Shown here: piece by piece, positions 1-64,000 of the stretch | Numbering within the stretch: the stretch's first letter is position 1 | Layout of the letters: every line of letters begins with the position of its first letter | Assembly (NCBI GenBank): GCA_965231125.1 | Contig: OZ246414.1 | Span: 643,924-707,923 of the forward strand | From: an uncultured Gammaproteobacteria bacterium | GTDB taxonomy: Bacteria; Patescibacteriota; Microgenomatia; Woykebacterales; RBG-16-39-9b | Direction of reading: 5' to 3' | Length of the DNA: 64,000 bases | Notes under the pieces: generated by a model | What the model was told of the DNA's origin: nothing | Seen by the model: only the letters and a program-made list of their open reading frames with translations | Databases searched by the model: none | Position numbers and translations under genes: made by a program

Positions 1-438
1 CGCAGCACTCCAATCGTTTCCGCTTATAACCGCGCTTGGTATTGAAGTACAATTAGTGCGGGTGCTGCCGTCATTTCCAGGGGTGACATTGGGGTTTGGG
101 TAATCTAGTATTACTCCAGCCCGATATTCAACAGCCGGCACACCGCTTTCTCCAGGACCTAAGTACATGTATGAGGTTGGTAGGGAACGAGTGTAGGTTG
201 GTACCAAATCAGTCGAAAGACTACTGGCTAACGGATAAGTGTGATAATCGTTGTAATACAGTTGGAGGGAGTTTTTAAGCTGTTGGAGTTCTTGGCGTTT
301 TTTGCTGTCTCTAGCCTCACCAATGAGTCTTACAGGATTAACCGCAATTATCACAATTGATACTAAAATACCAATAATGGCGATTACAATTAATAGTTCT
401 ATTAAAGTAAATCCTTTAATTTTTGTAAAAATTTTCAT
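1..438 (-). CDS. type IV pilin/pseudopilin, partial (C-terminus runs off window start)
   Basis: Minus-strand ATG near 438. N-terminus MKIFTKIKGFTLIELLIVIAIIGILVSIVIIAV is a class III prepilin signal (G|FTLIE) plus hydrophobic helix, followed by ARDSKKRQELQQLKNSLQLYY pilin motif. Frame stays open to position 1. Confidence 0.7.
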   Translation of the reverse strand, partial: MKIFTKIKGFTLIELLIVIAIIGILVSIVIIAVNPVRLIGEARDSKKRQELQQLKNSLQLYYNDYHTYPLASSLSTDLVPTYTRSLPTSYMYLGPGESGVPAVEYRAGVILDYPNPNVTPGNDGSTRTNCTSIPSAVISGNDWSAA

Positions 439-447
439 ATTTAAATA

Positions 448-897
448 CTAAGGGCACGAACCTGAACTAGCGTCGTGAACAACCACTCCGTCATTTGTAT
501 TATACAGAAAGCGGTGTCCATTTCCCGGCGCCGAACAAATTTGGAGCATAGATTTCACTGGATCCGTACTTGGTGTTATGACAACATCGGAAGGTATTTC
601 CTTGATCCACGGTCTGATTGTGTCGGATCCGGTTGCAGCGACTGGAGCCTCAAGATCTTCCTTGCTGTTGCAACTCGCCAGCGTATTCTGCTTGCCGTTT
701 TCCGAATAAGCTAAGCAAGCCTCCATTGCGTTTGCAACCAAAGAAACATTCGATTTTGCCGCCTGGTCTAGAGCAGCGTGAATCTTTTTCTGCGGGCTCA
801 AGATAGTAACTGCCACCAGGCTAACAACTGCAATAATCACAACTATCATTACAATTTCTACGGTCGTAAAACCCTTTTTTCCCAAATTTTCCAGCAT
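448..897 (-). CDS. type IV pilin
   Basis: N-terminus MLENLGKKGFTTVEIVMIVVIIAVVSL carries the G|FTxxE prepilin peptidase site and hydrophobic helix. 149 aa, ends ...SGSCP like its neighbours. Confidence 0.8.
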   Translation of the reverse strand: MLENLGKKGFTTVEIVMIVVIIAVVSLVAVTILSPQKKIHAALDQAAKSNVSLVANAMEACLAYSENGKQNTLASCNSKEDLEAPVAATGSDTIRPWIKEIPSDVVITPSTDPVKSMLQICSAPGNGHRFLYNTNDGVVVHDASSGSCP

Positions 898-911
898 TTA
901 AAATCCTCAAG

Positions 912-1346
912 CTAAGGACAGGTAAGTGGGGGGTTTACTGTCGGACCCTCAATAGACCCACCTGAACTCTGCCAACGCACATTACCATGCCCACTCGGGT
1001 TATCGGCGAATGCACAAATCTGATTACCCGCGCTGTTTGATAATATAGTTACACCCCCCGGTCCTGAACTTGCGGGTATATTACCGTACGATGTTAAATC
1101 CGCTCCTGGACCACTAGTATCGGCACAATGCGCCGAATCGTAGGGATTAGCCCCAACTGTCAACTCATGAATAATACAAGTGCTTATCAACGTGCCAGCC
1201 GATCTTACGTTCGATACTACTGAACTGTCATAAGAATCCTTTATTCTTCCTACGGGCCCAATTGCTACAATAACAATTGTTGTCAGAATAGCAATAATTG
1301 CAATAACAACTAGCAGCTCAATCAAAGTAAAGCCTTTTTCTTCCAT
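912..1346 (-). CDS. type IV pilin
   Basis: N-terminus MEEKGFTLIELLVVIAIIAIL is a canonical class III signal. 144 aa with a C-terminal ...LTCP; contains a GTLIS(T/A)CI motif shared with the 1378..1818 pilin. Confidence 0.85.
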   Translation of the reverse strand: MEEKGFTLIELLVVIAIIAILTTIVIVAIGPVGRIKDSYDSSVVSNVRSAGTLISTCIIHELTVGANPYDSAHCADTSGPGADLTSYGNIPASSGPGGVTILSNSAGNQICAFADNPSGHGNVRWQSSGGSIEGPTVNPPLTCP

Positions 1347-1377
1347 TAAAGCAGGTGTTACCCTTTAAATCATTAAC

Positions 1378-1818
1378 CTATGGACAATTTGTAAGACTAG
1401 TAGCACCGCTATCTACTTCACCATTTACACTTTGATACCTCCAGAAAGTTCCTGATGAACCCTCTTCAATCGCACATATATTCGTTGGGTCTCCAGCCGC
1501 ATTATTATCAGCGTAAGAAGCAGTAGCAGGCCAGTTACCTTGCCCTGTAGCGTTAACTTTAGCGATCGAGTCACAGTCCCCCAAAGTACCGGGGGGTGTC
1601 GTAGACAGTGCTGTTGTTATACAAGCACTAATTAACGTACCAGCTGCTCTGGTGTTTGCTGCGGCTCTTCTGTCTGCAGCATCTCTAAGCCTTTGCACTG
1701 GGTTAATAGCCACAACAACGATCACCACCAAGATAGCGATAATCGCGATAACAACCAAAAGCTCAATGAGGGTGAATCCCTTTTGGCTTTTTAGATAACC
1801 TCGTAGTTTATCTAGCAA
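1378..1818 (-). CDS. type IV pilin
   Basis: KGFTLIELLVVIAIIAILVV prepilin leader, then RLRDAADRRAAANTRAAGTLISACI. C-terminal ...TNCP. Paralogue of the 912..1346 pilin. Confidence 0.85.
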   Translation of the reverse strand: MLDKLRGYLKSQKGFTLIELLVVIAIIAILVVIVVVAINPVQRLRDAADRRAAANTRAAGTLISACITTALSTTPPGTLGDCDSIAKVNATGQGNWPATASYADNNAAGDPTNICAIEEGSSGTFWRYQSVNGEVDSGATSLTNCP

Positions 1819-1929
1819 AGATATTCACCCCCTTTCGAATGTCATTATTTTTCGAACGAATAGAAATTAATTTCTGCGAATGGAATGGGAGAATTTGAAG
1901 TAAAATTGATCTTTTTTTTTGGGCAAGAT

Positions 1930-2733
1930 TCATCTATTTATTCTTAAATACCAATCTAAGATTTGCTGTCCCCAAATTAAAGCAAAATAAGCCCCGATAG
2001 ACAAAAACGGTCCGAAGGGGACAGTCTGACCGAACCGTTTTTTACCTACTAATATAAGTATAGTGGCGAAAGCTGCGCCTGTCAAGAAGGCCAAAAACAA
2101 GGCGGTGATAACTTTTGCTGTTCCCAAAGCAAAACCTAAAAAGGCAGCGTATTTTACATCGCCTCCACCTATTCCTTTACCTTTAGAGATTACAATTAGA
2201 AGATAAAAGAAGGCTCCGGCCCCAAAGCCCGCTCCAATATCGTAGACAAGTTGGGGGATTGGATACGGGATATGGGAAATGGGAAATGAAAAAAAGACTA
2301 ATTTCAAAGCCAGGGCGATAACCAAGGCAGGAAGGATAACTTTATCGGGAATTAGACCATCTCTAAAGTCCGTTATAAAGATTACGATTAACACCGATAG
2401 GACGAACAAGAAATACCAAAATTCGGGGCCGAAGGTTGGGCCATGGAACGCAAAAAAAGTTATTACAAAGAGGGCACCAGTGGAAAATTCGACGGCCGGA
2501 TATTGCCAGGAAATTTTCTTTCCACAATAACGGCATTTTCCGGCGAGTGCCAAGTAGCTGACAATCGGTACCAAATCTAGAGTAGTTAGTTCGTGTTTAC
2601 AGTGGGGGCACCGCGAACGATCAAACAGGATTTTCCCACCATGAATAGACCGATATGAGACTACATTGAGGAAGGACCCTACAGAAGCGCCGAAAATAAA
2701 AATAACGATTAGAATAAAAGTATCTGGTATCAT
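1930..2733 (-). CDS. pilD: prepilin peptidase (A24 family, PilD)
   Basis: N-terminal CPHC...CRYC zinc-binding tetracysteine, polytopic membrane body, GGGDVK motif. Sits between the pilins and the PilC/PilT/PilB genes. Confidence 0.85.
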   Translation of the reverse strand: MIPDTFILIVIFIFGASVGSFLNVVSYRSIHGGKILFDRSRCPHCKHELTTLDLVPIVSYLALAGKCRYCGKKISWQYPAVEFSTGALFVITFFAFHGPTFGPEFWYFLFVLSVLIVIFITDFRDGLIPDKVILPALVIALALKLVFFSFPISHIPYPIPQLVYDIGAGFGAGAFFYLLIVISKGKGIGGGDVKYAAFLGFALGTAKVITALFLAFLTGAAFATILILVGKKRFGQTVPFGPFLSIGAYFALIWGQQILDWYLRINR

Positions 2734-2761
2734 GATGCTAAATACATACTACAAGATCCAA

Positions 2762-3316
2762 TCATGGTAGCAGTGTCAAATCAGTTCCTAGTTCATAACG
2801 GGCTGAATCCGTACCGCCATCGCCTTGCTCTATAGAGCTGTTTTTAGAACTCTCTAAGGAAGCAGTGAGTTTAAAAGTGCCGTTTTTCCCCGGAGTAAAA
2901 GTGTAAACATAGGGGTCTTTATTGATGGGGTCCAGAGGTAATATCTTAATGGGGGTTTGGCCGATCTTAGCGTTTAGGGAAAAATCTACCGTCACCCAAC
3001 CGGTTATGTTAACTGCGGTAGAGTCAGAAACTTTTTCCTGAAAAGCGCTTTTGATATTTAGTGCTCCTGTCGTAAAAATGGTTTCGCCAACCTGGCAGTT
3101 GTCACACAAGGGAGCAGGATGATTCTTATTATTTTGAAGATAGTCTCGTATTGCCTGAGAGAGTTTTTTTAGATTTTCGATTCTCTTTTTATCTCGCTCT
3201 TGTCTCCCTTTTTCGTAAGGATTATATCTGTAAAGGAAAAATCCGACTAGTGCAACACCGACAAAAAGGGCAATTGCCGCAGTCTTTAAAGAAATACTTC
3301 GAGTTAGTAGATTCAT
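2762..3316 (-). CDS. pilin-like protein with non-canonical N-terminus
   Basis: N-terminal TM helix followed by ERDKKRIENLKKLSQAIRDYLQNN, which matches the post-helix motif of pilins/pseudopilins, but it lacks the G-F-T-x-x-E cleavage site. Position between pilC and pilD. Confidence 0.45.
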   Translation of the reverse strand: MNLLTRSISLKTAAIALFVGVALVGFFLYRYNPYEKGRQERDKKRIENLKKLSQAIRDYLQNNKNHPAPLCDNCQVGETIFTTGALNIKSAFQEKVSDSTAVNITGWVTVDFSLNAKIGQTPIKILPLDPINKDPYVYTFTPGKNGTFKLTASLESSKNSSIEQGDGGTDSARYELGTDLTLLP

Positions 3317-3333
3317 ATCTCATAACTGATTCG

Positions 3334-4533
3334 TTAAAACGCGCTGGTTATATTGTATATCGGCAAGATGATTGAAATAACAAGTGCGGCAACCATAATC
3401 CCCAAAACTATCATTATCATTGGCTCAAGGGCGGTAGTGAGGTTTTTAACTTGGTTTTCCACCTCAAGTTCGTAATAATGGGAAACTTTATTCAAAACAT
3501 CATCCATTTTTCCGGTTTCCTCACCTACAGAGACCATCTGCGGAATAATTGGGGGGAAAGTATCATCAACAGAAAGAGCCTTCGACAGCGTCGTGCCTTT
3601 CTCCACTAACGTGGACGCTCTACTCACCGCTTGACGATGAAGGGCGTTGCTGGCGACATTTGCAGAAATCTTCAGGGCTTCTAATATTGGCACACCGGCA
3701 CCAACCAACGCACCTAAAGTGCGGGTAAGCTCTGTTAAAGAGGTGTCGCGATTTAGTTTACCCATTATTGGGATTTTTAGACTGATACGATCAATGAAAA
3801 GAGCTCCTTGCGGAGTTTTGCGATATCGGCGTAAAAGCCAAAAAGCAGCCACCATAATTAGAATCACCAACCACCAAAAATGGGTTGCGAAATCGCTTAC
3901 ACCTATTAAGATTCGAGTTGGAAGCGGCAGAGTAATTTTTAAATCAGTATAAAGTTGAGTAAGTTTCGGAACTACAAATATTAAAATTATTGAAGAGACA
4001 AGAAGCATTGCAAAAAGGATAATCACCGGGTATATAAACGCACCTTTAACTTTACCTTGAAAGTCGCGATCTTTTTCCAAAGTGTTCGCAAGATTAGTCA
4101 ACACTTGATCAAGTGTACCGGAACTTTCACCGGCTCTAACAACATTTATGTACGCTTGCGAAAACAAATCATCGTGTTTACTCAGCGACTCCGCAAAAGT
4201 ACTTCCGCCTTGAATATCTTCGGCAATGCTCCTAATAACTTCACCTAACTTTGGCTTTTCGGTTTGTTTTTGAAGAATTTGCAGAGAATCCGTAAGAGGA
4301 AGCCCAGAGTTAATCATCGTGGCCAGTTGCCTAGTGAAATTAGTAAGATCCCCTAAATTGACCCCACCAAAAAAAGTGGGCAAGCCGCCACCTTGTTTAT
4401 GGGCGGTAAGAGTTACTACTACAAAACCGCGCTCATGCAGAATCGAGGCAGCCGCTTTTGCGGTTCCCGCTTCAATCAAACCCTCTTTATTTACCCCCTT
4501 TTGGTCTCTAACAACATATTTAAATTGCAGCAT
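3334..4533 (-). CDS. pilC: type IV pilus assembly platform protein PilC (GspF family)
   Basis: 399 aa. N-terminus MLQFKYVVRDQKG... is typical of PilC. Two GspF-type repeats and three TM segments. Confidence 0.85.
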   Translation of the reverse strand: MLQFKYVVRDQKGVNKEGLIEAGTAKAAASILHERGFVVVTLTAHKQGGGLPTFFGGVNLGDLTNFTRQLATMINSGLPLTDSLQILQKQTEKPKLGEVIRSIAEDIQGGSTFAESLSKHDDLFSQAYINVVRAGESSGTLDQVLTNLANTLEKDRDFQGKVKGAFIYPVIILFAMLLVSSIILIFVVPKLTQLYTDLKITLPLPTRILIGVSDFATHFWWLVILIMVAAFWLLRRYRKTPQGALFIDRISLKIPIMGKLNRDTSLTELTRTLGALVGAGVPILEALKISANVASNALHRQAVSRASTLVEKGTTLSKALSVDDTFPPIIPQMVSVGEETGKMDDVLNKVSHYYELEVENQVKNLTTALEPMIMIVLGIMVAALVISIILPIYNITSAF

Positions 4534-4556
4534 AGGTTTTATCTATATTCGAACCT

Positions 4557-5621
4557 TTACTTAACTGTCTTTTTTACTTCCCTCATCAGTTCTTCAGACT
4601 TAAGGCTGTAGGACAAAGCAGTTTCAAGAGAAATTTTTCCTGAGCGTACTAAATCTGCCAGCGAAGTTTCTAAAGTGATCATTCCTAATTGAGTAGAGGT
4701 TTGAATGATATTATCAATGAGGTGGGTTTTGCCTTCCCGAATCACGTTTCGGACGGCGGAAGAGGCTAAAAGAATCTCTAGAGAAGGGTAGCGACCACCA
4801 CCAATCGCCGGAATCAATCTTTCTGAAACCACCGCCTCGAGAACGTTTGAAAGTTGGAGCCTAATCTGGTCTTGCTGGTTTTCCGGAAAAACGCCAACAA
4901 TACGATCAATCGTTTGCGCTGCTGAATTCGTGTGTAACGTTGCAAAAACTAAGTGTCCAGTTTCCGCAATTGTCAAAGCTGCCTCAATGGTTTCGTAATC
5001 TCGCATTTCCCCAATCAAAACTACATCTGGGTCCTCTCTTAACACACTACGCAAAGCTATTTCCCACGAATGCGTATCCAAATGCATTTCGCGCTGGGCA
5101 ATTAAAGCCTTTTTGGACGGATAGACATACTCGATCGGATCTTCCACCGTGACGATATGAACGGAACGGTTTTCATTTACTTCATTTAATATCGAAGATA
5201 TAGTTGTTGATTTACCGTGACCGGTTGGACCGGTTATCAATATAAATCCTTGACGAAGTTCCGCAAACCGTCTCATAACTTTAGGTAAGTGCAGTTCTTC
5301 AAATGTGGGTATTCGGTTTGGAATGAGTCGGAGAGCGGCCGACAGATATCCTTTTTGATAAAAAGCATTCACCCGGAAGCGGGCGACTTGTCCAAGAGCG
5401 AAGGAAAAATCAATCTCTTTATTAGTAGTTAAAAGTTCTTTTTGCTCTGGCGTACAAAGCGACAGAACCAACCGCTCTATATTTTCCGGGGTAGGGGATT
5501 CAAATTTTGTTATCGGCACTAGCTTTCCATCGATACGAAGGGTTGGGTAAACACCCACCATCAAATGGACATCAGATGCTCCTCGACGGAGTGCATCTTC
5601 TAAAATTTCCTGGATTCCCAT
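4557..5621 (-). CDS. pilT: twitching motility/retraction ATPase PilT
   Basis: N-terminus MGIQEILEDALRRGASDVHLMVGVYPTLRIDGKL, Walker A ILITGPTGHGKSTT, 354 aa. Typical PilT length and motifs. Confidence 0.9.
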   Translation of the reverse strand: MGIQEILEDALRRGASDVHLMVGVYPTLRIDGKLVPITKFESPTPENIERLVLSLCTPEQKELLTTNKEIDFSFALGQVARFRVNAFYQKGYLSAALRLIPNRIPTFEELHLPKVMRRFAELRQGFILITGPTGHGKSTTISSILNEVNENRSVHIVTVEDPIEYVYPSKKALIAQREMHLDTHSWEIALRSVLREDPDVVLIGEMRDYETIEAALTIAETGHLVFATLHTNSAAQTIDRIVGVFPENQQDQIRLQLSNVLEAVVSERLIPAIGGGRYPSLEILLASSAVRNVIREGKTHLIDNIIQTSTQLGMITLETSLADLVRSGKISLETALSYSLKSEELMREVKKTVK

Positions 5622-5685
5622 TAAACCTCCTTTGGTCTGTAAAGTTCAAAGCTCAAATATCAAATTAATTTTTGACATTTGTCAA

Positions 5686-7461
5686 TTATTCTATCGCCAC
5701 TCTCATTACTTCTTCCACAGTAGTTATTCCTTCCAAAACTTTCATATAACCATCCTGGATAATCGTAACCATTCCCTCTTCAATTGCGACCTTTTCAATA
5801 TTGTTTGAAGGAGACCTTTCTAAAATAAGTTTGCCAATCTTATCAGTCACCGACAAAACTTCAAAAATACCAATTCTTCCGCGGTAACCTGAACCTCCAC
5901 ATTTATCGCAACCGGCCCCTTTAAAAACTTTAAATTTTTTATCTATCTCCACCTCATGAACGTCTTTTTGCTCCTCTTGAGAGAGTTTTTTTACAAAATC
6001 TTTATGGCCAATTAAATTTCCGAGCACCTGCTTAAAATCAGCGATCACCTGATCAGCTGGTACGTATTCTTTTTTGCAATTATCGCAAATGCGACGAACG
6101 ACCCGCTGGGCGATAACAGCTGTTATTGAAGATGCAAGCAAAAAAGTCTCCATACCCATATCCAAAAGCCGAGGCAAAGCTCCGGCAGCGCTGCTGGTGT
6201 GAAGTGTTGAAAACACCAAATGGCCAGTAAGGGAAGCTTGAATAGCCAAGGCAGCTGTTTCTGAATCCCGAACCTCACCTACCATTACAATATTAGGGTC
6301 TTGACGTAAAAAACTGCGTAGCCCAGATGCAAAGGTAAGACCAGCGGTTGGATTGATTTGAACTTGGTTTACACCCGGAATTTGGTATTCTACCGGGTCC
6401 TCCAACGTAACAATATTTACCCTGGGCGAGTTTATTTTAGAAAGAGCTGCAAAAAGGGTAGTTGTTTTTCCGGAGCCCGTGGGCCCAGTTATTAAAATAA
6501 TACCGTTTGGTCTAGTTATAGCCTGTTCAAAAATGCGTAGCCCCGTTCCGCGTAAACCTAGCTCTTGCAAAGTCGGGGCAGAACCGGCTTTGGGCAGAAG
6601 CCGCATTACTATCTTTTCACCGTGAACCGTTGGTAGCGTAGAAATACGGAGATCTACTATTTTATCACCAAGTTTAAAGGTAAACCTCCCATCTTGGGGG
6701 ATTCTTTTTTCATCAATCTTCAAATTAGAAAGAATTTTAATTCTAGACACCAGTGCCTCATGAACCTTTTTTGGCAGGAAAAGCCTCTCTTGTAAGATTC
6801 CATCTATCCGATAACGGACCCGAGTTTTTTCTTCCAAAGGCTCGACATGAATATCACTGGCCCCACCTTTCATGGCGTATTCCACTAAAGTCGAGGCAAT
6901 TTTTGCGACTGGCGCCTCTTTAATTATCTCTTCAACTTTTCCCAAATCCTTAATTTCTTCTTTGGCCTCAACCGTACCTTCTTCCTCTTGTAAAGCAGCT
7001 GTAACTTCGGTGGTAAGACTCTGACCGTATTTATCCTGGATGGCTTGGATAATTAAAGAAGGGGTAGAAATAAAAGGTTTTATTCTCTTAACAGATTTTC
7101 TTTCAATAAACTCAACAACTTGTAAATCCAACGGATCCGACATTGCCACCGATAAAGTTCCGCTCTCCTTATCAAGCTCAAATGGGATTAGGGTGTAACG
7201 TCTCGCCACTGGCTCGGGAATAAGCTGCAACACATCAGCAGCAATAGGTTTGGTTGTAGGATTAATAAAAGAAATTCCAAGAAGCTCTCCTCTTGCAGCC
7301 GTAAGATCTTCAAGAGAGGCAAAGTTGTGCTCCATTAGAAGCTCTTCGACGGTCTTACCCGTATTTATGGATTCAAGTTTAACTAATGAAACTTTATCTT
7401 CGGTAAGCTTACCTTGTTCAAAAAGAATGTCGGCGACGCCTTTATCTGTTGTAGTTGCCAT
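5686..7461 (-). CDS. pilB: type IV pilus assembly ATPase PilB (GspE family)
   Basis: N-terminal T2SSE_N-like region, Walker A LITGPTGSGKTTT, tetracysteine CDNC...CDKCGGSGYRGR. 591 aa. Confidence 0.9.
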   Translation of the reverse strand: MATTTDKGVADILFEQGKLTEDKVSLVKLESINTGKTVEELLMEHNFASLEDLTAARGELLGISFINPTTKPIAADVLQLIPEPVARRYTLIPFELDKESGTLSVAMSDPLDLQVVEFIERKSVKRIKPFISTPSLIIQAIQDKYGQSLTTEVTAALQEEEGTVEAKEEIKDLGKVEEIIKEAPVAKIASTLVEYAMKGGASDIHVEPLEEKTRVRYRIDGILQERLFLPKKVHEALVSRIKILSNLKIDEKRIPQDGRFTFKLGDKIVDLRISTLPTVHGEKIVMRLLPKAGSAPTLQELGLRGTGLRIFEQAITRPNGIILITGPTGSGKTTTLFAALSKINSPRVNIVTLEDPVEYQIPGVNQVQINPTAGLTFASGLRSFLRQDPNIVMVGEVRDSETAALAIQASLTGHLVFSTLHTSSAAGALPRLLDMGMETFLLASSITAVIAQRVVRRICDNCKKEYVPADQVIADFKQVLGNLIGHKDFVKKLSQEEQKDVHEVEIDKKFKVFKGAGCDKCGGSGYRGRIGIFEVLSVTDKIGKLILERSPSNNIEKVAIEEGMVTIIQDGYMKVLEGITTVEEVMRVAIE

Positions 7462-7528
7462 CTGAGCAGGTCCGCCTACTGGCGGTGGAACTTGCTAATA
7501 GTTCTATTTTAAGGGGAAATCTGCAATA

Positions 7529-10239
<2,711 letters not shown>

Positions 10240-10312
10240 GCATGTTTTACTATCCCGCAAAGACAGCAATTTGGATTTTTGATCATATCACCCTCGACAT
10301 ATAACCCATAGC

Positions 10313-10341
10313 CTTGACATACAACACAAAGTAATGTATAA
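10313..10341 (+). promoter_or_regulatory. sigma70-like promoter (TTGACA-17-TATAAT)
   Basis: TTGACAtacaacacaaagtaatgTATAAT lies about 35 nt upstream of the GGAGG RBS of the 10381 ORF. Confidence 0.5.
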
Positions 10342-10380
10342 TGTTTAAAGCAATTTTTACCTAGAGGAGGTCGAGAAGAG

Positions 10381-10578
10381 ATGGTACAAAACACACCTGA
10401 TCGTAGTCGCGATGCTGATCGGGAAATGGCGGTTGACATACTTAAGGCACTCGAAAAGCGTATCGGTCGTAAAGGAGTACTTCAAGCAATCAATGATGCT
10501 ATCGAAATTCAAGAGCTTATGGAAATAGCCGAAGAAGTTAATCGCGAGCTTGATGCGGAGAAGAAGAACTCATCTTAA
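10381..10578 (+). CDS. small hypothetical protein (65 aa)
   Basis: ORF with a GGAGG RBS and consensus promoter. Charged helical sequence with no recognisable family. Confidence 0.4.
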   Translation: MVQNTPDRSRDADREMAVDILKALEKRIGRKGVLQAINDAIEIQELMEIAEEVNRELDAEKKNSS

Positions 10579-10747
10579 TAGACCACGTGCAGCGACAGGG
10601 AATCCGCAAGGATTTGGTTTGCGCAAGCAACACCTGTCGCTTCTCTTTCAAATAATTCAGCAAAAGGTTTGACAAAGACCCATAATTGTGTTACCCTACA
10701 AAACTGTCTTGACAATATTTTTATATTGCCATAGATTATTTTTGAAC

Positions 10748-11168
10748 ATCGGAAGTTGAAAGAAGTTCCCTGGGAGCAGATTGGTAGCAAAACCTTTGTT
10801 ATCAGCCTGCTCCCGCGGAGCGCCAGTGGTGACGAGCGAATGGACCGGTAGGGAAGTTGGCAACCGAAGTACCTACCATTGCTCTGAGGTCCGCCAGACT
10901 AAAGGTGAGAAGGGCTTCAAGCCAACTTGCCAGCTCACCACCCTGTGATCAACTGCCTAATTTGAAGCCCAGTGGTTTCGGGTTAGGGTGCCAACAGTTA
11001 CAACGGGGTCCATGTGGTAAACAGCGAGCGGTCACTGGTATTTTGCTGCCGAGAAGACACGATCGAGGGCCGGTTGGATTTTCCACCCCGTCATCCGTCG
11101 CACCTCTCGGCAGCCAGAATTCCCCCGGCAGGTTTAGCTTGAACAAAGCACTGCCGGTTTCTTTTTTC
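10748..11168 (+). ncRNA. candidate structured RNA of ~420 nt, class undetermined (RNase P RNA is one possibility)
   Basis: A GC-rich (~55%) block in ~42% GC surroundings with no credible ORF. Upstream promoter TTGACA-17-TAGATT at ~10710-10738. Many perfect hairpins (GGAAGTT-GAAAG-AAGTTCC; GGGAGCAG...CTGCTCCC). 3' hairpin CCGGCAG...CTGCCGG followed by TTTCTTTTTT. Short stretches resemble RNase P conserved regions (GGTAAACAGCGAGCGG; CAGAATTCCCCCGGC) but are not conclusive. Confidence 0.4.
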
Positions 11169-11205
11169 CTTGTTAATCACCCCAAAAATTGTTAACCTAT
11201 CGTCT

Positions 11206-11901
11206 ATGGCAAGAAACGGATTGAAAGCCGTCCTTTTTGATATCTCCGGCACTCTTATTGATGATTTTGATTTAGTCGTGCAAACCGACGACATTTTTCT
11301 TCGCCGAAGAGGCAAAAGCATGAGTCGGCAGTTTTACATCGACAATTACACTCTAGACTGGAAAAAGTTTTGGGAGGACCTGGGGTTTCCACCAAGCAAA
11401 GAGCTTGTCGATGAATGGGTTGAAATTAACAAATCTCTTATAAGCGAAGGGAAATACGATCTTCACCCGGCAGTTATTAAACTTTTGGCAAAAGCCAAGA
11501 AAAGTTATAAAACGGCGGCCGTTACATCGATGTCGCGGGCAACTCTACTTGCTCATCTGAAAAGAGGGGACATACCACCTCATTTCTTCGATTTTTTATC
11601 GACTGGGGAATTAGATGTACCTCTTAAACCAGCACCAGACCAAATTCTGCTTACACTTGAAAATTTGAAAGTCCGCCCGCAAGAAGCAGTGATGATCGGC
11701 GATACTGATGAAGATGTCGTGGCCGGTAAGAGAGCCGGAACCAAAACAATCAAAGTATCTTGGGGTTACCCGGTGACGTCCTACGGACGACGTTTTCTCG
11801 CCTCGAAGGTCCGAGGCTCGAAAATAAAACAAGAAGTCTTTGCCGAACCCGACCATGTTGTTTCCAGTTTCGAGGAGTTAAAAAACTGGCTCCAAATATA
11901 G
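11206..11901 (+). CDS. HAD-superfamily hydrolase (phosphatase)
   Basis: Motif I FDISGTLIDD (DxD-type nucleophile) and motif IV MIGDTDEDVVAGKRAG. The ORF is open from 11170; the likely ATG is at 11206. Confidence 0.75.
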   Translation: MARNGLKAVLFDISGTLIDDFDLVVQTDDIFLRRRGKSMSRQFYIDNYTLDWKKFWEDLGFPPSKELVDEWVEINKSLISEGKYDLHPAVIKLLAKAKKSYKTAAVTSMSRATLLAHLKRGDIPPHFFDFLSTGELDVPLKPAPDQILLTLENLKVRPQEAVMIGDTDEDVVAGKRAGTKTIKVSWGYPVTSYGRRFLASKVRGSKIKQEVFAEPDHVVSSFEELKNWLQI

Positions 11902-11965
11902 TTTCTGTAAAACAACCGCTAAAGCTTGCCTGCAAGTCTAAATTCAATTATAATAACAAAGTTCT

Positions 11966-14482
11966 ATGGCAAATTCTGAAGACGAATCTCCAAAAGCACC
12001 TGCCGGGGATAGCAATTTAGGCAAAATCACTCCAGTTGAAATAGTGGACGAAATGCAGCGCTCGTATTTGGATTACGCGATGAGCGTTATTGTCTCGCGC
12101 GCGTTGCCAGATGTCCGCGATGGACTCAAACCAGTCCACCGCCGTATCCTTTTCGCCATGCATGAGCTTGGATTAACACACAGCGCTAAATACCGCAAAA
12201 GTGCCACTGTTGTCGGGGAAGTTTTAGGAAAATACCACCCGCACGGAGACGCCCCAGTCTACGACGCTTTAGTGCGTCTAGCTCAAGATTTCGCCATGCG
12301 CTACCCCTTGGTAGACGGTCAGGGAAACTTTGGTTCCGTGGACGGCGATCCACCCGCCGCCATGCGTTATACCGAGGCTAGAATGGCAGAAATCGCCAAC
12401 GAGCTTTTGGACGACATTGAAAAAGATACCGTCAATTTTGCCGACAATTTTGACGCGACGAGGAAAGAACCAAACCCGCTTCCCGGAAAACTTCCAAACC
12501 TTTTGTTGAACGGCTCCGCCGGAATCGCTGTCGGTATGGCCACAAACATTCCACCGCACAACCTGCGTGAAGTTGTCGACGCCACCACCCATTTGATTGA
12601 AAACCCAGAAGCCGATGTCGAGCAATTAATGAAGTTTATTAAAGGACCAGATTTCCCGACGGGTGGGGCAATTTTTGATGCTACCGAAATCACTTCCGCC
12701 TACGCAACCGGAAAGGGGAGAGTAGTGATGCGTGCAAAAGCGGAAATTGAGGAGGATAGAGCTGGTAAGTTTAAAATAATTGTTTCCGAACTTCCTTACC
12801 AAGTTAATAAAGCGCTTCTCATTGCGAGAGTCGCCGAACTTGTAAAAGACAAAAAACTCGAAGGAATCTCGGACTTGCGCGATGAATCAGACAGGCGCGG
12901 GATGAGAATTGTTTTTGAGCTAAAACGGGAGGCCAAACCAAAAAACCTCCTCAACCAGCTTTACAAACACACTTCTATGCAACTTGCCTTCAACGTTAAC
13001 ATGGTGGCTTTGGTAAACGGTACACCGCAAACTCTCACTTTAAAAAAAGTTCTAACTGAATACATTCGCCACCGCCAAGAAGTTGTTACTCGTCGCAGTA
13101 AATTTGAACTAGAAGCTGCAAAAAGAAGAGCCCATATTTTGGAAGGGTTGAAAATCGCTCTCGATCATCTGGATGCCGTGATTAAAACCATCCGCGAATC
13201 CGCCAATGCGGATGTCGCCAGAGCCAACCTGATGAAGCGCTTTAAGCTAACGGAGGTTCAAGCAACGGCTATTCTGGACATGCAGCTTCGCCGTCTCGCC
13301 GCCCTGGAAAGAAAACAAATTGAAGATGAATACAAGGCGGTTTTAAAAACAATTGCTTATTTGGAAAGCCTTTTGGCTTCACCAAAAAAGATCTTGGCAG
13401 TCATTAGTAAGGAACTAACCGAAATAAAAGAAAAATATGGGGACGATCGCCGCACGCGAGTCTACCAACAAGGAGTAGGTGATTTTTCCGAAGAAGATCT
13501 TATCCCTTCCGAACAAGCGATTGTCACCGTAACCCGCGAAGGTTACATAAAGAGAAGCCCGGTCTCCACTTTCCGCACCCAAGCCCGCGGGGGCAGGGGA
13601 GTCTCCGGCCTAACTATGAAGGATGAAGATATTGTGGCAAATTTTTTCTCGGCTAACACCCACGACTCAATAATGTTTTTTTCCAATAAAGGTAAAGTCT
13701 ACCAACTAAAAATTTACGACCTACCAGAAGGCTCGCGAGCCTCCAAAGGACAAGCAGTGGTAAACTTGATTGAAATCGAACAAGGCGAAAAAATAACCTC
13801 CATTGTTAACATTTCCAAAAACATTAAATCGGGTTTCTTATTCATGGCCACAAAAAAGGGAATTGTGAAAAAAACGGCCCTGGCCGAATTTGCCAATATT
13901 CGCCGCAGCGGAATCATTGCCATAAACCTGCAGGGCGGGGATGAGCTTTCGTGGGTTACGTTAACCGGGGGTAGTAACAATATAATAATGGTAACCAAAA
14001 ATGGAATGTCAATTTACTTTGTGGAAAGCCAAGTGCGCAATATGGGCCGCCCAACTGCTGGTGTCGTCGGAATAAAACTTAAGAGGGAGGATGAACTGGT
14101 TTGTATGGATAAAGCCGCAAAGGAAGATATGCTTTTGGTAGTGACTGAAAAAGGTTTTGGTAAAAGAAGTAAAATAGCCGATTGGCCAACTCAAAAAAGA
14201 GCCGGCTCCGGAGTAAAGGCCGCCGAAATAACCTCTCGAAACGGAAAAATAATGGCGGCGATTGTGCTTTCAAAAGAGGATAATGATTTTGTAATTACTT
14301 CCGAAATGGGACAAGTAATTAAATCTCCAATCAAAGATGTGTCCCTCTTAACTCGTCAGACCCAAGGCGTGATTTTAATTCGCCTGGCTAATAAAGACGA
14401 CAAAGTTGCGGCCGTTACTTCTATACTTAAAGAACCAAAGTTAGGAAAGGATAAAGAAATTAAAGTTTTGGGCGAAGCCTAA
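11966..14482 (+). CDS. gyrA: DNA gyrase subunit A
   Basis: [36 protein letters not shown], active-site Tyr region, C-terminal beta-pinwheel repeats. 838 aa. Confidence 0.95.
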
Positions 14483-14492
14483 AAAAATGTCT

Positions 14493-14512
14493 CCATTCTC
14501 GTGAAAACGAGA
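14493..14512. terminator. bidirectional hairpin between convergent gyrA and glyA
   Basis: TTCTCGTGAAAACGAGAA inverted repeat with flanking A/T runs. Confidence 0.4.
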
Positions 14513-14514
14513 AT

Positions 14515-15786
14515 CTATGGTAGAGGGAATTTTTTGGTCAGTGTACGAGCCTCTTTAAGAGCTTTTTTATAAACTTTTTCATCTCCCAAACCCTTTACAA
14601 CTTCCAGAATAAATCTACCAATCTCCTTCATTTCCTTTTCCTTCATACCTCGGGTTGTAACCGCCGGCGTCCCCAAACGGATTCCACTAGTCACAAAAGG
14701 TTTCCGGGTCTCGCGGGGAACCGTGTTCTTGTTAACGATGATACCAGATTTTTCTAGGGCGATTTGAACATCTTTACCAGTTGGTCCGTCCGCACCAAAA
14801 TCCACAAGCATCAGGTGATTATCTGTCCCACCGCTCACCAAGCGCAGTCCACCGGCGGACAAAGTTTCGGCTAAGGCGGCCGCGTTTTTTACAATTTGGC
14901 CGGCATATTTCTTGAATGAAGAAGTTGAAGCTTCTTTCAAAGCCACGGCAATTGCCGCCGTCGTGTTGTCGTGAGGCCCTCCCTGAAAACCGGGGAAAAC
15001 AGCCTTATCAATCCTGGTTGCGATTTCCGGGTCATTTGTCATTAACATTGCCCCTCTTGGACCACGTAGAGTTTTGTGAGTCGTTGTCATAATTACGTCA
15101 GCGTAGCCGACCGGTGTCGGGTGCACACCGGCAATAATTAATCCGGAGATATGGGAAATATCGGCTAAAACTTTGGCGCCAACACTGTCCGCCACTTCTC
15201 TAAACTTTTTCCATTCGACGACCCTCGAGTAGGCGGTGAAACCACAAACGATAACTTTTGGTTTGTGCTCTTTTGCAAGTTTCAATAGATCGTCAAATTT
15301 TATTCTTTCCGTTTCCGGATCCACAATATAAGGGACTGCGTTGAATATTTTCCCTGAGAAATTAACACTTGCACCATGAGTCAGATGCCCTCCACTGGTA
15401 AGAGCAAGACCCATAATCGTGTCACCAGGATCAGCCAGGGCAAAATAGGCGGCTTGGTTTGCGGGGGATCCAGAGTAGGGCTGGACATTAGCAAAATTCA
15501 CATTGAAGACCTTTTTCGCCCGTTCAATAGCCTCTGTTTCTAGCTCATCAACCCAGTGGTTACCAGCGTAGTAGCGTTTGTACGGGTAACCCTCAGAATA
15601 CTTGTTGGTAAAGATAGATCCAGTTGCTTCCAAAACCCCCTTAGAAACATAATTTTCTGAAGGGATTAAATTTATATCCTGCTGCTGCCGTCTTTTTTCG
15701 TTCTTGATTAAATCGTAAATCTTTTTATCCTGGTTTTTTAAACTTGACATTTTTTCTAGGCTATCATAAGAAAATCCAAAAAGCAA
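14515..15786 (-). CDS. glyA: serine hydroxymethyltransferase
   Basis: SEGYPYKRYYAGNHWVDELE and TTTHKTLRGPRG (PLP-lysine region). 423 aa. Confidence 0.95.
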   Translation of the reverse strand: MLFGFSYDSLEKMSSLKNQDKKIYDLIKNEKRRQQQDINLIPSENYVSKGVLEATGSIFTNKYSEGYPYKRYYAGNHWVDELETEAIERAKKVFNVNFANVQPYSGSPANQAAYFALADPGDTIMGLALTSGGHLTHGASVNFSGKIFNAVPYIVDPETERIKFDDLLKLAKEHKPKVIVCGFTAYSRVVEWKKFREVADSVGAKVLADISHISGLIIAGVHPTPVGYADVIMTTTHKTLRGPRGAMLMTNDPEIATRIDKAVFPGFQGGPHDNTTAAIAVALKEASTSSFKKYAGQIVKNAAALAETLSAGGLRLVSGGTDNHLMLVDFGADGPTGKDVQIALEKSGIIVNKNTVPRETRKPFVTSGIRLGTPAVTTRGMKEKEMKEIGRFILEVVKGLGDEKVYKKALKEARTLTKKFPLP

Positions 15787-15814
15787 TTTACCGCGTAACT
15801 TTAGCGGGGTGGGA

Positions 15815-15843
15815 TTGCTATTTCCTATCCTGTAGTGTATAAT
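15815..15843 (+). promoter_or_regulatory. sigma70-like promoter (TTGCTA-17-TATAAT)
   Basis: TTGCTAtttcctatcctgtagtgTATAAT lies about 40 nt upstream of the GGAGGG RBS of the 15883 ORF. Confidence 0.45.
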
Positions 15844-15882
15844 CCGGCGAACTAAAAGGAATTTTTAGTAGGAGGGATCCGA

Positions 15883-16242
15883 ATGTCGTCAATCAAGGAG
15901 GAGATCGAAGCGCACGTCCGAGAGGCAGTGGAAAAACTTTCTCTCATTGACCCTCATGTTCTAGGAATTTCGCTGCTCCAAGCAAGAGGGTTGGGCCAGA
16001 TAAACGAAATGGGAGCGGCCCTGGTTCGTCAAACCGCGGATGGGTTGAGCGATGACATCCGCACCGTCGTTGCCCACCAAAGGAAAATGGAGACAAACGG
16101 ATCTCCAATGACGGGCGCAGAGTGTCAAGAACTCCTAACAGCACCGCTAGAAGGTTTTTTGGCTGGTGTGAAAAATGTATTTGGTGAGCGCGGGGCAGTA
16201 CCAAAAACGCACACCGGCACTCTTGCAGCCAAGTCTGCGTAA
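15883..16242 (+). CDS. hypothetical protein (119 aa)
   Basis: ORF with GGAGGG RBS and promoter, GC-rich (~52%). No recognisable domain. Confidence 0.4.
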   Translation: MSSIKEEIEAHVREAVEKLSLIDPHVLGISLLQARGLGQINEMGAALVRQTADGLSDDIRTVVAHQRKMETNGSPMTGAECQELLTAPLEGFLAGVKNVFGERGAVPKTHTGTLAAKSA

Positions 16243-16258
16243 CGAGGAGGTGAGATTT

Positions 16259-16534
16259 GTGTCCTTCGAAAGAAGGAAACTATACAACAACTTGACGGCG
16301 GCGATGGAGTTGGTTGCCGAGACAGGCGAGTGGAGCGATACAACTGTCTTGGTAGGGGTCACAAACGCACTGGCGAGGAGGGAGATTTCGCTAGACCAAA
16401 AAACCGATATCCTTTCTCTCTGGGACACCCTTAAGGAAGAAGATGATGAAGGTAGAACTCTCAGAAGGTTAAGAGAGAGGTGGTACAGAGATCTCGGTAA
16501 GATCCTTGATCTTACAGGAATAGCCGCTGCCTAA
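16259..16534 (+). CDS. hypothetical protein (~91 aa, GTG start after a GAGGAGG RBS)
   Basis: The frame is open from 16175 and overlaps the previous gene. GAGGAGGTGAGATTTGTG suggests a GTG start just after the previous stop. Followed by a strong terminator. Confidence 0.35.
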   Translation: MSFERRKLYNNLTAAMELVAETGEWSDTTVLVGVTNALARREISLDQKTDILSLWDTLKEEDDEGRTLRRLRERWYRDLGKILDLTGIAAA

Positions 16535-16545
16535 CCCAAGGCGCA

Positions 16546-16585
16546 CGTAGAACTTTTTACGTGCGCTTTTCTTTTTCATTTAACC
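16546..16585 (+). terminator. intrinsic terminator
   Basis: GCGCACGTAGAACTTTTTACGTGCGC hairpin followed by TTTTCTTTTT. Confidence 0.5.
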
Positions 16586-16660
16586 TTTTAGCTAGGCAGA
16601 AGTTGCCTAGCGCAAGATGCGAGAATACCTGTGAAGCCAAGAAGCTCGAAGGCTTCGAAG

Positions 16661-17587
16661 TTATAGAGCATCCTTATTCCCGGAATGAAACGCGCGGTGG
16701 ACGTCTTTCAGTTGACGATTAGTAATATGAGTGTAAATTTGCGTTGTCGAAATATTGGCATGACCAAGCATTTCTTGGACGCTGCGAATATCCGCACCAT
16801 TAATTAAAAGGTCAGTGGCAAAAGAATGGCGGAGTGTATGAGGAGTCGCTTTAATTGGAATGTGCGCCTGTTTCACATATTTTTCCAAAATGCGTTCTAT
16901 ACTTCGCGGGGTCAATCTCATTTTCTCACCACCACGAGTGGGGTCCTCTTTCCCAGAGTAACGAATAAAAATTGGTTTGAAAACATCTTTTCTTTGAGCG
17001 AGATACTGACCAAGCCAATCCTTGGCGATGTCGGAAAGAAAAACGATTCTTTCCTTACGGCCTTTACCAATAACGCCAAATTCACCTTTATCGATATTGA
17101 CATGCTCTCGGTCAAGCCCGGCTAATTCACTAACACGCAATCCTGTTGAAAACAAAACTTCCAGAATTGCTTTGTCTCGCAAACCGTCAATCTTGGAAAT
17201 ATCCGGTGCGGAAAGTAGCCTGTCTAAATGTTCATCATCAAGCACTTTGATTGGTCGTGGCTCGGCATCACCAAGTTCTACTTTTTCCGCTGCCAAAGTC
17301 TCAATATCATGTTTAGCTAGGTAACGAAGAAAAGCTCGAAGAGCAATAACAAAATAATTTTGGGTAACTTTTTTTAAGGGTAAACCCGTCTTTTCATCGG
17401 CCCAGCGCGCGAGGAAAACCCGGTATTTCCGAACCGATTCATAGGTAATTTCGCCTGGGTCAACGTCGCCGGCAAACGCAAGAAATCGTTGTAGATAGTG
17501 GTCATAGTTACGAATAGTCAGCTGTGAAGCATTGCGTTCTACTTCCAGATATTCCAAAAAGTCGGTGATAAGTTTGGAAAGTTTCAT
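16661..17587 (-). CDS. xerD: tyrosine recombinase, XerD/XerC-like
   Basis: N-terminal SAM-like core-binding domain (FLEYLEVERNASQLTIRNYDHYLQRF). Catalytic domain with GLRVSEL, GKGRKERIV, HTLRHSFATDLL, LGHANISTTQIYTHI (R..H-R-Y). Confidence 0.85.
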   Translation of the reverse strand: MKLSKLITDFLEYLEVERNASQLTIRNYDHYLQRFLAFAGDVDPGEITYESVRKYRVFLARWADEKTGLPLKKVTQNYFVIALRAFLRYLAKHDIETLAAEKVELGDAEPRPIKVLDDEHLDRLLSAPDISKIDGLRDKAILEVLFSTGLRVSELAGLDREHVNIDKGEFGVIGKGRKERIVFLSDIAKDWLGQYLAQRKDVFKPIFIRYSGKEDPTRGGEKMRLTPRSIERILEKYVKQAHIPIKATPHTLRHSFATDLLINGADIRSVQEMLGHANISTTQIYTHITNRQLKDVHRAFHSGNKDAL

Positions 17588-17805
17588 TTGAGGCGGCTTT
17601 TAGTATCAAGAAAACTGCCAACGAGAAGACTAGTAGTGGACCAAGCAATTAGTCCAACAAAACTTGCAAAGTATCCCCGGACTATTGTGTAAGGACCACC
17701 AAGAAAATTACTGGCAATAGAGTAGACGAGAAAAGCGACTAGTAAACCACAGTAGACGGCAGTTGCAATAATTAAAACGAGCCGGATAGTTTTAACAGCG
17801 GACAT
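17584..17805 (-). CDS. small membrane protein (73 aa, 2 TM)
   Basis: Two hydrophobic helices. Its stop overlaps the xerD start (ATGA), suggesting translational coupling. Confidence 0.35.
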   Translation of the reverse strand: MSAVKTIRLVLIIATAVYCGLLVAFLVYSIASNFLGGPYTIVRGYFASFVGLIAWSTTSLLVGSFLDTKSRLK

Positions 17806-17870
17806 TAACTTAATTAAAGCACAAAAAGAGCGAAAAGTCTACATTTTGCGACGCGGTAAGTTCAAAAAGA

Positions 17871-17900
17871 AAAGCCCGGAATTGTCGGAAACAATTCCGG
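17871..17900. terminator. bidirectional hairpin terminator
   Basis: GCCCGGAATTG...CAATTCCGGGC perfect inverted repeat flanked by A/T runs, between the 17909 ORF end and the 17805 ORF start. Confidence 0.5.
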
Positions 17901-17908
17901 GCGAACAC

Positions 17909-18862
17909 TTAGGCTGATATTACGTATCTCACTTCCTCCTGTGTCAAAGAAGCTGTCCAACCTTTGAGATTTTCGATTGCCAGGACCAAACGGTTGATAG
18001 CGTTTTGGATGTGGTACCGACAACGTTCTTGTTGTCCTTCTCTCACCATCTCGGCTGCCCTGCGAAGATGATACTGACACCAAAAACGGTGGTGCCTCAC
18101 TTCCAAGCTGACTAAAGCACCAAGCTCCTGCACTACTTTTTCCAAGTAGTTATCAAAGCCCGGAGCAAAAGCCTGAATCAAAGGTTGATTCACAGCTTCT
18201 CGGAGACTCCTAAGGTACCGGTCCAAGGTGTTAATCTCGACTAGACCTCCAGCGTAGGCAAAAGTTTCCCGAGGAGAAAGTTGGCTACTAACAGAGTCGA
18301 TTTCTTGAAGTCTCGACTCAATCTGCCTATTCAGATCCTCAAGAGATTTTCGCTCCGTTGGGCTCAGTTTTATGGTTCCCATCGCATCCCGAGCAATGTC
18401 TCTCTCTACTGCCGCCATTAGACTACTGCGCCAGCGCTTTTCCAGCGCATAGTTGTGACGAATTTTCACCCGCTGCCGGCGAAGTTTATTCAATCCGGAA
18501 ACAACTTCGTAGATCTGCAAGTACCAGCTGTCGCCAACACGAATAATGGATCGCTCCCGCAATTTTTCGATGTCTGCAAGTGTTGTACTCGACAGGATAT
18601 CTGGCCAAACATCCCAGGTACTGTTTATCTTTATCCAACGGCTGTTGAGAAACGAGCCGGCTGAAATAGTCATCCGCCGGTTTTTCTTCGCTCGGTTCCT
18701 GGATTTTACGGGTGGGAAGGTAGCCCGAAAAGCCTGTAGAACTCGAAGCACCCGGTTAGTCCCATTAGGGACTGCTTTCAAACGTCTGTCACGGATCCAA
18801 GCGCGAACATCTTCCCCTCGTACCTGTAGGTCTTCTCTCCGCTTCATCTCCTTCTCCTTCAA
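17909..18862 (-). CDS. hypothetical Arg-rich protein (317 aa)
   Basis: Long ORF with high GC relative to flanks. Basic N-terminus (KRREDLQVRGEDVRAWIRDRRLK) and a C-terminal Cys/His-containing region (HHRFWCQYH...CRYH). No recognisable family. Confidence 0.45.
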   Translation of the reverse strand: MKEKEMKRREDLQVRGEDVRAWIRDRRLKAVPNGTNRVLRVLQAFRATFPPVKSRNRAKKNRRMTISAGSFLNSRWIKINSTWDVWPDILSSTTLADIEKLRERSIIRVGDSWYLQIYEVVSGLNKLRRQRVKIRHNYALEKRWRSSLMAAVERDIARDAMGTIKLSPTERKSLEDLNRQIESRLQEIDSVSSQLSPRETFAYAGGLVEINTLDRYLRSLREAVNQPLIQAFAPGFDNYLEKVVQELGALVSLEVRHHRFWCQYHLRRAAEMVREGQQERCRYHIQNAINRLVLAIENLKGWTASLTQEEVRYVISA

Positions 18863-18935
18863 ATACCCACCGCAACTACTCTTAGCAGGCGTATTTTATA
18901 TCTAAAAAGCCATTTTTGCAAATAAGGTAGGTGCA

Positions 18936-19526
18936 ATGTATACTCGTTGGGCTATGGCGAAGATTTTTGAACACATTTTAAATAGAAGCTTAGCCCACGT
19001 AACCCGCTTCAACAACCGGCCGCAACATTTTCCGGAAACTGTCGCGGAGCACTCCTTTTACGTCGCTTATATTGCTCAGATTCTTTGTTGGTTACTTGAG
19101 GAGGCGAAAATAAAAGTTGATGCCGGAAAAGCCCTGCAGATGGCCTTAATCCACGACCAAGAAGAAGGTTTCAGTGGGGATATTTTAAACCCTTTTAAAC
19201 ACTTCAACCAAAAAGTTTACAATGCAATAAAAGAAGTTAATAAGGAAACAATAACGATGATGTTTGAGAGCTTGCCCGAAAAAATGGCTCGCGATTTTGT
19301 AAGTCTTTGGTATGCCGAGACGGAAAGAGATTCGATCGAATCCCAAGTGGTAAAAGTGGCGGATTATTTATCTTTGATAGCAAAGTGTTACGAAGAAATG
19401 GAGACAGGCAACAGTTACTTTACGGGTATTTATAAAAAAGAATTGAAAAATTTAAAGACTTTGGATTACTCCTGGTGGAAAAAAATCCGTGACCAAGTTC
19501 TTTCTGGAGCGGAGAAGCAAGTCTGA
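18936..19526 (+). CDS. HD-domain phosphohydrolase (YfbR-like 5'-deoxynucleotidase family)
   Basis: H...HD...D metal motif: AEHSFYVAY, LIHDQEEGFSGDI, VKVADYLS. Confidence 0.7.
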   Translation: MYTRWAMAKIFEHILNRSLAHVTRFNNRPQHFPETVAEHSFYVAYIAQILCWLLEEAKIKVDAGKALQMALIHDQEEGFSGDILNPFKHFNQKVYNAIKEVNKETITMMFESLPEKMARDFVSLWYAETERDSIESQVVKVADYLSLIAKCYEEMETGNSYFTGIYKKELKNLKTLDYSWWKKIRDQVLSGAEKQV

Positions 19527-19624
19527 AAATGAAACTCGTACCCTATAACGCTTAGGACTGTCCTTGGTGTTATAGGATATTTAACTTCAAATATCATTTG
19601 GTCTCTCACGTCCTCCGTACCACC

Positions 19625-20827
19625 TCATGCTGCTTTTCTTTTTCCGATTTCTAGTAGCACTGCCGGCATTACAGAATCTTTTCCAAATTTTTCCTTAAGG
19701 CGATCAACGCTTTTTTCCAAACCAAACCTTTTTTCCCGAACACTGTCAAACAAGGATTCTTGAACCCATCTGCCAGACGGTTGGCTAAACTGGGAAATCC
19801 CAATCCCGACCAGTCGCAATGGGGTTTTTCCGTCCCAAAGCTCTCTTAACAAAGTTTCACCAATCTCGTAAATTTCTTTCGTGATGTCTGTAGGGTAGGG
19901 AAGCACTCGTTGACGGGAGATGGTGCGAAAATCTCGGTAGCGAATGGCGACGTAAACGCAACGGCCCAAGTGGCCTTCGGCTCTCATCTCTTCACCAACT
20001 TTTTCTGAAAGTTTTTGCAACATCGCCAAAATAAATTGCGGGTCGTTACTATTTTTTTCAAAAGTTTCACTGCGAGAAACTGATTTCGCCGAGAGTCTCT
20101 CCTCAAACCAGACATTATCAACTCCATTGGCAGACCCCCAAATACTGACTACGTGTTTACCTAAAGGCTCAACCTTTTCAAATGGCAAGGACGCTATCTC
20201 TCCCAAAGTTCTGATACGCAGGCGGTGAAAATACTCTTCCATTTTCCGACCAATTCCAGGCAAATCTCGGACTGCTAAGGGAGCCAGAAATTCCTTTTCA
20301 GTTCCAGCCGGGACGTGCGTCAAACTATCTGGTTTTTGAAAATCTGAGGCAACTTTAGCAACTACTTTTGTGGCGGCAATGCCGATAGAGGCGACGATTC
20401 CAACTTCCGCTTTCACTTGTTCTTTAATTCTCTTGGCGACTTCTACCAAGTCTGGGTAAATCCAATCCGTCCCGGAAAAATCCAAAAAAGCTTCATCAAT
20501 CGAAACTTGCTCTACTTTTGGGGCGTATCGGGCGCAAATCGAAAAGACTTGATTAGACGCTTTTACATATTCGTCGTAGTGACCACCGACAACAATACAA
20601 CTTGGACAAAGTTTTAAAGCTTGAAAAAGGGGCATGCCGCTTTTGGCACCAAAGACTCGCGCTTCGTAAGAAGCAGTGGCAACAACACCGCGAGGAACGC
20701 TGCGCCCGTGCGGGTCCACCCGACCAACTAAAATTGGTTTTCCTTTTAAAGACGGGTTTAGCTTTTGCTCAACGCTAGCGAAAAAAGCGTCCAGATCTAG
20801 ATGCATCCAAGAAGCTCTGGCAGACAT
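19625..20827 (-). CDS. dinB: DNA polymerase IV (Y-family)
   Basis: MHLDLDAFFASVEQ catalytic Asp motif; VASIGIAATKVVAKVASD; little finger domain. Probable start is MSARAS with a GGAGAA RBS; the ORF is open to 20881. Confidence 0.9.
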   Translation of the reverse strand: MSARASWMHLDLDAFFASVEQKLNPSLKGKPILVGRVDPHGRSVPRGVVATASYEARVFGAKSGMPLFQALKLCPSCIVVGGHYDEYVKASNQVFSICARYAPKVEQVSIDEAFLDFSGTDWIYPDLVEVAKRIKEQVKAEVGIVASIGIAATKVVAKVASDFQKPDSLTHVPAGTEKEFLAPLAVRDLPGIGRKMEEYFHRLRIRTLGEIASLPFEKVEPLGKHVVSIWGSANGVDNVWFEERLSAKSVSRSETFEKNSNDPQFILAMLQKLSEKVGEEMRAEGHLGRCVYVAIRYRDFRTISRQRVLPYPTDITKEIYEIGETLLRELWDGKTPLRLVGIGISQFSQPSGRWVQESLFDSVREKRFGLEKSVDRLKEKFGKDSVMPAVLLEIGKRKAA

Positions 20828-20949
20828 AATTTTATTCTCCGAAAAGTGCCCGAAAAAGTCAATCCGAACAAACTGTATCATTTGACGTTGATCTAATTGA
20901 AATAGATGAATTTAGTTACGAGGAATGCTTAGCACAGCGCATCATAATA

Positions 20950-21120
20950 TAGGTGTGATATAATTCGCTCGCTGGAAGTAGGAGAGTAGTTCTGGCATCT
21001 CAACGGGTGTTGAGAAGGCAGCTTGGGTCTCTAAGCAATGCGGGTTGCCCGAACCCTAGAGTAGTTCGCACCCTGGTTGCCAACCATTTAACAACAAAAA
21101 ATACGAAAGGAGAAAGAACC
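20950..21120 (+). promoter_or_regulatory. long GC-rich structured 5' leader of the KAS gene
   Basis: -10-like GATATAAT at ~20952, then ~160 nt with hairpins CTCAACGGGTGTTGAG and GGGTTGCCCGAACCC before the AAGGAG RBS. Confidence 0.3.
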
Positions 21121-22434
21121 TTGTCACAACTAGACGAGTACTTCAAGAACCACCCGTTTAGACCAGGTTACCGAGTAGCGGTTGTGGGAACGGGAGCAGT
21201 GACGCCAATTGGCAATGACGTACTCACTTTCTGGGAAGGTTTACTAACTCAGAAGTGTGGCATTCAAAAGCTCGAGTTCCTTCACCCAAGCGTCCGTTGC
21301 TTGGTAGGCGGCTTGGTAAATTTCGACGAGGAAGGGTTCCGACAAGAGGAAATGGGCCCGGACAACAAAACCCCGCAGGGGAGGGCTATCGAAAGGGCAG
21401 AAAGAGCAAGTCTGCTTGGCTTGATGGCCGTTCGCGAAGCAACCAAACAGTGCCGGCTTCCCCGGGAGCTTTATGAACACACCGGCCTTCTCATCGGCAG
21501 CAATATTGCCGCAGCGGATAAAGTTGGCCTGGCGTATGCACAGTACGACGAGAACCCAAGATCCGTTAATGCCCTGTTGGCCATGCAAGGTATGCCCAAC
21601 GCTACGACCGGAGTTGTGTCCATAGTAGATGGTTTCCAGGGCGGGGGTTTTTCGCCTGCTTCGGCTTGCGCTACTGGGTCTCACGCCATCGGCCAGGGCT
21701 TCCTTTGGGTGAATGATGGAGTAGCCCCGGTAGTAATTGCCGGCGGGTGCGAATCCAGTTTCGTTCCACCTCTGCTCGCAAGCTTTGCTAATGTGCGAGC
21801 CACAACTGCGGATTACAACGACGAGCCCCTAAAAGCGTCAAGACCGTTTGATGCAAAGCGAAGTGGGTTCGTTCCGAGTGAAGGAGCAGGGGTGTTGGTA
21901 CTTATGACCGTTGACTTGGCAAAAGACCTGGGCCTTCCTATCTTGGCGGAATTGGTAGGTTACGGTCAAAGTTTCGACGCTCAGGACATGATGAACCCGA
22001 CTGGAGAAGGGGCCGCCAAGGCTATCCAACGGGCGTTGTGTGTAGCCAACCTTGTCGCTGGAATAAACGCCGAAGACGTAGACTACGTCAACGCTCACGC
22101 AACCTCCACACCTCAAGGTGACTCGGCTGAAGACGCCGCCATCAAACTAGCGCTGGGGGAAGACAAGGCTTACCAAACTCCAGTTTCATCGATCAAAGCG
22201 CAGATCGGCCACACCATGGGCGCTGCCGGTGGGGTGGAAAGCATTGCCACCATCATGGCTTTGCGGACAGGAATTCTTCCACCAACTGGAAATCTGGAAT
22301 TTCCAGACCCAGAGTGCGACCTGGATCACGTTTCTTCCGGACCACGCGAAACCAACCCGAGGGTTGCCGTCAAGAACTCCTTCGGTTTTGGCGGTACCAA
22401 TGCGAGCTTGGTATTTAAAGGGTGGGAAGAGTAG
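21121..22434 (+). CDS. beta-ketoacyl-ACP synthase I/II family (Cys-His-His KAS)
   Basis: Thiolase fold with active-site motifs ACATGSHAIGQG, NAHATSTPQGD, KAQIGHTMGAAG and C-terminal GFGGTNASLVF. TTG start with an AAGGAG RBS; the ORF is open from 21007. GC ~56%. Confidence 0.85.
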   Translation: MSQLDEYFKNHPFRPGYRVAVVGTGAVTPIGNDVLTFWEGLLTQKCGIQKLEFLHPSVRCLVGGLVNFDEEGFRQEEMGPDNKTPQGRAIERAERASLLGLMAVREATKQCRLPRELYEHTGLLIGSNIAAADKVGLAYAQYDENPRSVNALLAMQGMPNATTGVVSIVDGFQGGGFSPASACATGSHAIGQGFLWVNDGVAPVVIAGGCESSFVPPLLASFANVRATTADYNDEPLKASRPFDAKRSGFVPSEGAGVLVLMTVDLAKDLGLPILAELVGYGQSFDAQDMMNPTGEGAAKAIQRALCVANLVAGINAEDVDYVNAHATSTPQGDSAEDAAIKLALGEDKAYQTPVSSIKAQIGHTMGAAGGVESIATIMALRTGILPPTGNLEFPDPECDLDHVSSGPRETNPRVAVKNSFGFGGTNASLVFKGWEE

Positions 22435-22454
22435 AGAAGACACACGGACCAAAA

Positions 22455-22500
22455 GCCCTGCAGCTGGTTTGCAACCGCAAACTTTGCTGCAGGGCTTTAA
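22455..22500. terminator. convergent hairpin terminator
   Basis: AAGCCCTGCAGCTGGTTTGCAACCGCAAACTTTGCTGCAGGGCTT long inverted repeat between the KAS and SNase gene ends. Confidence 0.5.
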
Positions 22501-22506
22501 CTTTAA

Positions 22507-23130
22507 TTAGTAACAGGAGGACCAAAGACCTTTGTTATTTTCTTTGGCATACTGTTGGTCTTGGCTAAGTCGATCTTCATATTTGACATCCGGTGGAAAA
22601 GGATCGGCGTAAGCGTAACCTTGCTTAACTAAAAACTCGTTTATAAAAATGTCTTTTCCATTATCGGACGGCAACCAAACGTAGCGAAGCAGCCGGCCGT
22701 ATTTATCCCGCTCAGAAACGTCTTTGGTGAGGCGCACTTTTTTTCCTTCAACAAGTTTTTTATTTTCGGCAGAAGCCTCTTCCCCAAAACACTGTACTGG
22801 CCGGCGGGGATCCACCGTCTCGGGCGTGTTGATTCCGATGTAACGAACCTTAGCGCCACCTTCAAGTTCGATAGTGTCGCCGTCAACAACACGCGTAACC
22901 AAAACTAAATTTTCCTCACTTTTGTCTTTGGCAGCAGCAACTTTACCTTCAGAGCTTTTAGAATTTATTACCGGCTGCGGCAAGGGATGCGTATTGGTGA
23001 CTTCTGTTGTGTCAGAAGATTTTACTGCAGATGGACTTCCTTTATCGGTCGGAACGCTCGGCGAAAAAAGAATTCCGATGCCGGCGATTATTAAGGCCAG
23101 ACTAATAAGAGCGAAAAAACCTTTCTTCAT
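22507..23130 (-). CDS. secreted thermonuclease (staphylococcal nuclease/SNase family)
   Basis: Signal/TM N-terminus; SNase core VVDGDTIELEGGAKVRYIGINTPE...YGRLLRYVWL...NEFLVKQGYAYA. Confidence 0.8.
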   Translation of the reverse strand: MKKGFFALISLALIIAGIGILFSPSVPTDKGSPSAVKSSDTTEVTNTHPLPQPVINSKSSEGKVAAAKDKSEENLVLVTRVVDGDTIELEGGAKVRYIGINTPETVDPRRPVQCFGEEASAENKKLVEGKKVRLTKDVSERDKYGRLLRYVWLPSDNGKDIFINEFLVKQGYAYADPFPPDVKYEDRLSQDQQYAKENNKGLWSSCY

Positions 23131-23190
23131 AACTTAGACAGTATACCTTCTCTTGTTAAGAGTCTCAAATTTGTGTTTTAATGGCACGAG

Positions 23191-23664
23191 ATGGCTAGGA
23201 TAAAAAGTCTAAAGGTAGTGGTTGTCGTCTTCCTCACACTTCTTCTTATCTTTTTATTTACCTTCGCCCGCTCTTACGCTAGTAAAAAATATGTGGTTGT
23301 GATGGTGGGTGGCAGAAAAGTTTTGGCCGAAGTTACGAAGACTCAAGAGGAAAAAACCAAAGGACTCTCCGGCAGAGAAAGTTTGGCAGAAAGTTCAGGT
23401 ATGCTGTTTATCTTCGACAAGGCCGGCATTTACCCTTTTTGGATGAAAGGTATGAAGTTTCCTTTGGATTTTATTTGGATTGCTGGTGGCAAAGTAGTCG
23501 ACGTGACAGAAGACGCGCCAGTCCCGACACCTTCAGAAAAACCTATCTACACCGTCTACCAACCCCAGAAACCAGCGCAATACGTGTTGGAAGTAAACGC
23601 CGGTTTTGTCAAGAAAAACGCAATTAACATTGGTGACTCCGTCCAAAGCTCGGTACTTAAATGA
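23191..23664 (+). CDS. DUF192 family protein
   Basis: N-terminal TM region; ...SGMLFIFD....YPFWMKGMKFPLDFIWI....VV is the DUF192 (COG1430) signature. Confidence 0.7.
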   Translation: MARIKSLKVVVVVFLTLLLIFLFTFARSYASKKYVVVMVGGRKVLAEVTKTQEEKTKGLSGRESLAESSGMLFIFDKAGIYPFWMKGMKFPLDFIWIAGGKVVDVTEDAPVPTPSEKPIYTVYQPQKPAQYVLEVNAGFVKKNAINIGDSVQSSVLK

Positions 23665-23732
23665 AACGGATTGACTAGCCCGCTCTGAAAAAGGTAGAGT
23701 TAAAAAGTATATTTAAAGGGGGTGATTCATTT

Positions 23733-23891
23733 ATGTTCTTTGATGATCCAGATCCAAACATGCAGAAAGAAGGCGGCGAACAGGGAAACGAAGGCGAAAA
23801 CAAAGAAGGCGGCGAGAACCAAGGTGGAGACATGGGGCAACAGGGTGAGGGTGCTGATAAGCCTGAAGGCGGAGAAGAATCCGGCGAGAAA
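23733..23891 (+). CDS. small acidic Gly/Glu/Asn-rich low-complexity protein (52 aa), tentative
   Basis: ATG preceded by AAGGGGGTGA. MFFDDPDPNMQKEGGEQGNEGENKEGGENQGGDMGQQGEGADKPEGGEESGEKKGW. Composition-biased, so low confidence. Confidence 0.25.
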
Positions 23892-23938
23892 AAAGGTTGG
23901 TAATTGATATTCGGTAATATTTTGGATATAGTAGGTGC

Positions 23939-24341
23939 ATGAAGACTGGTACTGCCACGTTGCCATTACACTCCGGGCGAGCACCACGAAAGAATTACGA
24001 CTGCGGATATCAAACCGGAAAATCTTCGGAAGATTTTGTTAAAGACCTACGAGGTGCAACCGGCCAACTTTGAGGCTCTACTAGGGACAGCCGGAGTCGG
24101 TCCAAAGACAATTCGGGCTCTCGCTCTAATCTCTGAATTAATTTACGATGCTCCCGCAAGCCGTGAAGACCCCGTGAAATATTCTTTCGCTCACGGTGGT
24201 AAAGACGGCACCCCGTACCCAGTGGACAGAAAAACTTATGATGCGTCAATAGAAATTCTGCGTAAAGCGGTAAACCGCGCAAAACTGGGTCATTACGACA
24301 AACTCCACGCCCTGCGCCGCCTCCAAACCCCTATTATCTAA
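23939..24341 (+). pseudogene. internally deleted/frameshifted gene remnant (N-terminal 17 aa + C-terminal ~100 aa HhH fragment), DUF763-like by memory
   Basis: ATG 23939 encodes MKTGTATLPLHSGRAPR, then the frame is lost after ~44 codons. A +1 frame from 24036 encodes ...FEALLGTAGVGPKTIRALALISELIYDAPASREDPVKYSFAHGGKDGTPYPVDRKTYDASIEILRKAV. Together these look like the two termini of a ~400-aa protein with its middle missing. Confidence 0.4.
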
Positions 24342-24383
24342 TAACCAATTGCGTGGGGGACTCTTTCTTGATATCTTTAAACC

Positions 24384-24962
24384 ATGGAACAAAAGGTGGT
24401 AGAAATCCAAGCCCCACAGCCTCATGAAGAAAGATCGCTTGTTTCTTCTTTAGCAATCGCCGCTTTGATAATTGGAATTTTAGCTTTTATAGTGGGTTTC
24501 GCAGTTGGGAAAATAAGTTTAGCCGCCTCCAGTTCCCAAGGACTCAAACAGCAACCGACTGCTGTAGCCGGCTGGTCTTTATACACCGACAAGGATAATT
24601 TATTCGCCCTCTCGTACCCTCCAGATTGGAAAGCCCAAAAACATGCAAAAGCAGATGCCGACGGCGTCCAGATCCAAGGGAATAAAGGTTACGTGGACAC
24701 CTGGCTGCTGGTAGACCAACCCTTCCTTTTGGGAGAAAAGCAGCAGAACGCACTGTCTGGCCAAAACACTCTCGAAGTTGATGTAAGGGGTAACAAAGCC
24801 TCCGGCACTTTATACAAATACAAGGCGGGGAATTATTTCCTTGTTTTGGTCTTGGGGGACACAACAACTACTCCCCAAGTAACTTTCTGGGCGCAGGCGG
24901 ACGACGATACGACGAAAGATACTGTTTTGAAAATTATTGGATCGTTTAATTTCTTAAATTAA
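24384..24962 (+). CDS. membrane-anchored hypothetical protein
   Basis: N-terminal TM (LAIAALIIGILAFIVGFAV) then a ~150-aa extracytoplasmic domain. No family recognised. Confidence 0.5.
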   Translation: MEQKVVEIQAPQPHEERSLVSSLAIAALIIGILAFIVGFAVGKISLAASSSQGLKQQPTAVAGWSLYTDKDNLFALSYPPDWKAQKHAKADADGVQIQGNKGYVDTWLLVDQPFLLGEKQQNALSGQNTLEVDVRGNKASGTLYKYKAGNYFLVLVLGDTTTTPQVTFWAQADDDTTKDTVLKIIGSFNFLN

Positions 24963-25357
24963 TGCAAAAAAGTTTTACTGTTCAAACTACAAACTCAAAA
25001 GAAGTTATCGACATTACAGATAAAGTTGGGGAGGTTTTAGAAAATACTCATGAAGGCATCTGTTTAGTTTTTGGGCAACACACTACTTGCAGTGTGATGT
25101 TGGGGGAGTATGAGCCAGGACTTGATGAAGACTTTATAAATATGTTCCGACAGCTTTCCCCAAAAGGCCCTTTTAAACACGCTCACAACCCAGACCATGC
25201 GCCCTCGCACCTGTTCAGTAGTATGGTGGGCGAACAAGTGGTGGTACCAATTAAAGACGAGCAACTTAATCTAGGAACTTGGCAAAAAATAATGCTCGTA
25301 GAATTCGACGGCCCCAGGGAAAGAAAAATTATAGTTCAGGTATTAAAAACTAATTAA
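24962..25357 (+). CDS. YjbQ/UPF0047 family protein (secondary thiamine-phosphate synthase-like)
   Basis: HTTCSVMLGEYEPGLDEDF...HAHNPDHAPSHLFSSMVGEQVVVPIKDEQLNLGTWQKIMLVEFDGPRERKI matches the YjbQ signature. Confidence 0.75.
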   Translation: MQKSFTVQTTNSKEVIDITDKVGEVLENTHEGICLVFGQHTTCSVMLGEYEPGLDEDFINMFRQLSPKGPFKHAHNPDHAPSHLFSSMVGEQVVVPIKDEQLNLGTWQKIMLVEFDGPRERKIIVQVLKTN

Positions 25358-25956
25358 TAGCTTAAATTATGGAGAGGGGGTGAAACAAATTGGACAAAAA
25401 AACTGCCTTTCAGGCTCTTACGGTACTATCGGCATTATCGGTACTTTTTTCGGCGTCAGATTTCTTTATGAACACACCTGTGTTTGGCTTGGGTGCGGAT
25501 TCCTGGCTTATCGTGGCCATCACTTTAGGAGTCTGGGCCTTGATAGTTAAACAATGGAGTTAGCCCTAGGTGACATAAGCGCAGGTTTTTGATAACTTCC
25601 GCAAAAAAGAAGCCCGGTGGGATCTCGCGTACACCGGGCTCTGGAGGAGAGTGGAGTTGGGTTGTGACCGCCGGCCCGGTGATCGATAACCCAAAATCAC
25701 TCTGAACTCCCTATGTTAGACTTGGCAAGGGAAAACCAGCTACAATTGCGAGAAACTAACTGGTGGATTGATGTGAGTTCGGCTTAGACCTCGGTCACCA
25801 AAGGTTGAGAGCAGTTTTTCACCCGGCTGGAGGTTGTTTCTCACTGGCAGCTAGTCGGACTTTCTCCCTCTTCCAATCTCCCTTACCAAGCCAGTTCAAT
25901 ATTACAACATCAGTCAACTTGGATTTCCAATTTAAGGGGGTTATACTTACAATTAC

Positions 25957-26570
25957 ATGGCTAAAATTGCGCTGATTTTAATTTTTTTTTAATTGGCGCT
26001 CTGGCTTGGTTTTTCTTTCTCAGGGGTTACAGTGTCAAAAAAGTAAGCCGTCAAGGGCCAGTAGTCTTTTTTGGTGACAGCTTAACTGCCGGCGTTGGTG
26101 CCGCCCCGGGTCAGGATTTCCCTACACTTGTCGCAAAAAAACTGGGTTTAACCAATGTGATAAACGCCGGCGTTCCCGGAGACACAACCGCTTCTGCCCT
26201 GGCTCGTCTTCAAACCGACGTTTTAGATAAAAACCCTTCTCTTGTTATGGTGCTGCTCGGCGGTAATGATTTTCTGCAAGGAGTTCCAATCGACACAACC
26301 GTCAAAAACGTTGATGAAATTGTCAGAAGAATTTCGGAGTCTGAGGCAGCGGTCGTACTTGTCCACCTAAGATCCAATATTTTGAATGACAAATACAAGG
26401 CGCCGGCGGCACAAATTGCCAAAAAATACCACGCTGCTTTTGTGCCGGAAGTGCTCGATGGAATTCTTGGCCACCAAGACCTGATGGCCGATCAAGTCCA
26501 CCCCAACGCAAAAGGCTACGAAATTGTCGCAAATCGAACTGCACCCTCTGTCAAAAGCCTGCTTCGCTAG
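25957..26570 (+). CDS. SGNH/GDSL hydrolase, apparently frameshifted at a poly-T tract
   Basis: ATG 25957 encodes a signal-peptide-like MAKIALILIFF, then a stop. The next frame continues LIGALAWFFFLRGYSVKKVSRQGPVVFFGDSLTAG (GDSL block I) into the listed ORF 26157..26570 (blocks III/V: GGNDF, DQVHPNAKGY). No in-frame start codon lies upstream of the GDSL motif. The frames change inside the T-run at ~25982-25990. Confidence 0.6.
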
Positions 26571-27157
26571 TGTATAATTTTGGCGCAATGGAAAAACCTC
26601 CAAAAGTCCGCATCTACACAAAAACCGGCGACAAGGGCGAAACTTCTCTTTTCGGCGGAAAAAGAATAGATAAAGACCACTTGCGAGTCGAAACCTACGG
26701 GACTATCGATGAGTTAAATGCGGCTTTAGGAGCGGCGGCATCGTTCACAAAAGACAAAAAAGTTTTTGACATCATAAAGAAAATTCAAAACGATCTTTTC
26801 AATATTGGCGCCGAGCTTGCTAACCCCCAAAAAGTAGGGAAAGATACCAAGAGGCTATTTCAACTGGGAAAATCAAAAATAGAAGAGCTAGAAAGTATAA
26901 TTGACCATTTGGAAGAAAAGTTGCCACCAATTAGGGAGTTTATTTTACCCTCAGGCACAAGCGAGGCCAGTCTTCTTCACCTAGCTAGAAGTGTGGCGAG
27001 ACGCGCCGAAAGGCGAGTCGTTTCTCTATCAAAAAAGGAAAGGGTCAACCCCGACTTACTCATTTATCTAAACAGACTTTCCGATTTACTTTTTGTCCTT
27101 TCCAGGCATTTAAATAAACAGAAAGGGCTGAAAGAGGCACGTTGGGAAAAAGAATGA
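26570..27157 (+). CDS. ATP:cob(I)alamin adenosyltransferase, PduO/MMAB type
   Basis: RIYTKTGDKGETSLFGGKRIDKDHLRVETYGTIDELNA is the PduO-type N-terminal signature. The probable ATG is at ~26588. Confidence 0.8.
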   Translation: MYNFGAMEKPPKVRIYTKTGDKGETSLFGGKRIDKDHLRVETYGTIDELNAALGAAASFTKDKKVFDIIKKIQNDLFNIGAELANPQKVGKDTKRLFQLGKSKIEELESIIDHLEEKLPPIREFILPSGTSEASLLHLARSVARRAERRVVSLSKKERVNPDLLIYLNRLSDLLFVLSRHLNKQKGLKEARWEKE

Positions 27158-28278
27158 AAAAGTTATTAGTAACCATCGGGTTGTTAGTAGCCTCTTTTGG
27201 TTTTTTCTATTTTCTCAAACCGGCGGTATCAAACGCACCAACAAAACCCAGCATCCCCACTTCGACTGCCCCCAGCAGCAAGACTAAACAAGTAACAATC
27301 CCAACTTTATCGCTCAACGGAATTTTTGATAATAAAATTGATGTGGAAGGCTTGGATATATCAAAAATTATCAAGTTAATTGCCACCGGTGACGTAATTC
27401 CGGCCCGTGGCGCAAATTGGCCGGCAGTTACCAGTGGAGACTTTACGTATAACTGGAAGAAAACCGCCTCTTTCCTCAAGAGCGGAGATTTAACGCTCAT
27501 AAATTTAGAGGCCCCTTTAATTAAAAACTGTCCGTTGTTAACATCTGGTTTTACATTTTGTGGAGACTCCAGGCACATCAAAGGGCTTTTATTTGCTGGG
27601 GTAGATGTTGCCTCACTATCCAACAATCACATTGGCAATTTTGGGGATTCTGGCATTGACGAGACTATAAATCTTCTGGAAGCAAATAAAATTGGCTGGA
27701 GCGGGTTTAGTCATTTGGATATCGAAAAGGTAAAAGGGGTAAAGTTTGGTTTTCTTGCCTACAACGGTATCGGCACAAGCTTAGACCTTCCAGCAATCAA
27801 GAAAGAAGTTTCCGCAAGCAAGAAAAAGGTGGATGTTCTAGTTATCTCGATTCACTGGGGAAAAGAGTACGAACTCGTCCCCACAACCGCTGGAAATATC
27901 GCTCCGGACGATCCAAAAAAAGTTGGTCCGGCGCTAATCGATGCTGGAGCGGATTTAGTAATCGGCAATCACCCTCATGTCGTTCAAGGAATTCAAATTT
28001 ATAAGCCGCGGAGCGGCTTGCGCTCTGACGAGCTAAACAACAAACTTATAGCGTATGCTCACGGCAATTTTATTTTTGACCAAACTTGGAGCCAAGAGAC
28101 TCAAGAAGGAGTAGTAGGAGAATATATTTTCTACGGCAAGAAATTAATCGACGTGCGCTACCACCCGATTTTAGTAAACGTCTCCTACCAACCGCGGTTC
28201 CTTTCCGAAAAAGAGGGCAAGCACATCCTCGACCGCATGCTCAAATCCACCAAAGAAATTATGTCCAGTAAAAGGTGA
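27142..28278 (+). CDS. CapA/PgsA-family metallophosphatase (poly-gamma-glutamate synthesis protein-like)
   Basis: Signal/TM N-terminus; GDVIPARG, SNNHIGNFGDSGIDET, VISIHWGKEY, GADLVIGNHPHVVQG are calcineurin-like CapA motifs. Confidence 0.8.
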   Translation: MGKRMKKLLVTIGLLVASFGFFYFLKPAVSNAPTKPSIPTSTAPSSKTKQVTIPTLSLNGIFDNKIDVEGLDISKIIKLIATGDVIPARGANWPAVTSGDFTYNWKKTASFLKSGDLTLINLEAPLIKNCPLLTSGFTFCGDSRHIKGLLFAGVDVASLSNNHIGNFGDSGIDETINLLEANKIGWSGFSHLDIEKVKGVKFGFLAYNGIGTSLDLPAIKKEVSASKKKVDVLVISIHWGKEYELVPTTAGNIAPDDPKKVGPALIDAGADLVIGNHPHVVQGIQIYKPRSGLRSDELNNKLIAYAHGNFIFDQTWSQETQEGVVGEYIFYGKKLIDVRYHPILVNVSYQPRFLSEKEGKHILDRMLKSTKEIMSSKR

Positions 28279-28334
28279 CAAAAGTTTAGAGTGTTTTTGA
28301 CAACAAAACTTTTCTTAGAGTAACATTAAAAAGG

Positions 28335-29507
28335 ATGAACCAAGCGCCTTACCCTCCCAACCCAATTAATCTCACCTCACCAGAACCTACTCCCACTCCG
28401 CTAGAGCCGACAACAAACAAATTTCGGATTAATTTTAAAGCTCGGTTACCAAAAAAAGCTTTAACTGCCTCCACCAGTCTCTTAATTATTTTTTTAGTCG
28501 GGGCTGGCTTTCTCCTGCCAAAAATCCAAATATTGCGCTTTACTACAAGAACTCACAAAACAATTTCCGCCTCACTAACCAGTTTAGATTCGGTAGAAGC
28601 ACCTTTAAATAATCTTTATAAATTTGCCACTAAACCTCCTAGCAACACAGCAGTAGCCAAATATCAAAAAAGGGCAGCTACAAAATACTTTGTGGAAGAG
28701 CTAGAAAACTGGGCGAGTAGCCTTTCTTTCACGTTCCAGGGCCTGTCTATCGATAGCACCGGAAAAATCACCTTGGGTGGAAAAGTAGCCGGCTTGTCCA
28801 CGCGAGCAGACGATCAAAATAAAACCTATCTTTCTCAAAGAAGCCTCGCGGAAAAAGTTTCTTCCGAGGAAGCTAACTCAAACGAAATATTATCTGACCT
28901 TAAAACTGGTTTGGAGACTACTAAAACGCTTAGATCTTTGGTCAACCTAAAGAGTGATCTACAAAACCTTGACGCTGACACTGAAAAATACCTCTCGCAG
29001 GTAGGTAAAACTGCGGATTATTACATTTTAATTTCGGATTTGGGCTCGCAGCTCCAAGACATTTTTTCCAGCTCTCAAACTTCGCTTTACGCTTCAGCTA
29101 ACACAAATTCGCTAGTCGCTAGTTTTGACGATACTTCTAAAAAACTTAAAAGTTTGAGGGCGTCTCTTAACGATTTAGGGGATGATGATCTACCTCAAAA
29201 CATTCAAGATTTTAATAATTCTTCAATTCAAGCTTTCGATGTTGTCATAAAATATCTTGATCAAGTTAAAGTGCTCACTTTGAGACAAGATCCAAAGGGA
29301 ATAGTAGACGCAACAAGTAAACTTGCGTTAAAATTAAATAAGCTTACTTTGGAAAGTGCGGCAGGAGAGGTTTCTTTTTGGAAAAATAATGTCGCCTTAA
29401 ATTCCTACGGCAGTTTAAGCAGCGAACACACGACTCTTCTTAAGAAACTGGAAGAGGCTCGTGACAAAAATAGTTTCTTTATGGCAAAATATTTAGGAGG
29501 GCAATAA
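28335..29507 (+). CDS. hypothetical membrane-anchored protein (390 aa)
   Basis: Pro-rich N-terminus, one TM (LLIIFLVGAGFLL), then a long Ser/Leu/Asp-rich helical region. No family recognised. Confidence 0.5.
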   Translation: MNQAPYPPNPINLTSPEPTPTPLEPTTNKFRINFKARLPKKALTASTSLLIIFLVGAGFLLPKIQILRFTTRTHKTISASLTSLDSVEAPLNNLYKFATKPPSNTAVAKYQKRAATKYFVEELENWASSLSFTFQGLSIDSTGKITLGGKVAGLSTRADDQNKTYLSQRSLAEKVSSEEANSNEILSDLKTGLETTKTLRSLVNLKSDLQNLDADTEKYLSQVGKTADYYILISDLGSQLQDIFSSSQTSLYASANTNSLVASFDDTSKKLKSLRASLNDLGDDDLPQNIQDFNNSSIQAFDVVIKYLDQVKVLTLRQDPKGIVDATSKLALKLNKLTLESAAGEVSFWKNNVALNSYGSLSSEHTTLLKKLEEARDKNSFFMAKYLGGQ

Positions 29508-30092
29508 ATGAGTTTTAAAATTTGTGTCTCTGGTGCAGCCGAAGGTGATTGTTTAAATACGATAACGTTAGAAAAAGCCGAAAAGATTGGTGAAGCTATT
29601 GCAAAAGCCGGCGCTGTTTTGGTAACTGGCGCCACTACTGGGATACCAAACGCTGCCGCTCGGGGCGTAAAGAAAAAGGGGGGTATTTCAATCGGCTTTT
29701 CACCAGCCGCAAGTAGAGAAGATCACATCAACCGTTATCATCTTCCCACTACCCATACAGATTTAATCGTTTACACCGGTTTTGGTTACGCGGGAAGAAA
29801 TCTAATTCTCACGCGCAGTGCAGATGCTGTAATTATAATCTGCGGGCGTATCGGCACTTTAAATGAGTTTACCGTTGCTTTTGAAGATCGAAAACCAATC
29901 GGAGTGTTGGAAGAATCGGGTGGAATGGCTGATGAACTGGAAGATATAACTAGAATCGCTCACAAACACCAGTGTAAAGTGCTTTATGAACCGGATCCGG
30001 AAAAGCTAGTAACAGGCTTAATTGAAGACTTGAAAGAGAAATTTAAGCACGACAAAGAAAAACTAACCCCAGTCGGACACCCACCAGACTAA
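29508..30092 (+). CDS. LOG/TIGR00725-like Rossmann-fold nucleotide-binding protein
   Basis: ICVSGAA...AKAGAVLVTGATTGIPNAAARGV..GGISIGFSP..RSADAVIIICGRIGTLNE is typical of the SLOG/LOG (lysine-decarboxylase-like) family. Confidence 0.6.
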   Translation: MSFKICVSGAAEGDCLNTITLEKAEKIGEAIAKAGAVLVTGATTGIPNAAARGVKKKGGISIGFSPAASREDHINRYHLPTTHTDLIVYTGFGYAGRNLILTRSADAVIIICGRIGTLNEFTVAFEDRKPIGVLEESGGMADELEDITRIAHKHQCKVLYEPDPEKLVTGLIEDLKEKFKHDKEKLTPVGHPPD

Positions 30093-30122
30093 TTTGATGG
30101 CAGTATACCGAAAATTTGCGCT

Positions 30123-30270
30123 TGCAGGCTTAACTTTTAGAGAGTAGAATTTATTTTATCGCGGGAAAACCCAGGATTTTAGTCCTGGGGTGTAAAAATC
30201 CCGCGAGAAAACGTCGGAGACCGCGGCCTTTAGGACGCGGATGACGTCATCCAGAGAGAAGGTGGTACAA
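30123..30270 (+). promoter_or_regulatory. promoter plus structured ~110-nt leader
   Basis: TTGCAG-17-TAGAAT, then nested hairpins CGCGGGA[CCCAGGA..TCCTGGG]TCCCGCG and ACGTC[CCGCG..CGCGG]GACGT ending at the AAGGTGG RBS of the 30271 gene. Confidence 0.3.
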
Positions 30271-30528
30271 ATGGCGCAAGAAAAGGAAGTTGGAAAATTC
30301 ACCCATTTTTATGACAAGATAGAAGTCGGTGTGATCGAACTTTCGGCAGGCTTAAAAGTCGGTGATAAGATTCACATTCAAGGCGCTCATGATGATTTTG
30401 AACAAACTGTGGACAGCATGCAACTTGAGCATAAAGGAGTTGACGCTGGCAAAAAGGGAGAAGCAGTGGCAATAAAAGTAGAGAGACCCGTCCACAAAAA
30501 CGATAAGGTCTTTAAAGTAGGTGCTTAA
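30271..30528 (+). CDS. small beta-barrel protein of the EF-Tu domain 2-like / translation-factor-like family
   Basis: MAQEKEVGKFTHFYDKIEVGVIELSAGLKVGDKIHIQGAHDDFEQTVDSMQLEHKGVDAGKKGEAVAIKV. AAGGTGG RBS 6 nt upstream. The listed ORF starts at an earlier ATG (30241) inside the leader hairpin. Confidence 0.5.
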   Translation: MAQEKEVGKFTHFYDKIEVGVIELSAGLKVGDKIHIQGAHDDFEQTVDSMQLEHKGVDAGKKGEAVAIKVERPVHKNDKVFKVGA

Positions 30529-30569
30529 TTTCTTAATTCTTAACTCTTAATTCTGAATTCTAAATTACT

Positions 30570-31412
30570 ATGTACATTGGAATTGATATTGGTGGAACTC
30601 ACACAAGAGTAGCCGTTGGCGAAAACGGTAGTTACAAAGACAAAAAAGATTTTCCAACTAAAGATTTACTAACAACCCTAGATGAGATAAGAGAAGTAAT
30701 TGACGACTTTGGAAACTTTGAGACTTCCGCAGCCGGTGTTTCCATTGCCGGTCCTTTGAACTTTAAAACTGGAGCTGTCCATAATCCACCAAACTTACCT
30801 GGAGGTCTCGCCGGAAGCTGGTCTGGTAAGGCTCTAGCGGACATTCTTACAGATAAATTAGGTTTGAAAACTGTTGTTTCTCACGATGCCTCGGCGGCTG
30901 CTTTAGCTGAATCCTTATATGGAGCCGGGAAAAATAAAAACCCGGTCCTTTACTACACAATAAGCACTGGTATAGGCAGCGGGTTAGTTGTCGATGGGAA
31001 AATTTATCACGGAATTTACAACCCAGAGGCAGGCCACCAAATACTGCACAAGGACGGTGAGATTTGTCGGTGCGGCCAGAAGGGTGATTTGGAATCTCTA
31101 GCGTCCGGAATTTCCCTTCAGAAGGAATCTGGAAAAAATCCCGCCGAAGTTGAAGGAACCGAAGCGTGGGACAAGGCAATGGAATGGATTGGGGTCGGGA
31201 TTGCTAATTCAATTCTGCATTTTAGCCCGGAAATTGTCGTTGTCGGCGGGGGAATGACAAAACACGGAAATGTCTTTTTTGAACCAGTCCAAAAAGCGGT
31301 GGAGAAATATTTGGCCTTTGTTCCTCAAGTACCAATTGTTCCCGCCGGACTAGGCCAAGATTCTGGTTTAATAGGCGCAATTGAACTAGCCCAACAATCC
31401 GCAAAAACATAA
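30570..31412 (+). CDS. ROK-family sugar kinase (glucokinase-like)
   Basis: MYIGIDIGGTHTRVAV N-terminal ATPase motif, zinc motif CRCGQKGDLESLASG, GIGSGLVVDG. Confidence 0.8.
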   Translation: MYIGIDIGGTHTRVAVGENGSYKDKKDFPTKDLLTTLDEIREVIDDFGNFETSAAGVSIAGPLNFKTGAVHNPPNLPGGLAGSWSGKALADILTDKLGLKTVVSHDASAAALAESLYGAGKNKNPVLYYTISTGIGSGLVVDGKIYHGIYNPEAGHQILHKDGEICRCGQKGDLESLASGISLQKESGKNPAEVEGTEAWDKAMEWIGVGIANSILHFSPEIVVVGGGMTKHGNVFFEPVQKAVEKYLAFVPQVPIVPAGLGQDSGLIGAIELAQQSAKT

Positions 31413-31483
31413 CTATTCTTCGAGTGATCCGCCAGATGGCGGAGAATCGAGAAGCTTTAGTTCTCGACTTCGCTCGAACAATA

Positions 31484-31569
31484 AAAAGTGCAGCTCACGT
31501 TGCATTTAGATCTCGCCTAGCGAGAGCGCAGCAATCGTGAGCAAAAAAAGTGCAGCTCACGTTGCTATC
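31484..31569. repeat. two direct repeats of ~22 nt (AAAAAGTGCAGCTCACGTTGC) 62 nt apart, with flanking hairpins
   Basis: aaaaagtgcagctcacgttgcattt at ~31484 and aaaaaagtgcagctcacgttgctatcc at ~31546. Intergenic between ROK and the 31746 ORF. Confidence 0.5.
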
Positions 31570-31745
31570 CAGACGTTTCCATCTGAAAATCCTTGCGGAC
31601 TTTCACTAATGAGCTGCAAAATAAATTTATACTCTAGAATACTAGCGCGCCAACAAACAAGCAACAGAAAGAAATTTTTTGATATATTCAGATCGAAAAC
31701 CCTAACTTGTATTGCTAAAAAACTCTTGTAATTGTATGATTAATA

Positions 31746-32534
31746 TTGATGAACCTGTTCTCAGACGAAGGCCCAAAGCACGACGTAGTTGAATCCCCAT
31801 ACCGAATCTCCTGGGTCAGAGTAGGAAAGGTTATACTTCCAATGCTTCTTCTGGCACTAGCTGCCTCTTATTGGTTCGTCGAGATTTACATTCCCGCACA
31901 AATTTCGCAAAAGGGAACTGAATTCATCCCCGACATAAAAGTATCCACTCAAAGCGCCAAACAAGCAACCTCTTCCGCAGTACCTTTCGCCAAAAAAGTT
32001 GAGCATAAGATAATGCTTTATGACAGTTTCTTCAATCACGCAACTAAAAAAGGTGTCTTGCACACGATTAGTTTTATGGCTTCAGAAAACTGGGTGCTGA
32101 AAAAGAACGATTCAAAAAACAAAAACGATGGGCATTACTATACAGTTGCTGGAACGGATAATTTCTCCATGCAAGTATACGAGATTCCTGGAGGGATAGG
32201 AGGTGGGTGTGTTGGAGGACAAGATGAAGCACCAGCAGATTCGATTGTTGGTACAGAAAAAGTTTCGGTCCAAAATAAAGCTAAATATATAAGACTTATA
32301 GGAAATCTCTCTAAATCTGAGGTCTCACAAGCTTATCTTACAGGTGAAAAGTCAATTCCATGTTATTCCTTAGACAAGGGTATAGTACTTAAAATAAACA
32401 ATAGTGATAATCCAGGAATAAACTTTTATTTATCGATGAGCTTCCAAAAAACAGTTTCCAAGGAACAATTCGTCAACTCTGCTGAATACAAAGCAGCAAA
32501 GGAGTTGTTGCAAAGTTTAACTGTGGTGAATTAG
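31746..32534 (+). CDS. hypothetical membrane-anchored protein
   Basis: N-terminal TM (VILPMLLLALAASYWFV) and an extracytoplasmic domain with a GGIGGGCVGGQDE stretch. No family recognised. Confidence 0.5.
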   Translation: MMNLFSDEGPKHDVVESPYRISWVRVGKVILPMLLLALAASYWFVEIYIPAQISQKGTEFIPDIKVSTQSAKQATSSAVPFAKKVEHKIMLYDSFFNHATKKGVLHTISFMASENWVLKKNDSKNKNDGHYYTVAGTDNFSMQVYEIPGGIGGGCVGGQDEAPADSIVGTEKVSVQNKAKYIRLIGNLSKSEVSQAYLTGEKSIPCYSLDKGIVLKINNSDNPGINFYLSMSFQKTVSKEQFVNSAEYKAAKELLQSLTVVN

Positions 32535-32582
32535 CAATTTCAACCTTCAAATTCCTAGACTAATCTGTTATTATTCAAGTAA

Positions 32583-32876
32583 ATGGCAACCCTCCAGAAC
32601 CAACAACTCCCAGCGAGTCCGCAAGCACCTTGGGCGGGGACGAACTTAGGTAGAATAATTCTTGCTTCGTCTTTAATAATTATTATTATAATAGTTGCTG
32701 TTTTTACTTATTGGCTGCTAGTACTTAAACCCCAAGTAGAATCCCAACCACCCATAACCAACACGCCGATTCAAGCCTCCTCAAGTGCCAAAACCGCGAC
32801 ACCTTCCGCAACATCCTCGGCCACACCAAGCGCCAAACAGGCAACTCAATCCGCTACTGCCTCCGCCAAAAAATAG
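32583..32876 (+). CDS. small membrane protein with Ser/Ala/Thr-rich tail
   Basis: TM (IILASSLIIIIIIVAVFTYWLLVL) then a low-complexity SATPSA repeat tail. Confidence 0.35.
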   Translation: MATLQNQQLPASPQAPWAGTNLGRIILASSLIIIIIIVAVFTYWLLVLKPQVESQPPITNTPIQASSSAKTATPSATSSATPSAKQATQSATASAKK

Positions 32877-32885
32877 ATTGATTGT

Positions 32886-33188
32886 ATGATTGTTATCTAC
32901 ACAACTTTCCCAGATAAGGCATCGGCAGACTCTGTTACCAAAAAACTTCTTGAAGAAAAATTAGCTGCCTGTGTCCAAATTTTTCCAATTGAAAGCACCT
33001 TTTGGTGGAAAGGGAAGCTGGAGGAGAGACAGGAAATTGCTTGCTTTATCAAAACCAAAAAGGCTCTTGCTGAAAAAGCAACCCACGTTTTATCAAAAAA
33101 CTACCCTTACGAAATTCCGGAAATTATAACGATTAACCCAAACTCTGTAAACAAATCCTACTTTGACTGGATCGCCAGTTCCATATAA
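32886..33188 (+). CDS. cutA: divalent-cation tolerance protein CutA
   Basis: IVIYTTFPDKASADSVTKKLLEEKLAACVQIFPIESTFWWKGKLEE...PYEIPEII matches CutA1. Confidence 0.8.
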   Translation: MIVIYTTFPDKASADSVTKKLLEEKLAACVQIFPIESTFWWKGKLEERQEIACFIKTKKALAEKATHVLSKNYPYEIPEIITINPNSVNKSYFDWIASSI

Positions 33189-33207
33189 GATATAAGTAAT
33201 ATCTGCC

Positions 33208-33627
33208 ATGAACCCTGTCTATATTTTTATCGATGTCGTCTCGCTTCTTTTTACATCTGCCGCTGCAACCATAGCTGGTGAAAGAGTCGCTAGTGAGATT
33301 TCTCCCAACGTTTTGGTGTTAGTAATCGTCTTTTTTCTAGCCAGGGCGGCTCTCTACTACGTTTTCTTTAGATCCGTAGTGCAAAGAAAGCTCTCCCTAG
33401 TACGAAACGCCGTGCAGAGCATTTCCCTAATTATTCTGCTCTCCGTGGCGGCTTTTATTTTTACCGTTATATCGACGTATATAGCTAATACAGACACTAA
33501 GTTCTTCTCGGCATTACTAAACCTTACAAACACAAACGGTTTTATATTTTACTTCTTAATTGCACCCCTAATGATGGTATTAATAAGCATTTTTGTGCAT
33601 AAATTTTACAAAATAGAATCTTTATAA
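33208..33627 (+). CDS. hypothetical polytopic membrane protein (4 TM)
   Basis: Four hydrophobic segments. No family recognised. Confidence 0.45.
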   Translation: MNPVYIFIDVVSLLFTSAAATIAGERVASEISPNVLVLVIVFFLARAALYYVFFRSVVQRKLSLVRNAVQSISLIILLSVAAFIFTVISTYIANTDTKFFSALLNLTNTNGFIFYFLIAPLMMVLISIFVHKFYKIESL

Positions 33628-33792
33628 TATTTGACAAAAAAGGCTCTTTTACTTATCATTACCACTAATACCTAGTAGGACTCAAAACAAAGCTAGCTCA
33701 AAGAAACAAACCACCGCGTTTATTTCCTTAGAAAAGGCTCCGTAAAATCTCTACTTTGACTTTACAACTTCAAGCAATCTAAAATTGAAGTA

Positions 33793-34665
33793 ATGATAAC
33801 AAATAAATTTGACCCAAAAATATGTAAAGAAGAGGTTTTGGGGATTGCTTACAGTGGAGGAGGAAACCGCGGCGCCGTGCATCTAGGCACAATGAAAGCT
33901 ATGATTGAAACTGGAATCGCCCCGACTCGCATTACTGGAGTCTCGGCCGGAGCTTTTGTTGGTGCTTTTCACGCAGCGGATCCAAGCTCTTTAAAATATT
34001 TTGAACTGGCGCAAAATCTAGTTTCCCAAATGAGTCGTGACTTGTTTGGCCTTTCTGTACCAGAACTTTTTGCAAAATTTTTAACCCAAGGAGCCGGCAT
34101 TAAAAGTTTGGGCAGTTTAGATAAATTAGAGGGTTTTATGAGAAAAAACTTGCCGTTTACAACTTTTGAGGAATTGGCAATACCATTGGAAATTGGCGTA
34201 ACAAATCAAAAAAACGGCCAAGACACCTGGATTTCAAAAGGAGACATTATAAAACCGCTCCTGGCAACTGCCGCTGTACCGGGAATGCTGCCCCCAGTGG
34301 AGATAGACGGGGTTAATTATATAGATGGGGGAGCTACCGACAATTTACCGCTTTTTGAACTTGCAAAAGGTCGCTGCGGCACTTTGTATGCGTGTAACGC
34401 TGGTTACGGAGGCCAGGCGCTGCGAGGCCCAAAAAACTTTCTGGAAACAATGGTTGCGGCCAGAGAGCTTTCTCATTACCAAACGCAACGCTACGAAGAA
34501 GAACTCATCCGCGCTCTTTACCCTCAAATTAAAATCATTCACATCGAACCAAGAGTGGGACTAGATCTGCCACCTTACGATTTTACGCCCGAAAAAGTGG
34601 GTAAAGTGATCGAAGAAAGCTACGTAAAAACTAAAGAAATTCTGGAAAAAAGTAGTGTAAATTAA
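33793..34665 (+). CDS. patatin-like phospholipase
   Basis: Oxyanion GGGNRGAVHLG, nucleophile elbow GVSAG, catalytic Asp in YIDGGATDNLP. Confidence 0.8.
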   Translation: MITNKFDPKICKEEVLGIAYSGGGNRGAVHLGTMKAMIETGIAPTRITGVSAGAFVGAFHAADPSSLKYFELAQNLVSQMSRDLFGLSVPELFAKFLTQGAGIKSLGSLDKLEGFMRKNLPFTTFEELAIPLEIGVTNQKNGQDTWISKGDIIKPLLATAAVPGMLPPVEIDGVNYIDGGATDNLPLFELAKGRCGTLYACNAGYGGQALRGPKNFLETMVAARELSHYQTQRYEEELIRALYPQIKIIHIEPRVGLDLPPYDFTPEKVGKVIEESYVKTKEILEKSSVN

Positions 34666-34885
34666 ACCAGGTTTGGAATTTGTATTAGGGACTACAGAAT
34701 TTTCGCAGCTCGCGTGATACTTTGTTATTGAAAGAACCTTAAAAGGTAAAGCCCCAAACGGTGTTAGGACAACTAACTACGATAAATTGTCTAGGAGGCC
34801 GACGTTTTCAAATCTCGCGGGATTTGAAACAGACCACCATATTATTCGACGAAGGGTTAGTAACTCGACCGCGCGGGGCCAGGCG

Positions 34886-34916
34886 AAGGAATCCGGTACA
34901 GATGTGCCGGATTTTT
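34886..34916 (+). terminator. intrinsic terminator, orphan (220 nt downstream of patatin, 45 nt upstream of copA start)
   Basis: CCGGTACAGATGTGCCGG hairpin followed by ATTTTTTTG. Confidence 0.55.
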
Positions 34917-34958
34917 TTGTGTTGACCTAACTGTTACCATTTAAATAGGAGGAACTCT

Positions 34959-37211
34959 GTGGTTCGCGAAAAACCAGATAAATCAATCTACACTTGTCCG
35001 ATGCACCCGGAAGTAAAATCGTCTAAACCCGGCGCTTGTCCAAAATGCGGGATGAGTCTTGAGGAAGTCAAAAGGCAAAAGGTAAAAGGCAAAAGTGAAG
35101 AGCCTGAAACTTCGCATGGAGCTTACGCGGATCACGCTATGAAGTCGGCTGCCAAAGTCAACTTTTGGGAAAAGCTAAAGATGAGTATGACGATGAGTAT
35201 GGGGATGGAGCACACTGGTCTTGCTGGACGGGAGATGGCTAAGTTGATGGAAGAAGACATCCGAAATAAGTTTTTCTTCTCTCTTATCTTAACTATTCCA
35301 ATTATTGCCTACTCGCCGGTGGGTGAAAAGATACTGGGGTTAAAACTTCCGACACCAATAGCCGCTCCTTGGTTACTTTTGATACTGACCACTCCAGTTT
35401 TCTTTTATGCTGGTTGGATTTTCCTCTATTCAACTTACAAAGCCCTGCAGCAAAAAACTCTTAACATGTCCGTCTTAATTGCGGTAGGGATAACGGCTGC
35501 TTACGGATTCAGCGTTATTTTAACTTTAATTGGCAGCCCAGATTCTTTTTATGAAGCTGCCGCCATGTTAATTACTTTTGTTCTCTTTGGTCACTGGATG
35601 GAAATGAAATCTCGCCGAGGCACAACTGATGCTTTGCAAGCTCTTTTTGCTCTAGTTCCGCCACAAGCAAGAGTTATTATAGATGGTAAAGAACAGCTAA
35701 TCCCAACCTCAGAGGTGAAGTTAAATGATATTGTTGTGCTCAAACCCGGTGATAAAGTACCAGTCGATGGCGAGATTATTGAAGGCGAGACAGCGATTGA
35801 CGAGTCTCTAGTAACAGGGGAATCCATTCCGGTTGCTAAGAAAAAAGGCGACAGCGTTATCGGTGGTTCAATCAATCAACCGGGGTCCGTCAAGTTCCGC
35901 GCGACCAAAGTCGGTGAAGATACGGCGCTTGCCCAAATTGTCAAAATGGTGGAGATAGCTCAGAATTCAAAGGCACCAGGCCAGAAACTAGCCGATCGCT
36001 TCGCAAAATATTTGGTTATTGTCGCAGTAGGTGGAGGATTACTGACCTTTGCAGTTTGGTTTTTTATTCTCGGGCAACCGCTTCTTTTTGCTTTAACCTT
36101 TGCAATATCTACAGTAGTTATTGCATGTCCGGACGCTTTGGGTCTGGCAACTCCAACTGCAGTTGCAGTTGGTACCGGATTAGGTGCCAAACACAATATT
36201 CTTATTAAAGACGCCCCAACGCTCGAACAAGTCTCGCGGGTGCGGACGGTTGTTCTCGATAAAACTGGGACTCTGACGGAAGGTAAACCTAAAATTACCA
36301 ATGTCTATACTAATAACTTCGACACCAACGAAGCCTTGAGACTGATTGGCGCGGCCGAAGAAAAGTCTTCCCACCCATTGAGTAATGCCATTCTTGAAGA
36401 AGTTAAAGAGAAGAAGCTTTCTTTGCCTAGAAAAGTTGAGCAATTCGAGAATCTCTCCGGTCTCGGTGTCAAAGCAATTGTAGATGGCAAAAAAGTTTTG
36501 GTGGGTACACCTAAGTTGATGCGAGAAAATAATATTGATATTAGGGCTTTAACGGATAAGGTTAATAGACTCCTATCCAATGGAGAAACAGTAATGCTAC
36601 TGGCAGTAGACGGAAGACTAGCCGCTGTGGTGGGTGCAGCTGACTTAATAAAGCCTAACGCCAAAAAAGCAATCGAACTGCTTAACGAACTTGGAATAGA
36701 GACAGCCATGATAACTGGTGATAATGAAGAAACTGCTCAGGCAGTTGCTAAAAAGATAGGAATCAAAAGAGTCTTTGCTGATGTTTTACCATCCGACAAA
36801 GCCAATTACGTCAAGAAACTTCAAGACGAAGGTAACTTTGTCGCTATGGTCGGAGATGGTGTGAATGACGCTCCGGCTCTGGCCCAAGCGGATATTGGTA
36901 TTGCGATTGGAGCCGGAACTGATGTGGCCATCGAAACCGCCAAAGTTGTGCTTATGAAATCCGACCCGACTGACGTACTGCGGGCGATCAAGCTAAGCAA
37001 AGCCACCGTAACCAAGATGAAGCAAAACCTTTTCTGGGCTTCAATTTACAATCTGCTAGCAATTCCGGTTGCGGCTGGAGTTCTTTATCCTAGTCTAGGA
37101 ATCTCGCTAAGGCCGGAGGTTTCCGCTTTGCTGATGAGCGCTTCATCAATAATTGTGGCTACCAATGCGGTGTTACTTAACAGAGCCGAAAAAGATTTGG
37201 TTTCTGTCTAA
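34959..37211 (+). CDS. copA: copper-translocating P1B-type ATPase
   Basis: N-terminal CPMHPEV..CPKCGM metal-binding module, Met-rich MSMTMSMGMEH, 8 TM, TM6 motif IACPDALGLATP (CPD rather than CPC), DKTGTLT, SSHPL, GDGVNDAPAL. GTG start with an AGGAGGAA RBS. Confidence 0.9.
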   Translation: MVREKPDKSIYTCPMHPEVKSSKPGACPKCGMSLEEVKRQKVKGKSEEPETSHGAYADHAMKSAAKVNFWEKLKMSMTMSMGMEHTGLAGREMAKLMEEDIRNKFFFSLILTIPIIAYSPVGEKILGLKLPTPIAAPWLLLILTTPVFFYAGWIFLYSTYKALQQKTLNMSVLIAVGITAAYGFSVILTLIGSPDSFYEAAAMLITFVLFGHWMEMKSRRGTTDALQALFALVPPQARVIIDGKEQLIPTSEVKLNDIVVLKPGDKVPVDGEIIEGETAIDESLVTGESIPVAKKKGDSVIGGSINQPGSVKFRATKVGEDTALAQIVKMVEIAQNSKAPGQKLADRFAKYLVIVAVGGGLLTFAVWFFILGQPLLFALTFAISTVVIACPDALGLATPTAVAVGTGLGAKHNILIKDAPTLEQVSRVRTVVLDKTGTLTEGKPKITNVYTNNFDTNEALRLIGAAEEKSSHPLSNAILEEVKEKKLSLPRKVEQFENLSGLGVKAIVDGKKVLVGTPKLMRENNIDIRALTDKVNRLLSNGETVMLLAVDGRLAAVVGAADLIKPNAKKAIELLNELGIETAMITGDNEETAQAVAKKIGIKRVFADVLPSDKANYVKKLQDEGNFVAMVGDGVNDAPALAQADIGIAIGAGTDVAIETAKVVLMKSDPTDVLRAIKLSKATVTKMKQNLFWASIYNLLAIPVAAGVLYPSLGISLRPEVSALLMSASSIIVATNAVLLNRAEKDLVSV

Positions 37212-37274
37212 ACACCACGACAAATTTTACCCCCTTGACGGCTGCACTACTAATGATTTAAAACATATTGGCTC

Positions 37275-37496
37275 ATGCGGAAATTTAAAATACGAAAAGT
37301 TAAAGCTACAAAGATTTTTTCGATATCCCCAGAAGAGGATAGGGTTCAGACTCTTACTAGTATCGCCCAAGATTTGGAAAGATACACACCAGCGGAAATG
37401 CCCGAAATTGGAACCATCAAAAGTTGGGTCCGCAAAGAGCTTTCTCGAAATCTGGCAAAAGTAAAAGTTCAACACCTTTTCCACTCAAAAACTTAA
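37275..37496 (+). CDS. small hypothetical protein (73 aa), tentative
   Basis: Basic N-terminus; overlapped by other small ORFs. No RBS checked. Confidence 0.25.
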   Translation: MRKFKIRKVKATKIFSISPEEDRVQTLTSIAQDLERYTPAEMPEIGTIKSWVRKELSRNLAKVKVQHLFHSKT

Positions 37497-37537
37497 ATCC
37501 CATTGACTAAAAGGCAACTCCCGACTACAATCACCTT

Positions 37538-37807
37538 ATGGACGACCCAAAATTAGCCTCCGACGCAACTGAAGAAGGCCTCCAAAAAGAACGCGAGAAG
37601 GAAAAAGATTACACTCAATCTTCGCCAGAAATCTCCACCGGCGATACCGATGCTGGCTGGGAAGAATCCGACACCGATGGCACTGAACTTCCTGGCGGTG
37701 GAAATGAGACCCCGGATGAAGCGGACGTTGAGGAAATTGGCAAAGCTACCGGAGAATCGTACGAACCTGGTGAACCCCTAGACCCAACTAAAAAAGAAGG
37801 CTCTTAA
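37538..37807 (+). CDS. acidic hypothetical protein (89 aa)
   Basis: Highly acidic Asp/Glu/Thr/Gly-rich. No family recognised. Confidence 0.4.
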   Translation: MDDPKLASDATEEGLQKEREKEKDYTQSSPEISTGDTDAGWEESDTDGTELPGGGNETPDEADVEEIGKATGESYEPGEPLDPTKKEGS

Positions 37808-37813
37808 CCACCT

Positions 37814-38536
37814 ATGCTTTACAAGGATAAAGACTTAACAGAAGGCGAAGGCGATAAACCTTTCATTTACACTAATTTCGTTTCCACTGTGGATGGAAAA
37901 GTCCAGGTTTTAGAAAATTGGAAATCTTATTGGCCGATCGGTAGCCGAAAAGATTATGAAGTCTTAGTTGAGCTGAGATCTCTGGCCGATGTTACTATTC
38001 ACGGATCCTCGAATGCCAAAACATATCGCTTTGTAAAAACAATTCAAACTCCCTTACTTAAGGAGTTAAGAGAGAAAAGAGGTGTAAATGAAGCTCTGCC
38101 GTATATTGTCTTATCTAACCATCCAGATATTTCTCTTGTAGAGAACTTAAAAAACCCTGACGGGGCAAAGGCTTACTTAGCTACAAGTAAAAAAGCGGTG
38201 GTTCCCGAAGAAACCGAAAAATTTGTTAACCTCATAAGAGTCGGTGAGGAGAGAATCGATCTAAAAGAATTGGTAACCAAACTGGCCTCAGATTTAAACG
38301 CTAAGCGTATTCTGGTGGAAGGTGGTCCTAATCTATTAGGGTCTTTTTTTACCGAAAATTTAATTGACGAAGTTTTTCTGACGGTTACACCAAAGATTTT
38401 TGGAAATCAGCCTGGCAAAACTCTAACACTAGTTGAAGGAGTCCTTTTTCCCGCAGACAAAGTTCGACACCTTAAGCTAGCCTCCGTAAAACAAATAGAA
38501 GATGAACTGTTTTTGCGCTACAAAGTTGAAAAATGA
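37814..38536 (+). CDS. RibD C-terminal-domain / dihydrofolate-reductase-like reductase
   Basis: PFIYTNFVSTVDGKV...ILVEGGPNLLGSFFTENLIDEVFLTVTPKIFG is characteristic of RibD_C/DHFR-like proteins. Confidence 0.7.
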   Translation: MLYKDKDLTEGEGDKPFIYTNFVSTVDGKVQVLENWKSYWPIGSRKDYEVLVELRSLADVTIHGSSNAKTYRFVKTIQTPLLKELREKRGVNEALPYIVLSNHPDISLVENLKNPDGAKAYLATSKKAVVPEETEKFVNLIRVGEERIDLKELVTKLASDLNAKRILVEGGPNLLGSFFTENLIDEVFLTVTPKIFGNQPGKTLTLVEGVLFPADKVRHLKLASVKQIEDELFLRYKVEK

Positions 38537-39018
38537 TTTTAATAAGAAAATTAAGCAAAAAGGACCGCAGCAGTCTAGAGAAAGTTTATACAGAAACAGT
38601 AAAAAGTGAGTTCCCAGAATACTCAAAAAAAGTATTAGACAACTTCGCCACCAAAAAGTACCGCACGCGGGTGCTTTCCCTTCCAACTCAGCTAGGAGCC
38701 TTTGAAAAAGGAAGACTTGTCGGCTATCTTTTAGCTGAAAAACCGGCTGGCGGGGTGGTGTATATTGCGTGGCTCGCTGTAATCAAAGAGCAACAAAAAA
38801 AGGGCATCGGCACAAAACTTTTAGAAAAGTTTGAAAAAATTTCGCGGCAGGCAGGGGTCCACAACATTCAATTTGACACTAACGAAAGGAACATAGGTTA
38901 CTATAAATCTCGGGGTTACGAGCTGGTTGGCCTAGACAAAAAGGGCTATTATGGAGTGGACCACTACATATTGAAAAAACTAATCCAAGAACCAAAAGAA
39001 GAAAATTACTTAAAATAG
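38533..39018 (+). CDS. GNAT-family N-acetyltransferase
   Basis: VYIAWLAVIKEQQKKGIGTKLLEKFEKI (acetyl-CoA binding Q/RxxGxG/A). Confidence 0.75.
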   Translation: MILIRKLSKKDRSSLEKVYTETVKSEFPEYSKKVLDNFATKKYRTRVLSLPTQLGAFEKGRLVGYLLAEKPAGGVVYIAWLAVIKEQQKKGIGTKLLEKFEKISRQAGVHNIQFDTNERNIGYYKSRGYELVGLDKKGYYGVDHYILKKLIQEPKEENYLK

Positions 39019-39092
39019 TCGCCCGAACCTTTGAAAAATCTTTTCTTGACCCTCTGGTATATAATTCCAAAGTAACAAGTTAATAGGGAGTT

Positions 39093-39674
39093 GTGAAGAA
39101 AAGGAGGAGACTCGTGTATATCACGGGAAAAGTAGCCAGGATAGGCTTAGTTTTTCTTGCACTGGTAGCTTTAATTTCTCAAGCCTGCGAAGCTACTAGT
39201 CAAAAAAGCGCGGTACTTGGATTTGCAAACTGTCCGCTGGGTGCTACCCCAACTTCTAATAAGCTCGTAGCCGATAAGTTGGCCCAAAGTTTGTTCGTTG
39301 CCATCAACCACGAACGTTCGATTAGTGGTTTACCCGCTCTATCACAAGAGCCAATAGCAACTTACGTAGCTCAACTGCGTTCGGATGATATGGCAAACCG
39401 CGACTACTTTTCTCACACCAGCCCAGAGGGTGTAGGTGCCTTTGATCTGTTAAATGCCTACGGTGTTCCACGTAGCTGGGAGGGGGAGAATTTAGCCCGT
39501 AACAACTATCCAGATGGGGAGAGCGTTGGCGTTGCGATACGTGATTTAATGAACAGCCCAGGACACCGAGGCGTCATTCTGAACCCAATGTACACGAATC
39601 TTGGTGTCGCCGCTGCCTTTGGTGGTGGTTGTACGAAATACTTCACCATGATCTTTGTTGGGCCACCGTTTTAG
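39093..39674 (+). CDS. CAP/SCP/PR-1 domain protein (YkwD-like), secreted
   Basis: Signal peptide; HTSPEG...RSWEGENLARNNY...DLMNSPGHRGVILNPMYTNLGVAAAFGGG are CAP-domain signature blocks. Confidence 0.7.
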   Translation: MKKRRRLVYITGKVARIGLVFLALVALISQACEATSQKSAVLGFANCPLGATPTSNKLVADKLAQSLFVAINHERSISGLPALSQEPIATYVAQLRSDDMANRDYFSHTSPEGVGAFDLLNAYGVPRSWEGENLARNNYPDGESVGVAIRDLMNSPGHRGVILNPMYTNLGVAAAFGGGCTKYFTMIFVGPPF

Positions 39675-39755
39675 TAGATGGACGTTGTCTATAGTAATCC
39701 CAGACAACGTCCTTTTTTAATTGCTTGTCAACATTCTTAGTGATAGAATCCCTTC

Positions 39756-40211
39756 GTGGACGTCAAAAAATTAATCAGTGAATATTTAAACGAAGCCAAA
39801 GTCATGCAGCTTGCAACTGTCAATAATGGTCGACCTTGGGTGTGTACTGTTAATTATGTCTTTGATGAAAACTGGAACTTATACTGGCTGTCTTTACGCA
39901 GTAGGCGACATTCCCAGGAATTAACCCATCATCGAGAAGTTGCGGGAGCAATTGTAAAAGACCCTTCAATCAAACGTGGTCTTCAGTTTGAAGGTATGGC
40001 TTTTGAAGTCAAAGGTGAGGAACTAACAAAAATTCACAATTTGTATGCGCAGAGTTATGGCGACAAACCAGGACGTCTAGCCGAAGCCCAATCAGAAGAT
40101 GCATCAAAAAGAACTTATTATGGTCTCGAACCCTCTTTATTTGTACTGTACGACGAAGTGAACTTTCCCGAAAACCCAAGACAGGAATTAAAACTAGGCG
40201 AGGACGCGTAA
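39756..40211 (+). CDS. pyridoxamine 5'-phosphate oxidase-like FMN-binding protein
   Basis: VMQLATVNNGRPWVCTVNYVFDENWNLYWLSLRSRRHSQEL; split-barrel PNPOx-like. Confidence 0.7.
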   Translation: MDVKKLISEYLNEAKVMQLATVNNGRPWVCTVNYVFDENWNLYWLSLRSRRHSQELTHHREVAGAIVKDPSIKRGLQFEGMAFEVKGEELTKIHNLYAQSYGDKPGRLAEAQSEDASKRTYYGLEPSLFVLYDEVNFPENPRQELKLGEDA

Positions 40212-40214
40212 ATT

Positions 40215-40979
40215 TTGAGGAAAAAATTTATGAAAAATATGCTTGAAGGAAAAGTTGTTTTAATCACTGGCTCATCGCGACCAAACGGCATTGGTGCGGC
40301 GACAGCTAGGCTGGCCAAAACCTACGGTGCAGATGTAATTATCCACGGAAGAGACGAAAGCGAGAAGTTAAAAAATTTGGCTAAAGAGCTTGATTGTAGT
40401 TACATCGTTTGCGATATAACCAGCGGAAAAGAAGTAGAGAAAGCAGTGAATGAGGTTGTTAAGAAGGTTAATCGTATCGATGTGTTAATCAACTGTGCCG
40501 GTATTGCTCTTCCTGGACAGCTGTTAGAAGCCGATGACAAAAGTTGGCTTGAAACTTTCCAAGTAAATGTTTTAGGTACAATTCATTTTTGTCAGGCGGT
40601 CGTTCCGTTAATGAAAAAACAAGGATCTGGACGAATCGTCAATATTGCTTCCATCCGCGGTCATAGTGTTACTTCAAGTAACAATAGGCTTGCTTACACT
40701 GCTTCAAAATCCGCAATTATCACTCTGACCGCCGCTCTAGCGAAAGACTTAGCTCCAAACATCACCGTTAACGCGGTTTCGCCCGGATTTGTTAATACCG
40801 ATATGACCAAACTCTGGACACAGCGTGTTTGGGATCAGGCCAAAAATGCCTTGATCCCCCGAACCGCCGATCCGAAGGAAATAGCCGAGGTACTTCTTTT
40901 CCTCGCCAGTGACAAAGCAAGTTTTATCACTGGTCAGACAATCACCGTCGATGGTGGCTACACTATTTCTGGAAAGTAA
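40215..40979 (+). CDS. SDR-family oxidoreductase (FabG-like)
   Basis: TGSSRPNGIGAATARLAK (TGxxxGIG), NCAG, catalytic S...YTASKSA, PGFVNTDM. Confidence 0.85.
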   Translation: MRKKFMKNMLEGKVVLITGSSRPNGIGAATARLAKTYGADVIIHGRDESEKLKNLAKELDCSYIVCDITSGKEVEKAVNEVVKKVNRIDVLINCAGIALPGQLLEADDKSWLETFQVNVLGTIHFCQAVVPLMKKQGSGRIVNIASIRGHSVTSSNNRLAYTASKSAIITLTAALAKDLAPNITVNAVSPGFVNTDMTKLWTQRVWDQAKNALIPRTADPKEIAEVLLFLASDKASFITGQTITVDGGYTISGK

Positions 40980-41035
40980 CTCCCTTTTGCATCTGTGTAG
41001 TAAAATAGCCTAAACCAATCCAAGGAGGGAACTAA

Positions 41036-41365
41036 GTGCCAAGAAAGCCCAAACAGGAAAGGTCACGGATTGCGAGAAGGAGATTCCTAACTGCAGCAAG
41101 AAAGAAATTTGGGAGAAAAGGTCTCGGCGTTTCTCGCAGCAAAATTGGTCAATCAATTGGGAGAAACGGTTTTCTAATCAACTACTACTTCGGAAGCAAA
41201 AAAGCCCTCATAAGGGAAGTGGTGGCTGAAATAATTTCCGAAAGAGAGGACTTGGCACAACTACGAAAAAGTCTGGAGGGGTATGCGAACGACCCAGACG
41301 CGCGTGTTGTCATCGAAAGCGTTTTCTTGAGCAAACCAAACAGAAAACGTAAAAAGAGAGGCTAA
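41036..41365 (+). CDS. TetR-family HTH protein, short (109 aa; ligand-binding domain absent)
   Basis: RRRFLTAARKKFGRKGLGVSRSKIGQSIGRNGFLINYYFGSKKALIREVV matches the TetR N-terminal HTH signature (...G.LY.HF.SKE.L). GTG start after a GGAGGG RBS. Confidence 0.5.
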   Translation: MPRKPKQERSRIARRRFLTAARKKFGRKGLGVSRSKIGQSIGRNGFLINYYFGSKKALIREVVAEIISEREDLAQLRKSLEGYANDPDARVVIESVFLSKPNRKRKKRG

Positions 41366-41421
41366 AACCTTAGCCTCTCTTAACTTTTCATTTACCTTCT
41401 AATTTGATAAACTTTCCTTAG

Positions 41422-41892
41422 ATGAAGCTCAACCAAGTAACTTGGTATTCAAAACTTGCCGCGTTGATTTTATTTATCCTTTTGCCTTTTGCCGGCTTTT
41501 ACCTGGGAATGAAATACCAAGAAGCGTTAAGCCCTCCAAGCTCAACTTCTTATTTGATAAACCCCGGAGCACCAAATTCTTCTTCCTCCGCAACAAAAAA
41601 TGCGACGCAAACAATAAACAAAGACGGTGTAACAATAAGCATAACTAACAAAGACGGAACTTTAACGTATAGCGGGACTGTCGAATTTCCAACGCCCTGT
41701 TATAAGTTAAATGTGGACTCGATAGTAGCCGAAAGCTACCCAGAACAAGTGCAGATTAAGCTTACAACAGAGCCGCAAAATCGGGGAGAATTCTGCGCTG
41801 CAGTATTAACCAAAAAAACTTTTTCCGGTACGGTAAAAGTTTCCGCCAGTGCCAAAGTCTACATTTACCTCAACGACCAGAAAATTTACTAA
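41422..41892 (+). CDS. secreted hypothetical protein (signal anchor + beta-rich domain)
   Basis: N-terminal hydrophobic segment. No family recognised. Confidence 0.5.
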   Translation: MKLNQVTWYSKLAALILFILLPFAGFYLGMKYQEALSPPSSTSYLINPGAPNSSSSATKNATQTINKDGVTISITNKDGTLTYSGTVEFPTPCYKLNVDSIVAESYPEQVQIKLTTEPQNRGEFCAAVLTKKTFSGTVKVSASAKVYIYLNDQKIY

Positions 41893-42482
41893 TGAAAACC
41901 ATCTATTTTGCGCGCCATGGCGAAGCCTTAGACAATGTTGAAGACAGATACGGCGGCTCAAGCAATGACCCACTAACAGAAAGAGGCGGGGAGACGGCAA
42001 GGCAATTGGCCGAAAAAATTTCCCACTTAACACCCTCTCCAAAGAAAATTTATACAAGCTCATTTAAAAGAGCAGCGGAAACTGCAGAAATTATTAGCCA
42101 AACTCTTGGCTTAAGCGTGATTAAAAGAGAAGATCTTAAGGAGAGAGATCGCTATGGAATTTTAACTCGCCTCACTAAAACCGAAGCCAAAAACAAATAT
42201 CCAGATTTGGTCGAACAAGTCCAAGATTACCGACAGACAATCACTGGTGCTGAAACTTACGAGCATTACCGATATAGAGTATTAAAAGCCCTTAATGAAA
42301 TTTTTCAAAAAGAAAACCAAGATCTACTGATCGTTTGCCACGGTGGGACTTTTAGAATTGTCATGTGGGAGCTTTTTGGTAAAAAAGACTATAAAGAGGC
42401 TGCCTTAAACGCACTTATTACTATCGAGGAAAGTAAAGGCAAGAGAGTTTTGAAAAGTTTTGAAGGGCTTAAATTTACTTAA
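41892..42482 (+). CDS. histidine phosphatase family protein (phosphoglycerate-mutase-like)
   Basis: MKTIYFARHGEALDNVEDRYGG (RHG catalytic motif)...IVCHGGTFR. Confidence 0.75.
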   Translation: MKTIYFARHGEALDNVEDRYGGSSNDPLTERGGETARQLAEKISHLTPSPKKIYTSSFKRAAETAEIISQTLGLSVIKREDLKERDRYGILTRLTKTEAKNKYPDLVEQVQDYRQTITGAETYEHYRYRVLKALNEIFQKENQDLLIVCHGGTFRIVMWELFGKKDYKEAALNALITIEESKGKRVLKSFEGLKFT

Positions 42483-42814
42483 CCGGCAGCTGCCTCTTCT
42501 TTCCTAAAGAAGAAGCTTTTTTGTAGGCGAAGTTTAGACGGCGGGCTTCTTTAGCGGCTAATTCTTGCTGAACTATTTTTTGGCACTCACTATCAGGACA
42601 TACGTAGGAAGTCACTTTGACTTTCGAGGAATTTACCAAAACAGTTCTTTCCGAAAGCTTTATTCTTTCTTTACCACATCTTATACAGGGGTTGGCTTCG
42701 TAGTTAATTTTTACCTAATCCTTCCGGCTGGAGCAAAAAAACAGAAATTATAATTGGCAGTGACTTGTCTATATTAACACGAATCCAGCCAAAAAACAAC
42801 AAAAACTCCCGCTT

Positions 42815-42850
42815 ATTGGGCTACAAAGTTGGGAGTTTCTTTTTATCCAA
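42815..42850 (+). terminator. intrinsic terminator
   Basis: AAAAACTCCCGCTTATTGGGCTACAAAGTTGGGAGTTTCTTTTT. Confidence 0.45.
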
Positions 42851-42956
42851 TTTTGAAAAAAGTATTTTTTGGCCTACTAATCGACTAAAATATCATACCA
42901 CATCAGTAAAGCCCCATGCAGAATTTAACTCTCCGTAGCTTAGAATAAGCATTCAT

Positions 42957-43883
42957 ATGAAGCCGCACAAGGGAATTTTTCGTGTTCAAGTCCCGTCCTC
43001 AGCCGCAAACCTTGGCCCAGGACTGGATACTTTAGCCTTAGCTCTGTCTCTTCACATAGCCGTTACCGTAAAAGTTTCAAATAAATTCAGAATAACCGTC
43101 AGAGGTTTAGGCCAAGAAGCGATTCCAACCACGAAAGAGTTTAATCTTATCTACAAAGCCTTTGCGCAACTGTGCCGGGATAAAGGCGACAAACCCCCGG
43201 AACTAGATATTCTGGTTGAAAATGATATACCGCCAGCCAGAGGAATTGGCAGTAGTGCGAGTGGAATTGTGGCTGGTTTACTTGCCGCAAACTCTATAAT
43301 GGGTTACAAGATGACTCGAGGCGATCTTCTCCAACTTGCGGATAAGATCGAGGGCCACCCAGATAATCCAGCCGCCGCTCTCTTCGGCGGCTGTGTCGTT
43401 GTAACTAAAGAAGCAGGTAGAGTGTACTGGGGTAGGGTGGACGTTCCACCCCAACTTAAAGTCGTCATGTTTATTCCCGATTTTGAGATACCAACTAAAG
43501 AAAGTAGAAAGATTCTGCCTAAAAAAGTGAGTTTAGAAGACGCCATTTTTAATGTTCAAAGAACCGCTCTTTTGGTTTCAAGTCTAACCCAATCTGACTT
43601 TGAACTGCTAAACATTTCCACCAAAGACAAGCTCCACGAAGATTTAAGAGTTAAGCATTTTTTCCCCAAAGTATATCAACTAGTCGACGCCGCTAGAGAG
43701 GCCGGAGCCAAAGGGGCGTTTCTCTGCGGATCAGGATCTAGCATCGGCGCTTTCGCGGTGGAGAAGCCCAGCTACATTGCCAATATTATGGAAGAAAAGG
43801 CTCGGCAGCTTGGTATATCCGGCACCACAACCATCGTCTCCGTAGATAATGAAGGCGCCACCGTTGAAGAAGTCACCCCTTAA
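42957..43883 (+). CDS. thrB: homoserine kinase (GHMP kinase family)
   Basis: VPSSAANLGPGLDTLALAL N-terminal motif and GHMP motif PARGIGSSASGIVAG. Confidence 0.8.
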   Translation: MKPHKGIFRVQVPSSAANLGPGLDTLALALSLHIAVTVKVSNKFRITVRGLGQEAIPTTKEFNLIYKAFAQLCRDKGDKPPELDILVENDIPPARGIGSSASGIVAGLLAANSIMGYKMTRGDLLQLADKIEGHPDNPAAALFGGCVVVTKEAGRVYWGRVDVPPQLKVVMFIPDFEIPTKESRKILPKKVSLEDAIFNVQRTALLVSSLTQSDFELLNISTKDKLHEDLRVKHFFPKVYQLVDAAREAGAKGAFLCGSGSSIGAFAVEKPSYIANIMEEKARQLGISGTTTIVSVDNEGATVEEVTP

Positions 43884-44036
43884 CTCATAAATAACTCGCC
43901 AACTACTTTTTTGCTTGCTTTTTAAATCTTTTTTCAACACTTTAATTAGCTATCTAATTATATAATCACCAAACATAAACCGGATATTAGTTACTCGCTG
44001 CGAGAAGGTTAACCTTGGCGGCCATGATAGACCTTA

Positions 44037-44381
44037 TCAGTTCTGTTTTGTCATTTCATTTATCTTCGCTGCCAAAATGAAATCATTATCGTGCAGGCCG
44101 GGCATTGCGTGAGTGTAGAAAACTAGGCGGACTTTATTATAAAAAATATAAATATCCGGGTGGTGGCCTTGCTCCTGCGCAATGTCGGCTACCTTATTAA
44201 TAAAGGCCATCGCCTCTTTAAAATCTTTAAATTTAAACCTTTTTGCAATTTGTTTGTGGCCATCCGCCTCTTCGAGTTCCCAATCAGTAACTTGGGCCAG
44301 AAATTCACGGGTCTTCTCATCCGAAAGTGGGGTAGTACCGCCTTCACAGGGAACACATTTTTTCTTTGCTAGATTTTCCAT
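44037..44381 (-). CDS. phhB: pterin-4a-carbinolamine dehydratase (PCD/DCoH)
   Basis: ...FKFKDFKEAMAFINKVADIAQEQGHHPDIYIFYNKVRLVFYTHA matches the PCD signature. Confidence 0.85.
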   Translation of the reverse strand: MENLAKKKCVPCEGGTTPLSDEKTREFLAQVTDWELEEADGHKQIAKRFKFKDFKEAMAFINKVADIAQEQGHHPDIYIFYNKVRLVFYTHAMPGLHDNDFILAAKINEMTKQN

Positions 44382-44409
44382 TACTAATATCTTATCATGG
44401 AATCAGACC

Positions 44410-45639
44410 ATGATTAAAGAAGTGAGCGTTAAAGAAAATAGCTTCGAAAAATATCGGGCAGTTACCGATGCGCCTTTGTACGAAGAAATTTTGGATCTTT
44501 CCAAAAGTTTGAAGGGGGCTCGGATTTTCGAATTAAACGCGACATCCGCTGGCGGGGGAGTAGCCGAAATGCTTTCGTCTTTGCTGCCGGCCTCACAAGA
44601 CTTGGGCCTGAAATCCAAATGGTTTTCCATTAAGGGGCTTCCAGAATTTTTCGAACTGACAAAGCAGCTGCACAACTTCCTGCAAGGAAAAAAAGGAAGT
44701 TTAACGACCAGCCAAAAAGATTTTTATTTAAAGACAAATGCGGAAATTGCCAAAGATATGAAAAGCTTGAAGTCCGATGTCTGGGTGGTGCACGATCCGC
44801 AACCGGCGGCCACTTTAAGTTTTTTACCGGATACAAAAGCCGTCTGGCGCTGCCACATTGATACTTCCAAACCGAATAGTGGCGTCTGGAATTTTTTGCG
44901 GCCCCAGATTAAAAAATATGACCGCTACGTTTTTTCGGTGCGCCGTTTTATTGGCGCCGGTCTAGATTATGAAAAGGCAGAGATAATTCCACCGGCAATC
45001 GACCCTTTCAACGAGAAGAATTCAGAAATGGATGCACTAGCCGCCAAGAAAATTGCGAAAAAGTTTGGGCTGGATACTGGCCGGCCTTTGATTTCGCAAA
45101 TATCCCGCTTTGACCCTTGGAAGGATCCTTGGGGAGTAATAGACGCGTACCGGCTAACTAAGAAAAAATTTCCAAACTTGCAGCTTGCCTTGGTTGGTTT
45201 TTTTGCTCCGGATGACCCAGAAGCGGCGAAAATAATGGTTGAGATTAAAAAATACGCAAAAGGCGATGCCGACATCCACATCTTGTCGAATTTAGACGGG
45301 GTGGGGGCACTGGAAGTAAACGCCTTTCAACGAGCATCGGATGTAGTGATTCAAAAATCGACCCGTGAAGGCTTTGGCTTAACAGTTGCCGAAGCCATGT
45401 GGAAGGAAAAACCCGTAATTGGCGGCCGTGCCGGGGGAATAACGGAACAGATAGAGGACGGGGTAAACGGCTTCTTAGTGACGACTGCAAAAGAAACTGC
45501 AGATAGAGTAGGGCGGCTTTTGGACGATGAAAAACTCTCGGCTCGTCTCGGAACAAAAGGAAAAGAGACGGTGCGCAAAAAATTTCTCCTCCCGCGCCTT
45601 CTCCGAGATCATTTAAAGATTTATAAAGAGCTCCTTTAG
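44410..45639 (+). CDS. GT4-family retaining glycosyltransferase (trehalose/sucrose-synthase-like)
   Basis: C-terminal GT-B EX7E region EGFGLTVAEAMWKEKPVIGGRAGGITEQIEDGVNGFLV. The true ATG is at 44410; the listed ORF from 44182 overlaps phhB on the other strand. Confidence 0.75.
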   Translation: MIKEVSVKENSFEKYRAVTDAPLYEEILDLSKSLKGARIFELNATSAGGGVAEMLSSLLPASQDLGLKSKWFSIKGLPEFFELTKQLHNFLQGKKGSLTTSQKDFYLKTNAEIAKDMKSLKSDVWVVHDPQPAATLSFLPDTKAVWRCHIDTSKPNSGVWNFLRPQIKKYDRYVFSVRRFIGAGLDYEKAEIIPPAIDPFNEKNSEMDALAAKKIAKKFGLDTGRPLISQISRFDPWKDPWGVIDAYRLTKKKFPNLQLALVGFFAPDDPEAAKIMVEIKKYAKGDADIHILSNLDGVGALEVNAFQRASDVVIQKSTREGFGLTVAEAMWKEKPVIGGRAGGITEQIEDGVNGFLVTTAKETADRVGRLLDDEKLSARLGTKGKETVRKKFLLPRLLRDHLKIYKELL

Positions 45640-45704
45640 TGTGAGCACTATACCACAAACCCGTCAACTTTGAACCTTCAAGGCTCTTGTGTTAAACTAG
45701 TTCT

Positions 45705-46067
45705 ATGCAGCCTGCAGTATCTGCCAGCGCATACTTGGCGACTCTTCCAATAGAATTTTTACGCTTTTGGTTCCTAGAAAATCCAAAGCTAACCTGGCGG
45801 GTTTTGTCTTTTATCTTCGCAGCAACCGTCCACCAACTAGGGTACCAATCTTTATTTAAAACATTCTTTCAACCGTGGAAAAATGAGTACCGCGAGGGTT
45901 TAGAAAAATTTTCCCTTTTCATGGGGATCTTTATCAAAAGCATTCTTATTTTGGTTGACACAATAATTATTTTACTTTTATTGGCAGTTGAAGCTGCCGC
46001 TTTTATATTTTGGGTTTTTCTGCCGGTAATTGCCATATGGGGAATTTATGTTGGCCTTTTCACCTAG
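45705..46067 (+). CDS. small polytopic membrane protein (120 aa)
   Basis: Three hydrophobic helices. Its 3' end overlaps the start of the Clp-like gene in another frame. Confidence 0.4.
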   Translation: MQPAVSASAYLATLPIEFLRFWFLENPKLTWRVLSFIFAATVHQLGYQSLFKTFFQPWKNEYREGLEKFSLFMGIFIKSILILVDTIIILLLLAVEAAAFIFWVFLPVIAIWGIYVGLFT

Positions 46068-48513
46068 CTTTTCGAAAACTTTCAAAATTGCCGCGTACTT
46101 AAATTTTCTGGCAACGATACCAGTCCTGCTGGTAAGAGCGTTTTTAATCTTTATTTTGGTGGCAGCTACTTTTTACACCTTCCAGTCTGGCGCCAAGATT
46201 ACTTATTTTTGGGCAGGACTACTTGCCTTTGACTTAATGATCGAGTTTTTTTACCGCGTGCACCTTGCCGACACTAAACCACCCGTAAAGGTAGAGGAGG
46301 CTTCTGCGAGCGAAAACCTTGCCGACGCCATGGAACTTCCGCTGGCTAAAAGATTGGTAAACATTGAAGGCTCAAACAAACTCTCAGAAATTTTGAGGAC
46401 GTTGAAAGGCGATTACAAGACAATTTCGTTTTTTCTGAAAGCCGGTTTCAATAAAGACGAGATTGATTCTTTAATCCAAGGATCTAGTAAAGAAACCCTC
46501 GACACTCAAAAACTTGTCCGCGACGCGTCTATAACTGCCTACAACCAAAAAAGGCCTTACATAGATTCTTTGGACATGATACTTTCTGCCTTTTCCCAAA
46601 GCGCTGCCCTAAAACAGGCTGCTTTTTCAAGGCAGCTTAAAGATGCCGACATTTATAATATTGTTTTTTGGGTGAGAAGTTTATTTGAAAAAGAGGAGCG
46701 ACACTTCTGGGAGCGGTCGGTAGATTCTCTAGGCCCTGGGTTTTCCCGAGTCTGGGAAGGCGGCTGGACACTGGAAACTGAAAAATATTCAATTAACATC
46801 ACCAACCAAGTACTGAGCGGCCAAGCCCAAAACCATCTTGTTGGAAAAGAAAATATTATTTTACAGGTTGAAGAAGTATTGTCCAGATCTAATAAAAGGA
46901 ACGTCATATTGGTCGGAGAGGCGGGTGTTGGGAAAACTACGGTGGTTTACGCCCTTGCCGAAAAATCAATCACGGGGCAGTTACCCGCGGCAATAAAGTA
47001 CAAGCGCTTTCTTGAGATAGATCTTACCTCATTACTTTCTTCAACAGGGGCGGGCGGCGTTTTAGAAGAAAGGCTTAAGAATCTTTTTACAGAAGTCTCT
47101 CACGCCGGCGACGTCGTCTTGTTTATTCCACAAATAGAGTATTTAGCGACAAACGAAGGAGGCGGCGTTGATATTACCGGTTTAGTTTTAGAGACAGTTA
47201 AAGAAGGCAGACTGCAAATTATTGGGACAACCACCAGAGCCTCTTACAAGGAATACATCGAAGGCAAGAGTGCTTTCGCCGACAGTTTTGAAGTTGTCGA
47301 AATACCCGAACCTACGAAAGACGAGGCGGTAAGAATTTTGGAAGAGGCGGCTGCCAATATTGAAAGAAAGACCGGCATATCAGTAACTTACAGAGCCCTG
47401 GAGAAGACGGTGGAGCTAGCCCAAAAATACTTAGTCGACCGAGTTTTGCCAGGCAAAGCTATTGACCTTTTGGATGAGGCGGCGGCCGCATCCTCTTTAC
47501 AAAAGCAAGGTATTTTGCAACCAGAAGTTATTGAGCAAATTGTTTCGGCTAAAACAAAAACCCCAGTGACGAAGGCAGAAGGTGCAGAGGCAAAGACCTT
47601 ATTAAATTTGGAAGCAGAATTACATAAAAGGATTATCGATCAAGAAGAGGCTATTAACGCTATATCAGAAGCGGTCCGCCGAGCCCGGACTTTATCTAAA
47701 GAAGGCACGCGCCCTGTCGGCACTTTTCTTTTTCTCGGGCCCACTGGAGTTGGAAAAACTGAAACCGCAAAGGCATTGGCGGCCGTGTATTTTGGATCCG
47801 AAGAAAAAATTATCCGCGAGGACATGAGCGAGTTCCAAGAGGAATCTTCAATAAATCGTCTCATTGGTGCTCCTCCAGGTAAGGAAGGTTACAAGTCCGG
47901 GGGACATTTTACTGAAGCCGTCCGCCAAAATCCGTTCACGGTTATTCTGCTAGATGAGTTTGAGAAGGCCCATCCAAAAATTCAGGAAGCTTTTCTACCG
48001 GTTCTCGATGAAGGTAAGCTTGAAGACTCTTCCGGACGGCGAATTATTTTTACCAACACTATAATTATTGCCACGTCAAACGCCGGAGCCGAATTTATCC
48101 GCGAGTCGATTCAAAAGGCAGTTGCCGTCCCTGAAATCAAAATTGGGTTGTTAGAAAAACTCCAGGCAGAAGGCATTTTTAAGCCAGAATTCTTAAACCG
48201 ATTTGATGATATTATTCTCTACAAACCCCTAACCAAAGACCAAGTAAAACAGGTTACCCAACTTATGATAGACCAACTTATGGTCCAAATGAAAAAACAA
48301 GACGTTGAAATTATCGTGAGTGATAGCGCACTTTCGTGGCTCTCCGAAAAAGGATACGACCCAGCTTATGGTGCCAGACCTCTGCGGCGAATTATTCAAA
48401 ATCAAGTTGAGGATTCTCTTGCCCGCAAAATCCTTTCCGGTGAACTACCCCGAGGAGGTAAGGTTAGTATCGGTGCCGATACTACTGGTCTTACTTTTAC
48501 TTTGGTTAAATGA
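46030..48513 (+). CDS. membrane-anchored double-AAA+ Clp/Hsp100 ATPase (ClpA/ClpC-like)
   Basis: Two N-terminal TM helices, a Clp_N-like region, D1 Walker A ILVGEAGVGKTT, D2 Walker A FLFLGPTGVGKTETAKALA, ClpP-docking-type loop KIGLLEK, C-terminal D2-small domain. No long M-domain. Confidence 0.8.
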   Translation: MPYGEFMLAFSPSFSKTFKIAAYLNFLATIPVLLVRAFLIFILVAATFYTFQSGAKITYFWAGLLAFDLMIEFFYRVHLADTKPPVKVEEASASENLADAMELPLAKRLVNIEGSNKLSEILRTLKGDYKTISFFLKAGFNKDEIDSLIQGSSKETLDTQKLVRDASITAYNQKRPYIDSLDMILSAFSQSAALKQAAFSRQLKDADIYNIVFWVRSLFEKEERHFWERSVDSLGPGFSRVWEGGWTLETEKYSINITNQVLSGQAQNHLVGKENIILQVEEVLSRSNKRNVILVGEAGVGKTTVVYALAEKSITGQLPAAIKYKRFLEIDLTSLLSSTGAGGVLEERLKNLFTEVSHAGDVVLFIPQIEYLATNEGGGVDITGLVLETVKEGRLQIIGTTTRASYKEYIEGKSAFADSFEVVEIPEPTKDEAVRILEEAAANIERKTGISVTYRALEKTVELAQKYLVDRVLPGKAIDLLDEAAAASSLQKQGILQPEVIEQIVSAKTKTPVTKAEGAEAKTLLNLEAELHKRIIDQEEAINAISEAVRRARTLSKEGTRPVGTFLFLGPTGVGKTETAKALAAVYFGSEEKIIREDMSEFQEESSINRLIGAPPGKEGYKSGGHFTEAVRQNPFTVILLDEFEKAHPKIQEAFLPVLDEGKLEDSSGRRIIFTNTIIIATSNAGAEFIRESIQKAVAVPEIKIGLLEKLQAEGIFKPEFLNRFDDIILYKPLTKDQVKQVTQLMIDQLMVQMKKQDVEIIVSDSALSWLSEKGYDPAYGARPLRRIIQNQVEDSLARKILSGELPRGGKVSIGADTTGLTFTLVK

Positions 48514-48689
48514 ATTTTCCAAAAACTTTTGTAACAACAGTAAAAATATACCGTAAAGAGATTAGCTGGCCCACTAATTTAGCTGCGAACAACCCGAATT
48601 TTTGACTCTGGTTCGCCACCAAATTCGTGAGGGCTTGACAAATTGGGTTTTCTTTCGGATAATGGTAACTCATTAGTCCCAAGCGACTA

Positions 48690-48725
48690 CTAAATTAAAA
48701 ACCTGCTGTACTTCTGTCGGCAGGT
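48690..48725 (+). terminator. terminator-like hairpin
   Basis: AAACCTGCTGTACTTCTGTCGGCAGGTTTTTCTT. Confidence 0.4.
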
Positions 48726-48739
48726 TTTTCTTAGCCAAA

Positions 48740-49318
48740 ATGGTTGAATATTTAAGTGCAGTTGTCAATAAAACAATATTAGAAAACCAAAAAAGTTTTG
48801 GTATCACTTCGCCGCTGAAAAAACTCCGGCTTCCGCTCCTTGCTTTAATCATCGTTGTTTTAGCTCTCGTAGGTTACTTAGCTTTTAAAGGCGGCGGCCA
48901 CCCAGATGCTTCCATTAACAAAAGTTTCACTGTTTCCGCAAGAACTTCCACCGGTATTAGGGTAAGAGACGCAAATTTAAACGTCAAGTTAACTGACGCT
49001 ACAATGGCTAACAATCTACTGGTCCAAAGTCACAAAGCAACTACTAGTAAAGGTAAGACTTTCCTTATTGTAGACATGGAAATTGAAAATAAATACGACG
49101 TCCCACTCTACGCACTACCAGTCGATTTATTCCGCTTAATTAGAGCCGATGGTGAGAAAATTGCTCCATCTGTTCACCAAGGAACTGTCGAGATAAGACC
49201 AATCTCTACTAAGAAAAGCAATGTTGGATTTGTTGTCGACCCGAACGGAAAAAACTTTAAACTCGAAGTTGGCGAGCTACTTGGCACAAAAGATGTTATT
49301 GAGATATTGTTTAAATAG
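48740..49318 (+). CDS. membrane-anchored hypothetical protein (DUF4352-like beta-sandwich, tentative)
   Basis: TM (LPLLALIIVVLALVGYLAF); KGKTFLIVDMEIENKYDVPLYALPVDLFRLIRADGEKIAP pattern. Confidence 0.5.
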   Translation: MVEYLSAVVNKTILENQKSFGITSPLKKLRLPLLALIIVVLALVGYLAFKGGGHPDASINKSFTVSARTSTGIRVRDANLNVKLTDATMANNLLVQSHKATTSKGKTFLIVDMEIENKYDVPLYALPVDLFRLIRADGEKIAPSVHQGTVEIRPISTKKSNVGFVVDPNGKNFKLEVGELLGTKDVIEILFK

Positions 49319-49341
49319 TATTTGCGGCAGACTAAAAATAT

Positions 49342-49557
49342 ATGCTGGATCCATATTCAACAACTGAAATTAGTTCTACATTAATTTCTGAACTCAAGGA
49401 ATCCTTAATCGGTAAAGATTACGGATCGATCGAGATTTATATAGAATCGGGGAGAGTGGTTCAAATAACCGAGAGGGTTATTAAAAAAACAAGATTAAAC
49501 GAAACTAATAAAAAAGACGAGGTAGTTTATTGGAAACCGATAAGAAATCGTAAGTAA
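49342..49557 (+). CDS. small hypothetical protein (71 aa)
   Basis: ORF only; no family recognised. Confidence 0.35.
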   Translation: MLDPYSTTEISSTLISELKESLIGKDYGSIEIYIESGRVVQITERVIKKTRLNETNKKDEVVYWKPIRNRK

Positions 49558-49582
49558 CTTCTCAGCTCGATATAGTAGGGGA

Positions 49583-49611
49583 TTGACAGGTAGTTTTGGG
49601 GTAACTTATAA
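49583..49611 (+). promoter_or_regulatory. sigma70-like promoter (TTGACA-17-TTATAAT)
   Basis: TTGACAggtagttttggggtaacTTATAAT is a near-consensus promoter. Confidence 0.55.
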
Positions 49612-49649
49612 TCATAAACAAAAGTAATAGTTAGCCGACCGCAAACGGA

Positions 49650-49690
49650 GGCAGCTCTTCAAAGATTTGGAGAAGCTGCCTTTTGGTTTT
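49650..49690 (+). promoter_or_regulatory. terminator-like hairpin inside the 5' leader of the repeat-protein gene (possible attenuator)
   Basis: GGCAGCTCTTCaaagatttgGAGAAGCTGCC followed by TTTTGGTTTTCTT. Lies between the promoter and the AAGGGGGTGA RBS. Confidence 0.4.
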
Positions 49691-49715
49691 CTTAGATTAG
49701 GTTACGAAACTAAAC

Positions 49716-50837
49716 TTGAAAGGGGGTGAAAACATGGAAAAAAGAAAATTAATTTATGCTGCATCAAGTGCTTTTGCTGCTTTGGCTTTCTCATTGACAC
49801 CAGCTCTCGCAGCTGAAGCTTCTAACTCTACAACCGGTGCAGAATCAGACAACGATGCTAGTGTTGACACAACTAACTCTGCTAGTATTTTGCAGACTAA
49901 TACCCAAAGAGTCAGCAATGATATCTCTGTTAATGTAAACACTGGTGACAACAGTGCTGACAAGAACACCGGTGACGGTTCTGTAAGAACTGGTGACGCA
50001 AGCTCTTCAGTTAGCCTTTCAAACTTAGGCAACAAGAACTCTGCAACCCTTTCTTTCTCAGGCGCTGGAGACAGCTCAGCTTCTAACGATCACACTGGTT
50101 ACAACTCAGACAACGATGCCAGCGTTAGCGTTGACAACGAGTTAGATCTAACCCAGGCAAATGACGCCTACGTAAGCAACCGAGTTTCCGTAGACGTAGA
50201 CACTGGTGACAACAGTGCTGACAAGAACACCGGTGACGGTTCTGTAAGAACTGGTGACGCAAGTGCCGATGTTTCGATTGAGAATATGCTCAATAAAAAC
50301 AAGTTGACCGTGAACATGGCCGACAGTGGTGACCCATCAGCTTCTAACTCTACAACTGGTGCAAAGTCAGACAACGATGCTAGTGTTGACGTAAGTAACG
50401 ATGCCGACGTTTTACAAACAAACGATCTTTCAGTTTGCAATGACGTTGATGTTGACGTTGAAACTGGTGACAACAGTGCTGACAAGAACACCGGTGACGG
50501 AAGTGTAACTAGCGGTGATGCTGCTGTTACAGTGGATGTTTCCAACTCTGGAAACACTAACTCAGCTTCGCTCAATGATGCCGGCGATCCAGACAACCAG
50601 GTCTCAAATGACCACACTGGTTTTGACTCAGAAAACGATGCTGATGTCAGCATCGACAATGAATTAGATCTGACTCAAGCGAATGAATCCGACATTTACA
50701 ACTCTGGTGATGTATCGGGAGACACTGGTGACAACAGTGCTGACAAGAACACCGGTGACGGCAAAGTCACAACTGGTGACTCTTCTGACGTTGACGTTTC
50801 TGTTTCAACCGACGTCAACTCTAACAGCCTTAAATAG
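49716..50837 (+). CDS. secreted repeat protein (paralogue 1 of 3): signal peptide plus four ~87-aa Asn/Asp/Ser-rich repeats
   Basis: Signal peptide MKGGENMEKRKLIYAASSAFAALAFSLTPALA. Repeated units ...SDNDASVD..LQTN...VSN..SV(N/D)V(N/D)TGDNSADKNTGDGSVRTGDAS... Confidence 0.7.
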   Translation: MKGGENMEKRKLIYAASSAFAALAFSLTPALAAEASNSTTGAESDNDASVDTTNSASILQTNTQRVSNDISVNVNTGDNSADKNTGDGSVRTGDASSSVSLSNLGNKNSATLSFSGAGDSSASNDHTGYNSDNDASVSVDNELDLTQANDAYVSNRVSVDVDTGDNSADKNTGDGSVRTGDASADVSIENMLNKNKLTVNMADSGDPSASNSTTGAKSDNDASVDVSNDADVLQTNDLSVCNDVDVDVETGDNSADKNTGDGSVTSGDAAVTVDVSNSGNTNSASLNDAGDPDNQVSNDHTGFDSENDADVSIDNELDLTQANESDIYNSGDVSGDTGDNSADKNTGDGKVTTGDSSDVDVSVSTDVNSNSLK

Positions 50838-50840
50838 GCT
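49860..50840 (+). repeat. 4 x ~260-bp in-frame tandem repeats within CDS 49716..50837
   Basis: The core actggtgacaacagtgctgacaagaacaccggtgacgg recurs near-identically at ~49941, 50201, 50461 and 50721. Confidence 0.8.
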
Positions 50841-50963
50841 TTAACTTATCTCGGGATCTTGCCCCCAGTTGGGGGCAGGACCCGGATAAGCAGAGCTTGC
50901 GTCCTACGGACTAAAGAAATAGTTGTAAGCAGACAAGAGACTAAATATCTTGCCTGATTATAA

Positions 50964-52994
50964 TTGACTACAATAATGATAAACAAAAAACTTAGTAAGA
51001 ATTTATTAGCAGTAGTTTCAGCTTTATTAATCACTCTTGGCCCCTCGTCAATGACCGCCAGCGTAGTTTACGCTGCTCCTGCATTGCCTTCTGCACCAAG
51101 CACACCAACCAGCCCAGAGCTACCAACAGTGGAGACGGCAACACCAGACCAACCGTCTTTACCATCTTCCACAGACAGTAGCAGTTCTGGAACACAGTCC
51201 ACCCCAGACAATACCCAAACAATCGACCCTTCGGTAGACGCGGGGGATCAAACTGGAGAAGTGGGTACACCCCAAAATACATCGCTGCAAAGTGTAGATC
51301 CGTCAAGCGAGTCAACCAGTTTGGATAGCCTAGCTGGAAATGATACCACCGGCGCCGGTTCAGATAACAGCGCTAGCTCTAACACCAACTCTTCTTCAGA
51401 TCTAACCATCAACAATAACTTCTCGGGGGATAGCACTGTCTACGCCAACGCAAACACAGGGGACAATACATCTGATAAAAACACTGGGGACGGTCAAATT
51501 ATATCTGGAGACTCCGACTTAGTACTAACCGCTCTTAATGTTGATAACAATGTGAATGTCGGCACTCAAGTATTCAATGTTTACGATGATCAAACTGGTG
51601 ATTTGTTAGTTAACTATAATAATGTAAAGCCAATTTCCAACTCACCAAGCTGTGGTAACAATACTTCCTCAAACCAAACAACCGGTAGTTATTCAAGCAA
51701 CGACGCTTCAACCACCTGTACAGATCAAAACACTCTCTTAATAGATAATAATGGAAACTTGGTAAATAACTACTACTTAAGCGCAAACACAGGGGACAAT
51801 TCCGCCAGTAAAAATACTGGTAACGGCTCCGTAACAACAGGTGACGCAAATGTCGCTCTTAACGTGATTAACTTCTTAAACAATACTTTCTTAGGTGGAG
51901 CAGGGCAGTTGCTTTTGGGAGTGGTAAATGTTTTTGGAAAACTTTCAGGTAATATTGTTTTAAATATGCCTAGTGGTGGAAGCACCGCCAGTCTTGGATC
52001 TAACTCGTCCACTGCAGCTAACAACAAAACTGGTTCCGGTTCAGATAATAGCGCTTCCACTACGACTAGCAACACTAGCGATCTTTCCTTAAATAATAAT
52101 CTGAACTTAGCGAATAACATTAAACTTTTTGGTGACACGGGCGGCAACGATTCTGGAGAAAACACTGGTTCCGGGTCAACTTCTACTGGAGATGTCAATT
52201 CTAATTTGAAGGTTACAAATATCGGTAATACCAATGGCATTGGGGATGGAGGCACTTTGTGGTTAGTCCTGGTAAATAACTTAGGAAAATGGACCGGTCA
52301 GGTGTGGGGTTTTGATAGCACTGGTACAGCTTCACCTTTCTTCACTTTTTCAATTGGTACTGATGGGTCTCTTAATGCCGGGACGGGTGCTGGATCAAAA
52401 AACAGCTCTTCCAACACAACAACAAATTCTACAAGCGCCACCCTAAACAATAACGCAAATGTGAAGAACAATATATATATAAACGCCAACACTGGTGGCA
52501 ATAGCGCCGAGGAAAACACTGGCAATGGGACAATAAAAACAGGGGATGTAAACGTTGCCGCTAATATCTTGAACATGATTAATAACAACTTCATTGGAAC
52601 GCGTTTTGTTGTTACCATCGTCAATGTGTTTGGTAGTTTCCTAGGCAACGTTTTCCCAGGCGGCAGCGCCCAAGAGCAAAAAGCGATTAAGATCGGTGCG
52701 GGGACTTCGGTCGCCATCGAAGCCGGCGGTGTTGTTCGAACCACCACCAGCGTTCCACCAACAACTGGCTTTGTTTCACCTAGTCAAGAGGTCAAATCAG
52801 AATCCAAGGCAGGCAGTGGAGCCCTCGTTTCTGACTTGACTAGTCTCGCCACAAATAGTAGTGTAAACTCAATAACAAAAGTTGTCGGTAAAGACTCACC
52901 ATCACTAAAAGATTACTGGTGGGTAATTGTACCTTTATTAATATCTGCCGCATCAATAACTGCCAGAAAGAGGTTTGTATGGAAAAGTCGCTAA
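50964..52994 (+). CDS. large secreted repeat protein (paralogue 2), C-terminal TM anchor
   Basis: Signal peptide, Pro/Ser/Thr-rich linker, at least four diverged copies of the N-x-N-T-G-D/G-N-S-x-D/E-K/E-N-T-G-D/N-G motif, and a C-terminal WWVIVPLLISAASITARKRF membrane anchor. Confidence 0.7.
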   Translation: MTTIMINKKLSKNLLAVVSALLITLGPSSMTASVVYAAPALPSAPSTPTSPELPTVETATPDQPSLPSSTDSSSSGTQSTPDNTQTIDPSVDAGDQTGEVGTPQNTSLQSVDPSSESTSLDSLAGNDTTGAGSDNSASSNTNSSSDLTINNNFSGDSTVYANANTGDNTSDKNTGDGQIISGDSDLVLTALNVDNNVNVGTQVFNVYDDQTGDLLVNYNNVKPISNSPSCGNNTSSNQTTGSYSSNDASTTCTDQNTLLIDNNGNLVNNYYLSANTGDNSASKNTGNGSVTTGDANVALNVINFLNNTFLGGAGQLLLGVVNVFGKLSGNIVLNMPSGGSTASLGSNSSTAANNKTGSGSDNSASTTTSNTSDLSLNNNLNLANNIKLFGDTGGNDSGENTGSGSTSTGDVNSNLKVTNIGNTNGIGDGGTLWLVLVNNLGKWTGQVWGFDSTGTASPFFTFSIGTDGSLNAGTGAGSKNSSSNTTTNSTSATLNNNANVKNNIYINANTGGNSAEENTGNGTIKTGDVNVAANILNMINNNFIGTRFVVTIVNVFGSFLGNVFPGGSAQEQKAIKIGAGTSVAIEAGGVVRTTTSVPPTTGFVSPSQEVKSESKAGSGALVSDLTSLATNSSVNSITKVVGKDSPSLKDYWWVIVPLLISAASITARKRFVWKSR

Positions 52995-53803
52995 AGGACC
53001 TGGCCATAAAATTTAGCATTGCTGCCGCCGCTTTTGGAGCATCATTAATAATCGCTCCAAACGCTTTTGCTGCCACTGCCGACAATTCTAACACTGGAGC
53101 TGACTCAACCAACACGTCGTCGGTAGATGTCAGTAATAGTGTAAACATAGTTTCGGAGAACAACGCGTACATTAGTAATAATATTAGTATTAACGCAAAC
53201 ACTGGAGGCAACAGTGCTGATAAGAACACTGGGGACGGCAGCGTTACAACTGGCGATATAAATGGTAGTGTAACCATTATTAACGATGTAAATTCAAACA
53301 GTTTGAACACTTCGAAATTCCACTGCAGTGGTGTTTGCAAGTTCTCAGCAAATGTAAATGCTTCAAACAGCCACACTGGGGCAGACTCTGAAAATAACGC
53401 TTCAGTAAGTGTGGATAACGACGTGACGATTACTCAAACCAACGAGCAGGCTATTTCCAACTCTGTCGGTGCGGACCTTAACACTGGAGAAAATTCCGCT
53501 GACAAGAACACCGGTGACGGCAGCGTAAGAACAGGCGATATAAAATTCACGGTGAAAGTAAAAAACAGCGGAAACACAAATGTTATTGGTGGCCCCCAAA
53601 ACCCACCCGTAACACCCTCAACACCGACCCCTTCAAAACCGGTGAAGAAACCGGAAGAAGGCCAAGTTTTGGCGGCGTCTAGATTACCAAACACTGGCGG
53701 GAAACTACCGATTATGCCCAGTTTGGCTCTCATTCTAGCAGGGTTAATGTTGAAGAGTTTGGAAGAAAAATTAAGAGCTCGGTTTCTTCCCGAAAGACAT
53801 TAA
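52980..53803 (+). CDS. LPXTG cell-wall-anchored repeat protein (paralogue 3)
   Basis: Signal peptide MEKSLKDLAIKFSIAAAAFGASLIIAPNAFA, two copies of the NTGGNSADKNTGDGSVTTGD repeat, a Pro-rich stalk, then LPNTGG + hydrophobic segment + RARF tail (sortase sorting signal). Its start overlaps the previous gene's end. Confidence 0.75.
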
Positions 53804-53830
53804 TTAACTATTTTGACATTTGGCAGAAAG

Positions 53831-53860
53831 ACCCCCGAGCAATCGGGGGTCTTTTCGTTT
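53831..53860. terminator. bidirectional intrinsic terminator
   Basis: GACCCCCGAGCAATCGGGGGTC followed by TTTTCGTTT, between convergent genes. Confidence 0.6.
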
Positions 53861-54266
53861 AAACCCAGGCGGCGACAATAGCTCCCATTACTGCAATAGA
53901 AACCAGTTGGTTACCAGCATCAATTAGATAAAGCTTTAAGGGTTTACCGCTAAAAACATAGTTAACCCCCATGGTGGTGGCCACAAAACCAAGCCAGACC
54001 CAAAAGCCGGCGACAGCGCCTTCTTGATAAGTTTTGGCCCCGGCGTAATCGACTAAGTGAGAAAGAATATAAGCGGTGATTAAAGCCGCGATAAACGACA
54101 CGGCGTAACCGCGCATGGCGTCTGGGCCTTTAGCGTCTTCTGGCCTTTTTCCAGTTAATCCCATCCAGACTTTGCCAAAAAGTGGTCCGTACCAAATAAA
54201 TCCAACCACCATGCTGGCAACAGCTGCCACTAAAACCGCTAGATAATTAATAGTTACTGCAGGCAT
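53859..54266 (-). CDS. DUF1761-family membrane protein
   Basis: 4 TM; IWYGPLFGKVWMGLTGK... pattern as in DUF1761. Confidence 0.6.
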   Translation of the reverse strand: MPAVTINYLAVLVAAVASMVVGFIWYGPLFGKVWMGLTGKRPEDAKGPDAMRGYAVSFIAALITAYILSHLVDYAGAKTYQEGAVAGFWVWLGFVATTMGVNYVFSGKPLKLYLIDAGNQLVSIAVMGAIVAAWV

Positions 54267-54406
54267 CGTAAAGTTTCACCCCCTTCCAAATATCACGAAA
54301 ATTCTATTCTCCGATAGCTAAATAGTCAATACACCCAAAAATTGACCTAGTTTGATATAATAACACTGCTCAATCAATTACCGTGATGAATCGAAAGGAG
54401 AAAGGG

Positions 54407-54750
54407 TTGAACGGAGAAAATCTACTTCTCGCTAAGTGGGACGAAATAGCATCTGTCCTGAAAGCAGAAATCGATCCACATACCCGGGATATTAAGGTGC
54501 AGGAGGGAGACCTCGTTCTATAGATTTTCAGAGCAGGTGCGGCAAACAACAACTTATCCTTCTTACACATAAAGGAAGGCAGCCGGCCAGTTGGACCAAT
54601 GATCGAATACGGCCCTGTCCTAGATGTTGGATTTGAAAGAGACCATGAGGAAGACCCTGACGGGAACGTAGTAATCATCGAATTAGGACAGGAATTGATC
54701 TGGGATGTAGAGATCTACCGCGATACAAAAGTTACACTCAGCTCGCCCTA
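54407..54750 (+). pseudogene. ~115-codon ORF interrupted by a single in-frame TAG (apparent nonsense mutation)
   Basis: AAAGGAGAAAGGG RBS then TTG. Reads ...NGENLLLAKWDEIASVLKAEIDPHTRDIKVQEGDLVL*IFRAGAANNNLSFLHIKEGSRPVGPMIEYGPVLDVGFERDHEEDPDGNVVIIELGQELIWDVEIYRDTKVTLSSP. Both halves are in one frame in my reading. Confidence 0.3.
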
Positions 54751-55300
54751 GTAAAGATTGCTGCTGGCAGACCTTGGGTAAACCAAGTTTAGGCCAGCTT
54801 TTTTCTTTTTCAAGATTTTTATAACTTGAATCTAAAAACACCAATATTGATTGGTATCTCAACCTATTTTTGACACTTTACCTACAAAGTCCAGGGGCTA
54901 GGAGGCTAGCGATTTTCAACATTAATTGCCACTTTTGCCTTATCTAACAGTCTTTTTGGTAATTTTACGGAAGTAACTCCAGAAAAAATTTTTCCAATAA
55001 AGTGGAAAAAGAGAATAGCCCCAAACTAACTAAGGGAAAATAAAGTCTGCTTCAGGCAGGGGAAATAAAATTTTATAAATATATCCCGGTGGGGAGCCTA
55101 GTAACATGTCGCATAAGATACATTGTGCGACGTAGTATTAAATTGAGTCTGGATCAGTAAGAACGAGAGAAGTGGCGTTAGGGAAAAGGAAAAAATTTGT
55201 CTTGTAGTTTATTTAAAACACTTTACACTTCTATAAGTAGTCGTCTTTTATTCAAAGTCGGCACCTGGGCTATTACAGGACGTCGTTTTTAGCTTTCTTA

Positions 55301-55360
55301 AGCGCAGAGCGCGAAGCGATCTTCAGTCCGAAGGGCGCAGATCGCAAAGCGATCTATTTT
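55301..55360. repeat. two ~21-nt direct repeats, each a stem-loop, in a gene-poor AT-rich region
   Basis: GCGCAGAGCGCGAAGCGATCT and GCGCAGATCGCAAAGCGATCT. The second (AGATCGCAAAGCGATCT) is a perfect 7-bp hairpin followed by ATTTTG. Confidence 0.4.
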
Positions 55361-55693
55361 GCTTGTTACTACGATCAATATTTTAACTTTTACCCTTGAA
55401 ATATTTATAATTTGCTACCCATATAGACGTAAGAGGAAGTAGCACTCTACCAAGAGGTGCGTCAGCACCGAAAGTCTTTCGGGTTTTTTTGGATCGGGCG
55501 ATTAATTTAGTAATCTGTACTACACCCTATAGTTCAAACTTTCCACACATGAAAACTAACTATATCACACTACATCACTATCCAGCTCAGCAATAATTGC
55601 AATCCTCCAAAAAGGGGACTCGCCCGCCCCACTCCTCTACTCTAACTCGCCTGCCCGCTTTTTTTACTTTTGACTTTTGAATTTTTTAATTTG

Positions 55694-56470
55694 CTAACCT
55701 CTCCAACTAGTAGTTATAATTAAAAACAGGAAGACTGCCCCAGACACAAAAAGATACTCTAGCAATGTATTTCTTTTCAAATCATTCTTCATATCGTGCT
55801 GAAGAATGCCCAGCAGCACGTAAACTGCGGCAGTTAAAGCAAGACCCACCTTGGCTGGGTTTAGAGGCCAGAATGTAAATGCAAGAGCAATTTGCCCAAG
55901 AATAAATCCACAAACAACGGAACCAACAGTTATATGCGGGCTTGGTGTTTCTTCTAGCTCAATTTTCCAGAGAGCTTGGGTGAAAAGTAAAATACCCACT
56001 AACATTACGGTAGCTGCAAAAGCCCAGAAAGGAAGCCCCAAACCAGAAAGCAAGGAAAACATCGCAAAGGAAACAAATAACGTCCCCAAGTATGAAACCG
56101 TGTTAGCTGCCCGTATAAGCGGGATATTTCTTTCCGCCGAAACGTTGAATATATTTTCCGAAAGAAGAAGAATATACACTAATACACCGAAGATGATACT
56201 TAAAATTAAACGCACGGAATTTGACGGGTTAAATTGAAATATGAAAATGGCGAAACTGGCTGTTAAAAAGGTTGGTAAAATAAAAAGAGTTAAAAATTCA
56301 AAACCGGAAACGTCTTTGAAAATTGACCAGGCAGATAAAACATAGCTGGCTACTATGGCCCCCGACATAAGCCACAAGCGCATACTTTGATCCGCAAATG
56401 GAAAAAAATAGAGAGCGATGGACAGCAAAAAACTGGTGGTTACTATTTTTTGCCGTTTTGTTAAGAACAT
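55694..56470 (-). CDS. hypothetical polytopic membrane protein (~8 TM)
   Basis: Hydrophobic throughout. No family recognised. Confidence 0.5.
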   Translation of the reverse strand: MFLTKRQKIVTTSFLLSIALYFFPFADQSMRLWLMSGAIVASYVLSAWSIFKDVSGFEFLTLFILPTFLTASFAIFIFQFNPSNSVRLILSIIFGVLVYILLLSENIFNVSAERNIPLIRAANTVSYLGTLFVSFAMFSLLSGLGLPFWAFAATVMLVGILLFTQALWKIELEETPSPHITVGSVVCGFILGQIALAFTFWPLNPAKVGLALTAAVYVLLGILQHDMKNDLKRNTLLEYLFVSGAVFLFLIITTSWRG

Positions 56471-56481
56471 GGAAAGATATT

Positions 56482-57048
56482 TTAGCTCAAAAGCTTCTGC
56501 TTTGACAAGTGGCAGATAGCAACTGCGACGGCGTCATAAGCATCGTCGCGAAAGCGATTTACCTCTTTTCCTGATTGATCGGTCGGTTTACGAAGATTTG
56601 TAACCCCCAACAATCTTTTAACAGCATTCTGAACAGTCTTCTTATCACTTCTTCCGTGATTTGCTACTTCTAGCTTAACTTCTAAACCCGTATATTCGTA
56701 AAAATCCACCTTCGCTTCCGCCGCCGCTAACATTACTACCCCTCTCGCCTGCCCCACCGCCATTGCCGTTCTGGCATTTATGCCGAAGAAAAGTCTTTCC
56801 GCAATTAAAGCTTCTGGTTGGTATTTACGCAAAACTTTTGCTAGCTCTTTTCTAAGCCGCAGAAGTCTATTAGGCATTTCCTCTTCTGGTTCGGTTAAAA
56901 TACAACCAAACTCAACTAACTTTAGCCCATTAATTTTTTTCTTGCCGTTTAACTTAAGAGTTTTTAATTTTCCCTTTTGACTTTGGTGCTCCACTACTCC
57001 CCATCCGGTCGTAGCCGTACCTGGATCAATACCAATAATTCTTGACAT
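56482..57048 (-). CDS. ruvC: crossover junction endodeoxyribonuclease RuvC
   Basis: MSRIIGIDPGTATTGWGVV (RNase H-like catalytic Asp), ...EYTGLEVKLEVANHGRSDKKTVQ. Confidence 0.85.
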   Translation of the reverse strand: MSRIIGIDPGTATTGWGVVEHQSQKGKLKTLKLNGKKKINGLKLVEFGCILTEPEEEMPNRLLRLRKELAKVLRKYQPEALIAERLFFGINARTAMAVGQARGVVMLAAAEAKVDFYEYTGLEVKLEVANHGRSDKKTVQNAVKRLLGVTNLRKPTDQSGKEVNRFRDDAYDAVAVAICHLSKQKLLS

Positions 57049-57111
57049 ACTTTTTAGTCTCCTTTTAGATATCTAAGTCAAAATTACGTCGAGCAAGGTT
57101 CGCCATAATTA

Positions 57112-57864
57112 TCATGTCGTCTCCTTTTGCAGTATTTCGTCGGAAATGTCATAGTTTGAGTAAACTTTCTGGACATCTTGCAGCTGATCCAATTTATTTA
57201 CCAGACTTAAAACTTTTTCCGCTTTTTCTGAATCTTCAACTTTTACTAGATCTTTAGGTTTCATTGAAAGTTCGGATCCAGAGACGGCAAAACCGGCATC
57301 CTCTAATCCTTTTTTAACTTTTTCAAGGTCTCCTGGTCGGCAATAAATGGCGGCTACCGGCTCCTCCACCTCAACATCATCGGCACCGGCATCTGCCGCG
57401 GCCAAAAGTAGTTCGTCCGCATTGGTAACTTTCTCAACATCAATTTCTCCGGTTGGGGTAAAAAGATACGAAACACTCCCCAACCCTCCAAGCGAACCTC
57501 CACCTTTCTCAAAAGTGCTTCTTACTTCTTGAGCGGTTCGTAATTTGTTGTCGGTTAAGGCTTCTACAATTATCGAAACTCCGGCTGGCCCAAAGCCTTC
57601 GTAAACCGCTTCTTCGATTGCCACTTGATTACCACCCTTCCCTACTCCCTTATCTATCGCCCGCTGGATATTTTCTTTGGGCATATTGATACGCTTTGCG
57701 CTCTCCACAGCGAGACGGAGTTTGAAATTTGTCTCTGGGCTCTCACCGCTCTCACGGGCCGCGATTGTGATGGCGGCGGCCGCTTTAGCAAACGCCTGCC
57801 CCCGCTTCGCATCTGCGACCCCCTTTTGCCTTTTTATAGTCGACCACTTACTGTGCCCAGACAT
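57112..57864 (-). CDS. yebC: YebC/PmpR-family transcriptional regulator
   Basis: MSGHSKWSTIKRQKGVADAKRGQAFAK is the YebC N-terminal signature. 250 aa. Upstream of ruvC, as commonly seen. Confidence 0.9.
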   Translation of the reverse strand: MSGHSKWSTIKRQKGVADAKRGQAFAKAAAAITIAARESGESPETNFKLRLAVESAKRINMPKENIQRAIDKGVGKGGNQVAIEEAVYEGFGPAGVSIIVEALTDNKLRTAQEVRSTFEKGGGSLGGLGSVSYLFTPTGEIDVEKVTNADELLLAAADAGADDVEVEEPVAAIYCRPGDLEKVKKGLEDAGFAVSGSELSMKPKDLVKVEDSEKAEKVLSLVNKLDQLQDVQKVYSNYDISDEILQKETT

Positions 57865-57963
57865 TTACAACCACCTCTTTGAATATACCGACATACTAAG
57901 ATTTTACCATAAAAAGTCCTAGAAAAATTAAATTTGTCAATGTAGCCAAGTCTGCCAGTATTT

Positions 57964-58884
57964 TTGTCAAGACTTGACACTTCTTCTCCTCTAGCTTTAT
58001 TCTTATGTGAAACTATGTCTGACGCGCAGTTGGATCCGAAAACTCAAGAAGCAATTGATGCCGCCCTAACCCAAGATTGGGAAAAGGCAGTGGAGCTGAA
58101 CACTAGCCTCGTAAAAAATTATCCAGATGATGTTGACTGTCTAAACCGTCTTGCCCACGCTTATACGGAACTCGGTCAAATTAACAAATCCCGTGCCAGT
58201 TATAAACAAGTTTTAAAAATCGACCCTTACAACAATATATCTACTAAAAATCTGGCCAAACTTGCCAGTGTAAGAAAGAAGGATCTGAAGGTTGCCGTAC
58301 CGGCGGAAAACACCAGAACAGAAATTGTGAGCCCAGATGTCTTTCTCGAAGAAGCCGGTAAAACTAAGGTTCTGGCTCTAGTTGACATTGCCATGCCGAA
58401 AGTTCTGGCCGCAATTCGCATCGGCGGCCAATTAACTTTAGAACCACGCCACGACGATGTAGTCGTCCTGACTCAGGATGAAAAACGTTTGGGAAAAGTG
58501 GAAGCCTATTGGGCCAGTATCCTTGCTAAGTCTTTACGAGCCGGCAGCGAGTTTAGTGCGGTTGTAAAATCCGTGGGGATAAAAGGCAGTTCGGCTGATT
58601 CTTCGATTTCAATTTTTGTGAGAGAAACCGTCCGCTCGCCTAAAATAAAAGAAAATATTTTTCCGGTGTTGGCGAATAATTTCACCCCCTACGTGCGCGA
58701 AGAGACTTTAGGGTTTTTGGCGGATAATAATCATGCTGAAGAACCCGAAGAACATTTAGATTCTAGCCAAGATTCGGCTGCTAGTTCTGGCTTTAAGGAT
58801 ACCAACCCCGAGCAGCCCCAAACAAGTTCTTTAGAGACTCTTGCCGAGCAAGAATCCGCCGACCCCGGCTACGAAGACGAGTAA
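57964..58884 (+). CDS. TPR-repeat protein with acidic C-terminal tail
   Basis: N-terminal TPR-like helices (DVDCLNRLAHAYTELGQINKSRASYKQVLKIDPYN) and an acidic unstructured tail. Confidence 0.55.
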   Translation: MSRLDTSSPLALFLCETMSDAQLDPKTQEAIDAALTQDWEKAVELNTSLVKNYPDDVDCLNRLAHAYTELGQINKSRASYKQVLKIDPYNNISTKNLAKLASVRKKDLKVAVPAENTRTEIVSPDVFLEEAGKTKVLALVDIAMPKVLAAIRIGGQLTLEPRHDDVVVLTQDEKRLGKVEAYWASILAKSLRAGSEFSAVVKSVGIKGSSADSSISIFVRETVRSPKIKENIFPVLANNFTPYVREETLGFLADNNHAEEPEEHLDSSQDSAASSGFKDTNPEQPQTSSLETLAEQESADPGYEDE

Positions 58885-58892
58885 CTCGTAAG

Positions 58893-59144
58893 TTATTTTT
58901 TGTAGACGCTTTGGCGGTGGATAATTGATACGATATAAATTTTCTTTTTGTCTACGGTAAATGTAATCCTGTAAGGCCAAGCCCTAACCGCGAATAAACC
59001 TTCAAACTCACCACGAAGTTTTTTGGAAAAAACGAATGGGTCGGTTTTTAGTCTTTCAAAAATACGATTGATTTTACTTTTATCTGAGAAAGATAGTTTT
59101 TCGTACTGGCGAGAGGCTTGCTTGGTTAAGAAAAGTCTGAACAT
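58893..59144 (-). CDS. relE: RelE/ParE-family type II toxin
   Basis: 83 aa; ...GEFEGLFAVRAWPYRITFTVDKKKIYIVSIIHRQSVYKK is the RelE/ParE fold signature. Directly follows the antitoxin gene. Confidence 0.75.
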   Translation of the reverse strand: MFRLFLTKQASRQYEKLSFSDKSKINRIFERLKTDPFVFSKKLRGEFEGLFAVRAWPYRITFTVDKKKIYIVSIIHRQSVYKK

Positions 59145-59405
59145 TTATTCTTTGGCGCTTTTCCATTCCACTACCTCACCCTTTTTTAAATCCAAAAGTC
59201 CTTTTCGAATAGACTTTACTTCTTCATTATTCTCTAAAATATTCAAAGTCTCTTCCCAACCCTCTAATTCATCGATGCTAATTAGAGCCACTTTAGACTT
59301 GCCCTTTTTAGTAATTATCACTCGCCTATTGGTTTCTTCAACTTCATCAATAAGCTGTGTAAGTTTTGCCCTCGCTTCAGTAGCGGGAATAGTATTAGTA
59401 GACAT
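59145..59405 (-). CDS. yefM: Phd/YefM-family antitoxin
   Basis: MSTNTIPATEARAKLTQLIDEVEETNRRVIITKKGKSKVALISIDELEGWEETLNIL is a typical Phd/YefM sequence. The ORF is open to 59441. Confidence 0.7.
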   Translation of the reverse strand: MSTNTIPATEARAKLTQLIDEVEETNRRVIITKKGKSKVALISIDELEGWEETLNILENNEEVKSIRKGLLDLKKGEVVEWKSAKE

Positions 59406-59524
59406 ACACCAAACTTTACAGAAAAATGTAAAAAATGTCAATATCCTAAGCTCATCCTAATCTAAGTTGAAGGATTAGTTAAAGAATTTGCTTGCAGTGC
59501 TTGCTTTGGGTTTAGCGAAGAGAA

Positions 59525-60187
59525 CTAGTTGAACTTGAAGGTCGAAAGCATTAAATTAAGTATGTGAAGTATGGTAGTTTTATCAGAGGGATTTCCTCCC
59601 CAAGTTGGGACAAAAAAGTAAACATTATCACCTTTCTTAAGCACTACAGCTATTTCTTCTGAAATGTTACCTTCAGCAACCGAGGTTGCTCTTAGTGCCT
59701 CGACACCATCTATTTTAATTGTGGACTTGGATTGAAAAATAGTCCCTGATGGCATGTAAACGTTTTTCAATTCCTCATCTAAAGTACCACCAGAGGCTTT
59801 TCTTACATTTATTGATATATCTTTATATATTACGCGACCACGAGTGAAATAAAGATTATTATCTGAAGATACAAATGTAACCCCACCTTTAGCTGTCCCA
59901 CTACTATTCTTGGGATATTCTTTGACACCAAAATATTTGGGATATTTTACAGAAAATCCAAGCTTAGAGTTTGTAAATGTTTTCCAATCTGCAGTTTCGT
60001 CTTTAGGTGTGGTATTAGTTGTTGCAGTCGGTTCGGCAGTTGATGTTTGGCTTTGGACATACCAGTAAATACCGCCCCCAATAATTGTAACTGCAACTAG
60101 AATAGTGATAACAACACCAATTATCTTTTTCCAATTAATCCCGGAGGTAGTTGCGGGTGCGTTTGATTGCGGTGCGTCTTCAGGCAT
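59525..60187 (-). CDS. membrane-anchored hypothetical protein (signal anchor + extracytoplasmic domain)
   Basis: TM (IIGVVITILVAVTIIGGGIYWYV) then a Thr-rich linker and a ~150-aa domain. Confidence 0.45.
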   Translation of the reverse strand: MPEDAPQSNAPATTSGINWKKIIGVVITILVAVTIIGGGIYWYVQSQTSTAEPTATTNTTPKDETADWKTFTNSKLGFSVKYPKYFGVKEYPKNSSGTAKGGVTFVSSDNNLYFTRGRVIYKDISINVRKASGGTLDEELKNVYMPSGTIFQSKSTIKIDGVEALRATSVAEGNISEEIAVVLKKGDNVYFFVPTWGGNPSDKTTILHILNLMLSTFKFN

Positions 60188-60214
60188 AAGTTAATTATAC
60201 GCTAACCCATTTTT

Positions 60215-61177
60215 TTAGGCAAGCTCGTCCTCGGCAACGCCGGCCGGCCTTTGAGGTTTCGGCTGCTCCGCCGCTTTTACTTCTGGAGCCGGTGGTGCTG
60301 TTGGTTGTGCTGCCGATTGTGGTTGTACCTTCTCTTTTACTTCAGGGCTTGCGGCGGCCACCGGAGCTATTTTTTCTTCCTCCCTTTCTTTAACTTCTTT
60401 GGTTGGCGGAGCACTTTGAACCGGAACTACCTTTTCTTCTTTACGTTCTTCCTTGGGAACCTCCACTTTCTCTACCGGAGCTTCCTTTTTTGGCGGGGCT
60501 ACTGGAGCTTTGGCTGCCTCTTCTTTTTTCTTTTCAATCACATGCTTAGGTGAAGGCTTGTGCGCAGGCTTTTTCTCTTCTTCTTTTTCTTTTGTCTCTA
60601 CCCTATCCGGCTTTTCTTCTTTAGGTTCTTCGCTTACCGCTCCTACCGAAACTTCTGGGACTGTGGGTTTTTCACGCACCGGTGGTTCCTTACCAACTGC
60701 CGCTTCTACCGCTCCCCAACCAACCTGCAAGTTTTTTGCTGGTAATATTAAAACTACTTCATCACCGACGGCAACATTAAAATGGTCGACGGCGGCAGGA
60801 AGAACTCGGTAAGAGCCCTCGGGTGTAACCGCGTGAAACTTTCCGTCTTTTTTGGTCAGAACTCCTTTAGTCTTGTAGCGTTTAACGTGTTCAAGCTGCT
60901 TAAATCTTTTTTCTTTACCTTCCTCAACTAATTTAAGGACATCGCCCACCACTAACAAACTTTTGGATGCATAATTTGCCGGTACCGGATACTTTTCGCC
61001 GGTCTCCGCTACCATACTCTCACCGTCAAAAGCACCGGTCACTCCGGGAAGAACTTTTTTCTCGACGGCTCCCCTCTCTCCTCCCTGCTCCAAATCGTTA
61101 AGAAGCTGTTTGGCGAGCCTAATGCTGCTCTCCGAGGCCGAAAGCGCCTGACGAATCAATTCAATCTGTTTGGCCAT
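60215..61177 (-). CDS. hypothetical protein with Pro/Glu/Lys-rich low-complexity C-terminal half
   Basis: ~170-aa N-terminal globular region, then ~150 aa of PEK-rich repeats (KEEKPDRVETKEKEEEKKPAHKPSPK...). Confidence 0.45.
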   Translation of the reverse strand: MAKQIELIRQALSASESSIRLAKQLLNDLEQGGERGAVEKKVLPGVTGAFDGESMVAETGEKYPVPANYASKSLLVVGDVLKLVEEGKEKRFKQLEHVKRYKTKGVLTKKDGKFHAVTPEGSYRVLPAAVDHFNVAVGDEVVLILPAKNLQVGWGAVEAAVGKEPPVREKPTVPEVSVGAVSEEPKEEKPDRVETKEKEEEKKPAHKPSPKHVIEKKKEEAAKAPVAPPKKEAPVEKVEVPKEERKEEKVVPVQSAPPTKEVKEREEEKIAPVAAASPEVKEKVQPQSAAQPTAPPAPEVKAAEQPKPQRPAGVAEDELA

Positions 61178-61224
61178 ACTTTATTACCTCCTTTTGAACT
61201 AATAACCATGAACCAAGAACCAAC

Positions 61225-63954
61225 CTACTCTTTTGGCACAGTCTCTGATGAAATAGCCGCTTCCTCTTCTTGTCTAGTCCCCTCTTGTTTGCGTTCTTGG
61301 ATAACACTTGCCGGCTCAGGAAATCTAAAAATTTCCACTTCCTCACCTTGTTTCATGTTAGGTAGTCCGGGTACATTTTCCCGAACAAATGGCTTTGGCG
61401 CGGGTGCTGCCGGTGCCGGTGTTACAGGCATCGCCGGGCCCACACTCGTCGCAACCTCGATAGGAGCCTCTCTTCGTTCACCGTCAACCGGAACTTCTTG
61501 CACTTTTACTTCTTCCTGTACCGCCCAGGGGGGAGGCAATGGCGGCGCCCCTGGCCGAAACTTCGTCTCGGTCCATTTTTTAATTACTTTTTCAATTCGT
61601 TCAACATCCTTGCCGTATTTCTGGCGCGAAAGGGCTACTGCCCTATCTCTTAGTCCAGTCGCATCTGCAAACGACGGTAAAGACCGCGCGGAAAATGGCT
61701 TCGAGGATTGATCATCCACTTGGAGTTTTAAGTACATTTCGTAACGACCAAGATTTATTATGTCGTTTTCCAAAAATACTGGCGTGAACTCTCTTTCTAA
61801 AAAGTGGGCGTCTGTCGGCCCAACTCCAAAGGATATCAACGTGCCGACGTTCCCAAAAACTGCGTCTTTAACCGTCTCCGGCATTTGTTCGATATACTGG
61901 TGAGTTATAGTAAGATCCAAACGATATTTTCGGGCCTCAGATAGAACTACTGCAAAAGAATCGGTCGCAAAATTCTGAAACTCATCAGCGTAAAGGAAAA
62001 AATCGCGCCTTTGTTCCTCGGGAATATCTACTCTGCGCATCGCCGCAAATTCAAGCTGGGAAACAATCATTGCACCGAGAAGCGAAGTGTTGTTGGATCC
62101 AATTCTACCGGTTGCCAAGTTAACAAAGAAAATCTTACCGCCGTTAATTATCTCATCAACTTTTATTGTACTTTTAGGCTGTCCAACAATATTTCTAATT
62201 AACTCAGAATTCAAAAATTGGCCGACTTTGTTTTGAATTGGGCTGATTGCCTCGGTAATAAGACGCTCATTTCCTTCCATTCTCGCAAACTCATTGTTCC
62301 AAAAAGCTTTCATTTGTGGGTCGCTAATAAGACCGACAATATATTTACGGTAATCTTTATCAGTCAAAAGTCTGGTGACGGAAAGTAGCGAGGTGTTCGG
62401 CACCTCAAGCAAAGTGAGAATACAATTCTTCAAAATATACTCAAGCCTTGGACCCCAGCTTTCCGCAAAATATTTTTTAAAGACATCGACAAGGGAATCC
62501 GCCATCAGGGTTCTTTGTTTTGGATCCACCATTTCCAACATGTTAAGAGCCACTGGGTAGTCGGCATCCGCAGGGTTAAAAATTACTACGTCGTCAAGAC
62601 GGTTTTGCGGGACGAACTCCAAGAGTTCATCGATAAGTTGGCCGTGAGGATCCAGTACCGCCACTCCTTCACCAGCGCGCATGTCTTGAATTACCATGTT
62701 TTTAATCAAGGTACTCTTCCCAGTACCCGTTTTTCCAACAATGTACATGTGCTTGCGGCGATCTGGCTTTTGAATACCAAATTTTACTTGGACATCGCGA
62801 AAGATTGTCTCCCCCACGATGTTAACATTCGTTGTTGGTAGATTTAGTGGCGGCTCCCCTTTCTTAGCCCTTGTCCAAGAAATTGTCGGCGTCTCCACAC
62901 TAATATTTGGCAAGTGGAAAATGGACGCAAGTTCCTCAATATTAAGAATATAATCTCCGGAGTGGGGTTGGGGCGGGAAAAGCCTTTTTTGATAAGCCGT
63001 TAGTAAAGTTGAGGGCTCGGCTGCCTCAAAATCCTGAACGAACCCGTTTAAACTAGCCGTCGAGAACTGTTTAAATGAAGCGACAACACTTGAAAGTTTG
63101 TGGACCGCTTCTTCTTTAGAACTTCCCAAAGCGACAATTCTAATTTTCACCTCAAAGCCCAATTTTGAAAGCTTATTTTCAATCATCTTAAGATCTAACT
63201 CTTGTCCTGCCGAAAGTTTGGGTGGCGGAGCCGGGCGCTCTGGCCCAGGTGGAGGTTGCGGCCCCCGGGCAATGTAAGGAAAAATATTAGCTCCAATTGA
63301 AACTATGTGTTTTCCAACATCGACCATTATATCTTGGGGTTGAATGCTAATTGGAGAAAGACCATCTCGAACCATCTTCACGTAGTCATGGCCTCGCTCT
63401 TGCCAAAAATCGTCAACTGGTCGAATAAGGTATTGGATCCAAGCTTGCTCAATTGGTTTTTGCGTGGCCAGAGCACTAGTTATAGCGGACAATGGGTCTA
63501 CCTCAAAGTCCCGAAAAGTTTTAATTGGAAATGTAAAATCTTTGGCCAAGTCCAGTTCTGTAGCGGCAACGTTCGCCTGCGACCCAACACTTTTGGTGTA
63601 GTCAATTGCTTCTCTTATCTCCGCGTCCGGATATTGGGCGTAGATTTGGGATTCAACAAAATTTTTAAAGGTAACTGGCGTATAAACGTAAAAGCGCACT
63701 CCTTCTATGGAGGAGGCCATTTCCAGGGAAAAATGTTCTTGGGCACCGGGAGTAAAACGCAGTAGCCCGTGCAAGGAGGCAAACATTTGTTCAGCGGCTA
63801 TGGGGAGACGTTCGTTTTCACGTGGGAGTTGGATAGAAAGAAGAATTCCTTCTTCAATGTCGGATTTTTTTATACCAAGCTCACTTTTGCGTGCTTCTCT
63901 CCAAGCCCACAAAAACGAGATAAAAACGGCGATTGCTATTAAAAATATAAACAT
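61225..63954 (-). CDS. membrane-anchored P-loop NTPase, TraD/TraG/VirD4 (type IV coupling protein)-like or HerA/DUF87-like
   Basis: N-terminal TM (FIFLIAIAVFISFLWAW), ~380-aa domain, Walker A MYIVGKTGTGKSTL followed by VLDPHGQL, Walker B FFLYADEFQNF, and a Pro-rich C-terminal tail. 909 aa. Confidence 0.55.
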   Translation of the reverse strand: MFIFLIAIAVFISFLWAWREARKSELGIKKSDIEEGILLSIQLPRENERLPIAAEQMFASLHGLLRFTPGAQEHFSLEMASSIEGVRFYVYTPVTFKNFVESQIYAQYPDAEIREAIDYTKSVGSQANVAATELDLAKDFTFPIKTFRDFEVDPLSAITSALATQKPIEQAWIQYLIRPVDDFWQERGHDYVKMVRDGLSPISIQPQDIMVDVGKHIVSIGANIFPYIARGPQPPPGPERPAPPPKLSAGQELDLKMIENKLSKLGFEVKIRIVALGSSKEEAVHKLSSVVASFKQFSTASLNGFVQDFEAAEPSTLLTAYQKRLFPPQPHSGDYILNIEELASIFHLPNISVETPTISWTRAKKGEPPLNLPTTNVNIVGETIFRDVQVKFGIQKPDRRKHMYIVGKTGTGKSTLIKNMVIQDMRAGEGVAVLDPHGQLIDELLEFVPQNRLDDVVIFNPADADYPVALNMLEMVDPKQRTLMADSLVDVFKKYFAESWGPRLEYILKNCILTLLEVPNTSLLSVTRLLTDKDYRKYIVGLISDPQMKAFWNNEFARMEGNERLITEAISPIQNKVGQFLNSELIRNIVGQPKSTIKVDEIINGGKIFFVNLATGRIGSNNTSLLGAMIVSQLEFAAMRRVDIPEEQRRDFFLYADEFQNFATDSFAVVLSEARKYRLDLTITHQYIEQMPETVKDAVFGNVGTLISFGVGPTDAHFLEREFTPVFLENDIINLGRYEMYLKLQVDDQSSKPFSARSLPSFADATGLRDRAVALSRQKYGKDVERIEKVIKKWTETKFRPGAPPLPPPWAVQEEVKVQEVPVDGERREAPIEVATSVGPAMPVTPAPAAPAPKPFVRENVPGLPNMKQGEEVEIFRFPEPASVIQERKQEGTRQEEEAAISSETVPKE

Positions 63955-64000
63955 TTATGTATTTTTAGCCCATTTTGCCTGCGGGACTAGACCTCCCTTT

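Follow-up and report, generated by a model that had tools for sequence, protein, structure and literature searches.

The window analyzed here, a 64-kb stretch of DNA, contains between gyrB and gyrA a GC-rich block packed with hairpins, which raises the question of whether the block encodes a noncoding RNA (ncRNA) and, if so, of what kind. An earlier note had described promoters, a 65-aa open reading frame (ORF), the hairpin block, and a terminator in this spacer, and we recovered this layout in full, coordinates included. The GC content of the block (10745-11165) is 54.4%, vs 43.7% across the window; the block is thus indeed richer, although "much more GC-rich," as it had been called, is generous. 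The block occurs in single copy within the window. The genes around the spacer (type II secretion/pilus genes, a holB-like gene, gyrB, gyrA, the SHMT gene, and a recombinase gene) are kept in synteny in relatives. The sole homolog of the block came from L086, a Woykebacteria metagenome contig where it lies in the same gyrB-gyrA spacer and whose GyrB is 84% identical to that of the window. The features of the locus are as follows.

8218-10239: gyrB, the upstream flank of the block
10293-10313, + strand: copy of a "GACA..ACCCATAG" box, directly 5' of the small-ORF promoter; the RNA promoter has this box upstream as well
10314-10342, + strand: perfect sigma-70-type promoter, TTGACA-17-TATAAT (12/12), predicted to drive the small ORF
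10366-10370, + strand: GGAGG Shine-Dalgarno (SD) sequence, 10 nt 5' of the ATG
10381-10578, + strand: 65-aa orphan ORF, charged, predicted to form a single long helix
10591-10650, + strand: branched hairpin GCGACAGG...CCUGUCGC, then UUCUCUUUC (-24.6 kcal/mol, z = -2.65)
10669-10697, + strand: promoter-like site P1, TTGACA-17-TACCCT, with a conserved ACCCATA box; the L086 counterpart is TTGACA-17-TATGCT
10709-10737, + strand: predicted RNA promoter P2, TTGACA-17-TAGATT; its position and -35 hexamer are kept in L086
10745-11167, + strand: predicted ncRNA, ~420 nt, 54% GC, its 5' end placed from the -10 box
10753-10764, + strand: conserved purine-rich leader AAGUUGARAGAA, kept in L086
10765-10821, + strand: hairpin A, 25 bp, irregular, the conserved core of the family
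10823-10830, + strand: 5' strand of a long-range helix, CCAGUGGU, which pairs with 11031-11038 and closes the central region
10956-10987, + strand: 14-bp hairpin within the variable central region; four of its pairs are G-U
11031-11038, + strand: 3' strand of the long-range helix, GUCACUGG, which pairs with 10823-10830
11040-11120, + strand: hairpin B, long and irregular (GCUGCCGAGA.../...UCUCGGCAGC; -35 kcal/mol, z = -4.9)
11125-11167, + strand: predicted intrinsic terminator, with a stem at 11125-11157 (CCGGCAGG...CUGCCGG) and then UUUCUUUUUU; L086 keeps both stem and tail
11207-11901, + strand: gene for a HAD-family hydrolase, within the gyrB-gyrA spacer
11966-14482: gyrA, the downstream flank of the spacer

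Predicted transcription unit and fold of the block

On one strand, the block is bracketed by a promoter and an intrinsic terminator of its own, both of them predicted signals that are kept in L086. A consensus terminator scan missed the stem at 11125-11157, as its loop is longer than 8 nt. When positions 10740 to 11170 were folded, the + strand reached -174.8 kcal/mol (z = -6.34), a value that none of 100 shuffled sequences equaled, and the - strand fold of the RNA block had a z score of -2.23. The excess stability of the + strand was traced to hairpin A, the 10956-10987 hairpin, hairpin B, and the terminator, and the 216-nt central multibranch region showed no excess stability when folded alone (z = -1.5, 15/200 shuffles). 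The minimum free energy (MFE) structure of the + strand contained 22 G-U pairs in the window and 29 in L086, vs 12 and 18, respectively, for the - strand. In both homologs, the MFE pairing also engaged the leader with a complementary pyrimidine tail located after the terminator. We found no repeated loop motif (C-rich, CsrB- or RNAIII-like) common to the two RNAs. The RNA sequence was identical in contigs of a sister population.

Coding potential of the block

The block had been described as lacking a plausible coding frame, and our results agree: the window and L086 have no ORF in common, and no Pfam match was obtained. The only long ORF (10857-11195) would yield a Pro/Arg/Ser-rich protein of 112 aa. 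A coding function, through this ORF or through a small leader peptide, could be argued from the presence of an open frame of 112 codons and from a TTG-initiated frame that begins in the conserved leader of both homologs. However, the 112-aa ORF has no Pfam match, was not called by the gene callers in three assemblies, and is not kept in L086; the RNA there has a longest ORF of 57 aa, and its frames diverge from those of the window. Likewise, the leader frames of the two homologs are out of register ahead of a conserved CCAGYGGUGAC block. Hence, a protein-coding role for the block seems extremely improbable.

A divergent homolog in a second genome

The L086/L087 spacer is a 682-nt stretch without a gene. 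Its RNA region begins right after the gyrB stop codon with tandem promoters, including the ACCCATA box, followed in order by the leader AAGUUGAGAGAA, a long hairpin, and the block CCAGCGGUGAC. Then comes an interior of ~400 nt that is rich in hairpins and unalignable to the window RNA, and the 3' end consists of the CCGGCAGG...CUGCCGG terminator and a U-tract, as in the window. Accordingly, nhmmer aligned two regions: window positions 10665 to 10835 matched L086 positions 7938 to 8110 (a match of ~170 nt, E = 9e-8), and the terminator region of the window matched L086 positions 8508 to 8572. The predicted RNA is ~420 nt long in the window vs ~535 nt in L086, where the + strand fold had a z score of -5.5. 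What the two RNAs have in common is thus the promoter region, the purine leader, the 25-bp hairpin, one long-range helix, and the terminator. Hairpin B could not be aligned with L086.

We then compared the structures. Covariance model R1, for which the window sequence was the only input, retrieved L086 with 40 bits (E of ~1e-8), and among 36 loci it matched no other. Over the 25 pairs of hairpin A, 98% were paired and 8 were changed on both sides between the window and L086, in a single pairwise comparison (two sequences) whose alignment was fitted to the structure; control alignments that had been slid gave 40 to 52% paired. RNAalifold missed hairpin A on a plain MAFFT alignment, which was not structure consistent, so the realignment by covariance model was used. 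The long-range helix (10823-10830/11031-11038) corresponds to 8098-8105/8211-8218 in L086 and carries one compensatory change, from U-A to C-G; it encloses 200 nt in the window vs 105 nt in L086. The nucleotide identity of gyrB between the two is 73.5%, and we saw no recombination tract joining them at the 3' end of gyrB.

As for covariation in homologous spacers, which the earlier note had advised examining, compensatory changes were seen between two sequences, in hairpin A and the long-range helix, and the rest of the RNA was not comparable in the one relative available. The note would have abandoned an RNA that lacked both an Rfam match and conservation; the former is indeed missing (see below), but conservation and covariation are present in one relative. 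Its proposal of a noncoding, hairpin-rich, + strand unit running from promoter to terminator is supported in that the signals are present and the 5' part is conserved in a second genome with compensatory changes. Judging from the two sequences, constraint is confined to the ends of the RNA: at the 5' end, the leader, hairpin A, and the base of the domain that follows; at the 3' end, the terminator. The interior keeps hairpins but neither sequence nor length.

The gyrB-gyrA junction as a variable slot

The window belongs to a candidate phyla radiation bacterium of the Woykebacteria lineage, a name borne by the closest named relatives of its GyrB. We obtained orthologous loci through relatives of GyrB (79 to 87% aligned identity). 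The spacer measured only 26 to 89 nt in L088, L090, L092, and L187 to L189. In L085, L157, and L184, it contained an orphan ORF of 161 to 175 aa; L156 and L091 had a second orphan ORF, distinct from the first and 152 aa long, and locus L002, from Gottesmanbacteria, had a gene for a pyrophosphatase. In L088, whose GyrB is 94% identical to that of L086, 49 nt replaces the RNA and the gyrA promoter is the same as in L086. In L090, the closest relative of the window (GyrB 87%), the spacer is 26 nt and the RNA is absent from the slot. These absences refer to the gyrB-gyrA slot and do not by themselves imply absence from the genomes. All cargo in the slot, whatever its type, has the U-rich terminator tail. 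Together, these results show Woykebacteria to have, between gyrB and gyrA, a hypervariable slot with alternative cargoes: the RNA, orphan ORFs, or nothing. Since close relatives (up to 94% GyrB identity) have 26 to 89 nt or unrelated ORFs at this position, the RNA behaves as a slot cargo and not as a housekeeping gene; by this comparison of loci, the candidate RNA gene is accessory, one of several alternative cargoes.

Searches beyond the orthologous loci added no further member. The RNA had no homolog by nhmmer and blastn in 80 gyrB loci of GTDB species, all of them distant (GyrB at most 63% identical), and neither RNA matched a phage or plasmid by blastn. Two-block DNA patterns derived from both homologs yielded only chance matches in coding regions when run against viral contigs; against metagenome contigs they also gave only chance matches, a weak negative, as both source contigs were missed as well. 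We rejected an origin of the block by decay of the ORFs that occupy the slot elsewhere, because tblastn of the cargo ORFs of related loci against the block gave no match.

The position of the RNA ahead of the HAD gene raised another possibility, that it acts in cis, as a long 5' untranslated region (UTR) with a terminator or attenuator for HAD or as the 3' UTR of a transcript of the small ORF or gyrB. Indeed, the RNA terminator ends 39 nt 5' of the HAD start codon, the promoter that HAD has of its own is at best weak (TTGTTA-17-TAACCT), and the poor U-tract after the small ORF makes read-through plausible. The HAD gene is nearly an orphan and is absent beside the RNA in L086; there, the RNA stands alone, with neither HAD nor the small ORF, and is followed by a normal gyrA promoter that the RNA-less L088 also uses. 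The nearest HAD homolog (43% identical) is located elsewhere, beside rpsL, and has no such RNA upstream, and no riboswitch or leader family matched the block. As L086 carries the RNA without HAD, a leader of HAD is unlikely, and we hold cis-action in general to be quite improbable.

The variability of the slot also bears on whether the block does anything at all. It could be a nonfunctional remnant: junk DNA rich in hairpins, or else a mobile or foreign cassette decaying at a recombination hotspot. Its promoter and terminator would then be relics of the slot. Such a remnant would fit a slot that is hypervariable and filled with orphans, an RNA interior unconstrained in sequence and length, a central region that is not significantly structured, and a terminator tail that all cargo types share. 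On the other hand, the 170-nt nhmmer match is unexpected for unconstrained DNA at 73.5% gyrB nucleotide identity, the 25-bp hairpin A has been kept through 8 double changes, and the asymmetry between strands, including that in G-U pairs, points to selection on a + strand RNA. Nor did the locus display hallmarks of a mobile element, miniature inverted-repeat transposable element (MITE), or prophage: the comparison with L086 and L088 showed no flanking repeats, the block is present once in the window, no transposase, integrase, or target duplication was found, and phages and plasmids gave no match. Pure junk is thus unlikely, because the ends remain recognizable at that gyrB identity, with 8 double substitutions and a + strand bias in G-U pairs; the remnant explanation as a whole keeps a minor share of our confidence.

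Comparison with known RNA families

On account of its size, the block had been tentatively identified as RNase P RNA or transfer-messenger RNA (tmRNA). The resemblance is real in several respects. RNase P RNAs (RF00010/RF00011, including the forms in PMC8172020) are ~330 to 450 nt long, are GC-richer than an AT-rich genome, and have a promoter and terminator of their own, and a tmRNA gene (ssrA) is likewise comparable in length, GC excess, and stand-alone organization. Moreover, no RNase P RNA or tmRNA was detected elsewhere in the 64-kb window, which covers ~7% of the genome. Neither identity withstood our searches, though. With Rfam 15 at gathering thresholds, the whole window and loci L085, L086, and L088 gave zero matches, the families covered including 6S, SRP, OLE, GOLLD, ROOL, HEARO, raiA, group I/II introns, riboswitches, and ribozymes. 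Relaxing the search to E values of up to 10, with relaxed filters, on short inputs (1.1 kb and 431 nt of the window and the L086 spacer) still produced no row for RNase P, tmRNA, SRP, or 6S in either homolog, within a listing that leaves out matches below about 13 to 17 bits. The subthreshold rows were generic hairpin matches, to miRNA precursors and to COG3860, the latter on the strand opposite the terminator. The Rfam scan that had been recommended for RNase P, tmRNA, 6S, SRP, and OLE-like RNAs was thus without a relevant match.

Since RNase P RNAs of the candidate phyla radiation (CPR) can diverge below Rfam thresholds, with members still found at low bit scores (PMC8172020), a negative model search is not decisive alone, and it is on the comparative evidence that the weight falls. 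Our literature search on CPR ncRNAs found nothing beyond these diverged RNase P RNAs (PMC8172020). ARAGORN detected 0 tRNA and 0 tmRNA genes in the window, and the block has neither a tRNA-like acceptor/T-arm nor a tag frame. We also looked for the CR-I (GAGGAAAGUCC) and CR-V (ACAGAANCCGGCUUA) motifs of E. coli M1 RNA, the two strands of P4. Even when up to 2 or 3 mismatches were allowed, neither occurred on the + strand of 10745-11167, and their counts across the window were at or below chance. In RNase P RNA, no part is better conserved than the catalytic core, and yet the two homologs have no alignable core. Furthermore, the RNA is missing from the same slot at 94% GyrB identity (L088 vs L086). 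A housekeeping RNA would be indispensable, and its core would be preserved; in the present case, conservation is lowest in the core, and close relatives dispense with the RNA at this locus. We therefore rejected RNase P RNA and tmRNA; a divergent housekeeping RNA of this CPR genome is very improbable.

The large RNAs GOLLD, ROOL, HEARO, OLE, and raiA offer a closer analogy in general terms. Like the block, they are several hundred nucleotides long, have strong predicted structure, lie in variable regions, and are patchily distributed among close relatives, and a GC-rich intergenic island in an AT-rich genome is the very signature used for their discovery. Unlike them, the block does not match their covariance models (Rfam 15), is conserved only in ~90 to 135 nt of its 5' end and in its terminator, and has an interior made up of a varying series of hairpins, in which we saw no sign of a conserved multihelix junction or pseudoknot. 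Another parallel is RNAIII of Staphylococcus aureus, an RNA of ~0.4 to 0.5 kb with serial hairpins, a strong promoter of its own, and an intrinsic terminator, encoded at a strain-variable locus beside a small peptide gene. By this general description, the window RNA resembles RNAIII in size, serial hairpins, promoter and terminator, the strain-variable locus, and the neighboring small peptide gene; it differs in having no embedded peptide ORF and in lacking a shared loop motif, C-rich or otherwise. As most genes here are devoid of SD sequences, the RNA is unlikely to work through an anti-SD mechanism.

The 65-aa ORF upstream of the RNA

The small ORF between gyrB and the RNA had also been described, as promoter driven, and it carries a full set of the sequence signals of a gene, with a perfect promoter and a GGAGG SD. 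Only 2 perfect TTGACA-17-TATAAT sites occur in the 64 kb, vs 0.01 expected. An SD-like motif precedes only ~9 of the 47 genes of the window, and the full SD of the 65-aa ORF is among few such, as most genes of the genome look SD-less or leaderless. The hairpin at 10591-10650, with its poor U-tract, would mark the end of the small-ORF unit as a weak, terminator-like element. In a single-sequence AF2 model, residues 8 to 64 form a helix (pLDDT 88.6), and the sole single-nucleotide polymorphism of the ORF in the sister population (position 10530) is synonymous. Conversely, the ORF is an orphan and is missing from the L086 spacer. Searches among 5.8e9 proteins and 1.84e9 representatives retrieved only the ORF itself, and it has no Pfam, no PHROG, and no credible PADLOC match. 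The perfect promoter, rare SD, post-stop hairpin, single-helix model, and synonymous polymorphism argue for a real small-protein gene, to which we assign even or slightly better than even chances.

A three-way alignment showed that the promoter region of the 65-aa ORF is a paralogous copy of the RNA promoter region, the ACCCATA box being common to both. These shared promoter regions suggest that the putative small-protein gene and the RNA are under common regulation.

Proposed nature of the RNA

From these comparisons of sequence and predicted structure, we propose that 10745-11167 is probably a lineage-restricted, independently transcribed, multihairpin ncRNA gene that lies outside every described family. 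The way in which such an RNA would work can be put forward only tentatively, and the following scheme is, in our estimation, rather doubtful in its specifics. The + strand would be transcribed from P2, a sigma-70-type promoter, possibly with a contribution from the upstream P1, and transcription would stop at the RNA's own intrinsic terminator. The transcript is predicted to fold as a chain of long hairpins, and its purine 5' leader may form base pairs with the pyrimidine tail that lies beyond the terminator, which would close and stabilize the RNA. This complementarity may, however, be incidental, since the U-rich tail is common to all cargo types of the slot. As only the ends of the RNA appear to be under sequence constraint, the 5' module (leader and hairpin A, together with the base of the domain that follows) would be the likeliest functional part. 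It may serve as a double-stranded element for recognition or processing, as either a protein-binding site or a substrate of an RNase III-type enzyme, and the RNA would be stable and act in trans.

The label "large structured RNA" may itself be an overstatement, because the 216-nt central region has a z score of -1.5 and most of the RNA is unalignable with L086; the functional unit could amount to only ~90 to 135 nt. At its most ambitious, the proposal would make the RNA the first known example of a new class of CPR gene cassettes, accessory and encoding RNA only, that are exchanged between strains in a hypervariable slot flanked by core genes and combine a conserved 5' double-stranded module with a freely evolving interior and no dedicated protein partner, acting, for example, as a decoy or sponge in conflicts with phages or between host and symbiont. 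We regard this as a long shot.

Implications

The locus calls for caution in annotation: a GC-rich, structured island of ~400 nt in an AT-rich genome is not automatically RNase P RNA or tmRNA, and checks of genome completeness that rely on these two RNAs should not count this one. If real, the RNA would add an unclassified ncRNA of ~0.4 to 0.5 kb to the very small RNA catalogue of CPR/Patescibacteria, whose reduced genomes are usually thought to hold little beyond essentials. Strain-variable slots of orphan proteins and RNAs, such as the gyrB-gyrA junction, are good places to seek functions in conflict or symbiosis.

A variable slot between gyrB and gyrA

The spacer between gyrB and gyrA is a hypervariable slot in Woykebacteria and their relatives. 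Some genomes have only 26 to 89 nt separating the two genes. Elsewhere the spacer carries a pyrophosphatase gene, orphan ORFs from one of two unrelated families (161 to 175 aa in one, 152 aa in the other), the predicted noncoding RNA by itself, or a 65-aa orphan ORF (sORF) together with this RNA and a HAD-family hydrolase gene. Every insertion is bounded by the gyrB stop codon and the conserved CTTGTTRAACCTRAGTA gyrA promoter region. The spacers are as follows.

Window 10240-11965, sORF, RNA and HAD gene
L002 7900-8446, pyrophosphatase gene (Gottesmanbacteria)
L085 7939-9028, 161- to 175-aa ORF class
L157 5256-6255, same class
L184 4858-5991, same class
L156 3970-5370, 152-aa ORF
L086 7939-8620, RNA alone
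L088 7939-7987, short spacer
L090 5314-5339, short spacer
L092 6933-6971, short spacer

In the gene upstream of this slot, GyrB of the window genome is 673 aa long versus 642 to 645 aa in its nearest relatives; the excess is an internally repeated insert at residues ~222 to 255 (window ~8880-8990).

Noncoding elements of the orphan-ORF cassettes

The orphan-ORF cassettes carry conserved noncoding elements of their own.

L085 8075-8237 and 8733-8935
L156 4688-4965
L184 4945-5126 and 5613-5865
L091 6975-7053

The 5' UTR follows a -10 box and begins with CGCCAAYRGC. The 3' element (~200 nt) combines a covarying hairpin (CAGGCAG.../...CUGCCUG), a pairing of CCUAAGYAAAU with GGUUUUCUUAGG, and a terminator, GGGGUC/GACC, followed by GUUUUUCUUUU. 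Locus L085 gave no Rfam match at gathering thresholds, and the element may represent a second unannotated structured RNA motif.

Search scope and the rest of the window

No tRNA, tmRNA, or member of any Rfam family was detected at gathering thresholds anywhere in the 64 kb. Other long intergenic regions lie at:

16243-16660, 48% GC
25358-26156, 46% GC
54679-55693, 39% GC

Our pattern scan of metagenome contigs missed two pattern-bearing JGI source contigs, Ga0136847_11216926 (the window population) and Ga0452210_001895 (L086), so its negatives are weak.

Promoter boxes and translation signals

The box T(T/C)GACA-N(1-4)-ACCCATA(G/A) was found at three places.

Window 10293-10313, upstream of the sORF promoter
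Window 10669-10690, upstream of the RNA promoter
L086 7941-7962, upstream of the RNA promoter

This recurrence suggests either a duplicated promoter region or a binding site for a common regulator. Besides that of the sORF, the window has just one perfect promoter, TTGACA-N18-TATAAT at 49583-49612; the AT-rich intergenic region that contains it (397 nt, 49319-49715) precedes the ORF at 49716.

Across the whole window, a Shine-Dalgarno-like motif precedes few long ORFs (~9 of 47). In several genes, the TATAAT box ends 8 to 11 nt 5' of the ATG, for example at window 11940-11968 (gyrA) and L088 7970-7990. This spacing suggests that leaderless mRNAs are widespread in this lineage.

Follow-up and report, generated by a model that had tools for sequence, protein, structure and literature searches.

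Do three adjacent genes for secreted repeat proteins encode separate surface factors, or the parts of one structure? The locus lies in a 64-kb stretch of DNA that was analysed as a whole (hereafter the window). The source is an uncultivated, ultra-small CPR bacterium, and the genomes nearest to it are those of Candidatus Woykebacteria (Microgenomates group), which agrees with the initial annotation, where a CPR-like organism had been suspected. An ORF scan of the window gives three same-strand ORFs at the locus (g1, g2 and g3; Table 1), all coding for secreted repeat proteins, and the first description proved partly right: the genes are real, as are their shared motif, the signal peptides, the membrane anchor in g2 and the LPNTG sorting signal in g3. 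The motif T-G-x-N-S-A-D-K-N-T-G-D-G occurs four times in g1, four times in g2 and twice in g3. An HMM built from the g1 units identifies four domains in g1, five in g2 and two in g3, and finds the 87-aa repeat in no other ORF of the window. The length of 373 aa originally given for g1 depends on an upstream TTG and is shortened by the choice of the ATG behind the strong SD. The 16-nt overlap of the g3 start with the g2 end suggests translational coupling. Antisense ORFs of 93-178 aa are open, as had been reported, a trivial observation given the codon composition here.

Table 1. Features of the locus and its upstream partners, in window coordinates.
Feature	Position	Strand	Description
DUF4352 gene (upstream partner)	48740..49318	+	192 aa, single-pass membrane protein; Pfam PF11611, E 8.7e-07
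DUF2292-type small protein	49342..49557	+	71 aa, no signal peptide; directly 5' of g1; Pfam PF10055
g1 promoter-like site	49583..49612	+	TTGACA-18-TATAAT; consensus match at 12/12 positions
Leader element	49642..49693	+	Conserved block GCCGACCGCAAACGGAGGCAGCTCT, hairpin and U-run between promoter and g1; RNA fold
g1	49734..50837	+	367 aa; ATG start behind strong SD
38-nt cores	49941..49978 (first); others at 50202, 50463, 50724	+	Four exact copies, encoding TGDNSADKNTGDG
g1 3' hairpin	50835..50899	+	Long, very stable; begins at g1 stop codon
Second hairpin	about 50920-50966	+	Before g2
g2	50976..52994	+	672 aa; 676 aa from TTG at 50964
g3	52979..53803	+	274 aa; 294 aa with upstream GTG start
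g3 LPNTG sorting pentapeptide	53684-53698	+	

The surface location that had been proposed for the secreted proteins is supported, with three different anchoring modes. In g1, a Sec signal peptide (cleavage after ALA) is followed by four 87-aa repeats and nothing more, leaving the protein without an anchor. The signal peptide of g2 leads into a disordered Pro/Ser/Thr-rich linker of ~90 aa and four diverged repeats, each with an added hydrophobic beta segment (VNVFGxLxGxI), and a ~75-aa disordered linker then connects to a transmembrane helix and a basic tail; the diverged motif copies and the C-terminal anchor had been recognized correctly, as a hydrophobic helix followed by basic residues closes the protein. 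According to the AF2 model of g2, the repeat cores reach pLDDT >90, helices span residues 8-29 and 652-675, and disorder covers residues 31-120 and 570-646. We propose that g2 may be a membrane-tethered base.

The N-terminal Sec-type signal peptide of g3 can be read directly from the sequence (MEKSLKDLAIKFSIAAAAFGASLIIAPNAFA, followed by ATAD). It is followed by two repeats (A-B) and a Pro-rich stalk; LPNTG, a hydrophobic segment and a charged tail with RARF as its last residues complete the protein, so that the two copies, stalk and LPNTGG-hydrophobic-RARF signal of the first description are all present. The C-terminus, LPNTG-G-KLPIMPSLALILAGLMLKSL-EEKLRARFLPERH, has the layout of a sorting signal with a tail longer than usual; the NCBIfam LPXTG-anchor model TIGR01167 gave no match at E <= 1, and models of such short motifs often miss. 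We propose g3 as a putative sortase-linked wall anchor. The 64-kb window contains no sortase gene, and none adjoins the Woykebacteria-type loci. In L007, L008 and L015 a sortase gene lies directly 3' of the g3 homologue, and in L016 the sortase gene is found three genes 5' of the one for DUF4352. Sortases are reported to be near-ubiquitous in Microgenomates (PMC6744442), and we infer that g3 would be processed by one in the source genome.

We consider g1 to be the likely abundant subunit because of its consensus promoter, strong SD, biased codons and conserved 3' hairpin. The identical perfect promoter site stands 5' of g1 in L006, L009 and L011, where the leader block and the order promoter-hairpin-SD are kept as well. 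The leader element, which has no match in Rfam, may act as an attenuator, as a 5' stabiliser or as a terminator of the upstream genes; its hairpin and U-run could also stop transcription that starts at the consensus promoter. The near-perfect SD (AAAGGGGGTGA) lies 5 nt 5' of the ATG and is conserved across lineages. The codons AAC, GAC, GGT and GCT are used at 76, 68, 71 and 59% in g1, compared with 47, 41, 30 and 27% in 48 other ORFs, and the bias is stronger in g1 than in g2 in 9-11 of 11 lineages, varying by codon; the window contains no ribosomal protein genes that could serve this argument as an internal highly expressed reference. The 146-nt spacer between g1 and g2 folds at -59.5 kcal/mol (z -7.0; 0 of 200 shuffles equally stable). 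An equivalent hairpin of other sequence was found 3' of g1 in all ten other lineages tested (z -2.3 to -8.9). We propose that this hairpin may be a 3' stabiliser or a partial terminator, which would lift g1 mRNA over that of g2 and g3. The mature g1 protein is strongly acidic (pI 4.05; 65 acidic and 14 basic residues), and its net charge of about -51 would oppose self-association unless the subunits are bridged by cations.

The g1 repeats had been described as near-identical 260-bp units. The real period is 261 bp, and the units are 48-71% identical in nucleotides and 50-65% in protein; Tandem Repeats Finder reports no array. A 38-nt core alone is identical in all four copies, reaching ~64 nt between copies 1 and 2, and it occurs exactly four times versus 0 expected by chance. 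The units alternate A-B-A-B (R1/R3 65% identical, R2/R4 64%), which makes g1 a duplicated two-repeat unit of the g3 kind. The cores of orthologues are not identical (60-97% pairwise), and a 99.9%-identical strain (L003) has a single synonymous change in core copy 3. By these comparisons the cores are products of intragenic, short-tract homogenisation. The deduction of ongoing recombination from near-identity is weakened: the units are old and diverged, with four as their modal, conserved number, also in orthologues at 56-69% identity, but the core is homogenised and there is one candidate one-unit deletion. This candidate copy-number variant (L026) carries a precise 261-bp deletion in an otherwise identical gene, with the junction inside the identical core. 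Either the units do recombine with one another, or assembly imitates such events.

Searches of Pfam, NCBIfam and PDB gave no matching entry for the 87-aa repeat, and the initial statement that it fits no known family holds. The signature of the family is S-x-N-x(2)-T/N-G ... Q-x-N-x-A ... T-G-x-N-x-A-x(2)-N-T-G ... T-G-D-A ... N-x(2)-N-x-N over 87 aa. With its profile (A1), 3,913 cluster representatives are retrieved at E <= 1e-3, of which 1,195 also pass E <= 1e-30; clustered at 50% identity, the family amounts to no fewer than 3,900 clusters. All matches with a named source are Patescibacteria, except two labelled merely "bacterium" or by function. Over 375 fetched relatives, in which 1,671 repeat units were counted, three architecture classes hold. 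The ~270-aa class has two units and LP[VIN]TG; among relatives of 200-320 aa, 17 of 25 end in this motif (LPVTG, LPITG or LPNTG), a transmembrane segment and a basic tail. The ~410-aa class has about four units and is anchorless (177 of 184 relatives of 380-470 aa, most with 3-4 core motifs), while the ~720-aa class has a transmembrane tail (88 of 101 relatives of 640-820 aa have a terminal transmembrane segment without LPXTG). Judged by sequence, the repeat of g1, g2 and g3 is an undescribed CPR family.

The repeats are predicted to form a beta-rich, solenoid-like fold. The AF2 model of g1 (pLDDT 86.1, pTM 0.75; pLDDT 51 to 86 over five models) shows beta structure throughout, between the cleavage site of the signal peptide and the C-terminal residue, and has no terminal caps, and the structure matches of g2 are of the same class as those of g1. 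Foldseek found no significant match in the PDB (best E 0.07, TM about 0.05), and the fold is therefore solenoid-like only locally. Covariation, computed without AF2, predicts two long arms whose hydrophobic positions face each other, with the conserved motif at their tip; couplings within a repeat recur between adjacent repeats.

The order DUF4352, (DUF2292), g1, g2, g3 is found in 13 lineages, the window and 12 more, which comprise Woykebacteria, Gottesmanbacteria, Daviesbacteria, Woesebacteria-like genomes and CPR3; in the CPR3 genome (L014) the DUF4352 gene stands at the end of the order. A DUF4352 homologue adjoins the trio in every lineage examined (the window and L003, L001, L006, L009, L010, L011 and L013, as well as L007, L008, L014, L015, L016 and L017), and L006, L009, L015, L016 and L017 have a DUF2292-type homologue in the corresponding place. 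A further 13 loci from metagenomes carry g1-g2(-g3). Recurrence of the module extends over Microgenomates and to one CPR3 genome, and a literature search found no paper on it. Because the three paralogues strictly co-occur in a fixed order over deep CPR divergence, a joint function is indicated.

How might three such proteins work together? We hypothesize that the locus is a conserved Microgenomates (CPR) envelope operon in which the anchored g2 and g3 hold an abundant fibre or coat of g1, a reading to which we give about an even chance. The three paralogous, Sec-exported, all-beta proteins would occupy three depths of a Gram-positive-type envelope. By way of long disordered linkers, the C-terminal helix of g2 would tie the protein to the membrane, while g3, as a sortase substrate, would be fixed covalently on the peptidoglycan via its Pro-rich stalk. 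The bulk building block would be g1, consisting of repeats only, acidic, and expressed far above g2 and g3. To stay on the cell, g1 would bind the homologous repeats of g3 and g2, both anchored, by homotypic association of beta-sheets, and the three proteins together would give an abundant surface fibre or coat. The analysis shows the architectures of the proteins, the conservation of the module, the predicted fold and the signals for expression; we infer the association of g1 with g2 and g3, the formation of a polymer and its biological role.

The closest likeness in logic is to the chaplins of Streptomyces, in which the long ChpA-C are sortase-anchored and the short ChpD-H are secreted, and a surface fibre layer is assembled by paralogues sharing one domain. 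As in the assembly proposed for the trio, sortase fixes one class to the wall, and the members of the other, exported anchor-free, assemble on it. There is, however, no relation in sequence or fold: the chaplin domain has ~40 hydrophobic residues and the trio unit is polar, acidic and 87 residues long, Pfam DUF320 does not match g1, g2 or g3, and chaplins have neither a membrane-tethered third paralogue nor DUF4352/DUF2292 partners. Curli (with CsgA as major subunit and CsgB as surface-bound nucleator) and Fap amyloids have no detectable homology to the trio. Their repeats measure 19-23 aa versus 87 aa, Curlin_rpt of Pfam has no match in the trio, and aligning the A1 profile with CsgA of E. 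coli in hhalign gave a probability of 0.4%. Curli export depends on the diderm CsgG/E/F apparatus, whereas the trio uses Sec together with a putative sortase and a membrane anchor. Sortase-assembled Gram-positive pili (SpaA-B-C, with a class C sortase) resemble the module in their three-gene cluster and, in L007, L008 and L015, in the adjoining sortase. In contrast to these pili, g3 alone of the three carries a sorting signal, no pilin motif and no CnaA/CnaB Ig-like domains (Pfam) were found, and the models are solenoid-like. A class C sortase is absent from the window, and the adjoining sortases of relatives score 37-67 bits against the class C cut-off of 160, and fall under every class cut-off.

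Could g1, g2 and g3 instead be independent adhesins or surface proteins that do not co-assemble? The anchored g2 and g3 would then be separate beta-helix adhesins, and g1 would be soluble and released, perhaps to interact with a host or, as a polyanion, to act as a matrix protein or to bind ice or minerals. The sortase-anchored beta-helix adhesins of Firmicutes (S. pneumoniae PfbA, the binding region of L. reuteri SRRP) are single, self-sufficient, pectate-lyase-like three-sided helices; the anchored protein of the trio has merely two units, and anchorless (predicted higher-expressed) and membrane-tethered paralogues besides. Independent action, which we regard as rather unlikely, is opposed by the way in which the paralogues strictly occur together and keep one order across deep CPR divergence, by the hairpin that follows g1 in 11 of 11 lineages and would set its stoichiometry to g2, and by the uncapped ends of g1. 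A two-dimensional, S-layer-like lattice of g1, with g3 and g2 as its wall and membrane attachment proteins, would be the fibre-or-coat explanation in another geometry. A Pfam search found no SLH, CWB2 or other S-layer anchoring module, which would leave anchoring to g3 or g2, and mature g1, at 35 kDa, is small for an S-layer protein; we think such a lattice improbable.

It is very unlikely that the repeat belongs with the calcium-binding modules (RTX, TSP3 or Asp-box-like) and that the proteins serve mainly for cation-dependent folding or ion binding. The calcium-binding Asp-box/TSP3-like loop of the initial annotation is weakly supported, because it is Thr, Gly, Asn and Ala that are invariant in the motif, and its Asp positions vary (D27/G22/N14 of 70 for the first). 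Neither TSP_3 nor BNR of Pfam matches g1, g2 or g3, and neither the RTX nonapeptide GGxGxDxUx nor HemolysinCabind (E <= 1) was found in the trio. RTX beta-roll proteins and the RsaA S-layer, moreover, are exported by T1SS, whereas the trio has Sec signal peptides and Asp positions that are not conserved. Misassembly, or a low-complexity region without coding function, has next to no likelihood as an explanation of the array: the one-unit-shorter gene of L026 could be a collapse of the assembly through the identical core, but independent assemblies at 99.9% nucleotide identity give the same four-unit g1 (JGI 3300010391) and agree for g2 and g3 (Logan SRR6155503/4), which excludes the artefact for the four-unit form, and thousands of homologues with conserved length classes, a confident AF2 model and conserved signal peptides and anchors speak against it as well.

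Adhesion or an S-layer-like surface role, as first suggested, is still the most sensible class of function, and the three proteins probably build a surface fibre or coat. Such a structure would serve to protect the envelope and/or to attach the cell to a host or substrate. More speculatively, and on balance doubtfully, the module could be a CPR-specific case of curli- or chaplin-like templated assembly, in which g3 (together with g2) would nucleate the end-on stacking of uncapped g1, the resulting cross-beta fibre or sheath would span the envelope and coat it, and the identical cores would provide built-in variation of repeat number. The fibre or sheath would then have evolved independently of the known functional amyloids, and Microgenomates would have in it their main surface structure and possibly the organ by which they attach to a host or substrate.

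Three neighbouring genes for secreted, wall- or membrane-anchored proteins built from a common motif had been described in the initial annotation, and this layout is confirmed by three same-strand genes, g1, g2 and g3, with the motif of the 87-aa repeat of g1 recurring in g2 (four copies) and g3 (two copies). No other ORF in the window carries the repeat. All three products begin with typical Sec signal peptides, as read off the sequence. Mature g1 consists of four 87-aa units and nothing else; it has no anchor, a single cysteine and a pI of 4.05, with 65 acidic against 14 basic residues. The g2 protein starts with a disordered Pro/Ser/Thr linker of ~90 aa followed by four diverged units, each of which leads into a conserved hydrophobic beta segment, and it ends with a second disordered linker (~75 aa), a transmembrane helix and a basic tail. 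In g3, two units and a Pro-rich stalk lead up to LPNTG, behind which come a hydrophobic stretch and a charged tail, and so the signal peptide, membrane anchor, stalk and sorting signal originally proposed are all found in the sequences. Gene calls on near-identical contigs give the same g1 length of 367 aa, and the ribosome-binding site of g1 is kept in relatives. Most of the ~410-aa four-unit family members end in an acidic amphipathic tail, e.g. DELEDLLSQLLEGLHLSA or FEALMELLSELAELLGL, perhaps a cap or docking peptide; g1 proteins of the Woykebacteria type (366-367 aa) do not have it.

Coordinates of the trio, its flanking signals and neighbouring features, in the window and in related loci (L numbers)
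Feature	Locus	Position	Strand	Remarks
g1	window	49734..50837	same as g2 and g3	367 aa; ATG 5 nt behind AAAGGGGGTGA ribosome-binding site
g2	window	50976..52994	same as g1 and g3	672 aa; 676 aa with upstream TTG
g3	window	52979..53803	same as g1 and g2	274 aa; 16-nt overlap with g2 end
DUF4352 and DUF2292 gene pair	window	48740-49557
g1 leader	window	49583-49693
g1 leader counterparts	L006; L009; L011	6544-6700; 6513-6705; 5950-6100
g1 3' hairpin	window	50835-50966
g1 3' hairpin, Woykebacteria-type	L001; L006; L009	9102-9226; 7860-8001; 7872-7970
g1 3' hairpin, Woykebacteria-type	L010; L011; L013	7884-8010; 7325-7446; 9024-9122
g1 3' hairpin, other lineages	L007; L008; L015; L016	7917-8001; 3408-3512; 8231-8347; 8270-8339
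Four-unit proteins with acidic C-terminal tail	L007; L008	6582-7919; 2178-3410
g1 with one-unit deletion	L026	4501-5340		compared with L020 1452-2552
Genes in g3 position	L016	10536-14294
Additional LPNTG proteins	L001	12127-14266
AbiEii/DUF6922 pair	L001	6241-7136
Stretch between DUF1761 and DUF5656 genes	window	54267-55693		~1.4 kb
909-aa ORF	window	61225-63954	-

The g1 units had been taken for near-identical 260-bp repeats. Their spacing is in fact 261 bp and their pairwise identity 48-71% in DNA and 50-65% in protein; Tandem Repeats Finder reported no 261-bp array for g1 because the units are too diverged. What all four units do share, in agreement with the fourfold core already quoted, is an identical stretch of 38 nt that occurs exactly four times in the window at 261-bp spacing, against an expectation of none by chance. 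Units 1 and 3 and units 2 and 4 are the most alike, which points to an A-B-A-B duplication of the two-unit arrangement of g3. The identity of the core is lineage-specific: cores of orthologues encode the same amino acids at 60-97% pairwise identity, the homogenised pair of cores differs from lineage to lineage, and in the 99.9%-identical sister strain (L003) core copy 3 differs by one synonymous change. These comparisons indicate short-tract gene conversion, and not selection on the DNA sequence, as the probable cause of the core identity. As for ongoing recombination and length variation, the expectation held in part. Unit number is almost constant, with four units in nearly all close g1 orthologues and one exception, L026. 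Here, g1 is identical over 840/840 nt to that of three other loci (L020, L021 and L010) except for a precise in-frame deletion of 261 bp, or one unit, with identical flanks (400 nt upstream and 1200 nt downstream) and a junction within the core common to units 1 and 2. This shorter g1 is either a variant from unequal recombination or the collapse of a short-read assembly through the identical core.

The view that the repeat cannot be assigned to a known family stands, since no model of Pfam, NCBIfam, PADLOC or PHROGs matches g1, g2 or g3 and searches of PDB sequences with g1 alone or with a profile of g1-type proteins (A1) gave no match; a second family profile (A3) gave chance matches only (E > 0.6). 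The sole PHROGs match, phrog_806 (unknown function), was for the DUF4352 protein. A word-indexed search found at least 254 relatives of g1 and at least 332 of g2, and precomputed Pfam domains among the matches listed are restricted to P0206 (PF00404) and P0215 (PF22251), of 120 listed g2 relatives. Source-named organisms among the matches listed are all Patescibacteria (Gottesmanbacteria, Woesebacteria, Daviesbacteria, Woykebacteria, Microgenomates and one partial Saccharibacteria entry), with two label exceptions, one being “bacterium” only and the other a JGI entry named for a function. With a family profile built from 70 g1-type proteins, the number of cluster representatives (50% identity) retrieved was 3,913 at E <= 1e-3, falling to 1,195 when the limit was set at E <= 1e-30. 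The closest species-representative genomes for g2 are those of Candidatus Woykebacteria (41-53% identity), a Patescibacteria group within the Microgenomates group, and an unclassified Patescibacteria MAG (49%); the related-locus search for g2 used 16 close sequences. Among 375 fetched relatives the three architectures form discrete classes: 17 of the 25 proteins of 200-320 aa have two units and LP[VIN]TG with a transmembrane segment and basic tail, 177/184 of those of 380-470 aa have no anchor, and a transmembrane tail only is found in 88 of 101 between 640 and 820 aa. Because they are absent from curated libraries, and because literature searches on CPR (Patescibacteria) or Microgenomates surface proteins gave no description, the 87-aa repeat family and its operon appear to be undescribed. 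Surface beta-repeat proteins, sortase anchoring and operons for major and minor subunits are of a known kind, while the three-tier arrangement of paralogues and the restriction to CPR are new.

The gene order DUF4352 membrane protein, small DUF2292 protein, g1, g2, g3 recurs across lineages. It is seen in the Woykebacteria-type loci (L001, L006/L012, L009, L010, L011 and L013), in Daviesbacteria (L007), on a Woesebacteria-like contig (L008), in Gottesmanbacteria (L015), in a Microgenomates MAG (L016), in L017 and in CPR3 (L014), where the DUF4352 gene comes last; the g1-g2(-g3) part was found again in 13 further metagenome loci. The DUF4352 gene adjoins the trio in 13/13 lineages, and the DUF2292 gene, with a cytoplasmic-looking product, lies directly upstream of g1 in the window and five further lineages. 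The phage-resistance protein Mpr of mycobacteria has the DUF4352 domain (PMC12596739, PMC9262609); a defence role considered on this basis was rejected, as nothing else in the cluster supports it.

The search for sortase genes gave a divided result. None lies within the 64-kb window or next to the trio in other Woykebacteria-type loci, and L007, L008 and L015 have one directly downstream of their g3 homologue; in L016 a sortase is encoded three genes upstream of the DUF4352 gene. The scores of these sortases are under every class cut-off. In the genome studied here, g3 would presumably be processed by a sortase as well. The g3 position after g1-g2 in L016 is occupied by a VWA protein, a Peptidase_M73 (TasA/camelysin-like) protein with a faint match and an S26 signal peptidase, a set which we take to be parts of a TasA/SipW-type fibre system. 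In L001, a 59%-identical relative, two more LPNTG proteins of 173 aa and 513 aa follow g3, the longer with SdrD_B/CLIPPER domains, and the DUF4352 gene has an AbiEii/DUF6922 pair inserted upstream of it. Further along the window, the stretch flanked by the DUF1761 and DUF5656 genes is devoid of long ORFs (its sole ORF, on the minus strand, has 102 aa), and the 909-aa ORF is the counterpart of the locus-edge gene annotated with DUF8128, DUF87 and TrwB_AAD_bind in L003, L004 and L006, a type IV secretion or coupling-protein-like ATPase whose synteny is kept with the Woykebacteria relative. The whole 64-kb window contains no tRNA gene.

Judged by its sequence signals, the module is probably very highly expressed. 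A promoter-like TTGACA-18-TATAAT site with 12/12 consensus positions precedes g1, as it does in L006, L009 and L011, and the near-perfect Shine-Dalgarno sequence is conserved. Within the leader, a conserved block (GCCGACCGCAAACGGAGGCAGCTCT) comes after the perfect sigma-70 promoter, and a hairpin and U-run lie between this block and the ribosome-binding site; for this terminator-like element, roles as attenuator, as 5' stabiliser or in terminating the upstream genes are all conceivable. The more distant L008, L015 and L017 have a common ...GCCTCCG-TTTTTT element. Codon use in g1 is shifted (AAC 76%, GAC 68%, AAG 58%, GGT 71%, GCT 59%) relative to 48 other window ORFs (47%, 41%, 27%, 30% and 27%, respectively), a background that g2 resembles. 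The same shift of g1 over g2 is found by lineage for AAC in 11/11, GAC in 10/11 and GGT in 9/11 (one tie). Shifted codon use is read as translational selection; ribosomal protein genes were looked for in the window as a reference and none was found. At the g1 stop codon a very stable hairpin begins (z -7.0 in the window). A long GC-rich hairpin starts there in 11/11 lineages (z -2.3 to -8.9), its structure kept and its sequence not, and in Woykebacteria-type loci a second hairpin lies directly before g2. No U-tract follows the g1 3' hairpin, and Rfam gave no match in the whole window at gathering thresholds nor in 49540-51000 at E <= 1. Because the structure persists while the sequence drifts, and because of its site between g1 and the anchored paralogues, we infer a 3' stabiliser or partial terminator that would set a high ratio of g1 to g2/g3.

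Modelling of the repeats gave a partial answer: the AlphaFold2 model of g1 (70 homologues) is confidently all-beta, with a pLDDT of 86.1 and pTM of 0.75, and the five models span 51-86. Long strands run from the cleavage site through the last residue without a terminal cap. The g2 repeats were modelled with pLDDT above 90 and have the same class of matches as g1. Foldseek found no significant match in the PDB; therefore, similarity is only local and the fold is without a close solved relative. Covariation among 1,528 repeat units, which is independent of AlphaFold, yields a sole reproducible ladder at i+j ~103-105, from (48,57) to (27,76), in which arms 27-41 and 64-76 are coupled through their conserved hydrophobic positions. 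By this ladder the unit has two arms with the conserved T-G-x-N-x-A-x-x-N-T-G motif at their tip, and since the ladder occurs inside units as well as from one unit to the next, the units should stack on each other. Single-repeat DCA suggested several registers, and the dominant signals of two-repeat DCA came from gap columns and from a separation of 87, the latter indistinguishable from concerted evolution. The rungs of a unit may be short and number ~4, or the unit may form one or two long arches.

How could a repeat protein without an anchor be kept on the cell? We propose a single stacking unit in three forms: g2 would be tethered to the membrane by long flexible linkers, g3 would be linked to the wall by its stalk, and g1 would be free, uncapped and abundant. 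Homotypic beta-sheet association with anchored g2 and g3 would then hold g1, which would build a fibre or coat on the envelope, possibly for protection or attachment. Retention of g1 by its anchored paralogues is the most economical reading, and we put it at an even chance; architectures, conservation, fold class and expression signals are shown, and sortase processing in this genome, the association, its geometry (fibre or lattice) and its role are proposed. The three proteins might instead be independent adhesins with g1 as a released factor, which we consider rather unlikely. Less probable again is an S-layer-type lattice, a geometric variant of the anchored-subunit reading. The motif had been likened to a calcium-binding loop, and this comparison was weakened: its early Asp positions vary, its invariant residues are Thr, Gly, Asn and Ala, and the pattern is closer to what structural turns and Asn ladders would give than to a set of calcium ligands. 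An RTX protein was rejected for want of the nonapeptide, a conserved Asp or a T1SS signal, and an RTX-like calcium module is in our view very improbable. An artefact, which the 260-bp units would be if assembly had produced them, has a negligible chance, because the same four-unit g1 recurs at 99.9% identity on an independently assembled JGI contig, with identical g2 and g3 present in two Logan assemblies.

Retention of g1 by anchored paralogues would make the trio work most like two known systems without being a member of either: chaplins, with sortase-anchored long forms and free short forms, and curli, with a surface-bound nucleator and a free repeat-only subunit. Chaplin and curlin models do not match g1, g2 or g3, and curlin homology was rejected (hhalign probability of 0.4% against CsgA). 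A sortase-assembled pilus was rejected too, the sorting signal being on one protein only and pilin folds being absent. Taken singly, g3 comes closest to PfbA and other LPXTG-anchored beta-helix adhesins.

The CPR account for much of bacterial diversity and are almost entirely uncultivated; work on their cell surface has mostly concerned type IV pili. Found conserved in Microgenomates and in one CPR3 genome, the module is absent from Pfam, NCBIfam and the PDB. Even conservatively, at least 3,900 clusters at 50% identity make up a new and large protein family, which is worth naming, as is its conserved operon. If it is the main surface fibre or coat, it would offer a handle on envelope building and partner attachment in ultra-small cells, could be targeted with antibodies or labels when Microgenomates are to be visualised and sorted, and would be a new, independently evolved surface assembly of anchored nucleator and free subunit.

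Follow-up and report, generated by a model that had tools for sequence, protein, structure and literature searches.

Gene content of the locus

The window, by which we mean the whole 64,000-nt stretch analysed, is ordinary chromosomal DNA of a Woykebacteria-like Patescibacterium (CPR); outside the locus described here it carries housekeeping genes, with pilus genes, gyrA/B and ClpB. An earlier note had called five open reading frames on the minus strand at the end of the window, and all are present:

61225-63954, minus strand: coupling-protein-family ATPase, 909 aa, membrane-anchored (DUF8128 domain, TrwB/VirD4-like nucleotide-binding domain, disordered tail)
60215-61177, minus strand: conserved partner protein, 320 aa (open reading frame with an AGGAGG ribosome-binding site)
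59525-60187, minus strand: PsbP_2-like membrane-anchored protein, 220 aa (Pfam PsbP_2, 34 bits; cutoff 27)
59145-59405, minus strand: Phd/YefM-family antitoxin, 86 aa from the ATG at 59405 (Pfam PhdYeFM_antitox, 59 bits, cutoff 29.8; TIGR01552, 54 bits)
58893-59144, minus strand: ParE/RelE-superfamily toxin, 83 aa (Pfam ParE_toxin, 29 bits; cutoff 23)

The Pfam matches bear out the call of a Phd/YefM and RelE/ParE pair. As in type II toxin-antitoxin systems, the small antitoxin gene lies immediately upstream of the toxin gene and abuts it (junction TAA ATG), and both products match family models; the TIGR02116 YoeB model scored 19.7 bits on the toxin, against a cutoff of 51.8. The antitoxin reading frame spans 59145-59441, and the ATG at 59405, used in the gene call, is likely the true start. 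The partner gene begins 47 nt past the stop codon of the ATPase gene. The 220-aa protein has a transmembrane (TM) helix at aa ~16-45, and its gene is preceded by a promoter-like site of its own (TTGCCT-17-TATAAT). The note had grouped the three larger genes into one operon, which does not form a conserved unit: the ATPase and 320-aa genes alone travel together, and neither the PsbP-like gene nor the Phd-ParE pair occurs in any of 80 related loci. These genes are unrelated local insertions between the ATPase module and a TPR gene, YebC and RuvC.

Architecture and family assignment of the ATPase

The ATPase comprises the following elements:

63895-63954, minus strand: single N-terminal TM helix, aa 1-20 (hydropathy and AF2)
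62830-63867, minus strand: N-terminal alpha/beta domain DUF8128, aa ~30-375, broken by a Pro-rich loop (aa ~230-248)
61555-62817, minus strand: RecA-like nucleotide-binding domain (NBD), aa 380-800
62713-62736, minus strand: Walker A, GKTGTGKS at aa 407
62140-62523, minus strand: all-alpha insertion in the NBD, aa 478-605 (AF2 model)
61978-62001, minus strand: Walker B, FFLYADEF at aa 652-659
61228-61554, minus strand: Pro/Glu-rich disordered C-terminal tail, aa 801-909

The single N-terminal TM helix, Walker A, DPHG (aa 435-438) and Walker B motifs and Pro-rich tail were thus all found as the note described them. Kyte-Doolittle windows exceed 1.6 only at aa 1-3, and the AF2 model places an N-terminal helix at aa 2-26. 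A basic stretch, REARKSELGIKK, directly follows the TM helix, so by the positive-inside rule the remainder of the protein is probably cytoplasmic. The ATPase motifs are invariant across an alignment of 53 sequences. The tail, with 20 prolines among the last 110 residues and pLDDT below 50 from aa 820 onward, is not conserved, and C-termini differ among relatives.

Two Pfam models recognise the protein above their cutoffs, TrwB_AAD_bind (46.9 bits; cutoff 20.5) and DUF87 (33.3 bits; cutoff 23.2), and a phmmer search of the PDB retrieved TrwB at 2.5e-5. T4SS-DNA_transf (19.7 bits; cutoff 20.1) and TraG-D_C (17 bits; cutoff 22) fell below their cutoffs, as did the NCBIfam TraD and VirD4-like equivalogs (25-43 bits against cutoffs of 250-647). 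Since these curated models score below cutoff, we assign the ATPase as a distant member of the type IV coupling proteins (T4CPs), recognised by TrwB_AAD_bind and DUF87 only. It possesses the T4CP traits of a TM anchor, a RecA-like NBD with Walker A and B motifs and an all-alpha insert within the NBD; with one TM helix against the usual two of canonical T4CPs, it represents a variant form. The resemblance to coupling proteins noticed earlier extends end to end, the architecture matching that of long coupling proteins in plasmid and megaplasmid transfer clusters.

Two other identities were rejected. The protein has no VirB4-type N-terminal domain, which sets it apart from VirB4, TrbE and CagE. 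For FtsK/SpoIIIE it lacks an FtsK_SpoIIIE motor match above cutoff (17 bits; cutoff 24), a multi-pass membrane domain and the KOPS-binding gamma domain. Of the features of HerA sought, neither an N-terminal HAS barrel nor a NurA partner was seen.

A core chromosomal gene of CPR genomes

Relatives of the ATPase are encoded by at least 548 GTDB species representatives. The 80 related loci examined share a recurring gene order of LytR-like, ATPase, (partner), YebC and RuvC, with a LytR-like gene in 66, YebC in 66 and RuvC in 51, and this order spans Woykebacteria, CPR3, WWE3, Dojkabacteria and Berkelbacteria. Dojkabacteria-type loci have YebC directly after the ATPase and no adjacent partner, while in Saccharimonadia and Parcubacteria the neighbours differ, being SecDF and a Sigma70_r4-HARE-HTH protein. 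The ATPase is better conserved than the flanking YebC or RuvC: median identities to the window protein in close and distant relatives are 73% and 49% for the ATPase, 58% and 38% for YebC, and 51% and 36% for RuvC. The gene is chromosomally fixed in CPR and does not belong to a mobile element.

This agrees with the survey by Quinonero-Coronel et al. 2025 (PMC12102498), which covered 3,035 Patescibacteria genomes and reports 5,713 VirD4-like T4CP homologues from 2,918 genomes, only 148 of these homologues lying near virB4. According to the same source, T4CP homologues away from relaxase and MPF genes are usual in CPR, relaxases are nearly absent from Patescibacteria, the CPR T4SS descended from the monoderm MPF-FATA class, and the VirB4-positive genomes include Woykebacteria and Dojkabacteria.

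A probable orthologue is SEML1_0293 of Southlakia epibionticum (921 aa), identified by its length, Pfam domain coordinates and a shared neighbour and not by sequence comparison. Table S1 of Wang et al. 2023 (PMC10633639) lists it in a core, Patescibacteria-enriched family and as non-essential, with normalized Tn-seq reads falling from 5817 to 2940 to 1372.

A partner protein with predicted tandem OB folds

The 320-aa partner directly adjoins the ATPase in 38 of the 80 related loci, and its elements are:

61088-61177, minus strand: conserved amphipathic N-terminal helix, aa 2-30
60698-61045, minus strand: two tandem OB folds of the S1/cold-shock type, aa 45-96 and 100-160 (predicted structure)
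60218-60682, minus strand: disordered K/E/P-rich linker, aa 166-315, and acidic tip (pLDDT ~50, composition)
60218-60232, minus strand: acidic tip, EDELA

The PEK-rich tail reported for this protein was confirmed, with 32 Glu, 26 Pro and 26 Lys in 155 residues. Homologues lack Pfam domains and without exception bear the name 'hypothetical', and the protein has not previously been described as a partner of the ATPase. A CPR3 locus also has an adjacent partner (hhalign 99.9%), and the split-gene Parcubacteria loci yielded none. Though the linkers are unalignable, a tip motif [DE][DE][DE]-L-x is present in 36 of the 38 partner orthologues. In the predicted structure the OB folds appear most like RNA-binding S1/CSD domains, and a tandem arrangement of such folds suggests that the partner may bind single-stranded nucleic acid, either RNA or ssDNA.

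Proposed role and alternatives

We propose that the ATPase is a domesticated coupling protein which, with its partner as a nucleic-acid-binding adaptor, serves the chromosomal T4SS of CPR, a reading whose chances of being correct we judge to be about even. The ATPase is the CPR version of a long T4CP, its TM helix tethering the cytoplasmic DUF8128 and TrwB/VirD4-like domains, and by analogy with TrwB it could assemble as a membrane-bound hexameric ring. On this reading its ancestor took part in conjugation in monoderm bacteria and archaea, and in CPR the gene became a vertically inherited, strongly constrained core gene without a relaxase. In the Woykebacteria/CPR3/WWE3 group the ATPase and a cytoplasmic adaptor form a two-gene module. 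The tandem OB folds of the adaptor could bind single-stranded RNA or ssDNA, and its SSB-like acidic tip, its N-terminal helix or both may dock it onto the ATPase. Most likely, the pair would recruit a nucleic-acid or nucleoprotein substrate and, using ATP, feed it to the T4SS encoded elsewhere on the chromosome. What the analysis establishes is who the two proteins are, how they are built, conserved and placed among their neighbours, and the predicted fold and tip motif of the partner; assembly of the hexamer, binding of nucleic acid, docking and T4SS coupling are inferred.

None of the loci examined, five annotated related loci included, has a T4SS gene close to the ATPase, so we can only infer the coupling to a T4SS. 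The absence of the partner beside the ATPase in Dojkabacteria-type loci, and the failure to find it in the split-gene Parcubacteria loci, also count against the proposal, as does the distribution of VirB4, which is reported from 2,417 of the 3,035 Patescibacteria genomes, ~500 fewer than have T4CP homologues, and the authors allow for exaptation to another function (PMC12102498). Genome incompleteness could explain part of this difference. CPR possess an essential T4SS whose gene cluster contains no recognisable coupling protein or relaxase. In the Agrobacterium VirB/D4 system VirD4 is dispensable for pilus biogenesis, which would explain how a T4SS can be essential while its T4CP is not.

The excess of T4CP homologues over VirB4 would suit an exapted, T4SS-independent DNA motor. 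Here a membrane-anchored ring ATPase of the FtsK/SpoIIIE or HerA kind would handle the chromosome of the cell itself, segregating it, resolving dimers or processing recombination intermediates, and would cooperate with its neighbours RuvC and YebC and, where a genome has one, a Xer-type recombinase. Consistent with this are the tight, conserved adjacency to YebC and RuvC, with YebC directly after the ATPase in Dojkabacteria-type loci, and a Xer-like integrase a few genes downstream in two related loci (L007 and L014). However, streamlined CPR genomes can keep gene order without a functional link, and the neighbours change in Saccharimonadia and Parcubacteria. The sub-threshold FtsK_SpoIIIE score also argues against such a motor, as do the failure to see a gamma domain, HAS barrel or NurA partner, the ftsK gene reported in the Saccharibacterium TM7x (PMC10768705) and the non-essentiality of SEML1_0293 (PMC10633639). 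We regard this explanation as unlikely.

A nucleic-acid import motor appears improbable as well. Here the ATPase and OB-fold partner would pull in host RNA or ssDNA as a source of nucleotides, through a T4SS working in reverse (as in H. pylori ComB and archaeal Ced) or through a pilus and ComEC. The similarity of the OB folds to RNA-binding domains and the conserved SSB-like layout of the partner fit this idea, and CPR lack nucleotide synthesis, while a cultivated member takes up RNA from its host (bioRxiv 10.64898/2026.06.21.733656). An NCBIfam match to the Ced DNA-translocating ATPase CedD points the same way, but it is confined to the P-loop and weak, at 30 bits against a cutoff of 600. Moreover, T4CPs are known as export-side receptors, and many ATPase-carrying lineages have no partner. 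In Southlakia, the probable orthologue is non-essential (PMC10633639) and deletion of comEC leaves viability unaffected (PMC12857230).

Far less plausible is a defence or exclusion function, modelled on the stand-alone homologues that Bacillus/Geobacillus phages, both temperate and jumbo, carry in their accessory regions, or on HerA/DptH-type defence ATPases. The ATPase matches phrog_5156 over its full length at E 1.2e-74 (aa 71-791 of the ATPase aligned with positions 75-804 of the 824-position profile), one member, ORF23 of phage D6E, lies between lysis genes and an integrase, and PADLOC returned mad8 at 2.6e-11. The PADLOC matches, however, are limited to the generic ATPase domain and no effector partner (nuclease or Sir2 domain) is present; defence genes are typically patchy and fast-evolving, whereas the ATPase occurs in hundreds of species representatives, holds a fixed position in the 80 loci and outconserves its housekeeping neighbours.

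Least credible, and in our view almost certainly wrong, is the earlier suggestion that the ATPase, the two genes downstream of it and the toxin-antitoxin pair mark the border of a conjugative or integrative element with relaxase and VirB4 genes beyond the window: the ATPase is T4CP-like and has distant homologues in plasmid transfer clusters, and toxin-antitoxin modules often stabilise mobile elements, but its neighbourhood is common to several CPR phyla, its conservation exceeds that of YebC and RuvC, its top plasmid identity is just 31% (none reaches 60%), GC at the locus is unremarkable, the pair is missing from all 80 relatives, and past the end of the window lie, in place of a relaxase or VirB4, genes for a 207-aa protein without assigned function, a LytR_C-like protein and a Na+/H+ exchanger (locus L001). 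The rest of the window and the five annotated related loci likewise contain no relaxase or VirB4, and phmmer searches with single-sequence queries, which are of limited sensitivity, gave no VirB4-like or relaxase match in 1.2 Mb of related loci. Conserved chromosomal synteny and the lack of relaxase or VirB4 matches nearby largely dispose of this suggestion, and in CPR genomes a T4CP gene beside a toxin-antitoxin module should not be annotated as a mobile element. The other suggestion of the note, a novel module for translocating DNA or protein, may still hold.

Returning to the domesticated coupling ATPase, a widespread 'orphan' emerges as a full-length descendant of plasmid coupling proteins and as one of the most conserved genes of its neighbourhood, combined in several phyla with a predicted single-stranded nucleic-acid-binding adaptor whose conserved tip may serve for docking. 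This leads to a testable hypothesis, that the T4SS substrate is nucleic acid, and names two proteins with which to test it. A bolder version, to which we attach a low probability, is that the ATPase and its SSB-like tandem-OB adaptor power, from the cytoplasm, a route of nucleic-acid traffic that needs no relaxase, loading or receiving ssRNA or ssDNA at the essential CPR T4SS; if true, it would give molecular access to the ways in which these parasites trade nucleic acids with their hosts or harvest them.

Comparison with known systems

Like the CPR ATPase, the orphan T4CP homologues that Quinonero-Coronel et al. 2025 (PMC12102498) catalogued in Patescibacteria are encoded on the chromosome, at a distance from virB4, and lack a relaxase. 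SEML1_0293 shares the length class and domain coordinates of the ATPase; in Southlakia a Sigma70_r4-HARE-HTH protein lies upstream and no partner is evident, unlike at the window locus. The portions of PMC12102498 and PMC10633639 drawn on here count T4CP homologues without describing DUF8128, an OB-fold partner or the LytR/ATPase/partner/YebC/RuvC synteny.

Like TrwB of R388, VirD4 and TraD, the ATPase has a membrane-anchored N-terminus and a RecA-like NBD with Walker A and B motifs and an all-alpha insert. It differs in the ~350-aa DUF8128 domain between anchor and NBD, in an identity to TrwB of only ~16%, and in being a vertically inherited core chromosomal gene with no relaxase, oriT or MPF genes nearby.

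The acidic tip of bacterial SSB recruits partner proteins. The ATPase partner shares with SSB an OB module, a long disordered low-complexity linker and a short acidic C-terminal tip with a hydrophobic residue. It has two tandem S1/cold-shock-like OB folds in place of one SSB-type fold, an additional N-terminal helix and a [DE]3-L-x tip where SSB has DDDIPF, and it showed neither sequence similarity to SSB nor a Pfam match.

Homology over the full length at ~22-24% identity extends to the phrog_5156 proteins gp156 of Bacillus phage G and ORF23 of phage D6E, so the family is not confined to conjugation; gp156 is paired with gp155, a TraG-P-loop/AAA_10 ATPase. Long DUF8128 coupling ATPases of monoderm and archaeal plasmids share the architecture of the CPR protein from end to end, and its length. 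A 913-aa 'DUF87 domain-containing protein' of the B. subtilis plasmid NRS6116_2 is 25% identical to the ATPase over aa 76-792 (E 2e-42), and its gene immediately precedes one whose annotation reads replication-relaxation family protein, with TcpD/TcpE genes and a VirB4-like gene of the AAA_10 type in the vicinity. In haloarchaeal megaplasmids, Natrinema pNVE500 shows the order pilin ... conjugal transfer protein, DUF8128 protein, TraM-recognition ATPase. These plasmid versions adjoin an annotated relaxase gene and VirB4-like, Tcp or pilin genes, which the CPR ATPase does not, and, unlike the Woykebacteria-type locus, have no OB-fold partner. The DUF8128 profile matches the B. subtilis and haloarchaeal proteins with probabilities of 97.5% and 95.4%, and fused and split forms of the gene occur within CPR as they do among the plasmid and haloarchaeal versions.

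Five minus-strand genes and their products

The five open reading frames that an earlier note on this DNA had placed on the minus strand were all recovered, with the same boundaries:

61225–63954, minus strand: ATPase, 909 aa (Pfam TrwB_AAD_bind, 46.9 bits, cutoff 20.5; DUF87, 33.3 bits, cutoff 23.2)
60215–61177, minus strand: 320-aa protein, the predicted OB partner (open reading frame)
59525–60187, minus strand: 220-aa protein (Pfam PsbP_2, 34.1 bits, cutoff 27)
59145–59441, minus strand: antitoxin (Pfam PhdYeFM_antitox, 59 bits, cutoff 29.8)
58893–59144, minus strand: toxin, 83 aa (Pfam ParE_toxin, 29 bits, cutoff 23)

An ATG at 59405 would give the antitoxin as an 86-aa product, as called in an independent assembly. 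The motifs described for the ATPase are real: a single N-terminal hydrophobic helix, a Walker A motif GKTGTGKS at residue 407, DPHG at residues 435–438, a Walker B motif FFLYADEF at residues 652–659, and a proline-rich C-terminal tail. Across 53 aligned homologues the ATPase motifs show no variation. Scores above the Pfam cutoffs bear out the family proposed for the ATPase and the identity of the toxin–antitoxin (TA) pair; among the profiles compared with the ATPase, TrwB_AAD_bind and DUF87 matched, while FtsK_SpoIIIE stayed below threshold. A role as a replacement for FtsK is weakened by that sub-threshold score and by the presence of ftsK in TM7x (PMC10768705).

A coupling-protein architecture shared with plasmids and phages

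The AlphaFold2 model of the ATPase is confident from about residue 30 to 820 (mean pLDDT 81). Its C-terminal half is modeled as a RecA-like nucleotide-binding domain (NBD) with an inserted all-alpha bundle (residues 478–605), which places it in the VirD4/VirB4/HerA branch of the FtsK–HerA superfamily, with the domain plan of type IV coupling proteins (T4CPs). The N-terminal domain is the ~350-aa alpha/beta DUF8128 (PF26449), which went unmatched in the Pfam scan because the set searched lacked PF26449. DUF8128 occurs widely (2,397 representative clusters); by sequence it has no relative in the PDB, the profile search matching only alpha-actinin, spuriously. In Parcubacteria-type members of the candidate phyla radiation (CPR), DUF8128 is encoded on its own, by a ~425-aa gene ahead of a ~510–540-aa TrwB-like ATPase gene; the two stand side by side in one locus, with ~2 kb between them in the other (L012, 8001–11056; L013, 8001–12900); this arrangement indicates that the fused and split forms represent one system. 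In both Parcubacteria-type loci examined, a gene for a Sigma70_r4–HARE-HTH protein lies upstream of the DUF8128 gene and SecDF still further upstream, a conserved context different from the LytR-like/YebC/RuvC one of the window.

Homologues outside the CPR span the whole architecture of the ATPase, beyond the NBD alone. A 913-aa protein encoded on a 64-kb Bacillus subtilis plasmid aligns with ATPase residues 76–792 (25% identity, E 2e-42) and matches the DUF8128 profile with 97.5% probability; its gene is directly upstream of one that carries the annotation 'replication-relaxation family protein', with TcpD/TcpE genes and an AAA_10 gene (VirB4-like, 285 bits) nearby. Assignment of this plasmid to the pLS20 family was rejected, as the pLS20 T4CP is shorter and has two transmembrane helices, and the plasmid found carries Tcp-type genes. 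In Natrinema pNVE500, a pilin gene precedes a run consisting of a 'conjugal transfer protein', a 395-aa DUF8128 protein (95.4% probability) and an ATPase with a TraM-recognition domain. The phage family phrog_5156, of unknown function, matches the ATPase end to end (E 1.2e-74); a homologue of this type adjoins a TraG-P-loop/AAA_10 ATPase in the jumbo Bacillus phage G (gp155–gp156), and another, ORF23 of the temperate phage D6E, is flanked by the lysis cassette and the integrase, as an accessory gene of a lysogeny module would be. The best plasmid match reaches 31% identity. Given these whole-architecture homologues, the CPR ATPase is a distant member of a family of long coupling proteins that bear DUF8128, and it matches that family over its full length.

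Conservation and synteny of the ATPase

The ATPase is a vertically inherited core gene. Among the 2,250 relatives from a word-indexed protein search, the best 120 share 50–100% identity across 60% or more of the length (for most, across 84–100% of it), with PF26449 and TrwB_AAD_bind in almost all and DUF87 in most. When one genome per GTDB species was scanned, at least 548 species proved to encode a relative. The closest named relatives (~78% identity) belong to Candidatus Woykebacteria, with remoter ones in CPR3, WWE3, Dojkabacteria, Berkelbacteria and other Patescibacteria. Gene neighborhoods were counted in the 80 best loci, whose six-frame open reading frames were scanned with HMMs and phmmer.

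Table. Neighbors of the ATPase gene in the 80 best loci. Several of the LytR-like absences are due to contig ends that cut the locus.
LytR-like, directly upstream: 66/80
YebC, downstream: 66/80
RuvC, downstream: 51/80
DUF5656, downstream: 27/80
320-aa protein, directly downstream except in one locus, where it lies upstream: 38/80
PsbP-like, anywhere in the locus: 0/80
Phd antitoxin, anywhere in the locus: 0/80
ParE toxin, anywhere in the locus: 0/80

The gene order is repeated in pre-annotated loci of Woykebacteria, an unclassified Patescibacterium and CPR3. Measured as median identity to the window protein in close and distant relatives, the ATPase (73% and 49%) is better conserved than its housekeeping neighbors YebC (58% and 38%) and RuvC (51% and 36%). 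Neither VirB4-like proteins nor relaxases nor Tcp proteins gave a phmmer match in the window plus 1.2 Mb of related loci. Several public metagenome-assembled genomes with the titles 'Candidatus Nanoarchaeia archaeon' or 'uncultured Gammaproteobacteria bacterium' (L018, L019, L020, L022 and L023) hold the ATPase locus at 67–75% identity; these labels are almost certainly wrong, since the same bacterial YebC–RuvC synteny surrounds it.

Turning to the TA pair, the close relative L004 carries a HepT-like toxin gene (14732–15037) inserted between a TPR gene and YebC, and the window has Phd–ParE and the PsbP-like gene on the opposite side of the TPR gene. Small accessory cassettes seem to land repeatedly around the TPR gene, and the presence of a different toxin gene in the same neighborhood agrees with TA cassettes being casual insertions there.

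Chromosomal setting

An exact sequence match assigns the window to the 68.7-kb JGI metagenome contig Ga0136847_10125626, and a 915-kb NCBI contig encodes an identical ATPase. The remainder of the window is ordinary chromosome, encoding holB, gyrB, gyrA, SHMT, ClpB, YebC and RuvC together with the following:

448–7461, minus strand: complete type IV pilus cluster, with several N_methyl pilins, the prepilin peptidase PilD, PilC (T2SSF), a PilT-like ATPase and a PilB-like ATPase (MshEN plus T2SSE)
16661–17587: Xer-type tyrosine recombinase (Phage_int_SAM_1 plus Phage_integrase), ~40 kb from the ATPase

The pilus cluster adjoins holB and gyrB. Genes for Xer-type recombinases also occur a few genes downstream of the ATPase–YebC–(RuvC)–DUF5656 block in an unclassified Patescibacterium (L007, 17159–18076) and in CPR3 (L014, 10145–11074). 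The window contains no tRNA gene and no Rfam family, and therefore no tRNA-type integration site. Past its end come genes for an unknown protein of 207 aa, a LytR_C-like membrane protein of 350 aa and a Na+/H+ exchanger, with no relaxase or VirB4. The GC content of the ATPase locus falls within the range of the remaining window. A local GC maximum (0.49–0.52, against ~0.43 elsewhere) at ~20000–23000 includes a beta-ketoacyl synthase gene (21007–22434); this could be an effect of gene composition or a foreign acquisition. Promoter and terminator scans were uninformative, with 13 promoter sites against 8.0 ± 2.7 in shuffled sequence, a modest excess, and terminator sites no more numerous than in shuffled sequence.

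A ~1.4-kb span lacking long open reading frames (54267–55693) separates the DUF1761 and DUF5656 genes, a gap common to relatives that has no Rfam match and contains a hairpin plus T-run, terminator-like when read on the plus strand. The stretch of ~250 nt that follows the DUF5656 stop (core ~55400–55650, minus-strand orientation) shows strong nucleotide conservation in five Woykebacteria-like genomes, with the core TGATATAGTnTGATATAGTTAGTTTTCAyGyGTGGAAAGTnTCAAAACTATAGGGT, in which a hairpin is conserved and GATATAGT forms a direct repeat. RNAalifold detected little covariation in this region, as the sequences vary too little; the region may encode a small RNA that lacks annotation, or it may act as a regulatory site.

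An SSB-like partner

The partner gene starts 47 nt past the ATPase stop, behind a good ribosome-binding site. In a four-locus alignment its first ~165 residues are conserved (39–59% identity), and hhalign pairs it with the CPR3 homologue at 99.9% probability. In the AlphaFold2 model, with pLDDT above 90 across residues 45–160, an N-terminal helix precedes two five-stranded barrels in tandem, in which strand 3 leads into a short helix. With a pI of 8.7 this domain is basic, and it has invariant NYASKS and FKQxEHVKR motifs; the rest is a K/E/P-rich disordered linker, variable in length and sequence. The final five residues of the protein fit [DE][DE][DE]-L-x in all but two of 38 orthologues (36 of 38). 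Bacterial SSB is built in the same way, with a disordered linker joining an OB module to a conserved acidic tip, and its tip recruits partner proteins. By this analogy, the partner would bind single-stranded nucleic acid and its tip would dock on another protein, the obvious candidate being the ATPase encoded by the neighboring gene.

No partner family was found in Pfam, NCBIfam, PADLOC or PHROG at the thresholds used (a permissive Pfam scan gave one sub-threshold, apparently spurious match), and tblastn found no homologue in plasmids. Among the 80 loci, the partner is absent beside the ATPase in those of Dojkabacteria type; nor was it found in the split-gene Parcubacteria loci, where hhalign against neighboring genes gave probabilities of 0.1–0.3%.

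Proposed function and alternatives

We propose, as the most likely reading, with about an even chance of being right, that a domesticated coupling ATPase still serves as substrate receptor and motor of the chromosomal CPR type IV secretion system (T4SS), assisted in Woykebacteria, CPR3 and WWE3 by the OB-fold adaptor. The ATPase would receive substrate and drive it for the T4SS, and the adaptor would hand it single-stranded nucleic acid or a nucleoprotein. In the Agrobacterium paradigm, pilus biogenesis proceeds without VirD4; a T4SS-coupling role would thus reconcile an essential T4SS with a dispensable T4CP.

Possibly, though improbably, the ATPase is instead a chromosomal DNA motor, independent of the T4SS and linked to its neighbors RuvC and YebC and to Xer. 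A shade less probable is a motor for nucleic-acid import; a 2026 preprint (bioRxiv 10.64898/2026.06.21.733656) describes a cultivated Patescibacterium that takes up host RNA by a route left unresolved there. A defense or exclusion role, as for the phage homologues, we regard as very unlikely. The reading suggested in the earlier note, with the ATPase operon and TA pair at the edge of a mobile element, is hardly credible and in our view wrong, given the conserved chromosomal synteny, the unremarkable GC and the lack of mobile-element genes past the window end or in related loci, of a tRNA-type integration site in the window and of the TA pair in any of the 80 loci.

Comparison with known CPR systems

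The ATPase belongs to a class already catalogued. Quinonero-Coronel et al. 2025 (PMC12102498) surveyed 3,035 Patescibacteria genomes and counted 5,713 VirD4-like T4CP homologues in 2,918 of them. Just 148 of these homologues were near virB4; VirB4 was present in 2,417 genomes, and only 109 relaxases were found. The study nests the CPR T4SS inside the monoderm/archaeal MPF-FATA class, states that T4CP exaptation 'cannot be ruled out', and tabulates genomes of Woykebacteria (class Microgenomatia) and of Dojkabacteria among those positive for VirB4. In Southlakia, Wang et al. 2023 (PMC10633639) showed the T4SS cluster to be essential and without recognisable coupling or relaxase proteins. The same source lists SEML1_0293, a 921-aa protein (TrwB_AAD_bind 402–719, DUF87 405–618) flagged as core and as a Patescibacteria-enriched family and called non-essential, its normalized reads falling from 5817 to 2940 to 1372 over outgrowth; its upstream neighbor is an essential Sigma70_r4–HARE-HTH protein (SEML1_0293/0294). 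SEML1_0293, apparently a fused gene, has the same domain layout as the window ATPase, of which it is probably an orthologue.

In the literature searched, DUF8128 is named in no paper and the OB partner is not described. Relative to that literature, three features are new: DUF8128 plus NBD is linked end to end with the coupling proteins of plasmids, the ATPase is under strong constraint in strongly conserved chromosomal synteny, and it has a conserved SSB-like tandem-OB partner.
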